Of a stretch of 64,000 bases of DNA, positions 1-64,000 are shown in pieces (the stretch's first letter is position 1; every line of letters starts with the position of its first letter). The notes beneath the pieces were generated by a model. It ran no database searches. It had not been told where the DNA came from and was given only the letters and a program-made list of their open reading frames with translations. The translations under genes were made by a program, and so were the position numbers. Location of the stretch: the NCBI GenBank assembly GCA_002269645.1, contig NIVC01001747.1, positions 1 to 64,000 of the forward strand, in the 5' to 3' direction. This DNA comes from Macrostomum lignano. Taxonomy: Eukaryota.

Positions 1-975
1 CTCTCCTCTCCTCTTCTCTCCTCTCTCTTCTCCTCTCTCTCTCCATCCACTCCTCTCTTCTCCATCTCCTCTCTCCCTCTCCTCTCTCCTCTCCTCTCCT
101 CTCCACTCTCCTCTCCTCTCTCTTCTTCTCTCTCTCTCTCTCCTCTCCCTCTCCTTTCCTCCCTCTCTCCTCTCCCTCTCCTCTCCTCTCCTCTCCTCTC
201 CTTCTCCCTCTCCTCTCCCTCTTCTCTCTCTCTCTCCTCTCCTCTCTCCATCCACCTCTATCTCCCTCTCCTCTTCCCTCTCCTCTTCCTCTCCCTCTCC
301 TCTCCACTCTCCTCTCCTCTCCTCTCTCCTCCTCCTCTCCTCTCTCTTCCACCCTCCACATCTCCTCTCCCTCTCCTCTCTCCCTTCATCTTTCTCTCTC
401 TCCTCTCCTCTCTCCCTTTCCTCTCCTCTCTCCTTTCCTCTCCTCTCTCCCTTTTCTCTCCTTCTCCCTCTCCTCTCTCCTCTCCCTCTTCTCTCCTCTC
501 TCCTCTCCTCTCCTCTCCCTCCACCCTCTCTCTCCCTCTCTCTCCTCTCCTCTCCTCTCTCCCTCCACTCTCCCACTCTCCTCTCCTCTCCTCTCTCTCT
601 CTCTCTCTCCTCTCTCCCTCCACCCTCCACTCTCTCTCCTCTCCTCTCTCCTTCATCTTTCTCTCTCTCCTCTCCTCTCTCCCTTTCCTCTCTCCTTCTC
701 CCTCTCCTCTCTCCTCTCCCTCTTCTCTCTCCACTCTCTCTCTCTCTCCCTCCACCTCACTCTCCTCTCCCTCTCCTCTCTCCCCTATTATGTTTCTTCT
801 TTCGTCTTCCTCTCTCCCTCTTCTCTCCTCTCCCTCTCCTCTCCTCTCTCCCTCACCTCTATCTCTCCTCTCCCTCTCCTCTCTTCTCTCTCTTCTCTTC
901 TTCCCCTCCCCCCTCTGTTTCCCTCTCTCTCCTCCCCTGTCTCTTTCCATTTCTCCCCTCTCAATTTCTACTCCT
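1..975. repeat. CT-rich low-complexity polypyrimidine microsatellite tract
   Basis: Almost only C/T in CTCT/CTCCT motifs. The E/R/G-rich ORFs over it are repeat artefacts. Confidence 0.95.
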
Positions 976-1429
976 CTCTATTGAAGAATGCGGTGAGTAT
1001 AGCAAAAATACATAATTGATCGTTGGCATGCACAACCAGGTAGACTGTTTGTCTGAAAAAGAAACTGGACTGCCTGTTATTCAATTTAATTCGTGTTTTT
1101 TCATCAAGTGCGCAAATCTGTGCACTTGAAATTTAAAGCCAATTGAAATTAGAACACTGTTTTTTTTTTTAAAAAAATAATTCCAAGTACCTTTTTACGG
1201 TCCTGACCGCCATTTTTTAAACATCTGAAATTTCAATGCAAACTGAATGCTTGCTTGTAGTGCGCAATTGTTCTACTTGAAATACGATTTTTCAAAATAT
1301 TTTGTTTTAACAATTACTCTGTTCGTGCTAAGCGCTTGCTTATCTGTGCACTGAATTGAATCTGTCATCTTCTGTAATGGTTTTACTTTCTATTTTCTCA
1401 TATATTTCCATCAGCGATCTTTTATTCCC

Positions 1430-2146
1430 ATCTGGGATCTCGCATTCCCCTCTTAGGATATTGTATTCTCCACCTGGGATCTTGTATTCTCTACCTGGGA
1501 CCTTGTATTCCCACATGGAATCTTATGTTCTACATCTGGAATCTTGTATTCCCCATCTGGATCTTGTATTCCCACCTGGGATTTGTATTCCCTACCTGGG
1601 ATCTTGTATTCCCACCTGGGATCTTGTATTCCCCACCTGGGATCTTGTATTCCCTACCTGGATCTTGTATTCCTACCTGGGATCTTGTATTCCCCACCTG
1701 GGATCTTGGTATTCCCACCTGGAATCTAATGTTCTACATCTGGAATCTTGTATTCCCTACCTGGGATCTTGTATTCCCCACTGGGATCTTGTATTCCCCA
1801 CATGGAATCTAATGTTCTACATCTGGAATCTTGTATTCCCCATCTGGAATCTTGTATTCCCACGTGGGATCTTGTATTCCCTACCTGGGATCTTGTATTC
1901 CCCCCTGGGATCTTGTATTCCCCATCTGGAATCTTGTATTCCCATCTGGGATCTTGTATTCCCCTCATGGGATCTTGTATATTCCCCACATAGGATCTTG
2001 TATTCCCCACATGGGATCTTGTATTCCCAACCTGGAATCTTGTATTCCCCATCTGGGATCTTGTATTCCCCATCTGGGATCTTGTATTCCCCTCATGGGA
2101 TCTTGTATTCCCCACCTGGGATCTTGTATTCTCCACCTGGGATCTT
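1430..2146. repeat. ~21-22 bp minisatellite (CCTGGGATCTTGTATTCCCCA)n
   Basis: About 30 degenerate tandem copies of gggatcttgtattcc(c)cac(ct). Confidence 0.95.
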
Positions 2147-2263
2147 AGATTTTCCATTAGGAATTTTGATTTTGGAAGCATGATTTCTTATTTATCCCCA
2201 TTCGGAATTACGAGTACATGTACATAGTAATGCACGTGTCCGCACCGATTGACCCCGCCTCAG

Positions 2264-2688
2264 GTGAACATTGTGCCCATTATCGCCAATCGGACACGCT
2301 CACTTCAACCGAAGTTCGCGAACTCAAAGAACGAGTTATGGGAGACCTGGAACGGCACAAGATTCAAATCTATCGAATGCCGGAGACTGACTCGGACGAT
2401 GATGAAGAGACTCGCGTTCAGGAGTCTGAGATCCGGGCCTGCATCCCGTTCGCGGCCATCGGCAGCAACTGCGTTGTCGAGTCTGGCGAAACCGGGCGTT
2501 CGTGTTCGGGGCCGGCAGTACCCGTGGGGCGTTGTTGAGGTGGAGAATCCACGGCACTGCGACTTCACTAAGCTGAGGATCTTCCTGCTGGGCACTCATA
2601 TGCAGGATTTGAAGGATATTACTAAGGAGGTGGGGTGTTTGTTATTTTTGTTTGTTTAGTTAGCTATCCAGTTAGTCAGTCAGTTGGT

Positions 2689-2719
<31 letters not shown>

Positions 2720-3043
2720 TTAGTTAGTCAGTTAGTTAGTCAGTCAGTTAGTCAGTTAGTCAGTCAGTTAGTTAGTTAGTCAGTTAGTTAGTTAGTTAGC
2801 TAGTTTCAGTCAGTTAGCTAGTTAGTTAGTTAGTTAGTTAGTTGTTAGCTAGTTAGTTAGTTAGTTAGTTAGTTGTTAGCTAGTTAGTTAGTTAGTTAGT
2901 TGTTAGCTAGTTAGTCAGTCAGTTAGTCAGTTAGTCAGTCAGTTAGTTAGTCAGTTAGTTAGTCAGTTAGCTAGTTAGTCAGTCAGTTAGTCAGTTAGTC
3001 AGTCAGTTAGTTAGCTAGTCAGTCAGTTAGTTAGTCAGTTAGC

Positions 3044-3080
<37 letters not shown>

Positions 3081-3086
3081 GTTAGC

Positions 3087-3135
<49 letters not shown>

Positions 3136-3223
3136 GTTAGCTAGTTAGTTAGTTAGTTAGTTAGTTACTTAGTTAGTTGTTAGCTAGTTAGCTAGTTAGT
3201 TAGTTAGTTAGTTAGTTGTTAGC

Positions 3224-3264
<41 letters not shown>

Positions 3265-4546
3265 GTTAGCTAGTTAGTTAGTTAGTCAGTTAGTTAGTTG
3301 TTAGCTAGTTAGTCAGTTAGTTAGTTGTTAGCTAGTTAGTCAGTTAGTTAGTTAGTTAGTTAGTTGTTTGTTTGTCAGTATTTTATTTAGCGTGTCACTA
3401 TATTGAAACACCATCAGAAGACCCCAACAATGTGCTGTTTTGTCCGCAGTTGCACTACGAAAATTACCGGGCCAAGTACATTACAGAGCGAATGACTAAG
3501 CGCAAGGGACCGCGCGAAGAGATGGAGACTAGAAAGTGAGTGTGCATGGCTTCTCTTTAAAGTTCTGGCTGTACTTACTAGACTCTCACGTGGAATAATT
3601 TTAATATCTTATTTTCCAGATCGAAGAACACCTCCGATGCTCAGTTTGAGGCGCTGGTGGACACGAAGGCCTTCTCAAGGAGAAAGAGGACGAGGTGAGG
3701 GTGGCGGATACTGAGAAAATGAGATAATAATCATGAGATGGGAAATGGACACTTAATATGAGACAACAGACACGATAAGATGGGAGAATAGACACGATAA
3801 GATGGGAAATAGACATGATAAGATGAAAGAATAGACACGATAAGATGGAGAATAGACATGATAAGATGGGAAATAGACACGATAAGATGGGAGAATAGAC
3901 ACGATAAGATGGGAGAATAGACATGATAAGATGGGAGAATAGACACTATGAGATAAGAGAATAGACACGATAAGATGGGAGAATAGACATGATAAGATGG
4001 GGAAATAGACACTATGAGATAAGAGAATAGACATGATAAGATGGGAGAATAGACACGATGATATGGGAGAATAGACACGATGAGATGGGAGAATGGACAC
4101 GATGAGATGGGAGAATAGACACCTGATATTTGTGCTGTCATACATAAAAGACAAGAGATTAGTAAAAGATCTCCCTAAGTCTCTAACACCGCCACAACCC
4201 GCGCCAATCTCAGATCCGCCGCATGCAGCAGTTGCTGCAGCATCTGCAGTCCAACAAGTCGTCTCAGGGTGGCTCAGCTGACGGCTCCGGGCCGCCAACT
4301 TCGTCAGCCGCCGCGCGCTGTGACATCAGCCAACTCCGCTGGCGCGCTGCGGCCGTCTCGACGACTGCCGCCACATCGTCAGGCGGGCCAACTGGCAATT
4401 CGTCTGGCGGAACAGCTGGAACGGCTGTCGGCGGTGCCGGGCGACCAATGGACAGGAGGCAGCCTAAGCAGGGAGAGGCTGTATGTTGTGTGTTATCTGT
4501 AACAATCTGCCTGAATCTTGAATCCCAGATTCAGACATGGTTCTAA
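2264..4546 (+). CDS. Septin, SEPT2 group (3' part). Exons ~2264-2629, 3450-3535, 3620-3694, 4214-~4546; three 1-nt indels
   Basis: Motifs VNIVPIIA-(K)[50 protein letters not shown], and LLKEKEDE|IRRMQQLL (matches the SEPT2/4/5 EKDEELRRMQEML coil). Introns are canonical GT-AG. Frameshifts near 2289, 2500 and 3668. The P-loop exons are not in the window and the 3' end is uncertain. Confidence 0.9.
2657..3375. repeat. (TAGT)n / (TCAGT) microsatellite in septin intron
   Basis: Continuous ttag/gtca tetramer array. Confidence 0.95.
3745..4120. repeat. ~22-bp minisatellite (GATAAGATGGGAGAATAGACAC)n in septin intron
   Basis: About 17 tandem copies. Confidence 0.93.
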
Positions 4547-4547
4547 A

Positions 4548-5500
4548 TCTTTACCCTGGATCTGAATCTTAAATCCTGGGATCTGAATCGTTTATTCTGG
4601 TTTGAATCTTTAACCCTGGGATCTGAATCTTTAATCTGGTATCTGAATCTTTAACCCTGGGATCTGAATCTTTAACCCTGGGATCTGAATATTTAACCCT
4701 GGATCTGAATCTTTAACCCTGGTATCTGAATCTTTAACCCTGGTATCTGAATCTTTAACCCTGGGATCTGAATCTTTAACCCTGGGATCTGAATCTTTAA
4801 CCCTGGGATCTGAATCTTTAACCCTGGGATCTGAATATTTAACCCTGGGATCTGAATCTTTAACCCTGGGATCTGAATCTTTAACCCTGGGATCTGAATC
4901 TTTAACCCTGGGATCTGAATCTTTAACCCTGGGATCTGAATCTTTAACCCTGGGATCTGAATCTTTAACCCTGGGATCTGAATCTTTAACCCTGGATCTG
5001 AATCTTTAACCCTGGATCTGAATCTTTAACCCTGGGATCTGAATCTTTAATCTGGTATCTGAATCTTTAACCCTGGGATCTGAATCTTTAACCCTGGGAT
5101 CTGAATATTTAACCCTGGGATCTGAATCTTTAACCCTGGGATCTGAATATTTAACCCTGGGATCTGAATCTTTAACCCTGGGATCTGAATCTTTAACCCT
5201 GGGATCTGAATCTTTAACCCTGGATCTGAATCTTTAACCCTGGGATCTGAATCTTTAATCTGGTATCTGAATCTTTAACCCTGGGATCTAAATCGTTAAT
5301 CCTGAGATCTGATTCGTTAACACATGGATCTGAATCTTTAATCTGGGATCTGAATCTTTAATGCTGGGATCTGATTCGTTAATACATGGATCTGAATCTT
5401 TAGTCCTGGGATCTGAATCTTTAATCCTGGGATCTAAATAGTAATCCTGGGATGTAAATCTTTAATCCATGGATCTGAATATTTAACCCTGGAATCTAAA
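4548..5500. repeat. 21-bp minisatellite (CCCTGGGATCTGAATCTTTAA)n
   Basis: About 40 copies with a homogeneous centre and degenerate edges. Confidence 0.95.
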
Positions 5501-6659
5501 TCATTAATCTTGCGATCTGTTCTACTAATCTGCAGATATATTAATAAATTAATACATAATCCTGGAGCCTGGATTTCTAATTGTAGGATCCTGTTCTTTA
5601 ATCCGTCACCTGGATCCTCGAACCGTGTAATTTTTGAAATATTTATTTAGGCATTCATATAACCGGCTTTAGTGACGCTACTGTCTATTTGAAAGTGTTC
5701 CATCGCTGGATCATGTTAAATAGTATCGATTTTGGTTTGTTTGTTATCAATATTTCTTCTTTTATATCCTAATTATTAATTAAATATAATTGCAATTCGG
5801 AGCGTAGATAATTTGTGCAATCCTTTATCTGTTTTCTGCTTCTGTCTTTTCTTTACAAAGCGTATCCTTACATTTATATGTAATCCAGCTTAGCTCTACA
5901 AATTATTTATTGATTATTTATCGATCTCAAACGGTACAGCTTTAGCGAGCGTGCATGCTTCGAGTATTTTTCTTACGCGTCCATTAAACAGTTGTCGAAG
6001 CAGTTATCAATTGCTTATTCAGACCAAATTTTTATTTCGCAATGCAAAAATTTTAGGGAACACAAAACCGAATCGGCTCTAGTCATCCAATTTCCAATTG
6101 CACTACTATCAGCCTCATCAGTAGTGTAAATAGCTTTTTTGTATTTTTCTACCACGGTTTGTTAATCGATGACGCAATCTCCTGTTTTTTATTGTATGGA
6201 TGATTTTCATCTCAGTATTCTTTGTTAAACCGCAAACCCGTTGTCATCTGCAATACAACCCAGTGCTGCTGACTTTCGTTTAACAATGTCTGTCTTATCT
6301 AAAGTCATAATAATTTATATTACTATATTTATATTAGCAGTTCGCTTTGATTTGCTTGTTAATTAATACTCGCCTCTTATTTAATTTTCTACGCTTTACT
6401 AAATTGTTGAATTTCTATTTGTTTTTCTGAACAAACTCATATTAAACACGTGTTAATGCAGCTTTTAACTTTTTGATTGCTTACGAGCGTAATTGCGTTG
6501 CTGATATAAAATGCAAAAAAGAAGTAAAAACTTTTATAGTTATATAAACTGCGCATTCAAATTTAGCTGCAGTTTTGTATATTTATTGTTTGCAAGCACA
6601 ATGAACTGAGTATAATTGTTGTGTGACATTTTCAAATCGATGAGTTAATTATTTACTTA

Positions 6660-7395
6660 TCTAAAGGGTAGAGAAGTATCATTCGGTAGAAAAGAGGTAT
6701 CTTATCTATTGGGTAGAAAACGGGTATCTCATAGGGTAGAAAACGGGTATCTCATAGGGTAGAAAACGGGTATCTCATAGGGTAGAAACGGGTATTTCAT
6801 TGGGTAGAAAACGGGTATCTCATAGGGTAGAAATGGGTATCTCATAGGGTACAAATGGGTATCTCATAGGGTACAAATGGGTATTTCATTGGGTAGAAAA
6901 CGGGTATCTCATAGGGTAGAAAACGTGTATTTCATTGGGTAGAAAACAGGTATCTCATTGGGTAGAAAACGGTATCTCATAGGGTAGAAACGGGTAGTTC
7001 ATTGGGTAGAAAACGGGTATCTCATAGGGTAGAAATGGGTATCTCATAGGGTAGAAATGGGTATTTCATTGGGTAGAAAACGGGTATCTCATAGGGTAGA
7101 AATGGGTATCTAATAGGGTAGAAAACGTGTATTTCATTGGGTAGAAAACAGGTATCTCATTGGTAGAAATGGGTATCTCATAGGGTAGAAATGGGTATTT
7201 CATTGGGTAGAAAACGGGTATCTCATAGGGTAGAAATGGGTATCTAATAGGGTAGAAAACGGGTATCTCATTGGGTAGAAAACGTGTATTTCATTGGGTA
7301 GAAAACAGGTATCTCATTGGGTAGAAAACGGGTATCTCATTGGGTTGAAAACAGGTATCTCATTGGGTAGAAAACGGGTATCTCATTGGGTTGAA
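6660..7395. repeat. 22-23 bp minisatellite (GGGTAGAAAACGGGTATCTCATA)n
   Basis: About 30 tandem copies. Confidence 0.95.
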
Positions 7396-7555
7396 GGGAT
7401 GCCTCTTTAGGTAGAAAAGGGGCATTTAATGAGGCAAAAAGGCAACATGAGCAGCATTAAGCAAGATGACAAGAGCAGCAATAAAGTGAGTACACAAGCG
7501 CTCAGTCATTGCACGCGCAAGTGCACAAATGCGTCAAATTGAAAATTAGTGCAGC

Positions 7556-10500
7556 TCAGCTGGCTTCAGAGTCCCCAGTCGGCGCGGCGGTCTCTTTAGG
7601 CATCTCCAGTCGCCACAGGCCGTAATTCTCTCCGATCTTGTGCTGCCACAATCGCAGGGTGCCATCCTCGCTGCCTGAGGCATACAAGTGACCGTCTGGC
7701 GAGTAACGGACGCAGTGCACAGGTCCGAAGTGACCCTTGTGCGACTCCACCACCGAGCCGTCCTCAGCTGAGCACTTGTACAGCACGAAGTCTTCGCCGC
7801 CGCAGACAAAGACAGGCTCGCTAGGGTGCAGAGCTGCTGAGTAGATCTGACAGGGTAGACTGTGGCTGCTCAGCTCCACCAGTCTGTCCGAGTCCCAGAT
7901 TGACACCTGGATAATGGGGCATAACAGTTCTGCTGTTAATGTGTCTGACTTAAAGATCGTGCGGATTTTTTAAAGGCCGATTTCCTGGAAAAATCATTGA
8001 ATTGCATTCGATCTGGGGCAGTGAAGATTGCTACTCTGTTGTATTTTATATAGTTGTGCAGTGAAAGTTTCAATTTTATTTTCATATCAGAAGGAGCAAA
8101 TTCAATCATTGATTTTTTCCTATCTCCGCAGTATTTTTCCAGGAAATATGCCTCCAAAAAGTCATTGGCCATGTGTCCGAAAAAAAACTTTGAGTCCTTA
8201 ACTTACAACCCGCCAATTTTTGTCTACTAATCGATTATATTGAGCGACAGATGCAAAATACAGTAAAACAGTTCGTTTTATTTATTATAAACAAGCACTT
8301 TTGTCCAGCATAAGAAGATGGTGAAAGATTTGGCCTGTAGTTCTTCGACCAGATTTCACTGCATCACAAATGACATTTCTAAGGAAAGTGGGATAATGCA
8401 TGATATTCAATGGGACACGCTACGTGCATCCATTAAAACCTTTGATTTAACAGAGCTAGAAAGCTAGGGGTTGAACTCTAGGTGAACAGGGGTAGAAAGC
8501 TAGGTAAACATGGGTAGAACTCTGGGTAAACAGGGGTAGAACTCTGGTAAACAGGGGTAGAACGCTACAGTAACAGGCACAAACCTGTGAGCCGCAGCAT
8601 AGCAACAGCCGAGAATCATCTAATCGCAATTGCAAGTCGCTGGGACAGCCAGACAGCTCCCGATCCAGCACCGCGCTCTCCCCATCTGAGCAGCGAACAT
8701 CTCGAACTACAAATCGTTTATCATCTGCCGCACTGGCAACCAGATATTGATTGAGAAAGATTGCCGCGCGAAGACTCTTGGCATGGCCCGGCAGTTCAAT
8801 AGGTGGTGAATCATAATTAGACAAATCGAACAGTCTTAGAAGGCGTTCATTGCTACAGTGAGCAATCGACCGCATTGAGCATCAAAATCAACGCATTTGA
8901 CAATGTGCTTGTGCTCAAAACTGTGCAAAGGGTCGCCAGTGAATCCGTCCCATAATTTGGCTGAGAAGTCTGCAGCTCCAGTTGCTACCTGACTTGAGTC
9001 TGAGTTTAGCACAGCAGACCAGACTGCACCTTTGTGCCCACTCAGGGTGCCAATCCAATCGCCTGTATCGCCTTGGAGCAGCTGACTCTGGCCATCTGGT
9101 GTGAGATTATCAAATAATTAATTTGTGCAAGTGTGACATCATCATTTATTTTGTTTGACATATTTTTAAATCACTATTCATTAATTGCCACTATGAGTAG
9201 GATAGTTTGAACATAAAAGTGACTATGCATTTGGTGACTTGGCATATTTAATTATATGTTTTATATAAGGCCCTTAATTATTATCAACAGTTAAAATTAT
9301 CAGTACATAAATAAAGCATAATCTAGCCTCACTAAGTCATTAAATTATATATGCAATTGTCAACTGACCTAGCTGATCTAGTTCTAGTAAAATAATGGTA
9401 GACTAAAAATAAGACTTTTGGTCTTTAGATAACTTTCCTAACAAAAAATTAATGACAAATCAAATACTTTTAGTCAGTTTGCCAATAGATTGCTAAACTA
9501 AATCATATTTAGTAAAAACTAAGTTGCATGATCAATGTAATTTAGAGGTTGTATATAGGCTTAATGTCATGATATATATCAAAGTGATAGGGAGGGGTAG
9601 AGGATGTATCCTTCAAATGGCCTAAAAGTTTTGTTGAAGTCTGCTCTTTAGCTTATATAATGTAGATGTCCATTGTGAAAATAATTTATCCTCCTGAATA
9701 TAACTATTCTCCCTGAAAAAAATTTCTAGCTATATGCCTAATATATATATACTTTTAATTTTGATATTTAGTGGATCTTATTTAAATAAAAGACCTAAAA
9801 ATTACAAAACTACAAACAAACAAAATTACTATTCTATTTTTAGGCTAAACCCCTAGGCTTAAACTTAGCAACATTGAAAAATTGTGACTATGCACCAATC
9901 CATATTGCGGATTGTGTCCCTATTGCAGCTAATGGCCATTTTCGTGGACGGCGTCCGGCGCGGATTGGACTGGTGGCGGCGCGGCGTGCGGCGGCGGCGC
10001 GGCGCGTGGCGGCGGCGCGCGGTGGCGTGGTGTGTGGCGGCAGCGCGCAGCGCGCGGCGAGCCATTGACTGACTAATTGAACCAAATCACTGATCCTGGG
10101 GACTGGCCCTGGCGCAGTACGGGTAGATGTCTGGCGCGGGAAAGGGGGCGTCCGGCGCGGTTCAGACCTTGGCTGCAATAGGGGATTGTGTTACATGTAC
10201 GCCAGAAAGTATTTGGCTATCTAGTAAATTGTACACCAATAAAAATTGTGTGATTAAAGAGCACATACCAATGCAACAAGTGGTAGATGCATGCAACAAA
10301 AAATTGCTCCAAAAAAATGATACCAATATTATTTAAAAATGGATATTATTAGTAAAACAAAAAAGTTATGTATACTAAAGTTTTAGATATATTTTTACTA
10401 GTAATTGTAAAAACTTTAAGTATAATATTTAAAAAATTAATTTATTGCCACAAATTTAAATTTAATATTACTACAGCAAAGGATTGTTTAGCATAATTTA

Positions 10501-11794
10501 CACAATTAAGATATATACTTGAATGTTTTTGTCTGCTGCATCACAAGCTTGAACATGTATAGTTATAAATTATAAGCCAATGATTGTGCTATAAAGTTGC
10601 ATTTCCTCCTTGTATGCCATATGTACACTAGCTAAAGCATTTGTATGCCAGATGTATGCCAGCTAAAGCATTTTTACACCAGAATTTTTTATTGTATACT
10701 ACACTTTCGGTAATATGGGCACCAATGCGGGGGCCGTAGCCCAGCGGTAGCGCAGCTGCTCTGGTGTGCCGCGACCCAAGCTTGATTCCAAGTGCAGCCA
10801 CATTAATTTGGGGCTGGATTGGAATCTTGGCTTGGCTCACTTGTGCAATTAACGGCCTTGAGAGCCAACCCCCCAAGGCGCAGTGAAGTGTACATGCCTA
10901 ACAATTGATAAAAGTTAGGGCTGCTGTACACTCCTGTGTGTGTGTGTGTGCCTGCGTAACATATCCGCGCGCTTGTATGCCTGCTCAGGGGAGTTGGCGG
11001 AATGGGCAGTAATGCCTCTTGCCAGTTGTGTGCCAATGACGCTTAAATTGCGCCAGGGTGCACACAACCCCCCTGCCTCTAATAAAAATGGGCACCAATG
11101 AGGAATTTCTCTTAAATTATTCTAAAATAAAAATATAAGAAAACCAATGAGGGTGCTTTTAATTCATCCAATCCTCACACACTGCTTCTCTATTTCATTC
11201 CTCAACTCAAGTCTGCCACAGTGTAGATAAGTTATGTCATTTGCAAAGATTAAGACTTTATTTGCACTTACAAGTGGCAAGTGGCAACCACAGAAAGAAT
11301 CTTTAATGATGGTAACTTTTAATGTTGCTGAGTATTATACTATTTAATGTCTATTCTATTTCTTAACTATTTAATTTTAAAATTATTGATTAAAATGCTT
11401 ACACCCTGGAAGGCCTAGGCCAGGGACCTCCCTCAGTGTGTGTGCATTATGTAGTTATCTAAAAACCATTTTATGTAATACTAAGGATAAGAATTTTTCA
11501 TGGCAAAGACCACTTTCTTAACTATGCCTATGGTGATTCTAATGAATTAAATGGCAATGCAAAAAACTATGAATCTTAAACAAAGTCTGACAATGACATA
11601 GGCCTTACATCAACTAGAAAATAAAAAAGTCAAGACAATGACCTTTAGTATTTACCTTTAGAAGCTGTGACAAGAAAGTATCCTAGATCAGATACATCAC
11701 TGAATCTCAGCGACACCACTGGGCGTGTATGAACAGAACATGTTATAGCCAGTTGTTTGATTTGAGATAGGCCTAAAAGTGATTTGTCATCCAT
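7556..11794 (-). CDS. STRAP: Serine-threonine kinase receptor-associated protein (STRAP/UNRIP, WD40). Exons 11794-11656, 9095-8585, 7906-7556; one 1-nt deletion
   Basis: Exon 1: [25 protein letters not shown]. Exon 2: [22 protein letters not shown]...[24 protein letters not shown]. Exon 3: VCGGEDF.LYK...[39 protein letters not shown]. All match STRAP. Intron phases fit if 1 nt is restored near 8855 (LLT[G]SNERLLR). Confidence 0.93.
9918..10183. mobile_element. 266-bp MITE with 12-bp TIRs and 8-bp TSD in STRAP intron 1
   Basis: TIRs CCCTATTGCAGC (9918-9929) and GCTGCAATAGGG (10172-10183). Flanking direct repeat GATTGTGT at 9910-9917 and 10184-10191. GC-rich GGCGC-repeat interior. Confidence 0.85.
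10728..11087 (+). mobile_element. tRNA-derived SINE (~360 bp) with 13-bp TSD
   Basis: Head GGGGGCCGTAGCCCAGCGGTAGCGC contains an A-box, followed by a degenerate B-box GCTTGATTCC. Tail is AATAAAA. TSD ATGGGCACCAATG at 10715-10727 and 11088-11100. Confidence 0.8.
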
Positions 11795-13356
11795 ATGTCA
11801 ATGATTGACTGCCTCTAAAATCCAAAAATTGCTATAAAAATACAACTACTGTGATGTTATCTGTCAATAGGGGTTTAAGAAATACGATCAGGGTATATAC
11901 TTTGAAATCAAATAATATAAATAAAATGCCTTAAAATTGCAGAAGTACTCGATTTTATTAAGTAGCTCTGCATAGTATTTATTCCCGCAGACTCTTTCGA
12001 TTTCGAAGAAAAATTACAGTTGAGTTGTCGCGCTTTTTGAGATCGTAATTTCAAACTGATTACGAGTCACTTAAGTGAGAGTGTTGCTAAGCGCTATATA
12101 CTAAAATTTTTATTTCTTTATTTTCAAAATTCTATTTTCAGCAAAAATCAATGTGATTTCGCTAGACCATCCGACGTTTATACAGGGGACCATGATTATT
12201 TTTAGGTTGACTTTATTTTGGTAAGCGTAATGGATGGTGAATTAAACTTGTCGAATTACATGGCTATTGAAGTACATTTAAATTATATATTATACAATTA
12301 TTTACGTAATTGACTCGAAAAGCAAGGCTTTTTATTAGACCCTGTTGGCCCCGTTTTTCTTGGTTGTCGAATTCGACACTTGGGGTGCGAAATTTGCTGT
12401 CAAATTTATTCATAGCTGCAAGACAGACGTACATGCCGGGACAATTAGAATGATGAAACCATGAAGCATACATGCACGGTGCAAACGCGATGGTCCAACA
12501 ACCGAATTTGATAGCGCCTTCCAGATTCTATCACATGTACTACTGCAGTGTACATATCACAATTGTACGTTGCCAGCTTGTCCTGCATGACGACTGCGCT
12601 TACCCTTCACATGTAGCAGTAATGCGCATTTATACATGTATATTGCTTGGCTCTGCAAAGCCAAAGTGAAGCCACGTCTTTAATGCATTCATGTAGATTT
12701 TCACTCCGCCACATGCAGAATCTGCACATACTTTTCGCAGATCTCAGAGCGTCGATCATAGGTCTTGTATTCACTGCAGTAGGCAGCTCTCATGCTGCTG
12801 AAGCCTATATTCAAATAGCACTTCAGATGCAGCGCACAACTTGACGACGCTGCGTGTGAATACGCCCACATTCCTAACACAGCCTCCTCTCACATGGAAT
12901 TTGCCAACCTTTGTCTAACAAACATGCAGCCCGAGCTCTGTCCCAGGTTTCTATTCAAATTTTCCTAGCAGAAAAGTCAAGACTTCTCATTCAATCGATG
13001 ACGTGAGTCTTACTGCATTCATGGTTTGTGAGGCTATGGCACTTAAGAAAAAGTCATGCTTCATGTATACATGCACGACTAAATTCTCTTCAAAAAGTAT
13101 GGAACACCCCCATTGCAGTCAGTAAATGCGTGTTTCTACAGGTAACTGTGTATGCTGGCAGTCGTGAACTCTTCCTATCAGCTACGTACGCCCCCTGCCT
13201 ACTGCTTGCTGCTTCGGTCCAGTAAGCAACAAGACGACATTTAAGTCAAGTAAAACTTTTCGTAGCCTCACTTCTCTACTAAACCTCGCCTCTTCTGCAT
13301 AAAACTCTGACAGGCGTTTCAGGTTTGTGAAGGAAAAAAGCTAGCTGCTTTAAAGC

Positions 13357-14247
13357 ATGTCATCGCAGCTGAAAACCCGACAGTCAAGGACATCGTCAGC
13401 TTCAAGCAGCGATTCCGAACTGCAGATTTCCAGCTGGCTTCATTTGCAACAGAACCAGTCAAATCAAACGCAGAAATCTTCTAAAGGACTACCACAAAAG
13501 CAACAGAAATCTAGCAGCATGCCTAAGAAAGTGCCACAGAAGCAGATAAACTTTGCAAAGCCAAGCCAGAAATTGCCTCAGAAGAAGCAACAAATCCCTT
13601 CAAAGAAACTATCAGATCAGCAGCAGACAACGCAGCATTGGCGACCGGCCTGGCGAGAGCCAACTTTACGGAACTACAGCATGGACCGTCGAAATTCCGT
13701 TGAAAGTAAGACCGTCGAAAGTAAGACCGTCGAAAGTAAGACCGTCGAAAGTAAGACCGTCGAAAGTAAGACCGTCGAAAGTAAGACCGTCGTAAGTAAG
13801 GCCGTCGAAAGCACCGTCCCTGACCCGGCCCCAAATCAGCGCCCAAAAAAGCGTCAACTTCAGACTCAGAGCCAGCAGCAGCATCAGCAGGATCAGGAAA
13901 TGAAGTAATCGACAGTGTACTCTCCATCAACGTCGCTTCAATCGTTACTCGACTGAAATCGCCCAGATGTCCCGCTGCTGCAGCCGATGCGCGATGCCGT
14001 CATTGACTGGGAAAAGTTTCGCAGCAACCTGCTTGAACAGAACGAGCAGTGTAACGCTGTCAGCATTCGACTGATTCGGACGGAAGCCTCTGCTCAGGAG
14101 CTTCAGCAGAGCCTCGCTGACATTCGAGCCCTGCTGGAAATGGAATTGGAGAAACTGACCGTACAGGAGTTGCAACGGTTGCTGCAGGAGAAGCAGAAGC
14201 GCCGCGCTCAGGACAAAGGACATAAGCCGGCTCATTATATTGATTAG
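13357..14247 (+). other. Unidentified, probably decayed coding-like region with coiled-coil segment
   Basis: ORFs 13357-13908 (low complexity) and 13987-14247 (heptad-like LQQSLADIRALLEMELEKL). No recognisable family motif. Confidence 0.25.
13684..13812. repeat. 15-bp tandem repeat (ACCGTCGAAAGTAAG)n
   Basis: About 8 copies, producing the SKTVE repeats in the ORF track. Confidence 0.9.
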
Positions 14248-14700
14248 GTTGTGTGACAAAAATCTCTGATGCTTAATTGAAGCATATTTGCTAAGAACAA
14301 GTTTAACAAACGGCTGACTCACTGAGGCAAATTTTTCTGACGTATTCTTTTCTGCACTAAATAGTTACGAGTCTTTGTTTTTCATTCTGATTCAATTCGA
14401 TCCTTACGTCGAAATGTTGCACGGAAATTCTTAAATATTTTCTACCTATCTGTTGATTGCTGTCACAATTTTATGGACACCTTGTATGCAATTTCTGGTT
14501 AGCAGACTCAGTGGAAATACACTTTAGAAGACTTAGAAAGTTCTTAAAGTACACAGTTTGTGAACTTGTGAAGTACTAAGGACGCCTTAATATACAAATG
14601 TGTTGAAAGTTCTTAAAAGTGCACAAAAGATACTAAAAGTTCGTCGCTACTCTAGCGAATTCATAAACTTCGTTTCAAGTTTTCATATTCAACAAGCTGT

Positions 14701-14835
14701 TTTAGCAGTATAGCCACCTTAACAATTGAATTGAGTAATACGCTCGTATATAGCTGCCCTGATGGTTCTACGAGCTACTCCAGTACATTTTGGGTACTTC
14801 TTTTTGCACCTTCTAGTTTTTCGGCGAATGTTTAA
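14701..14835 (+). repeat. Dispersed repeat copy 1 (diverged copy at 22173-22295)
   Basis: Shared tttagcag..gccac.ttaacaattgaattgagtaata..ccctga..gttctac..tttgcaccttctagttt.tcggcgaat. Confidence 0.75.
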
Positions 14836-15904
14836 TGGTGATTCTGCGAGCCTAGTTGGCGTCAGTTACACGCACGAGTAGGTGCGCAAGCCTGCATGAT
14901 CTAGCTCCTAGGGTCAGACTTTATGATATGACACATCGACGCAAGAGCTATAAGAGCAGAGAGAGGCTGTCACGCTATAAATATGTGTCTGGTCTGACAC
15001 AGTCCCACCCCACCGCTATGATGCAGCACTCTGTCTTCTCTAGCAATGGCCATGTATACAGACCAAAAGTGTACTAAAGAGTTCTCTAGCGTCTAAGAGA
15101 CTCTCATATGCAATCTATTTTTAGACTTTAGACTTAAAACGCGTTAGAAGATTACAAGTGGAGATTACAGTTGCTTCAGTTTCAGTTTTTATCCAAGCAG
15201 AGAAGTGCTACGCGCGCAAAGAATGCATCTATATAAGTTTTTTTTCTACAAGAAAAGAGATAGAGCTTCTTTTCTTCTCGTAATAAACTTTATAAAATAA
15301 TTATTCAGCTGCAATCCCTCACTTGCGACTGTGAAACTTCGCGACTTCAAGGTAAAGACGTTGTTTCTGGTTCATTCTCCTGTACGAGTATGCACAACTT
15401 TTTACCTTCATTTAACAAGTTACCGACTTTGTTGTATACTTAAAAGCTTTGTACAATTAGTAGAGGTGGATAAATCATACACCACCTAGATACTTCAGCT
15501 AGAACATTTAATTTCAACACACAACACCTCAGCATGACATTAGGATTACAAAATCTTTGTCGAATCTAAACACACGTATTCTCCTTGTAAACAGGTTTCT
15601 TAAGCGGCGTAATTTTCCTAATTTGATTTCTGAGAGGAGTTTTGACTCTGCTCTTTTAGGAGTTCCCCAATATGGCTTTCGACAGGATGGTTCATCCGTG
15701 AGGGGTCAGGAGCCAACAGAAACGAGAAAAACACGTACAATTGATACATTAGAAACAACAACAACAACCAAACTAGAGAACTCTGCCTCACGATTTGTAA
15801 CGCACCAAGAGAAGAGTTTGCAACTAAAAGACACCCACCGTGGAAAAGACTTCGGCGGCCGGAATCAAGATTTGTCATGAGCTCCCAGGAGGCCAAAAAA
15901 GGGA

Positions 15905-16035
15905 GACACAGACCTCACCGAGGCCGCGAGGAAGGCCATTGAGGAGGTCGTCAACGCCGAACTTAAAATCTACACCGATGGCTCAGTCAGCGGTGAAGGT
16001 AGAAACGGCGGTGCGGCGTGCAAGGACAACTTAAG
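15905..16035 (+). mobile_element. RNase H fragment of a non-LTR retrotransposon relic
   Basis: Reads DLTEAARKAIEEVVNAELKIYTDGSVSGEGRNGGAAC, including the IYTDGS..GGA RNase H motif. Truncated. Confidence 0.6.
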
Positions 16036-16762
16036 CAGAAGGACGCAACACTCGAAATCTATGGTAAATGTTTAGAAGGCAACTTTTCGCCGAAAAATAC
16101 ACTACAGAGATATAGGAGGCTTTAATTTTTTCAGCACAAATATTGTTATTGCTTGTGATAGGAGGCAGATCCAGTGCTCATCTTTTGATATGTTGTGCCT
16201 TTCTTATTGCTCTATCGATAGTCATAAAGCTTTTCGTTCAGAAATAGTTTTAAAGGCAGATTTCACCGGAAAAATACACTACAGAGATAGGAAATTTCAC
16301 GATTATCAACACTAAAACAGTGATTGGGTCTCTTAACAGTGTCAGAGAAAGTTCTAATCACACTATTTTGTGCCTCGCATGTTGCTCTAACGACGCATTA
16401 ATCGATTTTTCATGTTAAATTGGTCTGTCACTTGAAAAAAACGTTTAAAATAATGACAAGAGCAGGATGTGAGGAAAGACAACAACAGAAAAGACACAGA
16501 AACAAAAACAAAAGCCACTCAAATTTGATAGGCCCAAACAGTCGTCCTCCGTCTGACCTCTCATTAACGCGAGAAAAATCCCCAATCTGTCAATATACTT
16601 TCTTTTTTGCTTGTTTTTTTAAGCAACCGGTAGCTTACTTTTTGTTTTTTTGTAAATTATCTGATAGCTATTCCAACATTGTGTCACCATAAATAACAAT
16701 CCCCTATATGTGCATACATCAAACTTCTTCTCCTCACAGTCACTGAAGGTGGTCACCCAATC

Positions 16763-19700
16763 ATGGCTGACCCTCAGCTCTCAGAGCCACAGGTGGAACC
16801 TGACGATTCTAACCGGGCCGATCTCGCATTCTTCTCGAATGGAGAGCGCGAAGTTGAGTCGAGAAATCAACAGCAAACCGATCCTAAAGAGGACACAGAT
16901 AACTCTAATAATCAATCAGCAACGACGGTGCTGTCAGAAGATGACCGGCACCAACTGATTAAACTGACAAAAGCAGGCAAGTTTGAAGAGGCAAAACAAG
17001 TTATATCTCACTTACAAGACAAATTTATGCCTATTATTCCGGAGCGCGAATCCCTCCGAACAGCGACGCACTATGCAGCAATGAGCGAGGAGGGAGCCGC
17101 GCTGTTGCAGGATTTGAAAGCCCTGGACGGTGCCAGCTGCTTGTCGAGAGCCGACCGTAAAGGCACTACGTCGCTCCATTTGGCGGCGCAGTTTTTATCG
17201 AAGGAGACTTGGCTGAGAACTATAAAACCGCTGGTAACGGCTAGTGATTTAAGGAAAAAAGACGATAAGTGGGACACCTGCGCTCACATCGCGGCTCGCG
17301 ACAACTCCGTGGACGATGGAGTCATTCTCGAGATAGTTGACGCCCTCGGAGACAGATGCCTGGAGGTCCTGAATCGGAAGGGCGAGACGCCGCTGCAGCT
17401 GGCAATGAAGCACTGCGGTCCGGAATCAGCAGAGGCTCTGTTGCAAAAGTTTGATCTGAAGGTGCTTCAAGACACAACAGATGACGAGGGCAACACACTA
17501 GCCCACTTTGCGGCAAAAAATCCGAAGGACACTTTGTTAGTTTTTGATAATCGATGGCGCAAATTAAGCGGAGATCCGAATCCTGATTCAGATTCAGATT
17601 CGTGTCTTTACTGGACAAACAACAACGGCGAGACTGTTCTGCAAATTGCGCTTGAGTGCTGCTCGGTTCCAACTGCTCAAAAGCTTCTGCAGAGAGCCGC
17701 TAAATCGGAAGCAATTCAGCAGAGAGATTCGGCTGGAAACACCTGTCTGCATATCGCAGCAATGTCCAGTGGGCGGCAGGAACTCCTGCTTACAGCAGTA
17801 AAACTTCATAAGCCGCTGGGTCCCGAATGCCTCGCTTGGAAAAATCAGGCTGGCGATTCGGTGCTGCACGTCTCACTGGAAAATTGCCCTCAAGATGATA
17901 AAGCACTTACGAAACTCTTAGCTAAACTAATATCGAAATCTACTAAGGATATTTTGTCGCAAACTGATGCGGCTGGCAACAGCTGCCTGCACATTGCTGC
18001 CAGAAGAAGCGACAAGTTGGCCCTGTTGTCTAAGGCTAAGAAAGTGTGCGGCAAGAGCTACGTCTACTGGCAGAACAGCCGACTCCAGTCGGTTCTGTTC
18101 TTTGCAATCGGCGTTGTCTCCGCGAAGCAATTGAAAGCTGCGGTGCACCAAAGCAGCCTCAAAGATGTATTCGGTAACACGGCACTTCACTATTTGCTTC
18201 AAGGCTACGGAACCGAAACCAACGGGCTCAGTTTGCTGGATTCTGTCAGCGACATCCTTGATAAAATCAAGGTGCTGATTGGCATGGGCATTGAGCCAAA
18301 AGAAGAGAATAAAATGGGACAGAACTTCCTGCATTGGGCTCAGCTTGAGACCGATGTGCTCAGGGAGCTTCTAAAAGCGTTCGCGACCAACAAAACGTTT
18401 GATTTTAGATACCTTTTTAAGCAAGTAGAGTTCGGATCAAATGGGCTTCACTTAGTTCACACTTACTCAAGAAAGTACAACTTAGAGGAGTTAATCCAGC
18501 CAATAGCAAAGCTTTCAGGTATGAAAGAAAACGAACTGTTAAGCCTGACAGTTTCAAAAGGAGCCAACAAAGACGCCACTTGTTTGCACTTTGCCTGTGA
18601 GGGTGGAAAAAAAAGTAACGTTCAATACTTGCTCGAGAAAGAACAGAAGCTCAAGAAGTTTACAGAATCCGGCATGTCCTGCATCGACTTTGCCATTGAC
18701 AGAGGCTGGCTAAAAGAAATTTGGGCCATCTATGTGGAATACGAGACTACAAGAACCGCAACAAGCGATTTTAAATCGGCAGTCAACACCGCCAGAATAA
18801 AGCTATTGCGCCTCATCGATCCGGCGCGAAGAGCTCTCAGACTTCCAGATCGAGTGACAGCCCAGAGGAACCTGGCATCCATTTTAGACCATTACTTCGC
18901 TCAGAAGTCGGAGGAACCCACGTTTTCTAGTAAAGATCGAGGCCTGCACATTCTGGAGCGAGCTATAGAGCTAAACTCGACCAAGATTTATCGCAGCGCT
19001 TTAAGAATGAACTTTGTTCACGCAGTCACTGAGACTCGACTACCAGCATTTCTGTTTCAGAGAAAGAACTCACCAAGTGCGATAGGAATTTCCCGGCAGG
19101 GAGAAAGTTCTGGACCATATAAATTGATCCAGGCTTCCTCTGAAATGTCTGTAATCGACATAGTCTCATTATACTATAGTCATTATGACGAAATCCTACC
19201 CGACTTGATTCTCACTCGACAGTTCGAACTGATTCCGGCTAGCATTGGTCTTCTTATTCTGCTGGGTCCAGAAATTGAGAAGCTGCGCTCCGAGGCCCGT
19301 GGAAAACATGCTCGGCTGCAGGAGCTGCACACGAGGGTGCTCAACATCGCCGTGAATGCACTCGATGAGTTGTTTGCTAGCCAGTAAAACTGAAAAAACG
19401 TTGCTATTTGATTACCTTCAGGGTCAGATTGTTGGCGATGACGGTGCTCTGGGTCCAAAGTTTCCTTTCAGAAACTTCGACAAAGAAATCAGATACGGCT
19501 CAGTGCTAAAAATGATCGAAGAAGCGGACTGCAACGAGTTATTTGCCACAGACTGCATCTACAGCTTTGTGCAGGAGGAGTGGAAGAGGGGACGGAGACC
19601 ATGCCAATGCTGCACAGACTCTAATGACTCAACCAATGCCACTAAAATGGTCAAAGTCAGTGAAAATCAGCAGACGCCTAGCTCAGATGAAAGTAACTAC

Positions 19701-21146
19701 CAACAACAGAATGGTGCTGCGGTGCCCAGTGACAAAGCAAGCGCTCAAAGCTCCTGCTGGGGCAAATTTAACTCTCCTAAAGCGAAGTTTATTGGCCATT
19801 ACACATCATTCTCTTTTCTGATGGTATACTTTATCTGGTATACGGTGGACTTTAAGCAAAGTTTTTCCACTGTCTTATCAGACATTCCAATTGTTCTTTA
19901 TTTCTTGTCCTTTTTGCTTCAAGAAATCGCCGACATCTACAGAAGGAGGAAGCGACGTCAATACTTTGTTTGTGACTCCATTCTACGATTGCCGAGGTAC
20001 TTCAAAGACGTGCTGAACTTTCTCGACTGGTTCGCCATGATTTTTGTTTTCGTTGGCCTTATTTTAAAGTGGATTCTTCTCGCCGAGTCGCGCAAGCTGC
20101 ACGATGCCTATCCCTGCCAAGTGGTCTTTAGTGTTGCATTCGGTCTGCTGATGTTTCGGTCGGTGCACTTCCTTAGCCTATCGGCCGTTATTGGTCCCGT
20201 GGTTGCGATGCTCTGGAGCCTCCTGTTTAACGACTTAGTGCCTTTTTTGGCTATCATCGGAGTCATCATCGGCGCTTTCGGAGTATTTTTCTTCAATTTG
20301 CTGTTCTCGATCACAGGAGTGGACACTCGATCAGCTTACTACAACAGCTCGTGGTACGGCTGGGATACATTTGTGCAAGCGATCACTCTGCCATTCAATA
20401 TTTTGTTCACCAACTTCGACAAGGTTATCTTTGACAAGTCTCTAACGAACATTACTATTGGAAAGGTGGCCCACAGTCAAGGAATCGGGGTGTTTGAGAA
20501 CCTGATGATGTTCTTGTTCATGGGACTCGTCAACATTGTAATGTTGAACCTGCTGATTGCTTTGTTTAACCTTCGAGTCAGCCGCATGGCCAACGAAGCT
20601 CTGGGGATTTGGAGAAAGACTTACTTTGGCATGTTGCGCGAGTACCAGGGCCTGAGTCCGTGGCCACCGCCGCTATCGTTCATCTGGTTCATCTACGATT
20701 TTGTTCGGGGTTCTTGCAAGTGTCGGAAGGGTCGAAAGTTCGTAAGAGTTACTCAGGAGGTAGGTGGTTGTTGCATTTTTAGTGTTTAAGGAGTATTATA
20801 TAATAAAAAGTGGATTTCGCGGGGATTTTTACAGAAAGCGCACTGGTGGCAAGACGAAAGTAAATATCCGGAGAACTACATGAATTTTCTAGAGTTCCAG
20901 GCCAATCAATTACGTCGAATTCGACCTCGCCTTCTGTTGTCCAACTTTGGTTCGAACAACCAGCAGGACGAACTGGCCGAGCTCACCGAGGCCACTGGAG
21001 CTCAGCTCGCCGACGTGCGCACAGAACTACAAGAAGCTCGTCAAGGAACGCCGGCGGACGATCTGACAAGCCAGCGACTGAAAGCTGTCGAAGATCAAAC
21101 TCGTGAGATTCACGCTATGCTTCAGAGTTTGGTCAGGAAAAAGTAA
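16763..21146 (+). CDS. Ankyrin-repeat TRP cation channel. Exons 16763-20759 (1-nt frameshift near 19385) and 20835-21146
   Basis: About 15 ankyrin repeats (GxTxLHxAA). Pre-S1 SPKAKFIGHYTSF, six hydrophobic TM segments plus pore loop, S6 VMLNLLIALFN, TRP-box-like IWRKTYF..LREY and PWPPPLSFI, and a C-terminal coiled coil. The 75-bp GT-AG intron 20760-20834 is phase 0. Confidence 0.88.
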
Positions 21147-22172
21147 CCACATCGAAACAATAAAGTGTTCAGTAGTGTATCGAAAAACTTTTCCAAATAT
21201 TTTTATGCTTCACCATCAGAAAAGGGAAGTTTTGATAGAGTTGTTGGACGATTTAACTACATTGCTCAGTTTCAAAAAGGACAATTTAATAAAGCTCTCA
21301 ACTTATTTTATCGATATATCTAGCAAATATATTTATAGCTTGGTTACGTGTAAAGAAACAGGCTCTTAATAGCTTTTTTATTAGATCCATTGATGATAGA
21401 TGCTTGCGACACGATCAGCAACAAAAAAGGCTCGTAGTAGTTTCAACAAAGACGACTTTCATAAAATAAAGGAACTTTAAAGGCTGGCCCTACGCAAAAA
21501 AATACAGAACTATAGTGCTTGTCGTTACACTATCGTGTTAGGAACTTTTCATGTACGACCCTGCTATCGTAAGATTTTCCGACTTTTTAACGGTTTTATC
21601 AGCTATTTAGATTTTTGTTAATCTTAGTCTACGCAGCTAATTTCTCTGTCACACTCTACAAAATATTTAACTGCTAGCCGACGCACAGAATTTGCTGCCG
21701 TGACGTATTCCGTTTGTTTAATTATAACAAATTCAATTTTGTAACTGTATTGAATGCACTATTAACTCCTAAATAAACAAATCTTCAGAAATATAAATGC
21801 TTTAATCTTCAAGAAATTATTAAGCATGTAACTATAGCTCTCACTTTTAAATCATTAGCCTTTCTGTATCCTCGTTTTAGTTGCTATACAGATCCTATCA
21901 AAAGTAAATTATTATCTTTGTAAAACATGCAATTTTTTCGTTTTGTTAGAACTTATATGCATTCATTGCAAATTATCTTATGAAAACAACGCTCTAAAAG
22001 ATGAAATCATCAATGATCAAAGAAACAAAAATATCTAGCTCATTTGCTGATAATAACTTCAACAAGGCTTTCGTGATCTCAGATAAACCATTTTGCCGAT
22101 ATTTCGCTTTTTGAAGTGCTCAATACTTTGATAAATTTTGTGTAACAATAGTTTCATGATTAAATTCATTGA

Positions 22173-22295
22173 TTTAGCAGTGGCCACGTTAACAATTGAA
22201 TTGAGTAATATATAGCTATACCCTGAGAGTTCTACAATATTAGCTACATGTAGGGTACTACTCTTTGCACCTTCTAGTTTATCGGCGAATTTTTA
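22173..22295 (+). repeat. Dispersed repeat copy 2 (see 14701-14835)
   Basis: Same conserved blocks in the same orientation. Confidence 0.75.
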
Positions 22296-25200
22296 GACAC
22301 TGCAGCTGCAAGGACTTCTACTCATAGTTCAACAGTTGACGGTCGTTGCAGGCATTCAGCCCTAATGCGTTCTCGGCACGGATGCGATCGGCAGGATTGG
22401 GTCAGCCATTAGAGTGGACCTGGGTGCTTCTTCTGTTCAGCTGGGGCCGGCTAAGATACCGATCTTAGTAAGAACGACAGCTCCTAGCAGGCTTGCAGAG
22501 TTGTTCCTACTGCGTACTACTCTGCTTGTCTAACTGAGTGCCATTGGGTGAGTTTACTAACGCTTTGAAATGAACACCCTTTCGGATATGAGGTGGAGTT
22601 GTCGCACCCCCAAACCCCAAATTTGTGCGACCCCAAAATACGAGGACCGTTTTGTTCTAGCACCGACCTGTCTTACAATGATAAACCTCAGAAGTGTATA
22701 CGAAACTTTAATGGTTAAAATAAGTTGGGACCGGAAGCTGAGTAGGGGATGGGGAACGGAAAGCTGAGTAGCGGATGAGAAACCGGAAGCATGGGTAATG
22801 TATGAGGAACATGAAGACGAAAATCAATGACTCACTGACGCTGGGACACTTCAAGGCAGCACTGAGCAGCACTGATTTTCTAAACTAAAAGAGCTCCACT
22901 GCTCACCCAGCCGAAGCCAGCAGTCACCTGCAACAGAGGACAGCAATCGTGCATTTGCTGTACTAATCTTATCTTTCACTCAATTGGCAATTTGAAAACA
23001 AAATCTGGGCTTTCAACAGTTCTAAACAGCTGTAGAGTGGTGGGCCGCTGCAAATTTTTAAGCACAGAGCTCGAACAGCCTCAGTTTTATCAGAGCTTGA
23101 ATTATCTGAGTATCGCTGCTCTCCAGCTGCACCTTCGGCCAGCTGCTGACGTGAGCTGTTCTGTCGACTTGCTTCTTGCGACTGCCCGGCACCTCCGCGA
23201 CTTCTTCGAATGGTGAGATCCCCAGCTGCAGGACTGTATGACGTTCAAGGAAATGGCACTCTGAATTTCATCAGGTCGCTGTGAGAATACAAGCTGAAAT
23301 AAAAGCAGCCTCCCACCTGACCCCCCTGGGCATGCACCCAATACACCTGTATGTACGCCAATATCGCTCTCTCCCACGTTGGGGCAGGCGGTAAGCAAAC
23401 AGGTTAAACATCACAGCATAATCTGAATCTCAGCTGTGTATCTCTGCTGTATATCTCAGTTGTACCGTATATCTCAGCTGTATATCTCAGCTGTATATCT
23501 TAGCTACAGATCCCAAAGGTAACACAAAACAATTTATTTCCACTAAATAAGCTCGAATGCAGTTCGACAAGGCCCCTTTGAAATTGGCCTACATGTGAGC
23601 TAAGCTATGCAGTTACCCATTTGCACCTCCACTCTTCCCCTCTCTCTCCTCTTTATACATTCCTATCCCTCTCTCTCCTTCTCCTTCCTCCTATTTCTCC
23701 CTCCCCTCTTTCCCCCCCCCCTCTTTCTCTCTTCCCCTCTATCTACGTAACCTACTTTTCTCCATTATCTTCCTCACTACACTGCTCCTTCAAAAGCCAC
23801 ACTATGGACGAAAGCCAGAGCCAAATTCAAGAAAATGCTTAACTGGCTGCACAGCGTGGTGACTCAAAGCTCGTCAAGTTTCTCGTCCGAAAATTCGCTG
23901 ATCAAGAAAACAGAAATGACTGCTGCATCGAAGCTGCCAAATCTGCTGCAGAACATGATCATTTGAAAGTCGTCAAGTTTCTCGTCCCACAAGTCACTGA
24001 CCAAACAAAAAGAGATCAGTGCTGCATTGAGGCAGTGAACCCGCTGCATACAATGGTCATTTAAAACTTGTAAAGTTTCTTGCCCACACAGTCGCTGACC
24101 ATACAAACGGAGATCAATGCTGCATCGACGCTGCTAAATCTGCTACAATTAAAGGTCATTTAGAACTGGTCAAGCTCCTCATCTCGTGTCTCTTAAGTGC
24201 GGATCAGAGAGCGGATCTCCGATTCCAATTCGCAGTCGCGGCTTGCTCTCGTCTTCGTGAAGATGTCGTTGCCTCCCTCGGCCTCGAGCCTCACGGGCTC
24301 TTCCAATGCAGCATCATCCTCAGCTTCACTGCAGCAATGGTTATCGAAGGCAGGAACTCTGTTCTCAACGACACCCTCTCTCGAATGCAGCCAGCTCACA
24401 TCACACAGCTGCTCCGTCTCTCCATCTCTCTAAGATACGTCGCTCTTGCTGTCACACTGATCAATGATGAGCGAGTCAGCACAGAGCATGTCGATCTGCC
24501 AGACAGCACTGGAGCCACTGCTCTCATGCTGGCAGCTGATGCAGGTCATCACGAGCTCATTGAGAATCTCATCGATCTCGGTGCATCAGTGCGTGCTGAA
24601 GACAGTCAGGGTCGGACTGCTCTGTCACGAGCGTGCGAAGCCGGTCACGTGCGAGCAGCCAAGTCTCTGATGGACAAAGGAGCGGATGCGAGTCATCGAG
24701 ACGGTCGGGGTCTGACGTGTGCGCAGGTGGCACAGCGATTTGAGCAGCGGCAGGTGCTGCGGCTGCTGGATCTCAGTGGAGCGGAGTGACTACCAGCGAT
24801 CGTAAGGCTATTTAGATAATTTAGACAATTTTTGATTAAATGAGTTAAGTTCAGCACTCTGGCGGAAACTTAATTTTGCAAAACAACGAGCTATTATCTT
24901 TCCTATTTATGGTTGACTGTTGAAATTCAAAGGTTTAGAATTTTTTTCAATAAATTATTTTAAAAATACTAATAACCTATTAACTGAAGACTTATCCAGC
25001 AAGTTCACCTTCCATTCCCGCATTGCAGAAGCCCAGAGGCCCGACAGGCAGCCACTCACCGCTTGGATTCGGGCCTCTATCGGTGAGTCTGACCGGTTGA
25101 GCTTTCACTACCGCATTTCGCCTTCCAACAGGCTGGCAGCTTGAGACAGAAATCGCAGTGAAACTCAGGAGGGTTGAAATTCTGCTTGAGATGCCAGTCT

Positions 25201-27005
25201 AAATGCTGCAGCAGCTGCACTCTCAGCTCTCCTGCTTGTTCTGTCTTTTCAACCATATGTCAATTTGGAGCAGATCACCCACACGCATCTCGGATCATTC
25301 CAGGCTCCCAGACGACTCCCAGCAAGACAGGCGCCTGAGCGAGGAGCTGCATCGACTGCTCAGCGATGCGGGATTCACCGAGCAGAGAGCAAAGTGTCAG
25401 CAGAGACTGACTGACTGGCTAGAAAGAGTCGCTCGAGTCCTCACACAGGATGGCAGGCAGATGACGGGCAGCTACGCAGAGGGCTGGGCCAACAGTCTGG
25501 TGCAAGTGAACGGCAGGACAGCTGCAGACTGGGACATTGACTGTGCTGGTTCCTGGGCAGGAGTTCCATCTGGAAGGTGGCTGCGATGGACAAAAAAGTT
25601 GGCGTGACTCCTGCAAAGACGCCACTCGGCTGCAGGTTACAGAGGGCCACGCAAAAGTGGCAATAGGAGCAGGTGAGTGAGGTTGGGTTCATCATCAGAA
25701 TGCTGCTATTAATTTAGTAGCACCACAGCCCACGGAGAAGAATATGAACCCAAAAACGCATTAAAGCATTTTTGTAATCAACCTAACTAAAACTTCCTAT
25801 TGCGCGCAAAATGTATTGATCGGTAGAATTGTTAATTACTGATCTACTGTTTAAAAAGAATTGAAGATAGCGTGTTTTCTACCTTAAATTCTATATCTTC
25901 TTTCTTCAAAGTATGCTTTATAACAGTATAACAATATAACAGTAAAACACTCTATTCCTAACCAGCCAAAAGAAAATCTGCAGTCCCAAACCAATCCATC
26001 TTTTTCATCCGCCGCAAAGCGAGTCTCCGCTCACTGCGCTCTGCAGGCGGCCAACCTGCAGTGGCAGCCATGGAGTGCGGTGTGCGGCCTGCACAGGACA
26101 CGTGCCAGGCGATCCAGTGCTGCAGCAGTTTCGGTAGAGACGAAGTTAAAAAACTTCCATGCACTGGTCTTGTTCACCTCGTTCGGGTGACCAGACCGAG
26201 CTCGACCAACGAGCTCAGAGTGAGCTTCAGTTTCCAAGAAAAAGACATCATGAGATGGCTGAGCACAGTCCAGGGCCAGCTGTTCACACTCATCAAGTTC
26301 ATCTTCAAGAGACACTTGCCGCTCACTCTGGACACACCTGGACTCAAGACCTACCATGCAAAGACTCTGCTATTCTTCATGCTGGAGAAGCATGGCACCC
26401 ATCCTAAAAATGAGGCTTGGCAGCCCCACAATCTGATCGCTCTGCTCAAGGAGTCTCTCGACATGATGCTGAGCTTCATCGACTCGAGCAGCTCGCCCGA
26501 TGAGTGCATGCCGCACTTCTTCATGCCCAAAGCTCCGCTCTACTTCAAGAACGCTGGAATCGGCAGCAACTTCGACAACACGAAGGCGAGGGTTCGAGAC
26601 CGACTTTGTGAGCTGAGAAGCGACATCGGCGGAGTGGTCCAGCAGCTGAGGAGACTCGTGAGACCTCTGCAGTCAGAGAAGTTCTACTTTCACCCGTTCA
26701 CTCTGCTACCTCTGACAGCGCCGCTTGCTGTCACGGAGATCAGGGAAGGAAGTAGTATAGTTTTAATGCTAAATTGTTACTTCAGGTTCGCAGACGTGTA
26801 CAGTGTGGTGCACCAGTGTGTGAGTGAGCTGCAGTCGGAATCGAGCGACAGAGACACCCTGATGAGGCAGCTCAGTCTCCTGCATGAGCTTCAGTGGTGC
26901 AAGTGTGCCGCCCTTACTTACTTACTTACTACTGACGGGGGGCGCAGGCGCCGCGAATAGGCCGCGAGGCCCATATCGCAACCCCAAGGTAAAAGAGCAC
27001 AAGGA

Positions 27006-30707
<3,702 letters not shown>

Positions 30708-30807
30708 TTATTTATTTGGTTGCTGGTGGCAGTGTCATCATTGGGCTGGCCGGTAGGGTTCGCCCTCAGCGCCCCGCTCCTAGTTTGGCACGGGGTTAGG
30801 AACGGCA

Positions 30808-31784
<977 letters not shown>

Positions 31785-33297
31785 TCAGGGTTGAGGCCAC
31801 AGGATATTCAAACTGAACACAGCGCAACAAAACTGCCAGAAGACTCGGACTGGGCGTGGAGGTTCTGCCTCCCCTGCGACTCTCCGCCTCGCTTCCCATT
31901 CCTTCCCGAGTTCACGCAGACTCTGTTCACAGCCAGACTGTCGCAGCCTCTCTCCTCCCACCTGTACGTGAACTTCCGCTGCCTGAGCTGGAGTCTCCAA
32001 GCTGAGCTGCTCCGCAATCGCGCACCTGCAATCGCATTCGATCATTGGATTGAACAGCTGCTTGAAGACCCGGACTTGGAGGAGCTGCTCACTCTGGCTC
32101 ACTACAGCGACTGCCGCGAGCACGTGGAGCTCAGCCTGCAGCAGATGGAGATGATCGAGAAAGAGAGACGCGTCGTCATGGAGACGCAGGACGAGGCGAA
32201 GATCGGCTGGGTCAGGCAGAAGCGGTGGCGAGTTTCGAACCGCAGCGGGAGCGACAGCGGCGCTCACCGCAGCAGGGAAGATGAGAAGCGGAGGCTGTCG
32301 GCGAGGGCGAGGCTGCGGCGAGACGGGGCCGACTTGGGTCCTCTGGTAGCCATGGAAACAGCAGCGGAGCAGAGAGACAGCTGGACTCACGCCAAGCTCA
32401 GTCGGATGAGACTGCGGTGACTCAATTTAAGAATAATTAAATTGGTAAATTGCTGGGCTTCCCTGTCTCTTGGTTAGCGCCCCTACCACAATCCCCTGTA
32501 CAGGTGGATGTCATGTCCAAGAGGTCAAAAGTTGAGTTCCTATCATTATTTTAGCTTTTTCACCTCTATTCTTTATTAATAAATATTTGACAGCAAACAG
32601 TGACCAAACGTCTGTCACTTGAGCAGTCACAAAGCTTCAGTGTGCCGAAAAGACTAATTGTCAGCCGCTTCGTTAGCATAAAACTTTATGATTTCTCAAA
32701 GTAAAATTCTGGAATTGCAAGGTCTTGAGCTTTTGAAGTTGATTCCGTCGGCAGCTCAATCTTTTAGGAAGTTAGTTTTTTCTGAGACGCAATTCACCAA
32801 AATGGTTGCACCTGTATCTCCGGTTGTCTTTAGTCAGAGTCATTTGACCATGTGCCAGCGTTCTGTGGTGAGTGATGCAAGGGGCTGGGGCTGCTGAATC
32901 AGCCCACAGTGACTTCGAAGCCACATAATGACCTCTGTTCATGCTTTCTGTCTTTTGCGATAAAATAATCCCATCTTTAATAATCACAGCTGACTTTGTT
33001 CTGATTCTAAATTATAAGTAGCAGCCGATTGCTGCTCTGCTGCAGAAAACAAAAAAATAAAGCTTTGAAATATTACTACTGTAGCTAGGAAACCAATTTC
33101 CAGGTGTAAGTCTATTTCAGCCTCGCTTGAGCAGGTAAAAAAACACTTTTATACCCTAAGTGATTTATAAAAAAGAGAAATTTAAATCCTAATCCTATGG
33201 TTTTAGTCTGTTCATTAGTGCGGGACAGTCACCATGTTCTTCCAGGGCTTCTGGTCCTCATTGTATTACCCACCTGGTACTAATTTTTCTCAACTTT

Positions 33298-33830
33298 GGT
33301 GACTGTAGGGATGGTGACTGTAGGGATGGTGATTGTAGGGATGGTGACTGTAGGGATCGTGACTGTAGGGATGGTGACTGTAGGGATAGTGACTGTAGGG
33401 ATGGTGACTGTAGGGATGGTGACTGTAGGGATGGTGACTGTAGGGATGGTGACTGTAGGGATGGTGACTGTAGGGATGGTGACTGTAGGGATGGTGACTG
33501 TAGGGATGGTGACTGTAGGGATGGTGACTGTAGGGATGGTGACTGTAGGGATGGTGACTGTAGGGATGGTGACTGTAGGGATGGTGACTGTAGGGATGGT
33601 GACTGTAGGGATGGTGACTGTAGGGATGGTGACTGTAGGGATGGTGACTGTAGGGATGGTGACTGTAGGGATGGTGACTGTAGGGATGGTGACTGTAGGG
33701 ATGGTGACTGTAGGGATGGTGACTGTAGGGATGGTGACTGTAGGGATGGTGACTGTAGGGATGGTGACTGTAGGGATGGTGACTGTAGGGATGCTGACTG
33801 TAGGGATGCTGACTGTAGGGATGGTGACTG
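33298..33830. repeat. 15-bp minisatellite (GGTGACTGTAGGGAT)n
   Basis: About 35 near-perfect copies. Confidence 0.97.
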
Positions 33831-34387
33831 TTTAAAATATGAAACAGAAGGAGCGGCAGTGATAAGAGGCTTCTGTAGAAAAGCAAATGAATTTCAACTA
33901 TTGCAGATGCCAAACGCAGCCCAGCAGACTCTCAACTGCCTGAGCTGAGCACGAGAGGAACAGGCGAAAGCATAGGAGAGTCGGGAGAGAGCCAGAGCCG
34001 AGAGAAAACCTCCCTATTTAACAATGAATTTTCTTGAACAGTTGACCGCCTCCTCAAACCGATGCACTGCGAGACTGAGCAGCATTTTACACCGCTCAGT
34101 AGGCCATTAAATGCATTTAAAGATCTCACACTGCACTGAGGCACAATGGATCAGCTCAGCCTCATCAAGTACAGCTTGGGGTGGCCGCTGCAGCCGCAGC
34201 CCTCTCCGTTGCCATGCTGGGTGCACGGAGGCGAAGGCGGCGGACTCAGCGCTCATGCTCGGGAGAGAAGTTTCAGCTGCTCAGGCCGGGGGTGGTCGGC
34301 CTCGCCAGATGCTGCAAAAGGGAGGGCAGCTGAGAGATGAGGCAGTGAAATCTTTCTGGCAACCGGCTGCACAAACCTTTAAAACAC

Positions 34388-34570
34388 CTGCCGCTCTGAC
34401 AGCAGCCGTGACGGACATCTGCCACTCTGACAGCAGCCGTGACTGACATCTGCCACTCTGACAGCAGCCGTGACTGACATCTGCCACTCTGACAGCAGCC
34501 GTGACTGACATCTGCCACTCTGACAGCAGCCGTGACTGACATCTGCTACTCTGACAGCAGCCAAAGATCA
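34388..34570. repeat. 31-bp tandem repeat (CTGCCACTCTGACAGCAGCCGTGACTGACAT)n; single related copy at ~59331-59362
   Basis: About 6 copies. The end motif ctgcc/tactctgacagc.gcca.agatcacagg recurs at 59331. Confidence 0.85.
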
Positions 34571-34815
34571 CAGGTAAGGTTCATAAAGTCTCTTCGAAAT
34601 TCTTTTACAATAAAATTGTAGAGCCACGAAGCTGCCTTTCTGCCCCCTTCTCTCCTTCCCCTCCCCGCTATATTGTGTCGCTATATTCTGTGGATGCTTG
34701 AGCCTTCGTCGGTCAGTCTCTAAAATTCTAGTGTGCGGGCATGCATTTTCGTTTTTGGGTCAGACAGATACTCGTAGCTGTTCAATCGTTGCCGCATTTT
34801 GCTTCCTCCTCTCTC

Positions 34816-37800
34816 TCTTAATACTAAAAGTGGTGCGTTGTTTGTCTGTGTGATACATATCTCCTCCTAGACGACTTGCAAGTCAGCGTCGAAACTTATA
34901 TGGGAAAACTGCAAATTTTCCGAGGATGGCAGTGGGCTATTTCAATTTTTTATTTTTGCATTTTAAGATCCCGAAAAAAGCAAAAAACTGCAATATTGAC
35001 CTTTGATAATCTTATTTGTCCACTCTTTCTGCTTGGAGCTGAAAACTTGCATGAATTTTGAGTGATTGCGCCATAACTTTCTCCTATCTCTGCAGTGTAT
35101 TTTCTCTCCAGTGGGGGGTGCTTGCGTTCTCAGTGGCGGCGTGTGTACACTTGGACCTTGGCGCACGGGCTGACTGTATAGACAATCGCGCAACGATATG
35201 TGCTCTGATTTTCAATTAGGCAGCCCGGTGTATTTTTTGCACACTGAAATTCAATGCATCAACTTGCGAGCCTTTTTAGCAGGCAGGTGAACGTACACTC
35301 GATACTTCAATGCTTTAAATCGGGACATTTCAAACGCAAACTGTTCTTCGAGTTCTAAACTTTAAAAGAATATACTTATATTGCTGGAAAGATCTCGCAA
35401 CACTGAGTTCGGGGATATAAGTTGTTTGTTTTAAATGTGAAAAGAAAAAACACAGCGATCGAAAACAACTTCCATACTTTTTACTTTCTGGAAATATTGT
35501 ACTCATTTTGGGGTTCAATGGGGGTTCGACCAACCCCCAACAGTTGGTGGGAGGGGGGGGCGGTTCAACTTTCAATTGCCACTGCGGAAGGGGGTCAGTC
35601 GCTGTGTATTGGAGGGTTGATTTAGATTGCGCAATCATTTCGTTAACTTTACCTGAGCCTGATACTGACTGAATGAGAAAACGGTTGCGCAATAAATTGA
35701 TTCAATTAATTCATATTTTTATCGGCGCCTTTCAACCCGCAGCTCTGTGCAGCTCTAACCCTAACCCTAACTAATGAATCCTGAAAGTTGAGTTCTCTTT
35801 GACGGAGAAAATTTCGATTGGGTCCAGTTTCGCGGAGAGGATTTCTGTTTCGCGGAGAGGATTTCGATGGTGTTCAGTTTCACGGAGAGGATTTTAATGG
35901 ATTTGGAGAACAGTTAGATGATGGGATTCAGCTGATGGAGATCAGGGAATGGAATTCCGGTGATGGGAGTTCTTCCCCTTTCTCCTCCAGAGGAGGAGTT
36001 GGCCTCGTTAATACTAAAACTGGTGCGTTGTTTGTCTGTGTGATACATATCTCCTCCTAGACGACTTGCAAGTCAGCGTCGAAACTTATATGGGAAAACT
36101 GCAAATTTTCCGAGGATGGCAGTGGGCTATTTCAATTTTTTATTTTTACATTTTAAGATCCCGAAAAAAGCAAAAAACTGCAATCTTGACCTTTGATAAT
36201 CTTATTTGTCCCCTCTTTCTGCTTGGAGCTAAAAATTTGCATGAATTTTGAGCGATTGCGCCATAACTTTCTCCTATCTCTGCAGTGTATTTTCTCTCCA
36301 GTGGGGGTGCTCGCGTTCTCAGTGGCGGCGTGTGTGCACTTGGACCTTGGCGCACGGGCTGACTGTATAGACAATTGCGCAACGATACGTGCTCTGATTT
36401 TCAATTAGGCAGCCCGGTGTATTTTTTGCACACTGAAATTCAATGCATCAACATGCGAGCCTTTTTAGCAGGCAGGTGAACGTACACTCGATACTTCAAT
36501 GCTTTAAATCGGGACATTTCAAACGCTAACTGTTGCTCGAGTTCTAAACTTTAAAAGAATAGACTTATATTGCTGGAAAGATCTTGCAACACTGAGTTCG
36601 GGGATATAAGTTGTTTGTTTTAAATGTGAAAAGAAAAAACACAGCGATCGAAAACAACTTCCATACTTTTTACTTTCTGGAAAGATTGTACTCATTTTGG
36701 GGTTCAATGGGGTTCGACCAACCCCCCAACAGTTGGTGGGAGGGGGGGCGGTTCAACTTTTAATTGCCACTGCGGAAGGGGTCAGTCGCTGTGTATTGGA
36801 GGGTTGATTTAGATTGCGCAATCATTTCGTGTGCACTTGGACCTTGGCGCACGGGCTGACTGTATAGACAATTGCAATTCACTGTTGCAGCCAGTGAACG
36901 TACACTCGATATTTCAATGCTTAAAATCAGAAAGTTTCAAACACTAACTGTTGCTCGAGTTTTGAACTTAGAGAGGAGAGACTTATATTGCTGGAAAGAT
37001 CTTGCTGCGATGAGTTCGGGGATATAAGTTTTTTGCTTTAAATATGAAAATTAAATTCACAGCATTCAAGAAAAGATTTTCATACTTTTAGCTTTCTGCA
37101 AAGATTGTTCTCATTTTGGAGTTCAATGGGGGTTCGACCGACCCCCCAATAGTTGGTGAGGGGGGGGTTCAATTTCTAGCTGCACTGCATATTGGAAGGG
37201 GGTCGGTTGCTGTGTATTTGAGGGTTGATTTAGATTGCGCAATCTTTTTGTTAACTTTAACTGAGGCTGATACTGACTGCCTGAGAAATAAGTTGCGCAG
37301 TTTAATTGGTTCAATGTTTTTACGGCGCCTTTCAACACGCAGCTGTGTGTAGCTCTAACCCTAACCCTAACCCTAACCAATGAATTCTGAGAGCTGGGCT
37401 GTTTGACGTAGAAATTTCGATTTAGTCCAGTTTCACGGAGAGGATTTCTATTTCGCGGAGTATATTTCGATGGTGTTCAGTTTCACGGAGAGGATTTCGA
37501 TAGTGTTCAGTTTCACGGAGACGATTTCTGTTGCGCGGAGAGGTGTTGGAAAATGGGATTCCGCTGATGGAGTTCAGGGAATGGAATTCCGCTGATTGGA
37601 GTTCTTCCCCTTTCTTCTCCGAAGGAGGAGTTGGCCTCGTCCTAATACTAAAGTTGGTGCGATGATTGTTTGTTTGTTTGTCTGTTTGTTTGTGTGTTGC
37701 ATAACTCCTCCTAGAATACTTGCAAGTCAGCGTTGAAACTTATATGGGTAAACTGCAAATTTTCCGGGGACTGCAGTGGGCTATTTCAATTTTTTATTTT

Positions 37801-40800
37801 CACATTTTAAGATCCCTAAAAAAGCAGAAAACTGCAATCTTGACCTTTGATAATCTTATTTGTCCCCTCTTTCTGCTCGGAGCTGATAAAATGCATCAAT
37901 TTTGATTGCTTGCGCCATAACTTTCTCCTATCTCGCCAGTGCATTTCTCTCCAGTTGGGGGATGGGGCGTTCTAAGTGGCTGCGTGTGTACAATTGGACC
38001 CTGGCTCAGTGGCGCACTGTAAAGATGATTGCGCAATGATTTGGCTACTGTTGAGTTGTTCTGCCTTTCAATATGAAGCCCTGTGTATTGTAGGACAGTG
38101 AAATTCATTGCATAACTTGCGAGTCGCTTTAACAGGCGGTGAGCGTACACTCGATATTTCAATGCTTTAAATCGGAAAGTTGTAAACGTTAACTGCTCAT
38201 CGAGTTCTAAACTTTAAGAGAAGAGACTTATATTGCCGGAAAGAGCTTGCAACACTGAGTTTGGAGGTATAAGTTGTTTGCTTTAAATATGAAAACAAAA
38301 AGGACAGCATTAAAAAACTATTTCCGAACTTTTAACTTTCTGCAAAGATTGCACTTAGTTTCGTGAGACGTAATAGATAAAGTTATGGGGAGGGTTCAAC
38401 TTCTTACTGCCACTGTGTATTGGAGGGTTGAATTAGATTGCGCAATCATTTTGTTAACTTTACCTGAGCCTGATACTGACTGAAAGAGAAATCAATTGCG
38501 CAATAAATTGATTCAATTAATTCAATATTCTTATCGGCGCCTTTCAACCCGCAGCTCTGTGCAGCTCTAACCCTAACCCTAACCACTGATGGCACTGAAC
38601 CCTGAGAGTTGAGTTCTTTTTGACGGAGAAAATTTCGATTGAGTCCAGTTTTACGGAGAGGATTTCGATGGTTTTCAGTTTCACGGAGAGGATTTCTGTT
38701 TCGCGGAGAGGAGTTTGATGGATTTGGAGATGTTTTGATGATGGGATTCGGGTCATGGGATTCAGCTAAGGGGTTTCAGGGAATGGAATTCCGGTGATGG
38801 GAGTTCTTCCCCTTTCTCCTCCATCGGAGGAGTTGGCCTCGTTAATACTAAAACTGGTGCGTTGTTTGTCTGTGTGATACATATCTCCTCCTAGACGACT
38901 TGCAAGTCAGCGTCGAAGCTTATATGGGAAAACTGCAAATTTTCCGAGGATGGCAGTGGGCTATTTCAATTTTTTATTTTTACATTTTAAGATCCCGAAA
39001 AAAGCAAAAAACTGCAATCTTGACCTTTGATAATCTTATTTGTCCCCTCTTTCTGCTTGGAGCTAAAAATTTGCATGAATTTTGAGCGATTGCGCCATAA
39101 CTTTCTCCTATCTCTGCAGTGTATTTTCTCTCCAGTGGGGGTGCTCGCGTTCTCAGTGGCGGCGTGTGTACACTTGGACCTTGGCGCACGGGCTGACTGT
39201 ATAGACAATTGCGCAACGATACGTGCTCTGATTTTCAATTAGGCAGCCCGGTGTATTTTTTGCACACTGAAATTCAATGCATCAACATGCGAGCCTTTTT
39301 AGCAGGCAGGTGAACGTACACTCGATACTTCAATGCCTTAAATCGGGACATTTCAAACGCTAACTGTTGCTCGAGTTCTAAACTTTAAAAGAATAGACTT
39401 ATATTGCTGGAAAGATCTTGCAACACTGAGTTCGGGGATATAAGTTGTTTGTTTTAAATGTGAAAAGAAAAAACACAGCGATCGAAAACAACTTCCATAC
39501 TTTTTACTTTCTGGAAAGATTGTACTCATTTTGGGGTTCAATGGGGTTCGACCAACCCCCAACAGTTGGTGGGAGGGGGGGCGGTTCAACTTTTAATTGC
39601 CACTGCGGAAGGGGGTCAGTCGCTGTGTATTGGAGGGTTGATTTAGATTGCGCAATCATTTCGTGTGCACTTGGACCTTGGCGCACGGGCTGACTGTATA
39701 GACAATTGCAATTCACTGTTGCAGCCAGTGAACGTACACTCGATATTTCAATGCTTAAAATCAGAAAGTTTCAAACACTAACTGTTGCTCGAGTTTTGAA
39801 CTTAGAGAGGAGAGACTTATATTGCTGGAAAGATCTTGCTGCGATGAGTTCGGGGATATAAGTTTTTTGCTTTAAATATGAAAATTAAATTCACAGCATT
39901 CAAGAAAAGATTTTCATACTTTTAGCTTTCTGCAAAGATTTTTCTCATTTTGGAGTTCAATGGGGGTTCGACCGACCCCCCAATAGTTGGTGAGGGGGGG
40001 TTCAATTTCTAGCTGCACTGCGTATTGGAAGGGGGGTCGGTTGCTGTGTATTTGAGGGTTGATTTAGATTGTGCAATCTTTTTGTTAACTTTAACTGAGG
40101 CTGATACTGACTGCCTGAGAAATAAGTTGCGCAATTTAATTGGTTCAATGTTTTTTCGGCGTCTTTCAACACGCAGCTGTGTGTAGCTCTAACCCTAACC
40201 CTAACCTTAACCAATGAATTCTGAGAGCTGGGCTGTTTGACGTAGAAATTTCGATTTAGTCCAGTTTCACGGAGAGGATTTCTATTTCGCGGAGAATATT
40301 TCGATGGTGTTCAGTTTCACGGAGAGGATTTCGATAGTGTTCAGTTTCACGGAGACGATTTCTGTTGCGCGGAGAGGTGTTGGAAAATGGGATTCCGCTG
40401 ATGGAGTTCAGGGAATGGAATTCCGCTGATTGGAGTTCTTCCCCTTTCTTCTCCGAAGGAGGAGTTGGCCTCGTCCTAATACTAAAGTTGGTGCGATGAT
40501 TGTTTGTTTGTTTGTCTGTTTGTTTGTGTGTTGCATAACTCCTCCTAGAATACTTGCAAGTCAGCGTTGAAACTTATATGGGTAAACTGCAAATTTTCCC
40601 GGGACTGCAGTGGGCTATTTCCATTTTTTATTTTCACATTTTAAGATCCCTAAAAAAGCAGAAAACTGATTTCCTAACCTTCTCTGGTCACTTTTTCTGC
40701 TCGGAGCCGAAAATTTGCATGAATTTTGAGCTATTGCGCCACAACTTTCTCCTATCTCTGTAGTGTATTTTCTCTCCAGTGGGGGGATGGTCGCGTTCTC

Positions 40801-41957
40801 AGTGGCGGCGTGTGTACACTTTTACCTTGGCGCACGGGCTGACTGACTGTATAGAAAATTGCGCAACGATATATGTTCTGATTTTCAATAGGCAGCCCTG
40901 TGTATTTATTTGTTGGATAGTGAATTCAATTTGAATAAACTTGCGAGCATCTTTAGCACGCACTGAACGTACACTCGATGGTTCAATGCTTTAAATCGGG
41001 AAATTTCAAACGCTAACTGTTCCTCGAGTTTTTTACTTTGAGAGGAGAGACTTATATTGCTGGAAAGATCTTTCAATGCTGAGTTCGGGAATATAAGTTG
41101 CTTGCTTTAAATCAAAAAAACTGAAAGCACTGCATTCTATAAAAGATTTTCATACTTTTAACTTTCTGCAAAGAGTGTACTCATTTTGGATTGAATGGGG
41201 GTTCGACCGACCCCCCAACAGTTGGGGGGGGGGTGGGTTCAATTTCTAACCGCCACTGCGTATTGCAAGGGGTCAGTCTCTGAGCATTGGAGGGTTGATT
41301 TAGTTTGCGTAATAATTTTAACTGAGACTGATACTGACTGACGGAGAAATGAATTGCGCCATCAATTTGTTTTATTATTTGTGCCAGCAGGCAGTAGTGA
41401 ACGTACACTCGATATTTCAATGCTTTAAAACGGGAACTTTCAAACGCTAAATTTTCTTTGAGTATTAAACTTTGAGAGGAGGGACTTATATTGCTGAAAA
41501 GAGCTTGCAACGCTGAGTTCGGGTATAAAAATTGTTTGCTTTAAAGTAGAAAAAATGAAGGCGGAGCAATGGAAAAAGTTTTTCATACTTTTTACTGTCG
41601 GCAAAGATTTTATTCATTTTAGGGGTTCATGGGGGTTCCGGGGGTTGGTTTCATCTTCTAACTGCCACTGAGTATTGGAGGGGGTCGGTCGCTGTGTATT
41701 GGAGGGTTGATTTACAATAGATTGCGCAATCTTTTTGCTAACTTTATACTGACTGACTGAGAAATCGGTTGCGCAATCAATTGATTCAATTAGTTCAATA
41801 TTTTATTGGCGCCTTTCAACACGCTGCTGTGTGTGGCTCTAACCCTAACCCTAACCAATGAATTCTGAGAGTTGAGTTTAGCTGATGGAGTTCAGGGAAT
41901 GGAATTCCAGTGATGGGAGTTCTTCCCATTTCTTCTCCGAAGGAGGAGTTGGCCTCG
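34816..41957 (+). mobile_element. Head-to-tail array of five non-autonomous Helitron-like units (1192, 1632, 1202, 1632, 1484 bp) with a 2834-bp higher-order repeat
   Basis: Units start T(C)(C/T)TAATACTAAA..TGGTGCG..GTTTG at 34816, 36008, 37640, 38842 and 40474. They end in a hairpin (CTCCTCC-AGA-GGAGGAG at 35982-35998) plus TTGGCCTCG. No TIRs, and no TSD seen. Internal ~420-bp subrepeat and (TAACCC)2-3. The tandem structure is certain; the Helitron assignment is inferred. Confidence 0.65.
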
Positions 41958-42300
41958 TATATACTAAAAATGAGTTGTCTGTATGTGGGTAGGTAGGTAG
42001 GTAGGTATGCGATAGATTTCAGAAAAATTGGCTCAACCGATTTTCTTCAAACTTGCACCATTTGATCAGAAATTTTCCTGGGACGGTACATGCATCTTGG
42101 CTAAGAAATTGCTCAATTTTAAAGGGATTAAATATTCGAAAAACATGCTTTTTTTGCAAAGGTCAAGCAAAATTTTCGACTTGAAATGCATTGTAAGAAT
42201 GCTAGAGAAAAACCTGACTGACTGAATTTCAATTCTGATAAAGATTGCATCACAACAAGTTGAAAACAGTGTCGAAGAAATGCACACACGACTTGATTTA
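41958..42300 (+). mobile_element. 5' part of a second Helitron-like non-autonomous family
   Basis: TATATACTAAAAATGAGTTGTCTGTATG, a (TAGG)n microsatellite, then GGCTCAACCGATTTTCTTCAAACTT. This layout is typical of Lep1-type Helitron heads. Confidence 0.4.
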
Positions 42301-42469
42301 AATTGCGTAACCAATATTGCTAACTTGAACTGAGACTGGTACTGGCTGACTGATAAATTGATTATGTCATAACTTTTTACTCTAATTGACTTGCTGTAAG
42401 AATTGAATTATAAGGGCCACAATTCATGTTCTCCAATTGAAAAAAGATAGCCTATATACGAACAGACTG

Positions 42470-43545
42470 TGTAGAGTGTTCTACCTTTCGTAAAAAAGAC
42501 ATAAAAGTGTTAACGTACTACTCACACATTTTATTCAGTAGTAAGTTGAAGAGCATGAATAAAGGTATGCTTTGAATTATAAGTATATTCTGACTAACCA
42601 ATAGAAAAAGAGAGACCTTGAGCATGCTAAATTTAGAAATCACCCAATCACGTGTAACCTGTACGTGTCGAACGCAAACCCCAGGAGAGATGCATCATTC
42701 AACCGTACGCACGTGACCCAAGCAAATGTAACTAAAAATAACTCGAATGCGATGACCAATCACGCGCTTTTACACTGAACCAATGGAGTAACTTTCTACC
42801 CTGCCAAGTTTGACAGCAGCCAAACCGTGACCTTTTTGACAGCTGAAGAGTTGGACCCACGTGACCTCATGGGGTCCATTTGCCTATAAATACAAGTGGT
42901 CCGGAACGGACCCGGAGCCACAATCTCCAAGGGAGAGAAGCTCCGAAGAGGAAGCTCTAGTGAAGCCTTCCTGAAGAAACTCGCGTCGTGGACGAGTTCT
43001 TGCGGTAAGCCTTACTCATTTGCGCCCGTTGGTTGAGACGTCTCGCTCAAGTCTATTGAGACTTGAGTTTATTTGAGTCTGTTGAGACTCTTGAGTCTGT
43101 TTAGACTCCACTGGTTGCAGTCTCCAGAAGGACTGCCCCTGATAGGTCTTAGAAGACTATCAGTGGTTTCCGGAGCTATACCTAGAGTGCAGAGAGGCAC
43201 TGCTAGAAGGAGTAGGCTTATATTAAAAACCGCAGTTTGGCGCAGGGATCCCCATTGTTAATTTGGAAGCTTCCGATTGGTCCGAACTACAGATACCGGC
43301 CGGCAAGAAGTCAAGAGGACAAAGGAGATAACGGACCAGATCAACTGTTACCAGGCGCCTAAACTTCCTGAAGGACAGGAAAGTTACTGATCGCGATACT
43401 ACGGACGAGGATTATTACGAGAGCTCTCATTTAAGGACTCAAAGGTAATTGAATACCTTCATTTGATTACTGGGTTGCCTAGCTACAGAGCTAGAAGTGA
43501 TTGTTCCTTGATTACAGTTGAGGACTGGTAATAAGGAACACATCA
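42470..43545 (+). repeat. 5' LTR (1076 bp)
   Basis: TGTAGAGTG...GGAACACATCA. By eye it is identical to the 3' LTR except a G4/G5 run at ~42871/52678. Confidence 0.97.
42595..42915 (+). promoter_or_regulatory. Putative LTR U3 promoter: CCAAT boxes, CACGTG E-boxes, TATA box
   Basis: Four CCAAT motifs (~42598, 42643, 42755, 42779), three CACGTG, TATAAATA at 42885-42892, followed by the hairpin GGTCCG-GAA-CGGACC. Confidence 0.5.
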
Positions 43546-44322
43546 ATTGGTGATCTCGCCCTTTCGGCACTACTCAAACTTTTGAGCAATAGCCCTGATC
43601 AAGCTATTGTTAAGTGGCGAAAGAGTGTCTTCATTAATTTGCGCGCACGTGTTAGAGTTAACATTTTGCAAGTCCGTACGTTTTGAAACTCGAGTAAAAT
43701 TTTGGTGTACAGGTTTGAGCACCTGTCAATTTTGAGTACAGTTTGAGCACGCGTGTTAAATTTTAGTTTTTAACGAGCTCGAGCAAGCGTAAACCTAAAA
43801 CAAAACCGAAAAACAACGTCCGGTACACTGAAAATAAACAAAAATAATAATTAATCAATACACACTAAAACAAAACCGAAATTAACTTCGTCGGTACACT
43901 GAAAACAAACCGAAAATCAAAGAATCGTCGACGCAAACAAACAAAAAATAACTGAAACATTTTGCCGGCACAAAAACTAAAACAAAACCGAAATTAATTG
44001 ACACTTCGTGGAGAGCGGAGTTAATTGACAAAAGAGAGAAAGTCAGGGAAGAGAAAAAAGTCTTTGCAAAGCAAGAAGACAAAGTCCACTTCAAGATACA
44101 CTTTGCGGGACGCCGCATAAGTGCGAAAACGGCAAGCGAACAGAACAAGTTCATTTGAGGACAACCAGTGGCAGCAAGCCGCAACTTCGAGGCCAGCGAA
44201 TAACAGATCGACACTACAAGGCAATTCGTTACAGTCGAGGTTATTCCGAGGCAAACACCACACTGGACGATCCGTTACAAATCGATCCAGATCTTGAACT
44301 ACCGTTCTATCCTATCAACAAC

Positions 44323-46113
44323 ATGGCGCGGCGCAATCCAACGGTACACAGAGACATCAAAGAAACGGTCGGTACTTTCTCGATGGAGAAAGATTTTAAC
44401 ACATTTGTCGACCATTTTGACCTGGTATGTAGGGAGTACAACCTACAAAATCCAGAGAAGGCACAGCTGCTGCCACCTCTTCTCCAAGGTACTGCGCGAG
44501 AAATTTACGGCAAGCTGGATGCGGCAACACAGCAAAATTATCCAGCACTAATCATTCAACTGCGCGCGCATTTCAACCGTTGCGGCACAAACAGATCAGT
44601 GCTGCTGCACAAATTACATAACAGAAGGATGCAGGCAACAGAATCCTTCCTCGCCTTTGTGGACGATATCCGCCAGATAATTAAGGCACTACATCAGCCA
44701 CCGCTGCAAGCTGCAGATCAACCGCCACTGGGAGCGGCAGAATTGGCCGCCAGAGAGAGACAGAGATTGATGGATCGCGAACAAAACCTAATCTTGCACG
44801 TAATAAACAACGCACAGCCGTCACTTCGGGATAGACTTTTGCGTGAAAACATCGAAACCGAAGAAGACCTTTTGCGGTGCGGAATGCAATGGGAAGCCAG
44901 TGCCCCATTAATGACGACAGGCAACAATGAAGTGCAGAAACTGACGCAGCAATTAAACAAATTAATGCAGCACCAGACAGCTGCTATCGCCGAACAAAAA
45001 AGACGAAATGAACAAGCCTCAGCCAGATGTTACTACTGCGGACAAGAAGGACATTATCAGATTAATTGTCCTCATTGGTCAACAAGGTACGACAAGCCGC
45101 GACAGATATTCAACAATCAAAAGCCGCAGAAACCATGGCAGCAATATCAAAATCGCCAACAACAAGGCATAAGACGCTTCGGAAATGATAGACGCTTCGG
45201 AAATAATGACCGCTCCGGAAATAATGGCCGCTTCGGAAACGACGGTCGCTTCAGAAATAATGGCTACAGGCCACGCAACGTCAGGTACACACAAAGACAG
45301 CCGACGCAAGCAATGCCACGATACGCGAATGCCATCACGTACACACCGGAAAATGAACAGCAAGAACAGCAAGTGTTCACAATTGACGACTTGGAAATGG
45401 ACTTCACAGTCCCGGAAGTTGACATCAGCTTGATCGAAAAGAAGACGACGCACGAGGACAACACTGACAACACAGAAGAGGCGAATGAAACCGAAATGAT
45501 CGAATTAAAAGAGACCACCGGAGACAGCAGAGAAAACAGGAAGAAAGTAAATCAACAGAAAAGGGAGGAGGCGGAGAGCGATACCGGCAACGAAGAAAAG
45601 ATGAAGACCGGCAGAGAAAACAACTATGAATCGACAACAGTGGATGACGACAAAACAAGCACGAAAGACAAAGAAGAAGGAATGCAGGAAGAACTGAAAG
45701 CGGAGAATCTAAGCTCCGACAACAATCAAGGCTACAAAATACAATGGAAAGATGAAGAAATGGGAAAAGAACAGATGAAAGAAAAGCCGAGTTCCGACAG
45801 CGACGAATGCTACGAGATCCGATACAAACGAAATGGTGAAGCCTATATTCAAACGGTCGACTACAAGACAGAGAAAAGATACCAAACGCAATGGAGTGAA
45901 ACAACGGAAACATCGGAAGAAGCCGCAGATGAAGATACTGAAATAACCAAAAAGCAAAGCGAATCAGAAGCCTTCCGCCGGAAACGCCAATGGAACAAGA
46001 GGAAGAATACGATGCGGACGCAGAAGATAACGAATGGCAGCCGCAGCCAATGCCAGCAAAGACAACGGCAACGTTCAGAAAATGGCGATTCTGGATATTC
46101 TGGATCATCATAA
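44323..46113 (+). CDS. gag: Gag: capsid-like domain, coiled coil, CCHC zinc knuckle, RFGN repeats, long acidic linker
   Basis: FSMEKDFNTFVDHFDLVC...LLQGTAREIY capsid-like motif and CYYCGQEGHYQINC (CX2CX4HX4C). Likely ATG at 44323; the frame is open from 44155. Confidence 0.9.
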   Translation: MARRNPTVHRDIKETVGTFSMEKDFNTFVDHFDLVCREYNLQNPEKAQLLPPLLQGTAREIYGKLDAATQQNYPALIIQLRAHFNRCGTNRSVLLHKLHNRRMQATESFLAFVDDIRQIIKALHQPPLQAADQPPLGAAELAARERQRLMDREQNLILHVINNAQPSLRDRLLRENIETEEDLLRCGMQWEASAPLMTTGNNEVQKLTQQLNKLMQHQTAAIAEQKRRNEQASARCYYCGQEGHYQINCPHWSTRYDKPRQIFNNQKPQKPWQQYQNRQQQGIRRFGNDRRFGNNDRSGNNGRFGNDGRFRNNGYRPRNVRYTQRQPTQAMPRYANAITYTPENEQQEQQVFTIDDLEMDFTVPEVDISLIEKKTTHEDNTDNTEEANETEMIELKETTGDSRENRKKVNQQKREEAESDTGNEEKMKTGRENNYESTTVDDDKTSTKDKEEGMQEELKAENLSSDNNQGYKIQWKDEEMGKEQMKEKPSSDSDECYEIRYKRNGEAYIQTVDYKTEKRYQTQWSETTETSEEAADEDTEITKKQSESEAFRRKRQWNKRKNTMRTQKITNGSRSQCQQRQRQRSENGDSGYSGSS

Positions 46114-49100
46114 TACTACTGACGGCAGTAGTCACCAAAGCAACAGCAATGGAGAAACCAATGATATGTCCAACGGATGCGCATATCCAACCGATGATCT
46201 ACAAGATACCAACCGACATCAAATGCAGCTACTTCAAGACAAATCAGACGAAGCCAAAGAAGATCACAATTGATCTCTACAAAGCTAACATCAAGAAGCA
46301 TCGACAACTTGGAATCGTGTGCTTCAGAGACAAGCACCTAGTCGAAAAAATATGGCGAGGACAATGGAACAGAATCCGATTCCGACAGCATGAGCTACAT
46401 GTGTCGCACGCTGACTGCCTACGATGGAACCAGACATTGTTCTCCAAAGATGGTGTACTAGAACCTGATGAAAAGGTCGGCAACGCACAACTCTTCCGAA
46501 CAAAGAATGTGGCAAACGGTCGATATGTCCACTATAATGAAAGATGGCCTGACTACACGGCACGCAACAGCTACCTAATCAGGAATATTCCGTTCTACTA
46601 CAATCCGTACGAGAAAATGGAATCACTGCAACTGCAACTAAGTGAATGCCGATACAGCGAAGGATGGTGCCCAACGCCGATATTGCGAAATGCAGAACTC
46701 TACAGCCTACCGCTGAGTCCAACGTATCATCCAGACTATCGATGGCAGATAGTGCACAGAGCCGATCCACACTACGAAGAGCCATCAAAGTCACGACAAT
46801 ATTTCTTCGCTTGGAAGGTTGAGACGGAAATCGACTGTCAACTACAAAAGTACCACACAGTGGAAGGAGGCCTACTGTCAAACACGTTTTTGGCAAAGTC
46901 AGGAGACTTGGCACTGACGTTTCAAAAGAAACCAGTCGAGCAAAAACTGAAATGCAAGGATACAGACAAGACACTATTCATCTCGGAACAAGAGATACCA
47001 GTCTACGTAAAAGAAGACGACAAACAAACCTTTCTGGCGATCATCAACGGAACGTATCAACAGCAGGAACAACAGAACAGACGACGACGAGACATCGAAC
47101 GTCCCAAACTGGTGTCAAACCGACTACTGTCAGCAAAGATAACGGCTTTGGATCATAATCTACACAACCAGTTAAACCACTTGCATCGAACACTGGTCCA
47201 GCTAACTTGCAAAATGCACGCAATCAACTTAAATTATGCCAGACAAAACTACTATGTCAACCCTACGATGACTTTTCGTAAAATCACCGGAATGACGAAC
47301 GTTTTGGCAGTTCCAATATACGAGCATCTGTTGATATACAAGTGCACGCCGATACAGCACTTTAACATCTTGCCGTCGAACACGTCAACAACCTGCTATG
47401 ACAAGCCAAGGATTGAAGCGTTCTACGAAGGAAAACGAATTCAAGGATTCTTGGACACGGTACACAACATCATCGTTGGCACCGCAATACCGAGACCTTG
47501 CACCACGGCAGCAAACTACTATCAACTGGACAATGCACTGCACGTCATCAAAACAACTGGAACGACAGCAAACATCACAGAACCGGAAGTAATCGTCGAC
47601 GAAAACTACGACATGGAGGATTTGAAGATCCGATTCAACAGAACGAAGTATACGCCATTCGCCGATATCCAACTTGACGAGATAACACCAGGATGGACGA
47701 TCAACGACTTCTTGCAAGCGTTCATCACCCAACGCACGATGATTCACCAGCTGTTCACAAGAAAGGACAAAGGAACCGGGACAGGAAGATTTCCCGTCCT
47801 TGTTTCAATGGACAGCGCCATCAAATCATTTTGGACAAACAGCTTCTGGGAGCTGCTCAATGGAAGAGGCAGTCTCTATCAAGGATTCATCTTCTACGGT
47901 GCTTGCATTGTGTGGATTGTCACGGCAATCTTCGTCATTTCGTCGATCGTACGGTGCTTCAGTCAAACTTGTCCAAGAGCTAAGAAGACAGTGAATGCCA
48001 TAATGCAAAGAACGACAACGGAAGGCGACAACAGTTTAGAACTAACAGAAACTGCACATCGTGAGGTTCAAGGGCAACCGACACTAGCAACGCGGCTATA
48101 TCCATCGATTCCGACAACACCAACGGCACCAAGAATACAACCACCCAACTATCAAGCAGAACAGCAAGACCCAAAATGGCCAGAGAACTACGTATGTACT
48201 CTACACGCCGAAATTGACAAAGCAATGGCTCAAGTTATAATCAACAATCTACCATGTCGAGCGCTACTGGACTCCGGCAGCTCCATTACAGTTATATCAA
48301 AACAACTGTGCAACAAGCTACGACTTGCTCTACGGCCAGCAACAATCGCAGTTGCAGGAGCAGGAGGACATTCGCTAAACATTCTGGGAAAAGCCGACAT
48401 TGACTTAAGAATCGCTAATAAACAGTTGACAGTTCCAACGTACGTCATCGACAGACTCCCAAACCAGGACGTTATTGTTGGCATCGACACGTTCAAGCAG
48501 CTTAGACTACCATTGACCTTCGACTTCAATAAGCAAACGTTTAAGATCGACTCGGTAGAACAACCATTGATCAACCAGATCCGAGTACTACCAAAAGTAA
48601 CATTGCAACAAGATGTCATCATCCAACCGGAGAGCGCCTGCTGGATAAAGGCAAAGGCAACTAACGCAACGGAGGAAGCAATGATATTCGACCCAAACAG
48701 AAGAGTCACGGCTAAACACCAAATTATGATGCCTACGGCACTAGTGCTGGTGGCAAAAGATAAGCAGCTGCCAGTACAAATCTTTAACCCAAACGCGGAA
48801 ATGGTTCATCTACGACAAGGAATGTGCATCGGTCATCTTAATACTCAAGCATCAGTTATGCTGATTGAGCACGCGACTCCACGACTAACAGAAGAAGAAT
48901 TTCAAAAGAAAATCAACTTGGACGACAGCCCGATCACGGAACAACAAAAGAAGAAAGTTCGACAACTGTTGTGGAAGTACAACGAAGCCTTCTGCCATCA
49001 TGATTACGACATCGGACGCGCTAAAGACATTAAACAAGAAATCAAGCTTCTACCACACACGGAACCAATTCAGTGCAAGCCGTACCCGATTGCCAAGCAT

Positions 49101-51734
49101 CTGCAACAACACTTTGACGAAATTATCGATAAAATGCTAAAACACGGCATCATCAGCAAAGCCATTTCAGCATACTCATCACCATGTCTCTTGGTACAAA
49201 AGAAGGAGACTAACGAAAGACGACTCGTATGTGACTTCAGACTGCTGAACAAGTACATACCGACGGATCAGCAAAGCCTACCGAAGATCTCCGAACTACT
49301 AGCAAAGCTCAACACGGCAAAATTGTTCACAGTGTTCGACCTACGTCATGGATTTTGGCAAATTGAAATCGAGAAAGAGTCACGACAGTACACGGCTTTC
49401 AAAACCTACAATGGACAAGTATACGAGTACAATCGATCGCCGATGGGACTCAGCAACAGCCCAGCAACGATGAGCCGACTAACAGCATACATGCTTGCAG
49501 GATGCACGAACCTGTTGCACTATGTTGACGACATCTTAGCCTACGGAGAAGACTTCGAACGACTCTATGAAGCGACGGAGAATGCCCTCGCGCTTATCCA
49601 ACGACAAGGACTTAAGCTACAACCAACTAAATGCAAATTCTTCCGAGACAACGTGCGTTACCTGGGACATCAGGTGACAGCCAAAGGAATTTCACCGGAC
49701 CCAGACAACGTGGATAAAGTGAAAAAGTTTCCTACGCCAACTAGCAAAACGAAGGTCCAATCATTTCTTGGACTTGCGCAATACTTCCGAAAGTTCTTAC
49801 CCAACTTCGCGAAGACAGCAAAGCCGCTGTACGACCTGCTCAAGTTCGACAAATGGAAGCAGGAGAATTGGACACAAAAGCAACAAGAAAGTTTTGACGA
49901 AATCAAACGACAGCTGACATCAGACGCACTGCTACAGCATCCGGACTTCGACAAACCCTTCATCATCGAGACAGACGCCTCAGGAACGGGACTCGGAGCA
50001 GTCCTACTACAGGAAACTGAAGACAAAAAGGAACGACCTATAGCCTACGTCAGTCGAGCACTTAAACCGAATGAGACAAAATGGTCAGCTACGGAACGAG
50101 AACTACTAGGAGTTCTGTTCGCCCTACGACAGTTTCACTACTACATCTATGGATCTCCATTACAGACGATAGTACGCACAGATCACGCACCGCTGACCTA
50201 CGTCGTAACTACAAAAGGACAAACAAACAACCGACTCATCAGGATGACACTCAAGATCCAGGACTACAACTACAAACTCGTCTACAAACCAGGAATTACT
50301 AACAAGGCTGCGGACGCTCTGTCAAGAACCTACGAAGTCAACGCCATTCATCCAATTCCTAACATCAAGGAGTTGATGGATGAAACCGAGAACGACTACT
50401 TCTACCAAGCAATTAAAAACAACGACAAGGACATCAAGCTCAGCCCCGTGGAACGAAAATTCCTGCGCAAGCAGCGACAACATTTAACAATCAACAAGTC
50501 ACGACTCTACTGGATGAGTGACAACAAACCTAAAATCTACATGCCATATTCGTTTAGGCAGGCAATTCTCAACGAACTACACGACAATCCACTCGCTGGA
50601 CACCTGTCGGCAGCCAAAACCATTGCAAGAGTGGAGCAATACTACTTTTGGCCAAGCATGTACGGCGACATCAAGCAGTATTGCAACAACTGCCACTCAT
50701 GCGCAGCATCAAAGACGGGACGACGACAGAAGCCACAGCTACAGTCCATTCCGAAGTCAACAACTATGGACTGTCTCAGCATCGACATCACCGGACCACT
50801 ACCACCGAGCTGTCTCCAGGGCATCGCCTACACCTACATCCTAACCGCCTTGGATATTTTCTCGAAGTTTGCTATCGCTATACCGATCCCGGACATCACA
50901 GCTCAAACGGTGGCAATGTGTTTCTTCAACGACATTATTTGCAAGTACGGCTCACCGAAGAATCTCACGTCGGACAATGGATCACAATTTGTATCTCAAC
51001 TGTTTCAGCAAGTTGTGAAGATACTCAACATCACGCAGATCTACACGTCGACCTACAATCCGAAAGCAAACATGGTTGAACGGTTTCATCGTAATCTGCA
51101 TGAGATGATCACGCACTTCGCGCATCAACAGCCGGAAGACTGGATCATCTACCTACAATCCGTAACAATGGCCTACAACAGCGCTATTCATAGATCGACG
51201 GACAATACGCCATTCTTTCTAATGTTTGGACGAGACTTCCAACCACCAAACCTATTGGCACAGCAACTACTACCATCGCAATATGTGGAAGTCCCGACGT
51301 CCATTCAAAAGTTCGTCACGCAACTACACCTCGCATGGAAAGTAGCCAAGCACAACATCGACAATCAGGTGGCTCTAACCACCGGCACCGACACGAGATC
51401 GACAACTCTGACAGCCGGCGACATCGTCTACCTGCACTATCCGCCGCAACAAACGCACAAACACGCACAGAAATACAAAGGACCATATCGAGTGGTCCAA
51501 CTAACGTCACTGACAACGGCACGCCTGGCCAATGTGCAAGATCCTCATCAGCACCAATTCTACGTGCACATTCATCGACTAAAGAAGATCAACACTGACA
51601 CGACAACGTTTTTACCGTCACTAGACAACGCTGATCGCACGCGTTCGGCGAACCGCCACATCGCAACAAAACACGAGGAGACACAAACATCAACCGAGAA
51701 ACAGCAACACGGCTACAATCTGCGACCTCGTTAA
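45990..51734 (+). CDS. 1914-aa Env-Pol polyprotein: signal peptide, glycoprotein ectodomain, TM, late-domain tail, protease, RT, RNase H, integrase
   Basis: Signal peptide FWIFWIIIILLTAVVTKATA (~46089-46148). Furin site RRRR/D (47079-47090). TM FIFYGACIVWIVTAIFVISSIV (47886-47951). PR LLDSGS (48270). RT YVDD (49521). RNase H ETDASG..ELLG..TDH..ADALSR. IN H-H-C-C plus D(IDITG)-D(SDNG)-E(VERF). No stops. Confidence 0.95.
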   Translation: MEQEEEYDADAEDNEWQPQPMPAKTTATFRKWRFWIFWIIIILLTAVVTKATAMEKPMICPTDAHIQPMIYKIPTDIKCSYFKTNQTKPKKITIDLYKANIKKHRQLGIVCFRDKHLVEKIWRGQWNRIRFRQHELHVSHADCLRWNQTLFSKDGVLEPDEKVGNAQLFRTKNVANGRYVHYNERWPDYTARNSYLIRNIPFYYNPYEKMESLQLQLSECRYSEGWCPTPILRNAELYSLPLSPTYHPDYRWQIVHRADPHYEEPSKSRQYFFAWKVETEIDCQLQKYHTVEGGLLSNTFLAKSGDLALTFQKKPVEQKLKCKDTDKTLFISEQEIPVYVKEDDKQTFLAIINGTYQQQEQQNRRRRDIERPKLVSNRLLSAKITALDHNLHNQLNHLHRTLVQLTCKMHAINLNYARQNYYVNPTMTFRKITGMTNVLAVPIYEHLLIYKCTPIQHFNILPSNTSTTCYDKPRIEAFYEGKRIQGFLDTVHNIIVGTAIPRPCTTAANYYQLDNALHVIKTTGTTANITEPEVIVDENYDMEDLKIRFNRTKYTPFADIQLDEITPGWTINDFLQAFITQRTMIHQLFTRKDKGTGTGRFPVLVSMDSAIKSFWTNSFWELLNGRGSLYQGFIFYGACIVWIVTAIFVISSIVRCFSQTCPRAKKTVNAIMQRTTTEGDNSLELTETAHREVQGQPTLATRLYPSIPTTPTAPRIQPPNYQAEQQDPKWPENYVCTLHAEIDKAMAQVIINNLPCRALLDSGSSITVISKQLCNKLRLALRPATIAVAGAGGHSLNILGKADIDLRIANKQLTVPTYVIDRLPNQDVIVGIDTFKQLRLPLTFDFNKQTFKIDSVEQPLINQIRVLPKVTLQQDVIIQPESACWIKAKATNATEEAMIFDPNRRVTAKHQIMMPTALVLVAKDKQLPVQIFNPNAEMVHLRQGMCIGHLNTQASVMLIEHATPRLTEEEFQKKINLDDSPITEQQKKKVRQLLWKYNEAFCHHDYDIGRAKDIKQEIKLLPHTEPIQCKPYPIAKHLQQHFDEIIDKMLKHGIISKAISAYSSPCLLVQKKETNERRLVCDFRLLNKYIPTDQQSLPKISELLAKLNTAKLFTVFDLRHGFWQIEIEKESRQYTAFKTYNGQVYEYNRSPMGLSNSPATMSRLTAYMLAGCTNLLHYVDDILAYGEDFERLYEATENALALIQRQGLKLQPTKCKFFRDNVRYLGHQVTAKGISPDPDNVDKVKKFPTPTSKTKVQSFLGLAQYFRKFLPNFAKTAKPLYDLLKFDKWKQENWTQKQQESFDEIKRQLTSDALLQHPDFDKPFIIETDASGTGLGAVLLQETEDKKERPIAYVSRALKPNETKWSATERELLGVLFALRQFHYYIYGSPLQTIVRTDHAPLTYVVTTKGQTNNRLIRMTLKIQDYNYKLVYKPGITNKAADALSRTYEVNAIHPIPNIKELMDETENDYFYQAIKNNDKDIKLSPVERKFLRKQRQHLTINKSRLYWMSDNKPKIYMPYSFRQAILNELHDNPLAGHLSAAKTIARVEQYYFWPSMYGDIKQYCNNCHSCAASKTGRRQKPQLQSIPKSTTMDCLSIDITGPLPPSCLQGIAYTYILTALDIFSKFAIAIPIPDITAQTVAMCFFNDIICKYGSPKNLTSDNGSQFVSQLFQQVVKILNITQIYTSTYNPKANMVERFHRNLHEMITHFAHQQPEDWIIYLQSVTMAYNSAIHRSTDNTPFFLMFGRDFQPPNLLAQQLLPSQYVEVPTSIQKFVTQLHLAWKVAKHNIDNQVALTTGTDTRSTTLTAGDIVYLHYPPQQTHKHAQKYKGPYRVVQLTSLTTARLANVQDPHQHQFYVHIHRLKKINTDTTTFLPSLDNADRTRSANRHIATKHEETQTSTEKQQHGYNLRPR

Positions 51735-51845
51735 GTTGCGAAAACAACCCGTGTAGAGACCGGGTCAGAATAGCTCTACAGCTTCGCAAGCTTGTCGTAA
51801 GAGGCGACTAATCTGAGCGACTTCAAACTTCAAGCGACGACGACA

Positions 51846-52058
51846 ATGGGCAACGCACTGTCCAAACAGGCGCCCCAACTACAGCAACTCTACGAATGCC
51901 CAATATGTTTAACTGATGACTTGGCTGTCAAGCCACCAATTATTTGTGAAAACAGACATCGCATATGCGGACAATATTTAAGCGACTCACATTATATTCA
52001 GCTCTGGCAGAATTGCCCGATAGGTAGAAGTAGCTTTCGGCAGTGCGCCTATTGTTAG
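51846..52058 (+). CDS. Small accessory ORF (70 aa): MGNALS myristoylation motif + RING-like zinc finger
   Basis: Strong Kozak context acaATGG. CPIC-x13-CENRHRIC-GQY...CPIGR resembles a Siah/TRAF-type C3HC4 RING, with ligands 6 and 8 replaced by Tyr (TAT) and Gly (GGT), each one base from TGT. Confidence 0.6.
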   Translation: MGNALSKQAPQLQQLYECPICLTDDLAVKPPIICENRHRICGQYLSDSHYIQLWQNCPIGRSSFRQCAYC

Positions 52059-52276
52059 TCTTGGCGCACATGTCAATACTGTAACCAAAAACATTTTATT
52101 TGCATGCGTATACTTACCTTTAAATAACTTTTATAACCAACGCTCTTAACTACCCATTACTAAATACCTGTAACACTTGTGACAAATGATTATTATAAAG
52201 ACATGCTTGAACTTTTTATGCGTTTCAATCCTCTATTTAAAACTCGGGACGAGTTTTTTGTAAACATGGGAGATTT

Positions 52277-53353
52277 TGTAGAGTGTTCTACCTTTCGTAA
52301 AAAAGACATAAAAGTGTTAACGTACTACTCACACATTTTATTCAGTAGTAAGTTGAAGAGCATGAATAAAGGTATGCTTTGAATTATAAGTATATTCTGA
52401 CTAACCAATAGAAAAAGAGAGACCTTGAGCATGCTAAATTTAGAAATCACCCAATCACGTGTAACCTGTACGTGTCGAACGCAAACCCCAGGAGAGATGC
52501 ATCATTCAACCGTACGCACGTGACCCAAGCAAATGTAACTAAAAATAACTCGAATGCGATGACCAATCACGCGCTTTTACACTGAACCAATGGAGTAACT
52601 TTCTACCCTGCCAAGTTTGACAGCAGCCAAACCGTGACCTTTTTGACAGCTGAAGAGTTGGACCCACGTGACCTCATGGGGGTCCATTTGCCTATAAATA
52701 CAAGTGGTCCGGAACGGACCCGGAGCCACAATCTCCAAGGGAGAGAAGCTCCGAAGAGGAAGCTCTAGTGAAGCCTTCCTGAAGAAACTCGCGTCGTGGA
52801 CGAGTTCTTGCGGTAAGCCTTACTCATTTGCGCCCGTTGGTTGAGACGTCTCGCTCAAGTCTATTGAGACTTGAGTTTATTTGAGTCTGTTGAGACTCTT
52901 GAGTCTGTTTAGACTCCACTGGTTGCAGTCTCCAGAAGGACTGCCCCTGATAGGTCTTAGAAGACTATCAGTGGTTTCCGGAGCTATACCTAGAGTGCAG
53001 AGAGGCACTGCTAGAAGGAGTAGGCTTATATTAAAAACCGCAGTTTGGCGCAGGGATCCCCATTGTTAATTTGGAAGCTTCCGATTGGTCCGAACTACAG
53101 ATACCGGCCGGCAAGAAGTCAAGAGGACAAAGGAGATAACGGACCAGATCAACTGTTACCAGGCGCCTAAACTTCCTGAAGGACAGGAAAGTTACTGATC
53201 GCGATACTACGGACGAGGATTATTACGAGAGCTCTCATTTAAGGACTCAAAGGTAATTGAATACCTTCATTTGATTACTGGGTTGCCTAGCTACAGAGCT
53301 AGAAGTGATTGTTCCTTGATTACAGTTGAGGACTGGTAATAAGGAACACATCA
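52277..53353 (+). repeat. 3' LTR (1077 bp)
   Basis: Matches the 5' LTR and is preceded by a short purine run GGGAGA (PPT-like). Confidence 0.97.
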
Positions 53354-53395
53354 ACTGGACTGCCAACGTAGCGACCTGGGTTCGAATCTTAGTAG
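53354..53395 (+). other. Degenerate tRNA/SINE-like remnant split by the LTR insertion (other part at ~42446-42469)
   Basis: The reconstituted site GATAGCCTATATACGAACAGACTGGACTGCCAACGTAGCGACCTGGGTTCGAATCTTAG has a B-box/T-arm (CTGGG-TTCGAAT-CTTAG). Confidence 0.4.
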
Positions 53396-53449
53396 TGAAA
53401 AATATTTTTTTTATTAAAACACCTTAAATACACGAAACTGCTAAACATA

Positions 53450-55940
53450 AAAAAGCACAATGTCAAACATAAAAGAGGCACCATGTCAAACATTACATGG
53501 GCACCATGTAAAACATATACGTGACTCTTTGTCAAACATTAAAGAGCCACCACGTCGAACATTAAAGAGCCACCATGTCGAACATTAAAGAGCCGCCATT
53601 TCGAACATAAAAGAGCCACCATTTCGAACATTAAAGAGCCACCATTTTAAACATTAAAGAGCCACCATGTCAAACATTTAGGAGCCACCATGTCAAACAT
53701 TTAAGAGCCACCATGTCGAAAATAAAGAGCCACCATTTCGAACATTAAAGAGCCACCATTTCGAACATTAAAGAGCTACCATTTTGAACATTAAAGAGCC
53801 ACCATTTTAAACATTAAAGAGCCACCATGTCAAACATTTAGGAGCCACCATGTCAAACATTAAAGAGCCACTTTGTCGAACATTAAAGAGCCACCATTTC
53901 GAACATTAAAGAGCCACCATTTCGAACATTAAAGAGCTACCATTTTGAACATTAAAGAGCCACTATTTTGAACATAAAAAGAGCCACCATTTCGAACATA
54001 AAAGAGCCACCATGTCAAACATAAAAAAGCCACCATGTCTAACATTAAAGAGCCACCATGTCAAACATTAAAGAGCCACCATGTCGAACATTAAAGAGCC
54101 TTTATGTCTAACATTAAAGAGCCACCATGTCAAACCTAAAAGAGCCACCATGTCAAACATAAATCTGGCATGATGTCAAACATTAAAGTGCTACCATATC
54201 GAACATTAAAGAGCCACCATGTCTAAAAGTAAAGAGCCACCATGTCGAACATTAAAGGGCCACCATGTAGAACATTAAAGAGCCGTACCATGTCAGACAT
54301 TAAAAAGCCACCGTATCAAACATAAAAGAGTTACCATGTAGAACAAAAAAGAGCCACCATGTAAAACATTTAGGAGCCACCATGTCAAACGTATATGTGA
54401 CTTTATGACAAACATTAAAAAGCCACAATTTAAAACATTAAAGAGCCACTATGTCGAACATTAAAGAGCCACCATGTCTAACATAAAAGAGCTATACCAT
54501 GAAGAAAATTAAAGAGCCACCATGTCTAAAAGTAAAGAGCCACCATGTCGAACATTAAAGAGCCACCATTTCGAACATTAAAGAGCCACCATGTCAAAGA
54601 TTTAAGAGCCTCTATGTCAAACATTCAAAAGCCGCATTGTCAAACATTAAAGAGCCATTATGTCGTACATTAAAGAGCCACCATTTCGAATATTAAAGAG
54701 CCACCATGTCGAACATAAAAGAGCCACTATTTTGAACATAAAAAGAGCCACCATTTCGAACATAAAAGAGCCACCATGTCAAAAATAAAAGAACCACCAT
54801 GTCAAACATAAAAGAGCTAACATGTCAAACATAAAGAGCCACCATGTCAAACATTTAAGAACCACCATGTCAAACATATATGTGACTTTGTGTCAAACAT
54901 TAAAGAGCCACCATTTCGAACATTAAAGAGCCACCATTTCGAACATTAAAGAGCCACCATGTCAAACATGAAAGAGCTATAACATGAAGAATATTAAAGA
55001 GCCACCATGTCGAACGTAAAAGAGCCGCCATGTAAAATATTAAAGAGCTACCATGTTAAACATAAAAGAGCCACCATGTAAAACATTAAAGAGCAACCAT
55101 GTGAAACATTAAAGAGCCACCATGTTAAACATTTAAGAGCCTTCGTGTCAAACCTAGAAGAGCCACCATGTCGAACATAACAGAGCTACCATGTCAAACA
55201 TTAAAGAGCCACCATGTCAAACATTCAAAAGCCACATTGTCAAACATTAAAGAGCCATTATGTCGTACATCAAAGAGCCACCATGTCGAACATTAAAGAG
55301 CCACCATGTCGAACATAAAAGAGCCACTATTTTGAACATTAAAGAGCCACCATTTCGAACATTAAAGAGCCATCATGTCAAGCATGAAAGAGCTATAACA
55401 TGAAGAATATTAAAGAGCCACCATTTCGAACATAAAAGAGCCGCCATGTAAAATATTAAAGAGCATCATGTGAAACATTAAAGAGCCACCATGTTAAACA
55501 TTTAAAAGCCTTCGTGTCAAACAGTAAAGAGCCACCATGTCGAACATTAAAGCGCCACCATGTCGAACGTTAAAGAGCCACCATGTCAAACATTAAAGAG
55601 CCACATTGTCAAACAGTAAAGAGCCACCATGTCGAACATTAAAGAGCCACCATGTCGAACGTTAAAGAGCCACCATGTCGAACATTAACGAGCCACGATG
55701 TCAAACATAAAAGAGCTACCAAGTTAGACATAGAAGAGCCACCATGTGAAACATATATGTGACTCCATGTCAAAAATTAAAGAGCCACCGTTTCTAACAT
55801 TAAGGAGCCACCATGACAAACATAAAACTGGCACAAACATAAATTGTCAAACATTAAAGAGCCACCATGTAGAACATTAAAGAGTCACCATGCCAAACAT
55901 TAAAAAGCCACCAATTAAAACATAAAATAGCCACCATTTC
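53450..55940. repeat. 23-bp satellite (GAACATTAAAGAGCCACCATGTC)n
   Basis: About 100 diverged tandem copies over 2.5 kb. Confidence 0.96.
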
Positions 55941-56049
55941 AAACACAAGAGAGACATTTTCAAACGTAATAAGAAGCGTCATGCCAATCATAAAGGAGCC
56001 CTTAGAAAGCTAAAAGGAAATGTTGCACCATATTCTTTTTGTCTGGTGG

Positions 56050-56340
56050 ATGCTTGCTATTTAAGGATAGATACTTGCTATCTGGGGGTTCTTTCTATCT
56101 GGGGGTGCTTGCTATCTGGGGGTGCTTGCTATCTGGGGGTGCTTGCTATCTGGGGGTGCTTGCTATCTGGGGGTGCTTGCTATCTGGGGGTGCTTGCTAT
56201 CTGGGGGTGCTTGCTATCTGGGGGTGCTTGCTATCTGGGGGTGCTTGCTATCTGGGGGTGCTTGCTATCTGGGGGTGCTTGCTATCTGGGGGTGCTTGCT
56301 ATCTGGGGGTGCTTGCTATCTGGGGGTGCTTGCTATCTGG
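56050..56340. repeat. 17-bp minisatellite (GCTTGCTATCTGGGGGT)n
   Basis: About 16 copies. Confidence 0.96.
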
Positions 56341-56896
56341 GAGGAGGGGGGATGTTTGCTGTCTTGGGATGTTTTCTTTTTGCATTGCGCTTCATTTGAG
56401 CAGTTTTTCTGTTGTCTTTGTGAAGACTCTATTTGGCGGGTTTTTTTACTTGTAGAGAACAGAAGTTCTATCCAGATGTCCCCCATCGGGGGGCGAAGAT
56501 TGCTAGTAATTTTACTATTAATAAATTATTTTGGTATTTTAAAGGTGCGACCTAAGACAGCTATTTTTAGAACTCTGGAGTTCATATCCTAGCCACGGAA
56601 AAAATGTGTAAGAGGCGTGAATGTTTTCGCTGTTGTGTGGTTGTTATAGGGTTGGAGGTATTCATCTGCAAATAATCGCGATGTACACTGATTGATGTAC
56701 ATTGCAAATATATAAATCGTTGCGCATGGCTTTAGCCACCTCGTGTGTATTTTGGTCTCGCTTAACTCTCGCCTTCTCTCAGTTTACAAATTCAATATTT
56801 GAAATTACTTTTGTCATATTTCTACTTCAAAGGGTTTAATTTTTATAGAGCACACCTACTAGATTTAGTAGTATAGTTGTAGTAAAGACGTTGAGA

Positions 56897-57500
56897 ATTG
56901 GACAGAATTACCTTCACTTTGCTCCCAACCAGGACAGAATTACCTTCACTTTGCTCCCAACCAGGACAGAATTACCTTCACTTTGCTCCCAACCAGGACA
57001 GAATTACCTTCACTTTGCTCCCAACCAGGAGAGAATTACCTTCACTTTGCTCCCAACCAGGACAGAATTACCTTCACTTTGCTCCCAACCAGGACAGAAT
57101 TACCTTCACTTTGCTCCCAACTAGGACAGAATTACCTTCACTTTGCTCCCAACTAGGACAGAATTACCTTCACTTTGCTCCCAACTAGGACAGAATTACC
57201 TTCACTTTGCTCCCAACTAGGACAGAATTACCTTCACTTTGCTCCCAACTAGGACAGAATTACCTTCACTTTGCTCCCAACTAGGACAGAATTACCTTCA
57301 CTTTGCTCCCAACTAGGACAGAATTACCTTCACTTTGCTCCCAACTAGGACAGAATTACCTTCACTTTGCTCCCAACTAGGACAGAATTACCTTCACTTT
57401 GCTCCCAACCAGGACAGAATTACCTTCACTTTGCTCCCAACCAGGACAGAATTACCTTCACTTTGCTCCCAACCAGGACAGAATTACCTTCACTTTGCTC
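56897..57500. repeat. 32-bp minisatellite (GGACAGAATTACCTTCACTTTGCTCCCAACC/TA)n
   Basis: About 19 contiguous copies, with no spacers. Confidence 0.97.
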
Positions 57501-58176
57501 TCGGTCTCAACTACAGAGCTGTGCAGGACAGGACAATGATTACCTACACCTATACCTACAAATTCACTCGTGCTTTCAATGAGAATCATGAGGCATTAAC
57601 TCAGCATTTTTAGTCAGACACACAGAGTAGGCTTTGGAACCGCTACATAATATCTTCATTTAACAGACTCAGCAACTTTTCTCCCTGCGTCCCATCTTTT
57701 CCCTATGTAACGATGTTGATATTTATCTTTGAAGAAAATAATTTAGTATTAATAATTTCTCTTTAGTATTATATTATTTTATCTACTACGAGTATTTATT
57801 AACACATCCTAAAGTTATTTAATATTTACGCTTAAAATTTGTGTTACTGTATCCTTCATAGAAATACGAGTATTGCATTATTTAAAAGACGGTTCGTGCG
57901 TGCTTTTGGTCTCTCTGGTCTCGTGCGTGCTTTTGGTTGGTCCGCCGCGTGGTTCCTGTTAGCCATAACTTACGACCAATAATTTAACGGCAATAGTTTA
58001 AATCCTGTCTGTTCAAATTAATATTTCAATTAAATACAATCAGTCAAAGTTCAAATATAAGACTCTCTTGCTACGAAGACTCAATTTATTATTGATAGTG
58101 TATAGCCCTCAGCACCAAACAAAGAAGGGTCGCGTCACACCTATCCCTCTTTCTCCCTCCGTCCCATCTTTTTCCC

Positions 58177-59201
58177 GGGTCGCCATCATAAGCGCGCACC
58201 GGCACAAGCGCGCCTGTGTATTTTTTGTCAAAGTCTGGCGCGGGCGCGCAGATGCATAAGAGCGCACGTTTTGACTTGCACAAGAGCGCGGTAGAAAGTG
58301 CTCAGCATTGGCATAAGCGCGCACCATCACAAGACCGCACTGGCATAAGCGCGCTGTCTGAGATTGGCACAAGGGCGCACTTCTGGCTCTGTGTTGCAAA
58401 AGCGCGCAGTCAATATTTGGCACAAGCACGCAATGCAATAAATAAAAGCAGTCAAGTTGCTCCATCGTCTGTCACAAAGTAGTCGATTGTATTTGTACGA
58501 AGGAAATCGAATTAAAATCCTTTCGACCAGTGCTTTACATGTATGTTAGAACAAAGATGTAAAATCATCAGTCAAAGGAAAAGAGCAGCTGCAGCTGAGG
58601 TGGCAACAGGCGTCTTCTTTGTCGATACATCGACGACTCTACTTCAGCAAATAAAATCCGATTGCCGACGGAGCTGGCCTGTGTTTCTCGGTCGAACAGA
58701 TCACGAAGGGATGAACTGCTCTCACCGGCCTTCCGCTTCAGATTGGCTCGTAGCCGAAGTATTTCCTTCTCCTTTGAATCACCGTCGTGGTTGTGCTCGA
58801 TGAGTCTCAGCACACCATCCTTCTCGACGGCGCGTCCCGGAGAGTACATGCTACGACAGTGTGCATGTGCTCAATTAGAGTGTACATGCTTAAAGTACCT
58901 CTGTTTACACCCTAACCCATCACCCCTTGTGCACTACAGCTTTGAGTAAAATTTTTCTACACTATCAAGTCAGTCGCCAAATGAAGTGCGCGCTTGTGCC
59001 TTAGCGAGTGAATAATGCGCTCTTGCCCCAAAGTCTGACAGCGCGCTTATGCCACAGCGTGTCAAAAGTGCGCGCCTCTGCCAGTGCGCGCCTCTGCCAG
59101 TGCGCGCCTCTGCCAGTGCGCGCCTCTGCCAGTGCGCGCCTCTGCCAGTGCGCGACTCTGCCAGTGTGCGCCTCTGCTTGTGCGCGCTTATGAAGCGTAC
59201 C
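58177..59201 (-). mobile_element. Non-autonomous Mutator-like (MULE) element, 1025 bp, 9-bp TSD
   Basis: TSD CTTTTTCCC at 58168-76 and 59202-10. Imperfect TIRs GG(G/T)(T/A)CGC.(A/T)TCATAAGCGCGCAC with GCGCGC-rich subterminal repeats. Internal minus-strand remnant HNH...LKRKA...RDLFD...FAEVESSMYRQRRR.LP, typical of the FLYWCH/MULE transposase N-terminus. Confidence 0.8.
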
Positions 59202-59823
59202 CTTTTTCCCTCCCCCTCTTTCTCCCTCCGTCCCACCTTTCCCTCCCTTCTTTCTCGCTCATCTAAAGCAGTCAGAGTAGTCGCCAGCTTACCCAGACTG
59301 CCGGCCACAGTCTGGGTAAGCTGGCGACTGCTGCCACTCTGACAGCGGCCATAGATCACAGGCACGGACCCCTGAATAGTAGAAGGTTCTGGACAAGAAA
59401 CAGAAATTGGGAGCGTACGAGATGCGGCCCAAGATTTTCTACCCCCAGGTTATTAATTTAGAAAATTTCCTAAAATAACTGAAGCTTAAAACCCCACAGC
59501 GCCTTCTGGAAAATTGACATAGCTACTTTATTCCAGAGATGAGAGATTTCTTCTGAAGAGCAGGCAATTAAATATATCTAAATTTTCAGAAATTCGACTA
59601 AAATAAGATAAATTCTACATCAAAGTTGCATATAATAGGGGCAAAAACAAGTTAGACAAATATTATTAAGAAGACACTAGGAACGCTGTTGAGATATCGA
59701 ATACGATCGCTATGTAACAAATCCTCTAGTCACTTGGCGAATGTGGTACTATCTGCTAAAAAGAATACAAAATAATGTATTTGACGGCTCACCAGCTAAT
59801 GCATTGCAGACGCTCCTGAAAAC

Positions 59824-62800
59824 TTAAAATCTTTCGCTGAATCGGACCGCTTTTAGACTGAGTAGCGCTTGACATTTTTTTACGAAATTCTTGGCAAAGC
59901 AGTTAAAAAGCCTACAAACTAGATGGTGCTGAATATTGTGACCGGCAGTGCACATGCTATTGCCGAAGAGTACGCTTGAAAACCGCTCATCGTCGGTGCA
60001 CCGATCAAAAACTTTACAGAACAATTTTCGATGGCAAGATGATGTTAAAAACATGTTTTTAGTGGCTTCACTATTCCAAATTCCCAGAAATACTTTCCAA
60101 CAGTGAACTGCGACCTGATAAGCAAAATCACTGGGCCTTTCAAGGCCGCCTCTGTCGACGCTGTCCAGAAAAATTGAATGGCACAGGTTGGCTTCGTCAG
60201 TTCTTGAGCTCTCATCTGTGGCAATAAGTGAGTCAACACACCACTTGCACTTTGTTACCGCAACAGTAGAGCGAGCGACAGCACCAGTTACGTAGAAAAT
60301 TATATTAAGATCATCAACCGATGGCTCTGTATCAAGTTGGATAGCCTCAGATACAGAGTAAGCGACATTTTCAAGTTCCGTTGTTTTTTCCGGTTGGCGT
60401 TCTCCGACTGAAAGTGCAGCTGCTTTTTCGATGTCCAGCAGCGTTGCATTTGAAAACTTAAGAAGCGAGACAGCGCGGATTTTTCTGTCGTTCTCCAAAA
60501 CTTGCTTCATTGACACGAAGTAATTTGCACCAGATAGCTGCCGCAGCCAGCCAAATCGAGATTCCAACGCATCTGATTGCAGTTGACCTAGCAAAACATA
60601 ATTGAATCCTAGATGATCAATCAAGAAACTAGCACAGTCCGAAATAGCAAGACAAGCTTACCTCAAAGCGAGGAACGTTTCCGCCGTTAATCCCAACCGG
60701 CCACTAGACTTCCAGCGTTGCAAAAAAAATGGCAAAATCTCTAAGAAACACTAACTTCCAAAGACGAGCGCACGGGGTCCATACTTATGTCTCGCTTATG
60801 CTTACCTTTGACGGACGACTTTACGTTCAGCACATTCCAGAGCTTTAAAACAAGTTATATAAAAAGAGCCGTATCGTTCCATTCAGGCTTTCCGCTGTGT
60901 CTAGAATAGTACGACGTATATGAGCGCATCTCTCGTGGACTCCGAGAACACAGAAGTTGCCAGTTGCACAGAGACCCGTTCAATATTTTTTGGTTCCAGA
61001 ACGGTGCGTGAAAGCTTGTGTGCCTTCTTAAGAGGCGCAGAGGACTCCATTTGAAACAGTTCCGCAATGTGGTTAAAATTAGCAAGGCAACTATTTGGCA
61101 AGTATGATAGAAATTCTGGATAGCGGAAAAGTTTTCGAGATTGAAAATTGTTGTAGACGTTTTTTAAGTCATGGACTGGGTCAAAAATTAGAAAGATTGG
61201 CTGTCCAGACACAGGATCGGAAATACTAGTTGTTAACGAGCCATTGCAAAGATAATTCTGGAAGAACTTACGATTAACTGTAGCATTGTCTACAGAAATC
61301 GCAACGATATTAAACCTAACTCTTCTCACTGTTCTCATGACTTATTGGTAGCAGTGGTATTGCATTTTGGCAGTTAGATTCGCCATAGGAAATATTGCTA
61401 CGATGTCTTTGAACTTGCTCACCAGAGATTTTACCATAAAGCAAAGCAAAGTATAGACGCAACTGCACCATCAGCTGTAAGACCGTAGACTTCCCCGCTG
61501 CTATATTCTACACGTTTTGCTATGTACAAATATATTTCGTCAATAATCAGCAAACATGTTCTTTCGAAATTGTTTAGGTTAAGATTCGAAGGTTTAAATA
61601 GGCAACATTATCCAGTCCAGACTCACCCTGTACACGTCTAGTAATCTTCTGCAGAGTTTTTACGGATGGCAGGCATAGCACATCTTCTTCCAGTAGAACT
61701 CGGTAGGCTGCTGAACTCGACGCGTGGACAAGATAGGCGAAAATCGATAGCTCGGGCGAGTAATTCCGATGGTACTTTGTTAAAGAAGCCAACTCGATTT
61801 GTTCAAGAATGAAGCTAAGCTTCTGATGTTTGTCACACCCCTCCACTAGAGTTCCTGTGTATCTTTTTAAGTTCGTAATAGCGGAGTCCAAAAGTTGGTC
61901 TGACTTGTCATCACTACACCATGCTTTTAAGCGAGCCAAGATATTTAATAATTGATACAAAGTGCTAAGTCTATCTGGCAAGATGTCTTGGTAAAGCCTA
62001 GGCAAAATGACTTCCTTGCCACAACTTACCTGCACTTTAAAATCAGCGTAAACGGAGATTGAGCCGGTGTTACACTTTAGACTATCCGGGGTTTTTTTTT
62101 CTGGCCCGGATATACGAACGCACTTACGATATCCGCCCGGATACTGCCAAGCAAAAAACCTGCTTTGTTTTCTCCTTCCCGGATATCTTGAGCTGCTTTG
62201 CATTGTCCGGGCACTTTGAGATGTCTCTCCCGGACATCCTACGGTACTGACTCTGCTATCCGGCCCGGAGATCACAAGAAGGGAAGTTGTCTCAGGACAT
62301 CCGACTGTAGGTAGAAAGAGAGGGGTCAGCCTGCGGAGACAGAGGTTTGCTTTAGGACTGCTACTGGAAGGTTTGCTACTGATATCCGGGGCTAGAGAAA
62401 TAGCAAAATTTTGAAATCAATTTCCACAAAGTAGAAAAAACTTTTTGCTACTTTTTTCAATTGGCAAACATGTGCGTCATGCTTCTTTAACCGAGTATAT
62501 TTTCAATCACTATTTTGCATTTCACACACTCCAAACAGAAGTAAAATTAAAGCTGTTGATACTATATATTGTCAACCACAAAAAACTGTTACTTGATTCA
62601 CCAATCTTCATGTACGAGTAATTCGATCAATCAAAACAGGCGATCCGCTGAATGAAGCATGAAGTTTTTGCTCTTTTGTCTGATTTTTCTTTTTAGATCA
62701 TCTCTCTCTCGTACTGGAATTTTCCGGCTGCTCAACATACAGCTCGTCGTTCAAAACAAACCTTTGTAAAAACACTTGGTTCAGCGATACTTTAGCCATC

Positions 62801-63870
62801 GAGAGATAATAAATTTTCCTAAACGTAGAACTTCGACAAGAAATAAGCTCTATATATCTTAAAAGTTGCGTGTAATATACTCGTAATTTGCGCAACACTT
62901 TCCTTTGTCGGCTATTAGCTCGTACACTGATCTTCACTGCACGTACGCTTGTAGTGCTAGCAATGTGACGCCAGTCCATTATCGATTTATTCTTAGACTG
63001 CACCTCATTTGCCCCTCCACTGTCTAAGGTGCAGTCAGGGCCCTTCCTGGCCTCTGAGTCAGCCCCATTCTCTCGAAATGATGTCCTGCCCCATTCACAT
63101 GCGCTTTCTCAGGTAAATAACTTGGCCACCTTGCCACCCAAATCTTAATTTATTCACCCCGGACAATTTAGGACCCCGGATATTTCAAAGCCCGATTTTG
63201 TTGTGCCTTGGATTATCCAGGGTAGGTTATCGCAAAGCGACAATAATTTTGCTTTGCGATGTCCCCCGGATAAATTAAGACCCCGGAGAACAGAAAGCCT
63301 AACACCGGCCACGTCTAGAACACCACTGACATACGCTAAGAAATAGCTCATTAAAATCCAGTTCATGATGACAACCTGAAATCCTTCAGGCTTTTTGCTC
63401 TTCTCATCCAGTCGACCTTTCACCTCCGCCAGACTCAGAGAGCTGATGTTATCGTCATCTTCAAATGCCTCTTCCATGGCTTTTAAGCGTTGAACTTCCT
63501 TGTTTAGGCGACCGGAGACAGTTGCAATCGAAGCGGAGTGTCGAACAGCGGCTGGCTTTGAGGACAGATAAGCCGGTGCATTAGGAAAGATAGTTGGTAC
63601 TGCGTCCTTCTTTAAATACCTTTTCGTCAGCTTGTTCGTTTCAAAGTTCTTCGATCTGCGAAAATTGCTGTCGGAATGTTCCTCGATGAAGTCACTGGGC
63701 ACAAAATGCAGGGAGCACATCCTCGAGTGCTTAGAAGGAACAAAATCTTTTCTTGGGTTGGCTTTCAACCATAAAGCTTGAAAAGAATGAAATGTCACCT
63801 TAGTCTCGACTTGTTGCGAATGATTTTTGTAGCCACTTGTGCAGCCAAATGCACGACACTTGTAATCCAT
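59824..63870 (-). pseudogene. THAP-domain P-element/THAP9-like transposase, decayed (stops and frameshifts) and interrupted by a nested element
   Basis: THAP: CRAFGC..W..CSLHF..AVPTIF. Transposase: YSPELSIFA..SSAAY..LPSVKTL, LIIDEIY, SVDNA, FDPVHDLKN, VQLATSVFS, QSDALESRFGWLRQLSGAN. In-frame TAA near 60657 and 61340, plus frameshifts. Element termini were not identified. Confidence 0.88.
62063..63309. mobile_element. 1247-bp foldback/TIR element nested in the P-like transposase
   Basis: Ends GCCGGTGTTA-N12-TCCGGGGT are inverted at both termini, with many subterminal CCGG motifs. Removing it rejoins the transposase in frame (LDV|SISVYADF). Confidence 0.75.
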
Positions 63871-64000
63871 GTTCTTTTAGTAATAGAAACGATTTTAGTA
63901 TATAGGATTGGTGAAGTAAAAACTTGAATCAGTAAGGTAGATTGAGATTGCAGGATAGCAGGTTTGTAGGAAAACTATATTCCTACCATTTTCTTCCTGT

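Follow-up and report, generated by a model that had tools for sequence, protein, structure and literature searches.

The 64,000-nt stretch of Macrostomum lignano DNA analysed here, referred to as the window, carries an LTR retroelement with an envelope gene between gag and pol. This raises the question of how such an element makes its proteins, and whether this copy is the intact, possibly infectious virus that an earlier note took it for. A complete Ty3/gypsy element occupies positions 42,470–53,353 of the window (all features given here are on the + strand). It is flanked by the 4-bp target site duplication ACTG (42,466–42,469 and 53,354–53,357), and in three out of four sequencing runs a joint omitting the whole element was present, with four letters shared. 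The 5′ LTR (TG...CA, 1,076 nt, 42,470–43,545) and the 3′ LTR (1,077 nt, 52,277–53,353) differ by a single indel in a G run and by no substitution. The primer binding site (PBS; 43,548–43,561) is complementary to the 3′ end of host tRNA-Val(AAC), and a tRNA-Val PBS was found in 21 out of 21 copies. A short purine-rich stretch ahead of the 3′ LTR (52,264–52,276), seen in the sequence, represents a weak candidate for the PPT. Searches with Rfam, and with ARAGORN on the window, yielded nothing. The element belongs to Ty3/gypsy (Metaviridae) both by its ends, with two TG...CA LTRs, duplication and PBS, and by its Pol, with the order PR-RT-RNH-IN, Pfam matches PF17917, PF17919 and PF17921 and rve after RNase H; its nearest RT neighbours are gypsy-type Pol. 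We consider it likely that the element inserted recently and that its family, Ty3/gypsy errantiviruses of Macrostomum, has the known GAG-ENV-POL layout and makes one polyprotein from the Gag ATG.

The core of the element is an open frame of 1,914 aa (45,990–51,734), stop-free as the earlier note had reported, in which the Pfam domains follow Env in order: an aspartic protease (DSG; 48,222–48,515, aa 745–842), reverse transcriptase (YVDD) and RNase H (49,197–50,267; RT aa 1070–1229, RNH aa 1294–1426), and 3′ of RNase H, as is the order in Ty3/gypsy, the integrase (H2C2, catalytic core, GPY; 50,544–51,734; Pfam IN match aa 1519–1691). Hydropathy predicts two membrane segments in the Env part. 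TM1 (46,095–46,151; aa 36–54, KD19 peak 2.19) is preceded by basic residues and followed by an A-x-A type site at which it may be cleaved; TM2 (47,883–47,939; aa 632–650, KD19 peak 2.42) is the lone downstream TM and the putative Env anchor. The ectodomain (46,146–47,864) contains six sequons (NQT85, NQT147, NGT353, NTS464, NIT528 and NRT550) and a furin-type site RRRR/D (47,079–47,090, aa 364–367) that was found in 20 out of 20 fetched copies. Sequons, site and single downstream TM had all been noted before and were confirmed in the sequence, whereas the term Cys-rich does not fit an ectodomain whose roughly 573 aa include 12 Cys (2%), which are conserved rather than abundant. The furin site, the 12 Cys and the sequons are conserved across subfamilies, and a dN/dS of 0.06–0.09 demonstrated purifying selection on env.

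The match of the ectodomain to Pfam PF24664 was below the cut-off (E 3e-5), and a PDB search with the single env sequence returned nothing. A profile search of the ectodomain found herpes gB (E 3e-8), and Foldseek with an AF2 model of the ectodomain as a monomer (pLDDT 72.9, pTM 0.57) detected Nyavirus G (E 1.8e-25) and HSV gB (E 1.7e-20). TM-scores against solved gB were low (0.23–0.33), so it is local domains and the E-values that carry the fold match. ESM Atlas, used as a lead only, gave 0.90 for PF24664. By profile and modelled fold, Env is thus a class III fusogen resembling gB and nyamivirus G, in agreement with the earlier view of the insert as a viral fusogen and not a host membrane gene. 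Hydropathy and predicted fold also fit the topology proposed there, with the ectodomain luminal and Pol cytosolic on the Env tail.

The putative cytosolic tail of Env carries a cluster of late-domain-like motifs (LYPSI, PTAP and PPNY; 48,096–48,152). P[TS]AP was present in 5 of 18 Env tails, a set that does not extend to three other Macrostomum families, compared to 0.21 expected from shuffles; three of the five PTAP-positive tails are from Macrostomum families, so the enrichment is partly that of one lineage. The motif is absent from 13 of the 18 tails and is kept in 22 out of 23 genome copies. In a small control of env-less Pol proteins PTAP occurred in one of 16, and for YPxL (5 in Env tails versus 2.4) enrichment was not clear. 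Judging from these motifs, the tail probably recruits ESCRT for budding. Further downstream, 3′ of pol, lies a truncated accessory ORF of 70 aa (51,846–52,058) with an MG-x3-S start and a degenerate RING. Its counterpart in siblings is a 222-aa double-RING gene, the first in a tandem cassette that is conserved 3′ of pol among siblings and truncated in this copy. ESM Atlas, again as a lead only, gave 0.91 for viral RING clusters. Copies in which the RING cassette is truncated have multiplied to about 20, so some accessory functions are dispensable. Literature searches retrieved no description of clustered late-domain-like motifs in such Env tails or of a double-RING gene cassette 3′ of pol in such elements. 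Late domains of retroviruses are located in Gag. Tentatively, budding of the Macrostomum GAG-ENV-POL elements might have been rewired, a possibility we hold to be somewhat doubtful: putative late domains that recruit ESCRT (TSG101-type PTAP, ALIX-type LYPx[I/L], NEDD4-type PPxY) would reside on the cytosolic tail of the class III Env, within a single Gag-Env-Pol polyprotein, and not on Gag. Double-RING genes (putative E3 ligases) in an expandable cassette 3′ of pol, the first with a myristoylation-type start, would provide viral accessory proteins.

The conserved Env might instead serve cell-to-cell transfer or intracellular membrane assembly within the worm, free infectious particles not being made. 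The RT phylogeny (FastTree, 128 rows, leaving out P0001 and RT stretches outside 300–560 aa, and with no named reference elements such as Mag, CsRN1, Gmr1/Osvaldo or Cer1 among the rows) required four changes of the env label and placed env-bearing elements of the same host as the closest env-bearing RT relatives. This clustering within one host and the amplification of copies with truncated RING cassettes would suit a life without free particles, but the furin site, Cys residues and sequons kept across subfamilies argue against it, as do the late-domain-like motifs, which point to budding. We therefore regard this explanation as unlikely, with an appreciable chance of being right. It departs from the best explanation, a polyprotein-encoding errantivirus, in the last step only.

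The gag frame of this copy, of 596 aa (44,323–46,113), comprises a capsid-like region with a dN/dS of 0.01, a zf-CCHC domain (CCHC knuckle at 45,028–45,075), short basic repeats and an acidic spacer. Env-Pol lies in the −1 frame relative to gag with an overlap of 172 nt (45,942–46,113), in which no slippery heptamer of the form X XXY YYZ was present. The break coincides with a junction of B-type gag and A-type env (45,967–45,993) that is private to this copy and has one match in the genome. This copy is a subfamily mosaic, that is a recombinant, with gag and env out of frame as assembled; with this private break lacking a slippery site and a truncated accessory ORF, it is not the intact element that had been supposed. 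The frame break near 45,980 is either a real mutation or an assembly error; in the former case this copy would make soluble Gag only and depend on its siblings.

A search of the same genome with env, as the earlier note had suggested, yielded 64 matches; this number, the frame kept in the copies below and the constraint on env show that the arrangement is no accident. Twenty copies were fetched as the best env matches out of the 63 others, and owing to this choice the set is biased toward intact ones. Env was in frame with PR in 19 of them, as claimed for this copy, Gag CCHC, env and PR were within one ORF in 16, and nine showed no break from the Gag ATG through the pol stop; single-ORF copies include a subfamily with 64% Env identity. 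Since Gag is in the env frame in 16 of 20 siblings, the family encodes a single Gag-TM1-Env-TM2-Pol polyprotein of about 2,440–2,500 aa. The 1,914-aa frame is the distal part of this ORF, broken in this copy, and the ATG at position 45,990 does not serve as the start codon of the family. As the family product begins at the Gag ATG, the hydrophobic segment formerly read as a signal peptide does exist but is an internal signal after Gag and not an N-terminal one; its position is internal in siblings and in distant homologues as well. Another M. lignano family encodes a 2,852-aa protein of the same order, with four genomic copies having open frames of 2,859–2,866 aa. CCHC, env, PR and RT were combined in one chain in seven of 26 long env-positive database proteins, one of them from Globodera rostochiensis, and word-index protein searches with env returned Macrostomum-like sequences only.

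Taken literally, the sequence of this copy would mean a separate Gag ORF and an Env-Pol product with its own N-terminal signal peptide, begun at the ATG at 45,990 through re-initiation, an internal promoter or splicing. Subfamilies A and B retain the Met, four of 20 siblings and L019 are likewise broken between NC and TM1, and in Oikopleura Tor elements env RNA arises from internal promoters (PMC4402516). Against this, 16 of 20 siblings read through, the breaks are at differing places with this junction found once in the genome, the Met is missing in the divergent subfamily, and selection acts on the 5′ capsid region and Env as one frame, rendering the explanation improbable. An enrichment of breaks between gag and env was not accepted, as 5/16 fall between NC and TM1 (p 0.09) in a set biased for intact env; given these breaks, Gag might still part from Env by another route. 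Contigs of four runs, none recorded as RNA, cover all 30 bins, and GT..AG ends were found at 0 of 15 joints listed (37 more exist), which is uninformative on expression or splicing. Programmed −1 frameshifting that sets the ratio of Gag to Env-Pol might be suggested by the −1 frame and the overlap, but with no heptamer there and a junction private to one copy, the siblings having no shift, it is highly improbable. Finally, capture of a host gene for a membrane protein without relation to fusogens, which the empty PDB search and the sub-threshold Pfam match might suggest, is refuted by profile and fold searches returning class III viral fusogens only and by homologues located in retroelement polyproteins, and has practically no chance of being correct.

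The single ORF, the order of its domains, the class III fold and the purifying selection are demonstrated. We propose that translation from the Gag ATG would yield one chain that begins with Gag in the cytosol and continues through the acidic spacer and TM1 to the gB-like Env in the ER lumen, then through TM2 and the cytosolic tail to PR-RT-RNH-IN, again in the cytosol. By analogy to the structural polyproteins of flavi- and alphaviruses, TM1 would start translocation and signal peptidase would free the Env N-terminus, with Gag remaining membrane-bound; TM2 would stop transfer, furin would cut Env, and the element's own protease would release Pol. Such a single membrane-threaded polyprotein would deliver Gag, Env and Pol to one membrane in a 1:1:1 ratio, with neither splicing nor frameshifting required.

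The position of env between gag and pol is already published and is no discovery. GAG-ENV-POL elements with Env "flanked by two transmembrane domains" have been reported in nematodes, bryozoans and flatworms (Chary & Hayashi, eLife 2026, PMC13524379), who credit Sacco 2022 for the nematodes, in which env likewise precedes pol in a Ty3/gypsy element. The available part of PMC4402516 does not support Oikopleura Tor as a precedent for this order. Supplementary file 1 of PMC13524379 lists the 16-copy Platyhelminthes_Rhabditophora_Mlig_errantivirus_2, a GAG-ENV-POL element with HSV/gB-type env, which shares with our element host, env type, gene order, multicopy state and an identical PBS reverse complement; from PBS to 3′ LTR it measures 8,862 nt compared to 8,543–8,893 nt in copies of this family. 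Judging from host, env type, PBS and internal length, the family is very probably Mlig_errantivirus_2, although the PBS, common to a divergent subfamily, does not fix the subfamily. The order, whose catalogue status the earlier note had left open, is thus catalogued for the lineage and almost certainly for this family. Among the Platyhelminthes entries retrieved from Supplementary file 2, the env of Mlig_errantivirus_2 was absent. In the main text, neither a single ORF nor late domains nor RING genes come up, and one M. lignano element is listed whereas the genome has several such families; unlike the listed element, this copy is a frame-broken recombinant. It has the features of an HSV/gB-type errantivirus, with env between gag and pol, a gB-like class III ectodomain, and a flanking signal/TM and TM (by hydropathy only).

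Among known systems, the element works like a NERV, yet is not a member of that group. The NERVs of Sacco et al. 2022 reportedly have a continuous gag-env-pro-pol ORF and a nyamivirus-like env; the former is found here at the family level (16/20 copies), not in this copy as assembled. The Globodera protein P0048 likewise has CCHC-TM-env-TM-PR-RT in one chain, but this nematode row stands apart from the Macrostomum rows on the RT tree, the host here being a flatworm, its Env is only 25% identical over 261 columns, and PTAP was not found in the part of its tail that was covered. Drosophila errantiviruses (gypsy, ZAM) and vertebrate retroviruses share LTR, PBS, gag, PR-RT-RNH-IN and env with our element. 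Their env is a separate 3′ ORF expressed from spliced RNA and of F-type or class I, whereas here it is internal and class III, with late-domain-like motifs on its tail. Herpesvirus gB, Nyamiviridae G and chuvirus G share the predicted fold and the conserved domain III/IV region, but at 10–14% identity, and Env here is part of a retroelement polyprotein, between two TMs.

M. lignano is a laboratory flatworm ready for transgenesis, and its elements of this type are young and multicopy. Observation of the animal can therefore address how a gag-env-pol polyprotein is processed and whether invertebrate gB-type errantiviruses bud. Concrete predictions for such studies come from the RING cassette and from the cluster of late-domain-like motifs on the Env tail, neither of which was found in print. 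If the rewired budding is true, these elements would represent a complete design of an enveloped retro-transcribing virus without splicing or frameshifting.

The element, a Ty3/gypsy errantivirus copy at 42,470-53,353 that will be referred to as this copy, represents a very young insertion. Its LTRs (42,470-43,545 and 52,277-53,353, plus strand, from sequence comparison) are identical except for one indel within a run of Gs, the target site duplication is ACTG, and the primer binding site, placed two bases inside from the 5′ LTR, matches the 3′ end of host tRNA-Val(AAC). A joint skipping the element is present in three of four sequencing runs. The element is inserted into a repeat (42,300-42,469 and 53,354-53,400) that contains a T-loop motif resembling that of tRNAs, and it is adjoined by a 23-nt satellite (53,390-55,550); uninterrupted versions of this repeat are common in the sequencing runs. 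On the plus strand, a stop-free Env-Pol frame of 1,914 aa (45,990-51,734) contains a hydrophobic segment (TM1, aa 36-54), the six sequons listed in the earlier note (NQT, NQT, NGT, NTS, NIT and NRT), an RRRR site (aa 364-367) and a second transmembrane segment (TM2, aa 632-650), followed by protease, RT, RNase H and integrase as identified by Pfam. The gag frame (44,323-46,113, plus strand, 596 aa, with a CCHC knuckle) lies in a different frame and overlaps the start of Env-Pol. Four 18-nt repeats coding R-F-G-N-N/D units follow the zinc knuckle (45,175-45,262), and a long acidic spacer, with about 30% D+E in siblings, separates them from TM1.

The closest database proteins are from Macrostomum lignano (97-99% identity), and env has at least 64 matches in that genome. 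Twenty of the 63 other matches were taken as siblings, 18 of them as the top-scoring and two from a divergent subfamily, so that the sample is biased toward intact env. Within this biased sample, Gag knuckle, TM1, env, TM2 and protease share one ORF in 16 of 20 copies, Gag ATG to pol stop is uninterrupted (about 2,440-2,500 aa) in nine, and the env-protease frame is kept in 19, bearing out the in-frame fusion for which a genome-wide search had been proposed. Since Gag knuckle to protease forms a single ORF in these 16 siblings, the family probably makes one Gag-Env-Pol polyprotein with an internal signal.

The single ORF, the domain order, the fold, the selection and the motifs are observed; the route that follows is proposed as likely. 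Translation would begin at the Gag ATG, TM1 would act as internal signal cleaved by signal peptidase and TM2 as stop-transfer, furin would cut Env, and the protease would set Pol free, Gag, Env and Pol being synthesised 1:1:1 on one membrane; budding would be driven by ESCRT from the Env tail. Budding and infectivity are proposed with less confidence, and it is possible, albeit the less probable outcome, that free particles are never made. Motifs of the LYPxI, PTAP and PPxY type recruit ESCRT in retroviruses. In this copy, LYPSI, PTAP and PPNY are packed into 19 residues of the cytosolic stretch that links TM2 to the protease, a feature that, like the RING ORFs below, the earlier note had not seen, and among genome copies PTAP occurs in 22/23, PPxY in 21/23 and [LMI]YPx[IL] in 23/23. 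P[TS]AP and YPx[IL] were found again in each of three Macrostomum families. Across 18 Env tails, P[TS]AP occurred in five (0.21 expected from shuffling), PPxY in three (0.53) and YPxL in five (2.4); P[TS]AP was found in 1/19 on the Gag side and 1/16 env-less controls. Three of the five P[TS]AP-positive tails are related to one another, and the motif is absent from 13 of 18, so that it is a lineage trait plus two outside cases.

The earlier note assumed a separate Env-Pol ORF with its own signal peptide. The hydrophobic segment is present but internal, after Gag and not N-terminal, and a separate start is improbable, as 16 of 20 siblings hold Gag knuckle through protease in one ORF and the Met at 45,990 is missing from the divergent subfamily. 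Nor is this copy, as assembled, the intact element that had been suggested, its gag/env frame being broken near 45,980. Over gag, this copy shares 94-100% identity with B-type copies and 72-87% with one A-type copy, which it matches at 98-99% over env; the switch from B-type gag to A-type env coincides with the frame break, and the genome contains this junction only once. This single occurrence and the lack of a slippery heptamer in the gag/env overlap make a programmed frameshift between gag and env very unlikely. Twelve broken copies carry 16 scattered frame breaks (five between NC, the zinc-knuckle part of Gag, and TM1, ten in pol and one in gag), 14 of which share one offset. This pattern, together with the homopolymer indel between the LTRs, suggests that part of the family's breaks, perhaps including that of this copy, are assembly errors. 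Copies are subfamily mosaics across 44,323-51,734 with multiple switch points in gag, env and pol, which suggests that templates are often switched between RNAs packaged together.

Env gave a sub-threshold Pfam match to Monjiviricetes_fusion (E 3e-5), and its profile (26 homologues) matched herpesvirus gB (E 3e-8); among the matches listed, 21 of 22 were full-named glycoprotein B and the remaining one a gB fragment. The AF2 model (pLDDT 72.9, pTM 0.57) matched HSV gB (E 1.7e-20) and Nyavirus G (E 1.8e-25), with low TM-scores (0.23-0.47) that probably reflect different domain arrangements, so that the global fit is weak. dN/dS against two siblings was 0.09 and 0.06, and 12 Cys are retained in the subfamily 64% identical in Env. 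Profile and model thus dismiss, as next to impossible, the captured host membrane gene considered in the note, and Env is a conserved class III fusogen.

In siblings, pol is followed by a double-RING ORF of 222 aa that begins MG-x3-S (dN/dS 0.12 and 0.23), and then by more RING ORFs; the divergent subfamily retains the RINGs (42% identity) without the MG start. The tandem double-RING ORFs of the family (L029:8573-9241 and L039:8600-9701 in siblings) vary in number, are under purifying selection and have 151 genome matches. In this copy the ORF (51,846-52,058) stops after 70 codons, a form common to about 20 copies, so that the complete ORF is dispensable for transposition.

Env was matched by 57 representatives. 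CCHC lies upstream in 18 of 26 env-positive proteins of at least 1,000 aa (one of the 18 being a gene-model artefact), and CCHC-env-PR-RT within one chain in seven of 26, among them one protein from Globodera rostochiensis and one (2,852 aa) from a second M. lignano family, which has four genomic copies (open frames 2,859-2,866 aa) and relatives in frames of 2,778-2,818 aa. Further Macrostomum Gag-Env-Pol families (G000:C270:3204-11759 and others; open frames 2,778-2,866 aa) are sister to the element's family by RT; the published table (PMC13524379) lists a single M. lignano element. An RT-RNH tree built with FastTree from 128 rows places the two Macrostomum families together (97), away from the nematode row, and the env label needs four changes, at least two forced by strong branches, in agreement with published non-monophyly. 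Other env-bearing homologues include P0059 (2,974 aa, Ig-like PF13927), P0007 (NADAR upstream of env), P0030 (protease domains on each side of env) and P0052, a Bel/Pao element in which an env of this type follows IN.

Elsewhere in the window, an 874-aa intronless ankyrin-repeat ORF overlapped by a 477-aa ORF without Pfam match (16,763-20,789, plus strand) is perhaps one broken gene. A 296-aa ORF (26,070-26,960, plus) has a Mab-21/cGAS-like C-terminal domain (PF20266, E 1.3e-7), and fragmented ORFs with a weak RT match at 28,910-29,794 (27,000-31,800, minus) are probably a decayed non-LTR element. The units of a degenerate tandem array (34,700-41,600) measure 1.2-1.7 kb and contain a 418-nt sub-repeat, and fragments of a THAP domain and P-element transposase HTH (61,574-63,870, minus) mark a P-like DNA transposon.

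Sacco et al. 2022 reportedly described nematode elements with a continuous gag-env-pro-pol ORF. Errantiviruses of Nematoda, Bryozoa and Platyhelminthes with gB-type env in GAG-ENV-POL order, some with two transmembrane segments flanking the ectodomain, have been reported by Chary & Hayashi (PMC13524379), who credit the nematode elements to Sacco et al. 2022. Their Supplementary file 1 lists an M. lignano element (ENV_HSV, 16 copies) whose primer binding site is identical to that of this family and whose distance from there to the 3′ LTR (8,862 nt) is inside the family's range; by host, env type, primer binding site and length, this family is very probably already catalogued. By keyword, the main text of that paper mentions neither a single ORF, which its figure supplements may show, nor late domain, ESCRT, PTAP or RING. 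Likewise, env and RING were not found in the first part and by keyword in the M. lignano LTR paper (PMC12801592), nor RING by keyword in the rotifer extra-ORF paper (PMC5408684), and a search of literature outside subscription journals and Repbase/GyDB gave no relevant report of Env-tail late domains or a RING cassette. The feature is thus real and was correctly spotted, and the gag-env-pol order is already known; the remaining value lies in the single-polyprotein mechanism, the putative late domains of the Env tail and the RING cassette.

Follow-up and report, generated by a model that had tools for sequence, protein, structure and literature searches.

Candidate ESCRT-recruiting motifs on the predicted Env tail of a gB-type Gag-Env-Pol retrotransposon of Macrostomum lignano

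The LTR retrotransposon that spans positions 42470-53353 of the window (the whole stretch of 64,000 nucleotides of Macrostomum lignano DNA analysed here) carries three motifs of the ESCRT-recruiting classes within 19 residues, and these probably are working late domains, placed on the cytosolic tail of a gB-like Env and serving ESCRT-driven release. The kind of element has already been published, and ESCRT motifs on its Env tail are unreported in the literature searched. Where such motifs are under selection, they constitute a sequence-level sign that elements of this kind make and release membrane-wrapped particles, and they point to named host partners that can be tested in the worm by RNAi.

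An Env-bearing Ty3/gypsy element

The element presents paired TG...CA LTRs, a target-site duplication and a primer-binding site (PBS), and Pfam matches give the PR-RT-RH-IN order and a CCHC-containing Gag, as in Ty3/gypsy elements; its nearest Pol matches have gypsy-type Pfam sets. By these features it is a Ty3/gypsy (Metaviridae-type) retrotransposon carrying a gB-like Env between gag and pol, the env placement of the GAG-ENV-POL gB-type group. The insertion is recent, since the two LTRs differ by one 1-base indel only and are flanked by a 4-bp duplication. Its features, all on the forward strand, are:

42470-43545 (+), 5' LTR, TG...CA, 1076 bp, matching the 3' LTR except for one 1-base indel; target-site duplication ACTG
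43548-43559 (+), primer-binding site TGGTGATCTCGC, reverse complement of the PBS given for Mlig_errantivirus_2 in the supplement of PMC13524379
44029-46113 (+), gag frame, first Met at 44323, CCHC knuckle at about 45028-45075, long acidic linker
46080-46148 (+), internal signal or first Env membrane segment, from hydropathy; cleavage presumably after the segment
46149-47882 (+), gB-like (class III) Env ectodomain, furin-type RRRR site at 47079-47090
47883-47939 (+), Env membrane anchor, best 19-residue hydropathy window 2.42
47943-48191 (+), predicted cytosolic Env tail or pre-protease spacer, residues 668-750, lysines at 681, 682 and 745
48096-48110 (+), LYPSI, ALIX-type YPx(L/I) motif; Y, P and I fixed in 19/19 haplotypes, first residue L or M
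48120-48131 (+), PTAP, TSG101-type motif; fixed in 19/19 haplotypes, silent changes in 2/4 codons
48141-48152 (+), PPNY, NEDD4-family PPxY motif; P, P and Y fixed with silent changes, x being N, T, I or G
48210-51734 (+), pol; protease by Pfam, with Asp777 at 48270-48272
About 49197-49676, 49869-50267 and 50544-51062 (+), RT, RNase H and integrase by Pfam, in Ty3/gypsy order
52277-53353 (+), 3' LTR, 1077 bp, paired with the 5' LTR

Two membrane segments are predicted from the hydropathy of the second frame, one around residues 47-69 and one around 648-666, and the sequence between them is assigned to a class III gB-like ectodomain by profile and Foldseek comparisons. The direct match to Pfam Monjiviricetes_fusion has an E-value of 5.7e-5, below the cut-off, and a profile built from 50 Env relatives matches herpes gB with an E-value of 1e-20. 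A monomer model of the ectodomain (pLDDT 78) gives a Foldseek match to gB with an E-value of 1e-18, at a whole-chain TM-score of only about 0.26. In three other host families (L041, L044 and L049), the gB-like ectodomain is interrupted midway, near the furin-type site, by a long mucin-like insert rich in Thr and Pro, which is absent from the family of the window element.

The preliminary description had placed the motifs on an Env-Pol tail, and a separate Env-Pol protein is not borne out. The window copy has a frameshift within the overlap 45942-46113 that splits gag from env-pol, whereas the search of the host genome returned 144 matches, including several near-identical copies in open frames of 2,480-2,538 codons; the copies fetched in full run from Gag through Env to Pol stop-free. 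Since these copies hold one uninterrupted frame, the precursor is a single Gag-Env-Pol chain of about 2,500 residues. A CCHC knuckle is also found in the same protein in 49 of 149 distant Env matches, among the best 150 of 400. Contigs from 4 of the 24 listed sequencing runs cover the element and show no env-skipping joint, although contigs of this kind cannot exclude splicing.

GAG-ENV-POL errantiviruses with an HSV/gB-type Env have been described in Nematoda, Bryozoa and Platyhelminthes by Chary and Hayashi (PMC13524379, from the available parts of the paper), including one M. lignano family, Platyhelminthes_Rhabditophora_Mlig_errantivirus_2, with 16 copies. The window element resembles this class in its gene order, gB-type Env, Ty3/gypsy pol order and multiple young copies, and the shared 12-base PBS and host species (named match P0003) suggest that it probably belongs to the same family, although the LTRs in that listing are of about 864 bp as compared with 1076 bp here. 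The best named match is a Macrostomum lignano polyprotein, at 96%. The terms ESCRT, PTAP, late domain, motif, budding, tail and cytoplasmic are absent from the main text, and the supplementary Env alignments comprise ectodomain parts only, with Schmidtea as the flatworm rows shown. The same source describes the transmission of such elements as elusive outside Drosophila, and cites Sacco et al. 2022 for nematode gag-env-pol elements. No report of late domains in Metaviridae-type Env tails was found among the titles and opening abstract lines of the openly accessible papers searched, and Sacco et al. 2022 could mention them; PMC11952523 and PMC12801592 contain nothing on ESCRT, late domain or budding.

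Three motif classes within 19 residues

Positions 48096-48152 (57 bases) translate to LYPSIPTTPTAPRIQPPNY, residues 719-737 of the 1930-codon frame 45942-51734, and this translation confirms that three late-domain motif types share 19 residues, as first noted in the preliminary description. The position proposed there, between the Env transmembrane segment and the protease, agrees with hydropathy for the anchor and with Pfam for the protease: about 50 residues separate the cluster from the strong hydrophobic stretch before it (best window 648-666), and 40 residues separate it from Asp777 of the protease after it. From the topology expected of two membrane segments, all three motifs are predicted to be on the cytosolic Env tail. 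PT/SAP, PPxY and YPx(1-3)[LI] are each matched once only in the 1930-codon frame, always inside the cluster. Shuffling the 83-residue tail 200,000 times brings the three classes together at a frequency of 5e-6, a figure that ignores the number of tails a genome scan would cover, and the weight therefore rests on the conservation tests.

The TSG101-type motif is an exact and conserved PTAP, on the side of the membrane that hydropathy suggests to be cytosolic, and the NEDD4-type motif is an exact PPxY with a free wildcard position. The ALIX-type motif is LYPSI, which has a terminal Ile and is thus not the canonical LYPxL with a terminal Leu; it satisfies the wider YPx[L/I] rule, and also matches the YxxPhi endocytosis signal. 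This wider rule has reportedly been extended to AIP1/Alix, as the title of a paper of 2003 by Vincent has it. In fungi, the ALIX homologue PalA accepts Ile at the last position (YPx[L/I] in Aspergillus PacC; available part of PMC3346829), and PacC is similar to LYPSI in this terminal Ile while differing from it in function, which is cellular pH signalling and not budding.

In retroviral Gag, these classes recruit TSG101, ALIX and NEDD4-family ligases, and they occur in combination and independently of position, with examples in HIV-1 p6 (PTAP, YPXnL), MLV (PSAP, LYPAL, PPPY) and HERV-K HML-2 (PMC8402826, from the part available). The window element shares with retroviral late domains the three classes and the location just ahead of the protease, as in p6. 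Conversely, the retroviral motifs reside in Gag, whereas those of the window element come after the anchor of a class III fusogen, with an ALIX-type motif ending in Ile. Bluetongue virus NS3 and hepatitis E virus ORF3 likewise are membrane-bound viral proteins with ESCRT motifs on their cytosolic portion, in place of motifs on the capsid; these are accessory proteins of non-enveloped or quasi-enveloped viruses, are not fusogens and lie outside any Gag-Pol precursor.

Conservation within the family of the window element was analysed in 36 copies (L001-L036), 30 of which are 95-100% and 6 of which are 83-88% identical over the query. All three motifs are kept in 36/36 copies, which collapse to 19 distinct haplotypes. 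Among these haplotypes, 10/10 motif-defining residues are invariant while 32/73 other tail positions vary (Fisher p 0.006, the haplotypes being related), and half of the codons for the motif-defining residues (5/10) have undergone silent change. Variation is greatest at the PPxY wildcard, with four residues and seven codons, between P, P and Y that remain unchanged. The comparison of motifs with flanking residues that the preliminary description had proposed thus comes out in favour of the motifs, whose residues, to judge by this pattern, are under selection.

A further reading is that the motifs are chance matches in a proline-rich linker, or residues kept for another reason such as SH3 binding or the protease cleavage site; in its favour, the residues immediately ahead of the protease are likewise invariant across the haplotypes. 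We regard this explanation as very improbable. Env tails are indeed rich in proline (8.7%, compared with 4.5-7.2% elsewhere), and isolated matches do occur in other places, with a PTAP inside Pol of one env-less host family and a YPAL inside Gag of the window element. The comparisons among more distant tails, given below, bear on the same point. The YPAL of Gag was set aside as a late-domain candidate, given that Gag regions have no enrichment.

Other families of the host genome

One copy each of families A-E of the host genome was compared, with tails 16-34% identical and RT domains, where measured, 37-81% identical. PT/SAP is present in 4/5 of these tails, with 0.11 expected, and [LIMV]YPx[LI] in 4/5, with 0.04 expected; PPxY is present in 1/5, with 0.26 expected, and within the host a tail PPxY is confined to the family of the window element. 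Family B contains PTAP in 5/6 copies followed by IYP[KR]I in 6/6, the reverse of the order in the window element, and its one exception reads PNAP in an otherwise intact 2,502-codon frame. Family C has PSAP in frame at the same place in 8/8 copies, two frameshifted copies being unreadable, family D has PSAP together with LYPTL in 3/3 copies, and family E has LYPKI in 2/2 copies, without PT/SAP. In family F, PSAP is found in 2 copies and the stretch is missing from 2 stop-broken ones. The sister families have one or two motif classes in the tail, and the cluster of three in a row is particular to the family of the window element. The persistence of the motifs through changes in order and spacing between families argues against chance matches.

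The preliminary description had also held that the late domains are carried on the Env tail rather than on Gag. This stands for the family of the window element, but it is not general, because families B, C, D and F have PPxY or PSAP on their Gag side. The Gag-side signal is weak, with PPxY in 2/5 host families (p 0.04). An open reading frame after pol in L063 has two PTAP matches and was rejected as low-complexity repeat sequence.

Gag-side motifs are of relevance to an alternative in which the late domains function within a spacer comparable to p6, either severed from Env by the protease or riding with the Pol precursor, so that their location on Env is incidental. The motifs lie 13-32 residues before the inferred start of the protease, and most motifs of the distant set described below, drawn from the best 150 of 400 matches, fall no more than 60 residues ahead of the protease or the protein end; HIV p6 is itself located just before PR. 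In retroviruses, however, ESCRT acts before or during maturation, and at such a time the tail would still be on Env. Moreover, env-less host elements have a motif in 0/20 pre-protease stretches, the same place, and beyond the weak Gag-side signal in the host there is no motif excess in 44 NC-to-signal linkers or 47 Gag N-terminal parts of the distant set (best 150 of 400). Taken with these observations, the spacer alternative appears very improbable.

Distant Env relatives

A profile search over 1.84 billion cluster representatives gave 400 matches, of which the best 150 were analysed; 149 of them were new. Of the new matches, 91 gave a tail, 27 were without a clear anchor and 31 ended short of the anchor. 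Two host-family duplicates, 4 mis-called anchors and 4 tails under 40 residues were removed, leaving 81 tails. Against composition shuffles of these tails from the best 150 of 400 matches, PT/SAP was found in 10/81 (0.76 expected), PPxY in 12/81 (1.73 expected) and [LIMV]YPx[LI] in 9/81 (0.50 expected), with the narrower [LIMV]YPxL in 7/81. Any motif was present in 24/81 of the tails from this best 150 of 400, as opposed to 2.9 expected and a maximum of 9 among 1000 shuffles. The excess is also seen in a strict retroelement subset of the same best 150 of 400, restricted to tails whose protein also contains a protease or CCHC and leaving out the two nearest the host clade: 16/54 tails have a motif, with 2.1 expected. 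Block shuffles give 3.6-5.2. Although the search profile had included the tail, 22 of the 24 motif-bearing matches (best 150 of 400) pass the score cut on the ectodomain alone.

Near-miss motifs were counted in the same distant tails, within the best 150 of 400 matches. P[^TS]AP (1, with 4.2 expected) and PPx[FWH] (3, with 4.0 expected) are not enriched, whereas P[TS][^A]P is mildly so (16, with 9.4 expected; p 0.02), which indicates that some general Pro/Thr patterning exists. Each true motif outranks its letter permutations in these best 150 of 400, with some overlapping permutations near. Among env-less controls, taken from Pol matches, 1/50 pre-protease stretches has a motif with 1.5 expected; 50 of 118 had sufficient upstream sequence, and some are Pol-only frames or fused gene models. 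Env-less elements, Gag regions and near-miss patterns thus mostly lack the enrichment of the distant Env tails. The counts in the best 150 of 400 are not accounted for by shuffling, whether of composition or of blocks, by letter permutations or by near-miss motifs, and an origin by chance appears, at the level of sequence statistics, to be largely refuted already.

The motifs are unevenly spread. By number of classes, 57 of the 81 distant tails have none, 17 have one, 7 have two and none has three (best 150 of 400). One clade of 38 rows, in which the members with a name are nematode proteins, has a motif in 5/38 tails (1.3 expected), as compared with 19/43 elsewhere, again among the best 150 of 400. 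With 57/81 tails motif-free, including 33/38 in this large clade, the architecture apparently can dispense with the motifs. On a quick 86-row tree the motif label changes 17 times, with at least 12 changes forced by well-supported branches, suggesting that the motif state has been gained or lost many times. This patchy spread offers a natural comparison between lineages with and without the motifs.

The absence of motifs from most relatives (57/81 tails of the best 150 of 400) would also be in line with a different use of the same host factors, in which the motifs recruit ESCRT and NEDD4-family ligases for Env cargo traffic, by ubiquitination and multivesicular-body sorting, and not for scission of a Gag-containing particle. 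The purpose would then be the loading of extracellular vesicles or the clearing of fusogen from the cell surface. The tail of a membrane protein is the usual site of sorting signals, YPSI, YPKI and YPTL all match YxxPhi, and the glycoprotein of a free RNA virus (P0270, see below) ends in PPPY. Conversely, generic sorting signals are not enriched in the distant tails of the best 150 of 400 matches, neither dileucine signals nor YxxPhi without Pro (38, with 34.3 expected), while exact YPx(L/I) is; PT/SAP and YPxL are, moreover, adaptor-type motifs of viral structural proteins (PMC8402826, from the part available). We consider a role in sorting instead of scission, the main alternative, rather unlikely. 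The motifs alone cannot separate budding from sorting, and the two readings overlap, because budding into an endosome is sorting from the cell's side; sorting of the precursor into vesicles would itself amount to budding, because Gag and Pol share that precursor.

Several single matches deserve description. P0128 has PTAP and PPxY overlapping in its tail (PTAPPTY, residues 241-247), which resembles the overlapping late domains of Ebola VP40. P0126, a match without a clear anchor, ends in PSAP. P0270, an Env homologue that serves as glycoprotein in Beihai rhabdo-like virus 3 (Nyamiviridae), has PPPY at its C-terminus, and tail motifs may hence also occur in free mononegaviruses. P0164, from Caenorhabditis angaria, is a Gag-Env protein of 1,102 residues, encoded on a contig of chromosome scale, that stops shortly past a PTAP with no Pol in frame, which suggests that some lineages hold Pol in another frame. 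Finally, a Trp-Pro pair (window positions 48177-48191), about 30 residues ahead of the catalytic Asp, is invariant in eight aligned host sequences, and is found within the last 45 residues of 12/48 distant tails (best 150 of 400); it may mark the N-terminal cut of the protease.

Candidate host ESCRT partners

The host possesses both TSG101 and ALIX with largely conserved pockets, in agreement with the partners named in the preliminary description. In host ALIX, more than one exon encodes the V domain, and the Phe corresponding to human F676, which we take to be a residue of the binding pocket, is retained. The TSG101 UEV domain is encoded in one exon and keeps 9/12 peptide-contact residues (contact list from the available part of PMC7650771), with Tyr63 changed to His, Arg64 to Lys and Phe142 to Val relative to the human protein. 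HECT genes are present, among which a NEDD4-family partner is putative. The host also has an Hrs gene. A search for a PSAP exon in the roughly 10 kb preceding its helical domain came up empty, the single PTAP match there falling in a frame of 20 codons, and for this reason Hrs cannot serve to verify internally that the UEV pocket is in use in the host.

Co-folding of the host UEV with the tail peptide scored 0.46 as against 0.00 for the best control, a value in the range up to 0.60 in which only 5 solved pairs stand against all 4 passing mismatches and passes are more often wrong than right; the co-fold mark is reached by 51/78 solved and 2/108 mismatched pairs. Contact agreement between runs was at least 53% and peptide pLDDT at least 44. 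The score may be recall, as UEV-PTAP structures have already been solved.

A proposed model for release driven by the Env tail

If the three motifs are late domains, release could proceed as follows. The precursor would cross the membrane twice, leaving Gag on one arm and the tail with Pol on the other, both on the cytosolic side that becomes the bud interior. The internal signal segment would tether Gag at the membrane, and Env trimers would concentrate the tails where Gag assembles. PTAP would bind TSG101 (ESCRT-I), LYPSI would bind ALIX, and PPxY would bind a NEDD4-family ligase able to ubiquitinate nearby lysines, after which ESCRT-III/VPS4 would sever the neck. The protease would then free itself near residue 750, with the motifs staying on Env. 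A scission signal in this position would couple release to Env incorporation, and the budding site could be the cell surface or endosomes.

A broader proposal, which we advance tentatively and rate a little short of even, is that gB-fusogen gag-env-pol retrotransposons are true budding viruses assembled from one membrane-spanning polyprotein, several lineages of which would have gained or kept tail late domains, with scission driven by Env and not by the capsid. Late-domain biology would in that case gain an arrangement in which one Gag-Env-Pol chain carries its scission signals on the tail of the fusogen.

Other features of the window

The window contains several further features of a different nature. 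At 24031-26960 (+), a frame of ankyrin repeats precedes one that matches a Mab-21 C-terminal domain (E 1.8e-7); together they may represent a gene for a cGAS-like receptor with ankyrin repeats. At 16697-20789 (+), an 896-codon frame with confirmed ankyrin repeats overlaps one of 477 codons that encodes several hydrophobic segments; on visual inspection the two resemble a TRPA-like channel in two frames, with no Pfam match for the channel part. Fragmented frames similar to non-LTR retrotransposons occupy 27006-31784 (-), being RT-like by eye and with a weak RNase H match (E 7.8e-5). Many minisatellite arrays with periods of 8-32 bp are found at 1-7500, 33162-33900 and 53388-57635, and a unit of roughly 2.8 kb is duplicated within 34700-41600.
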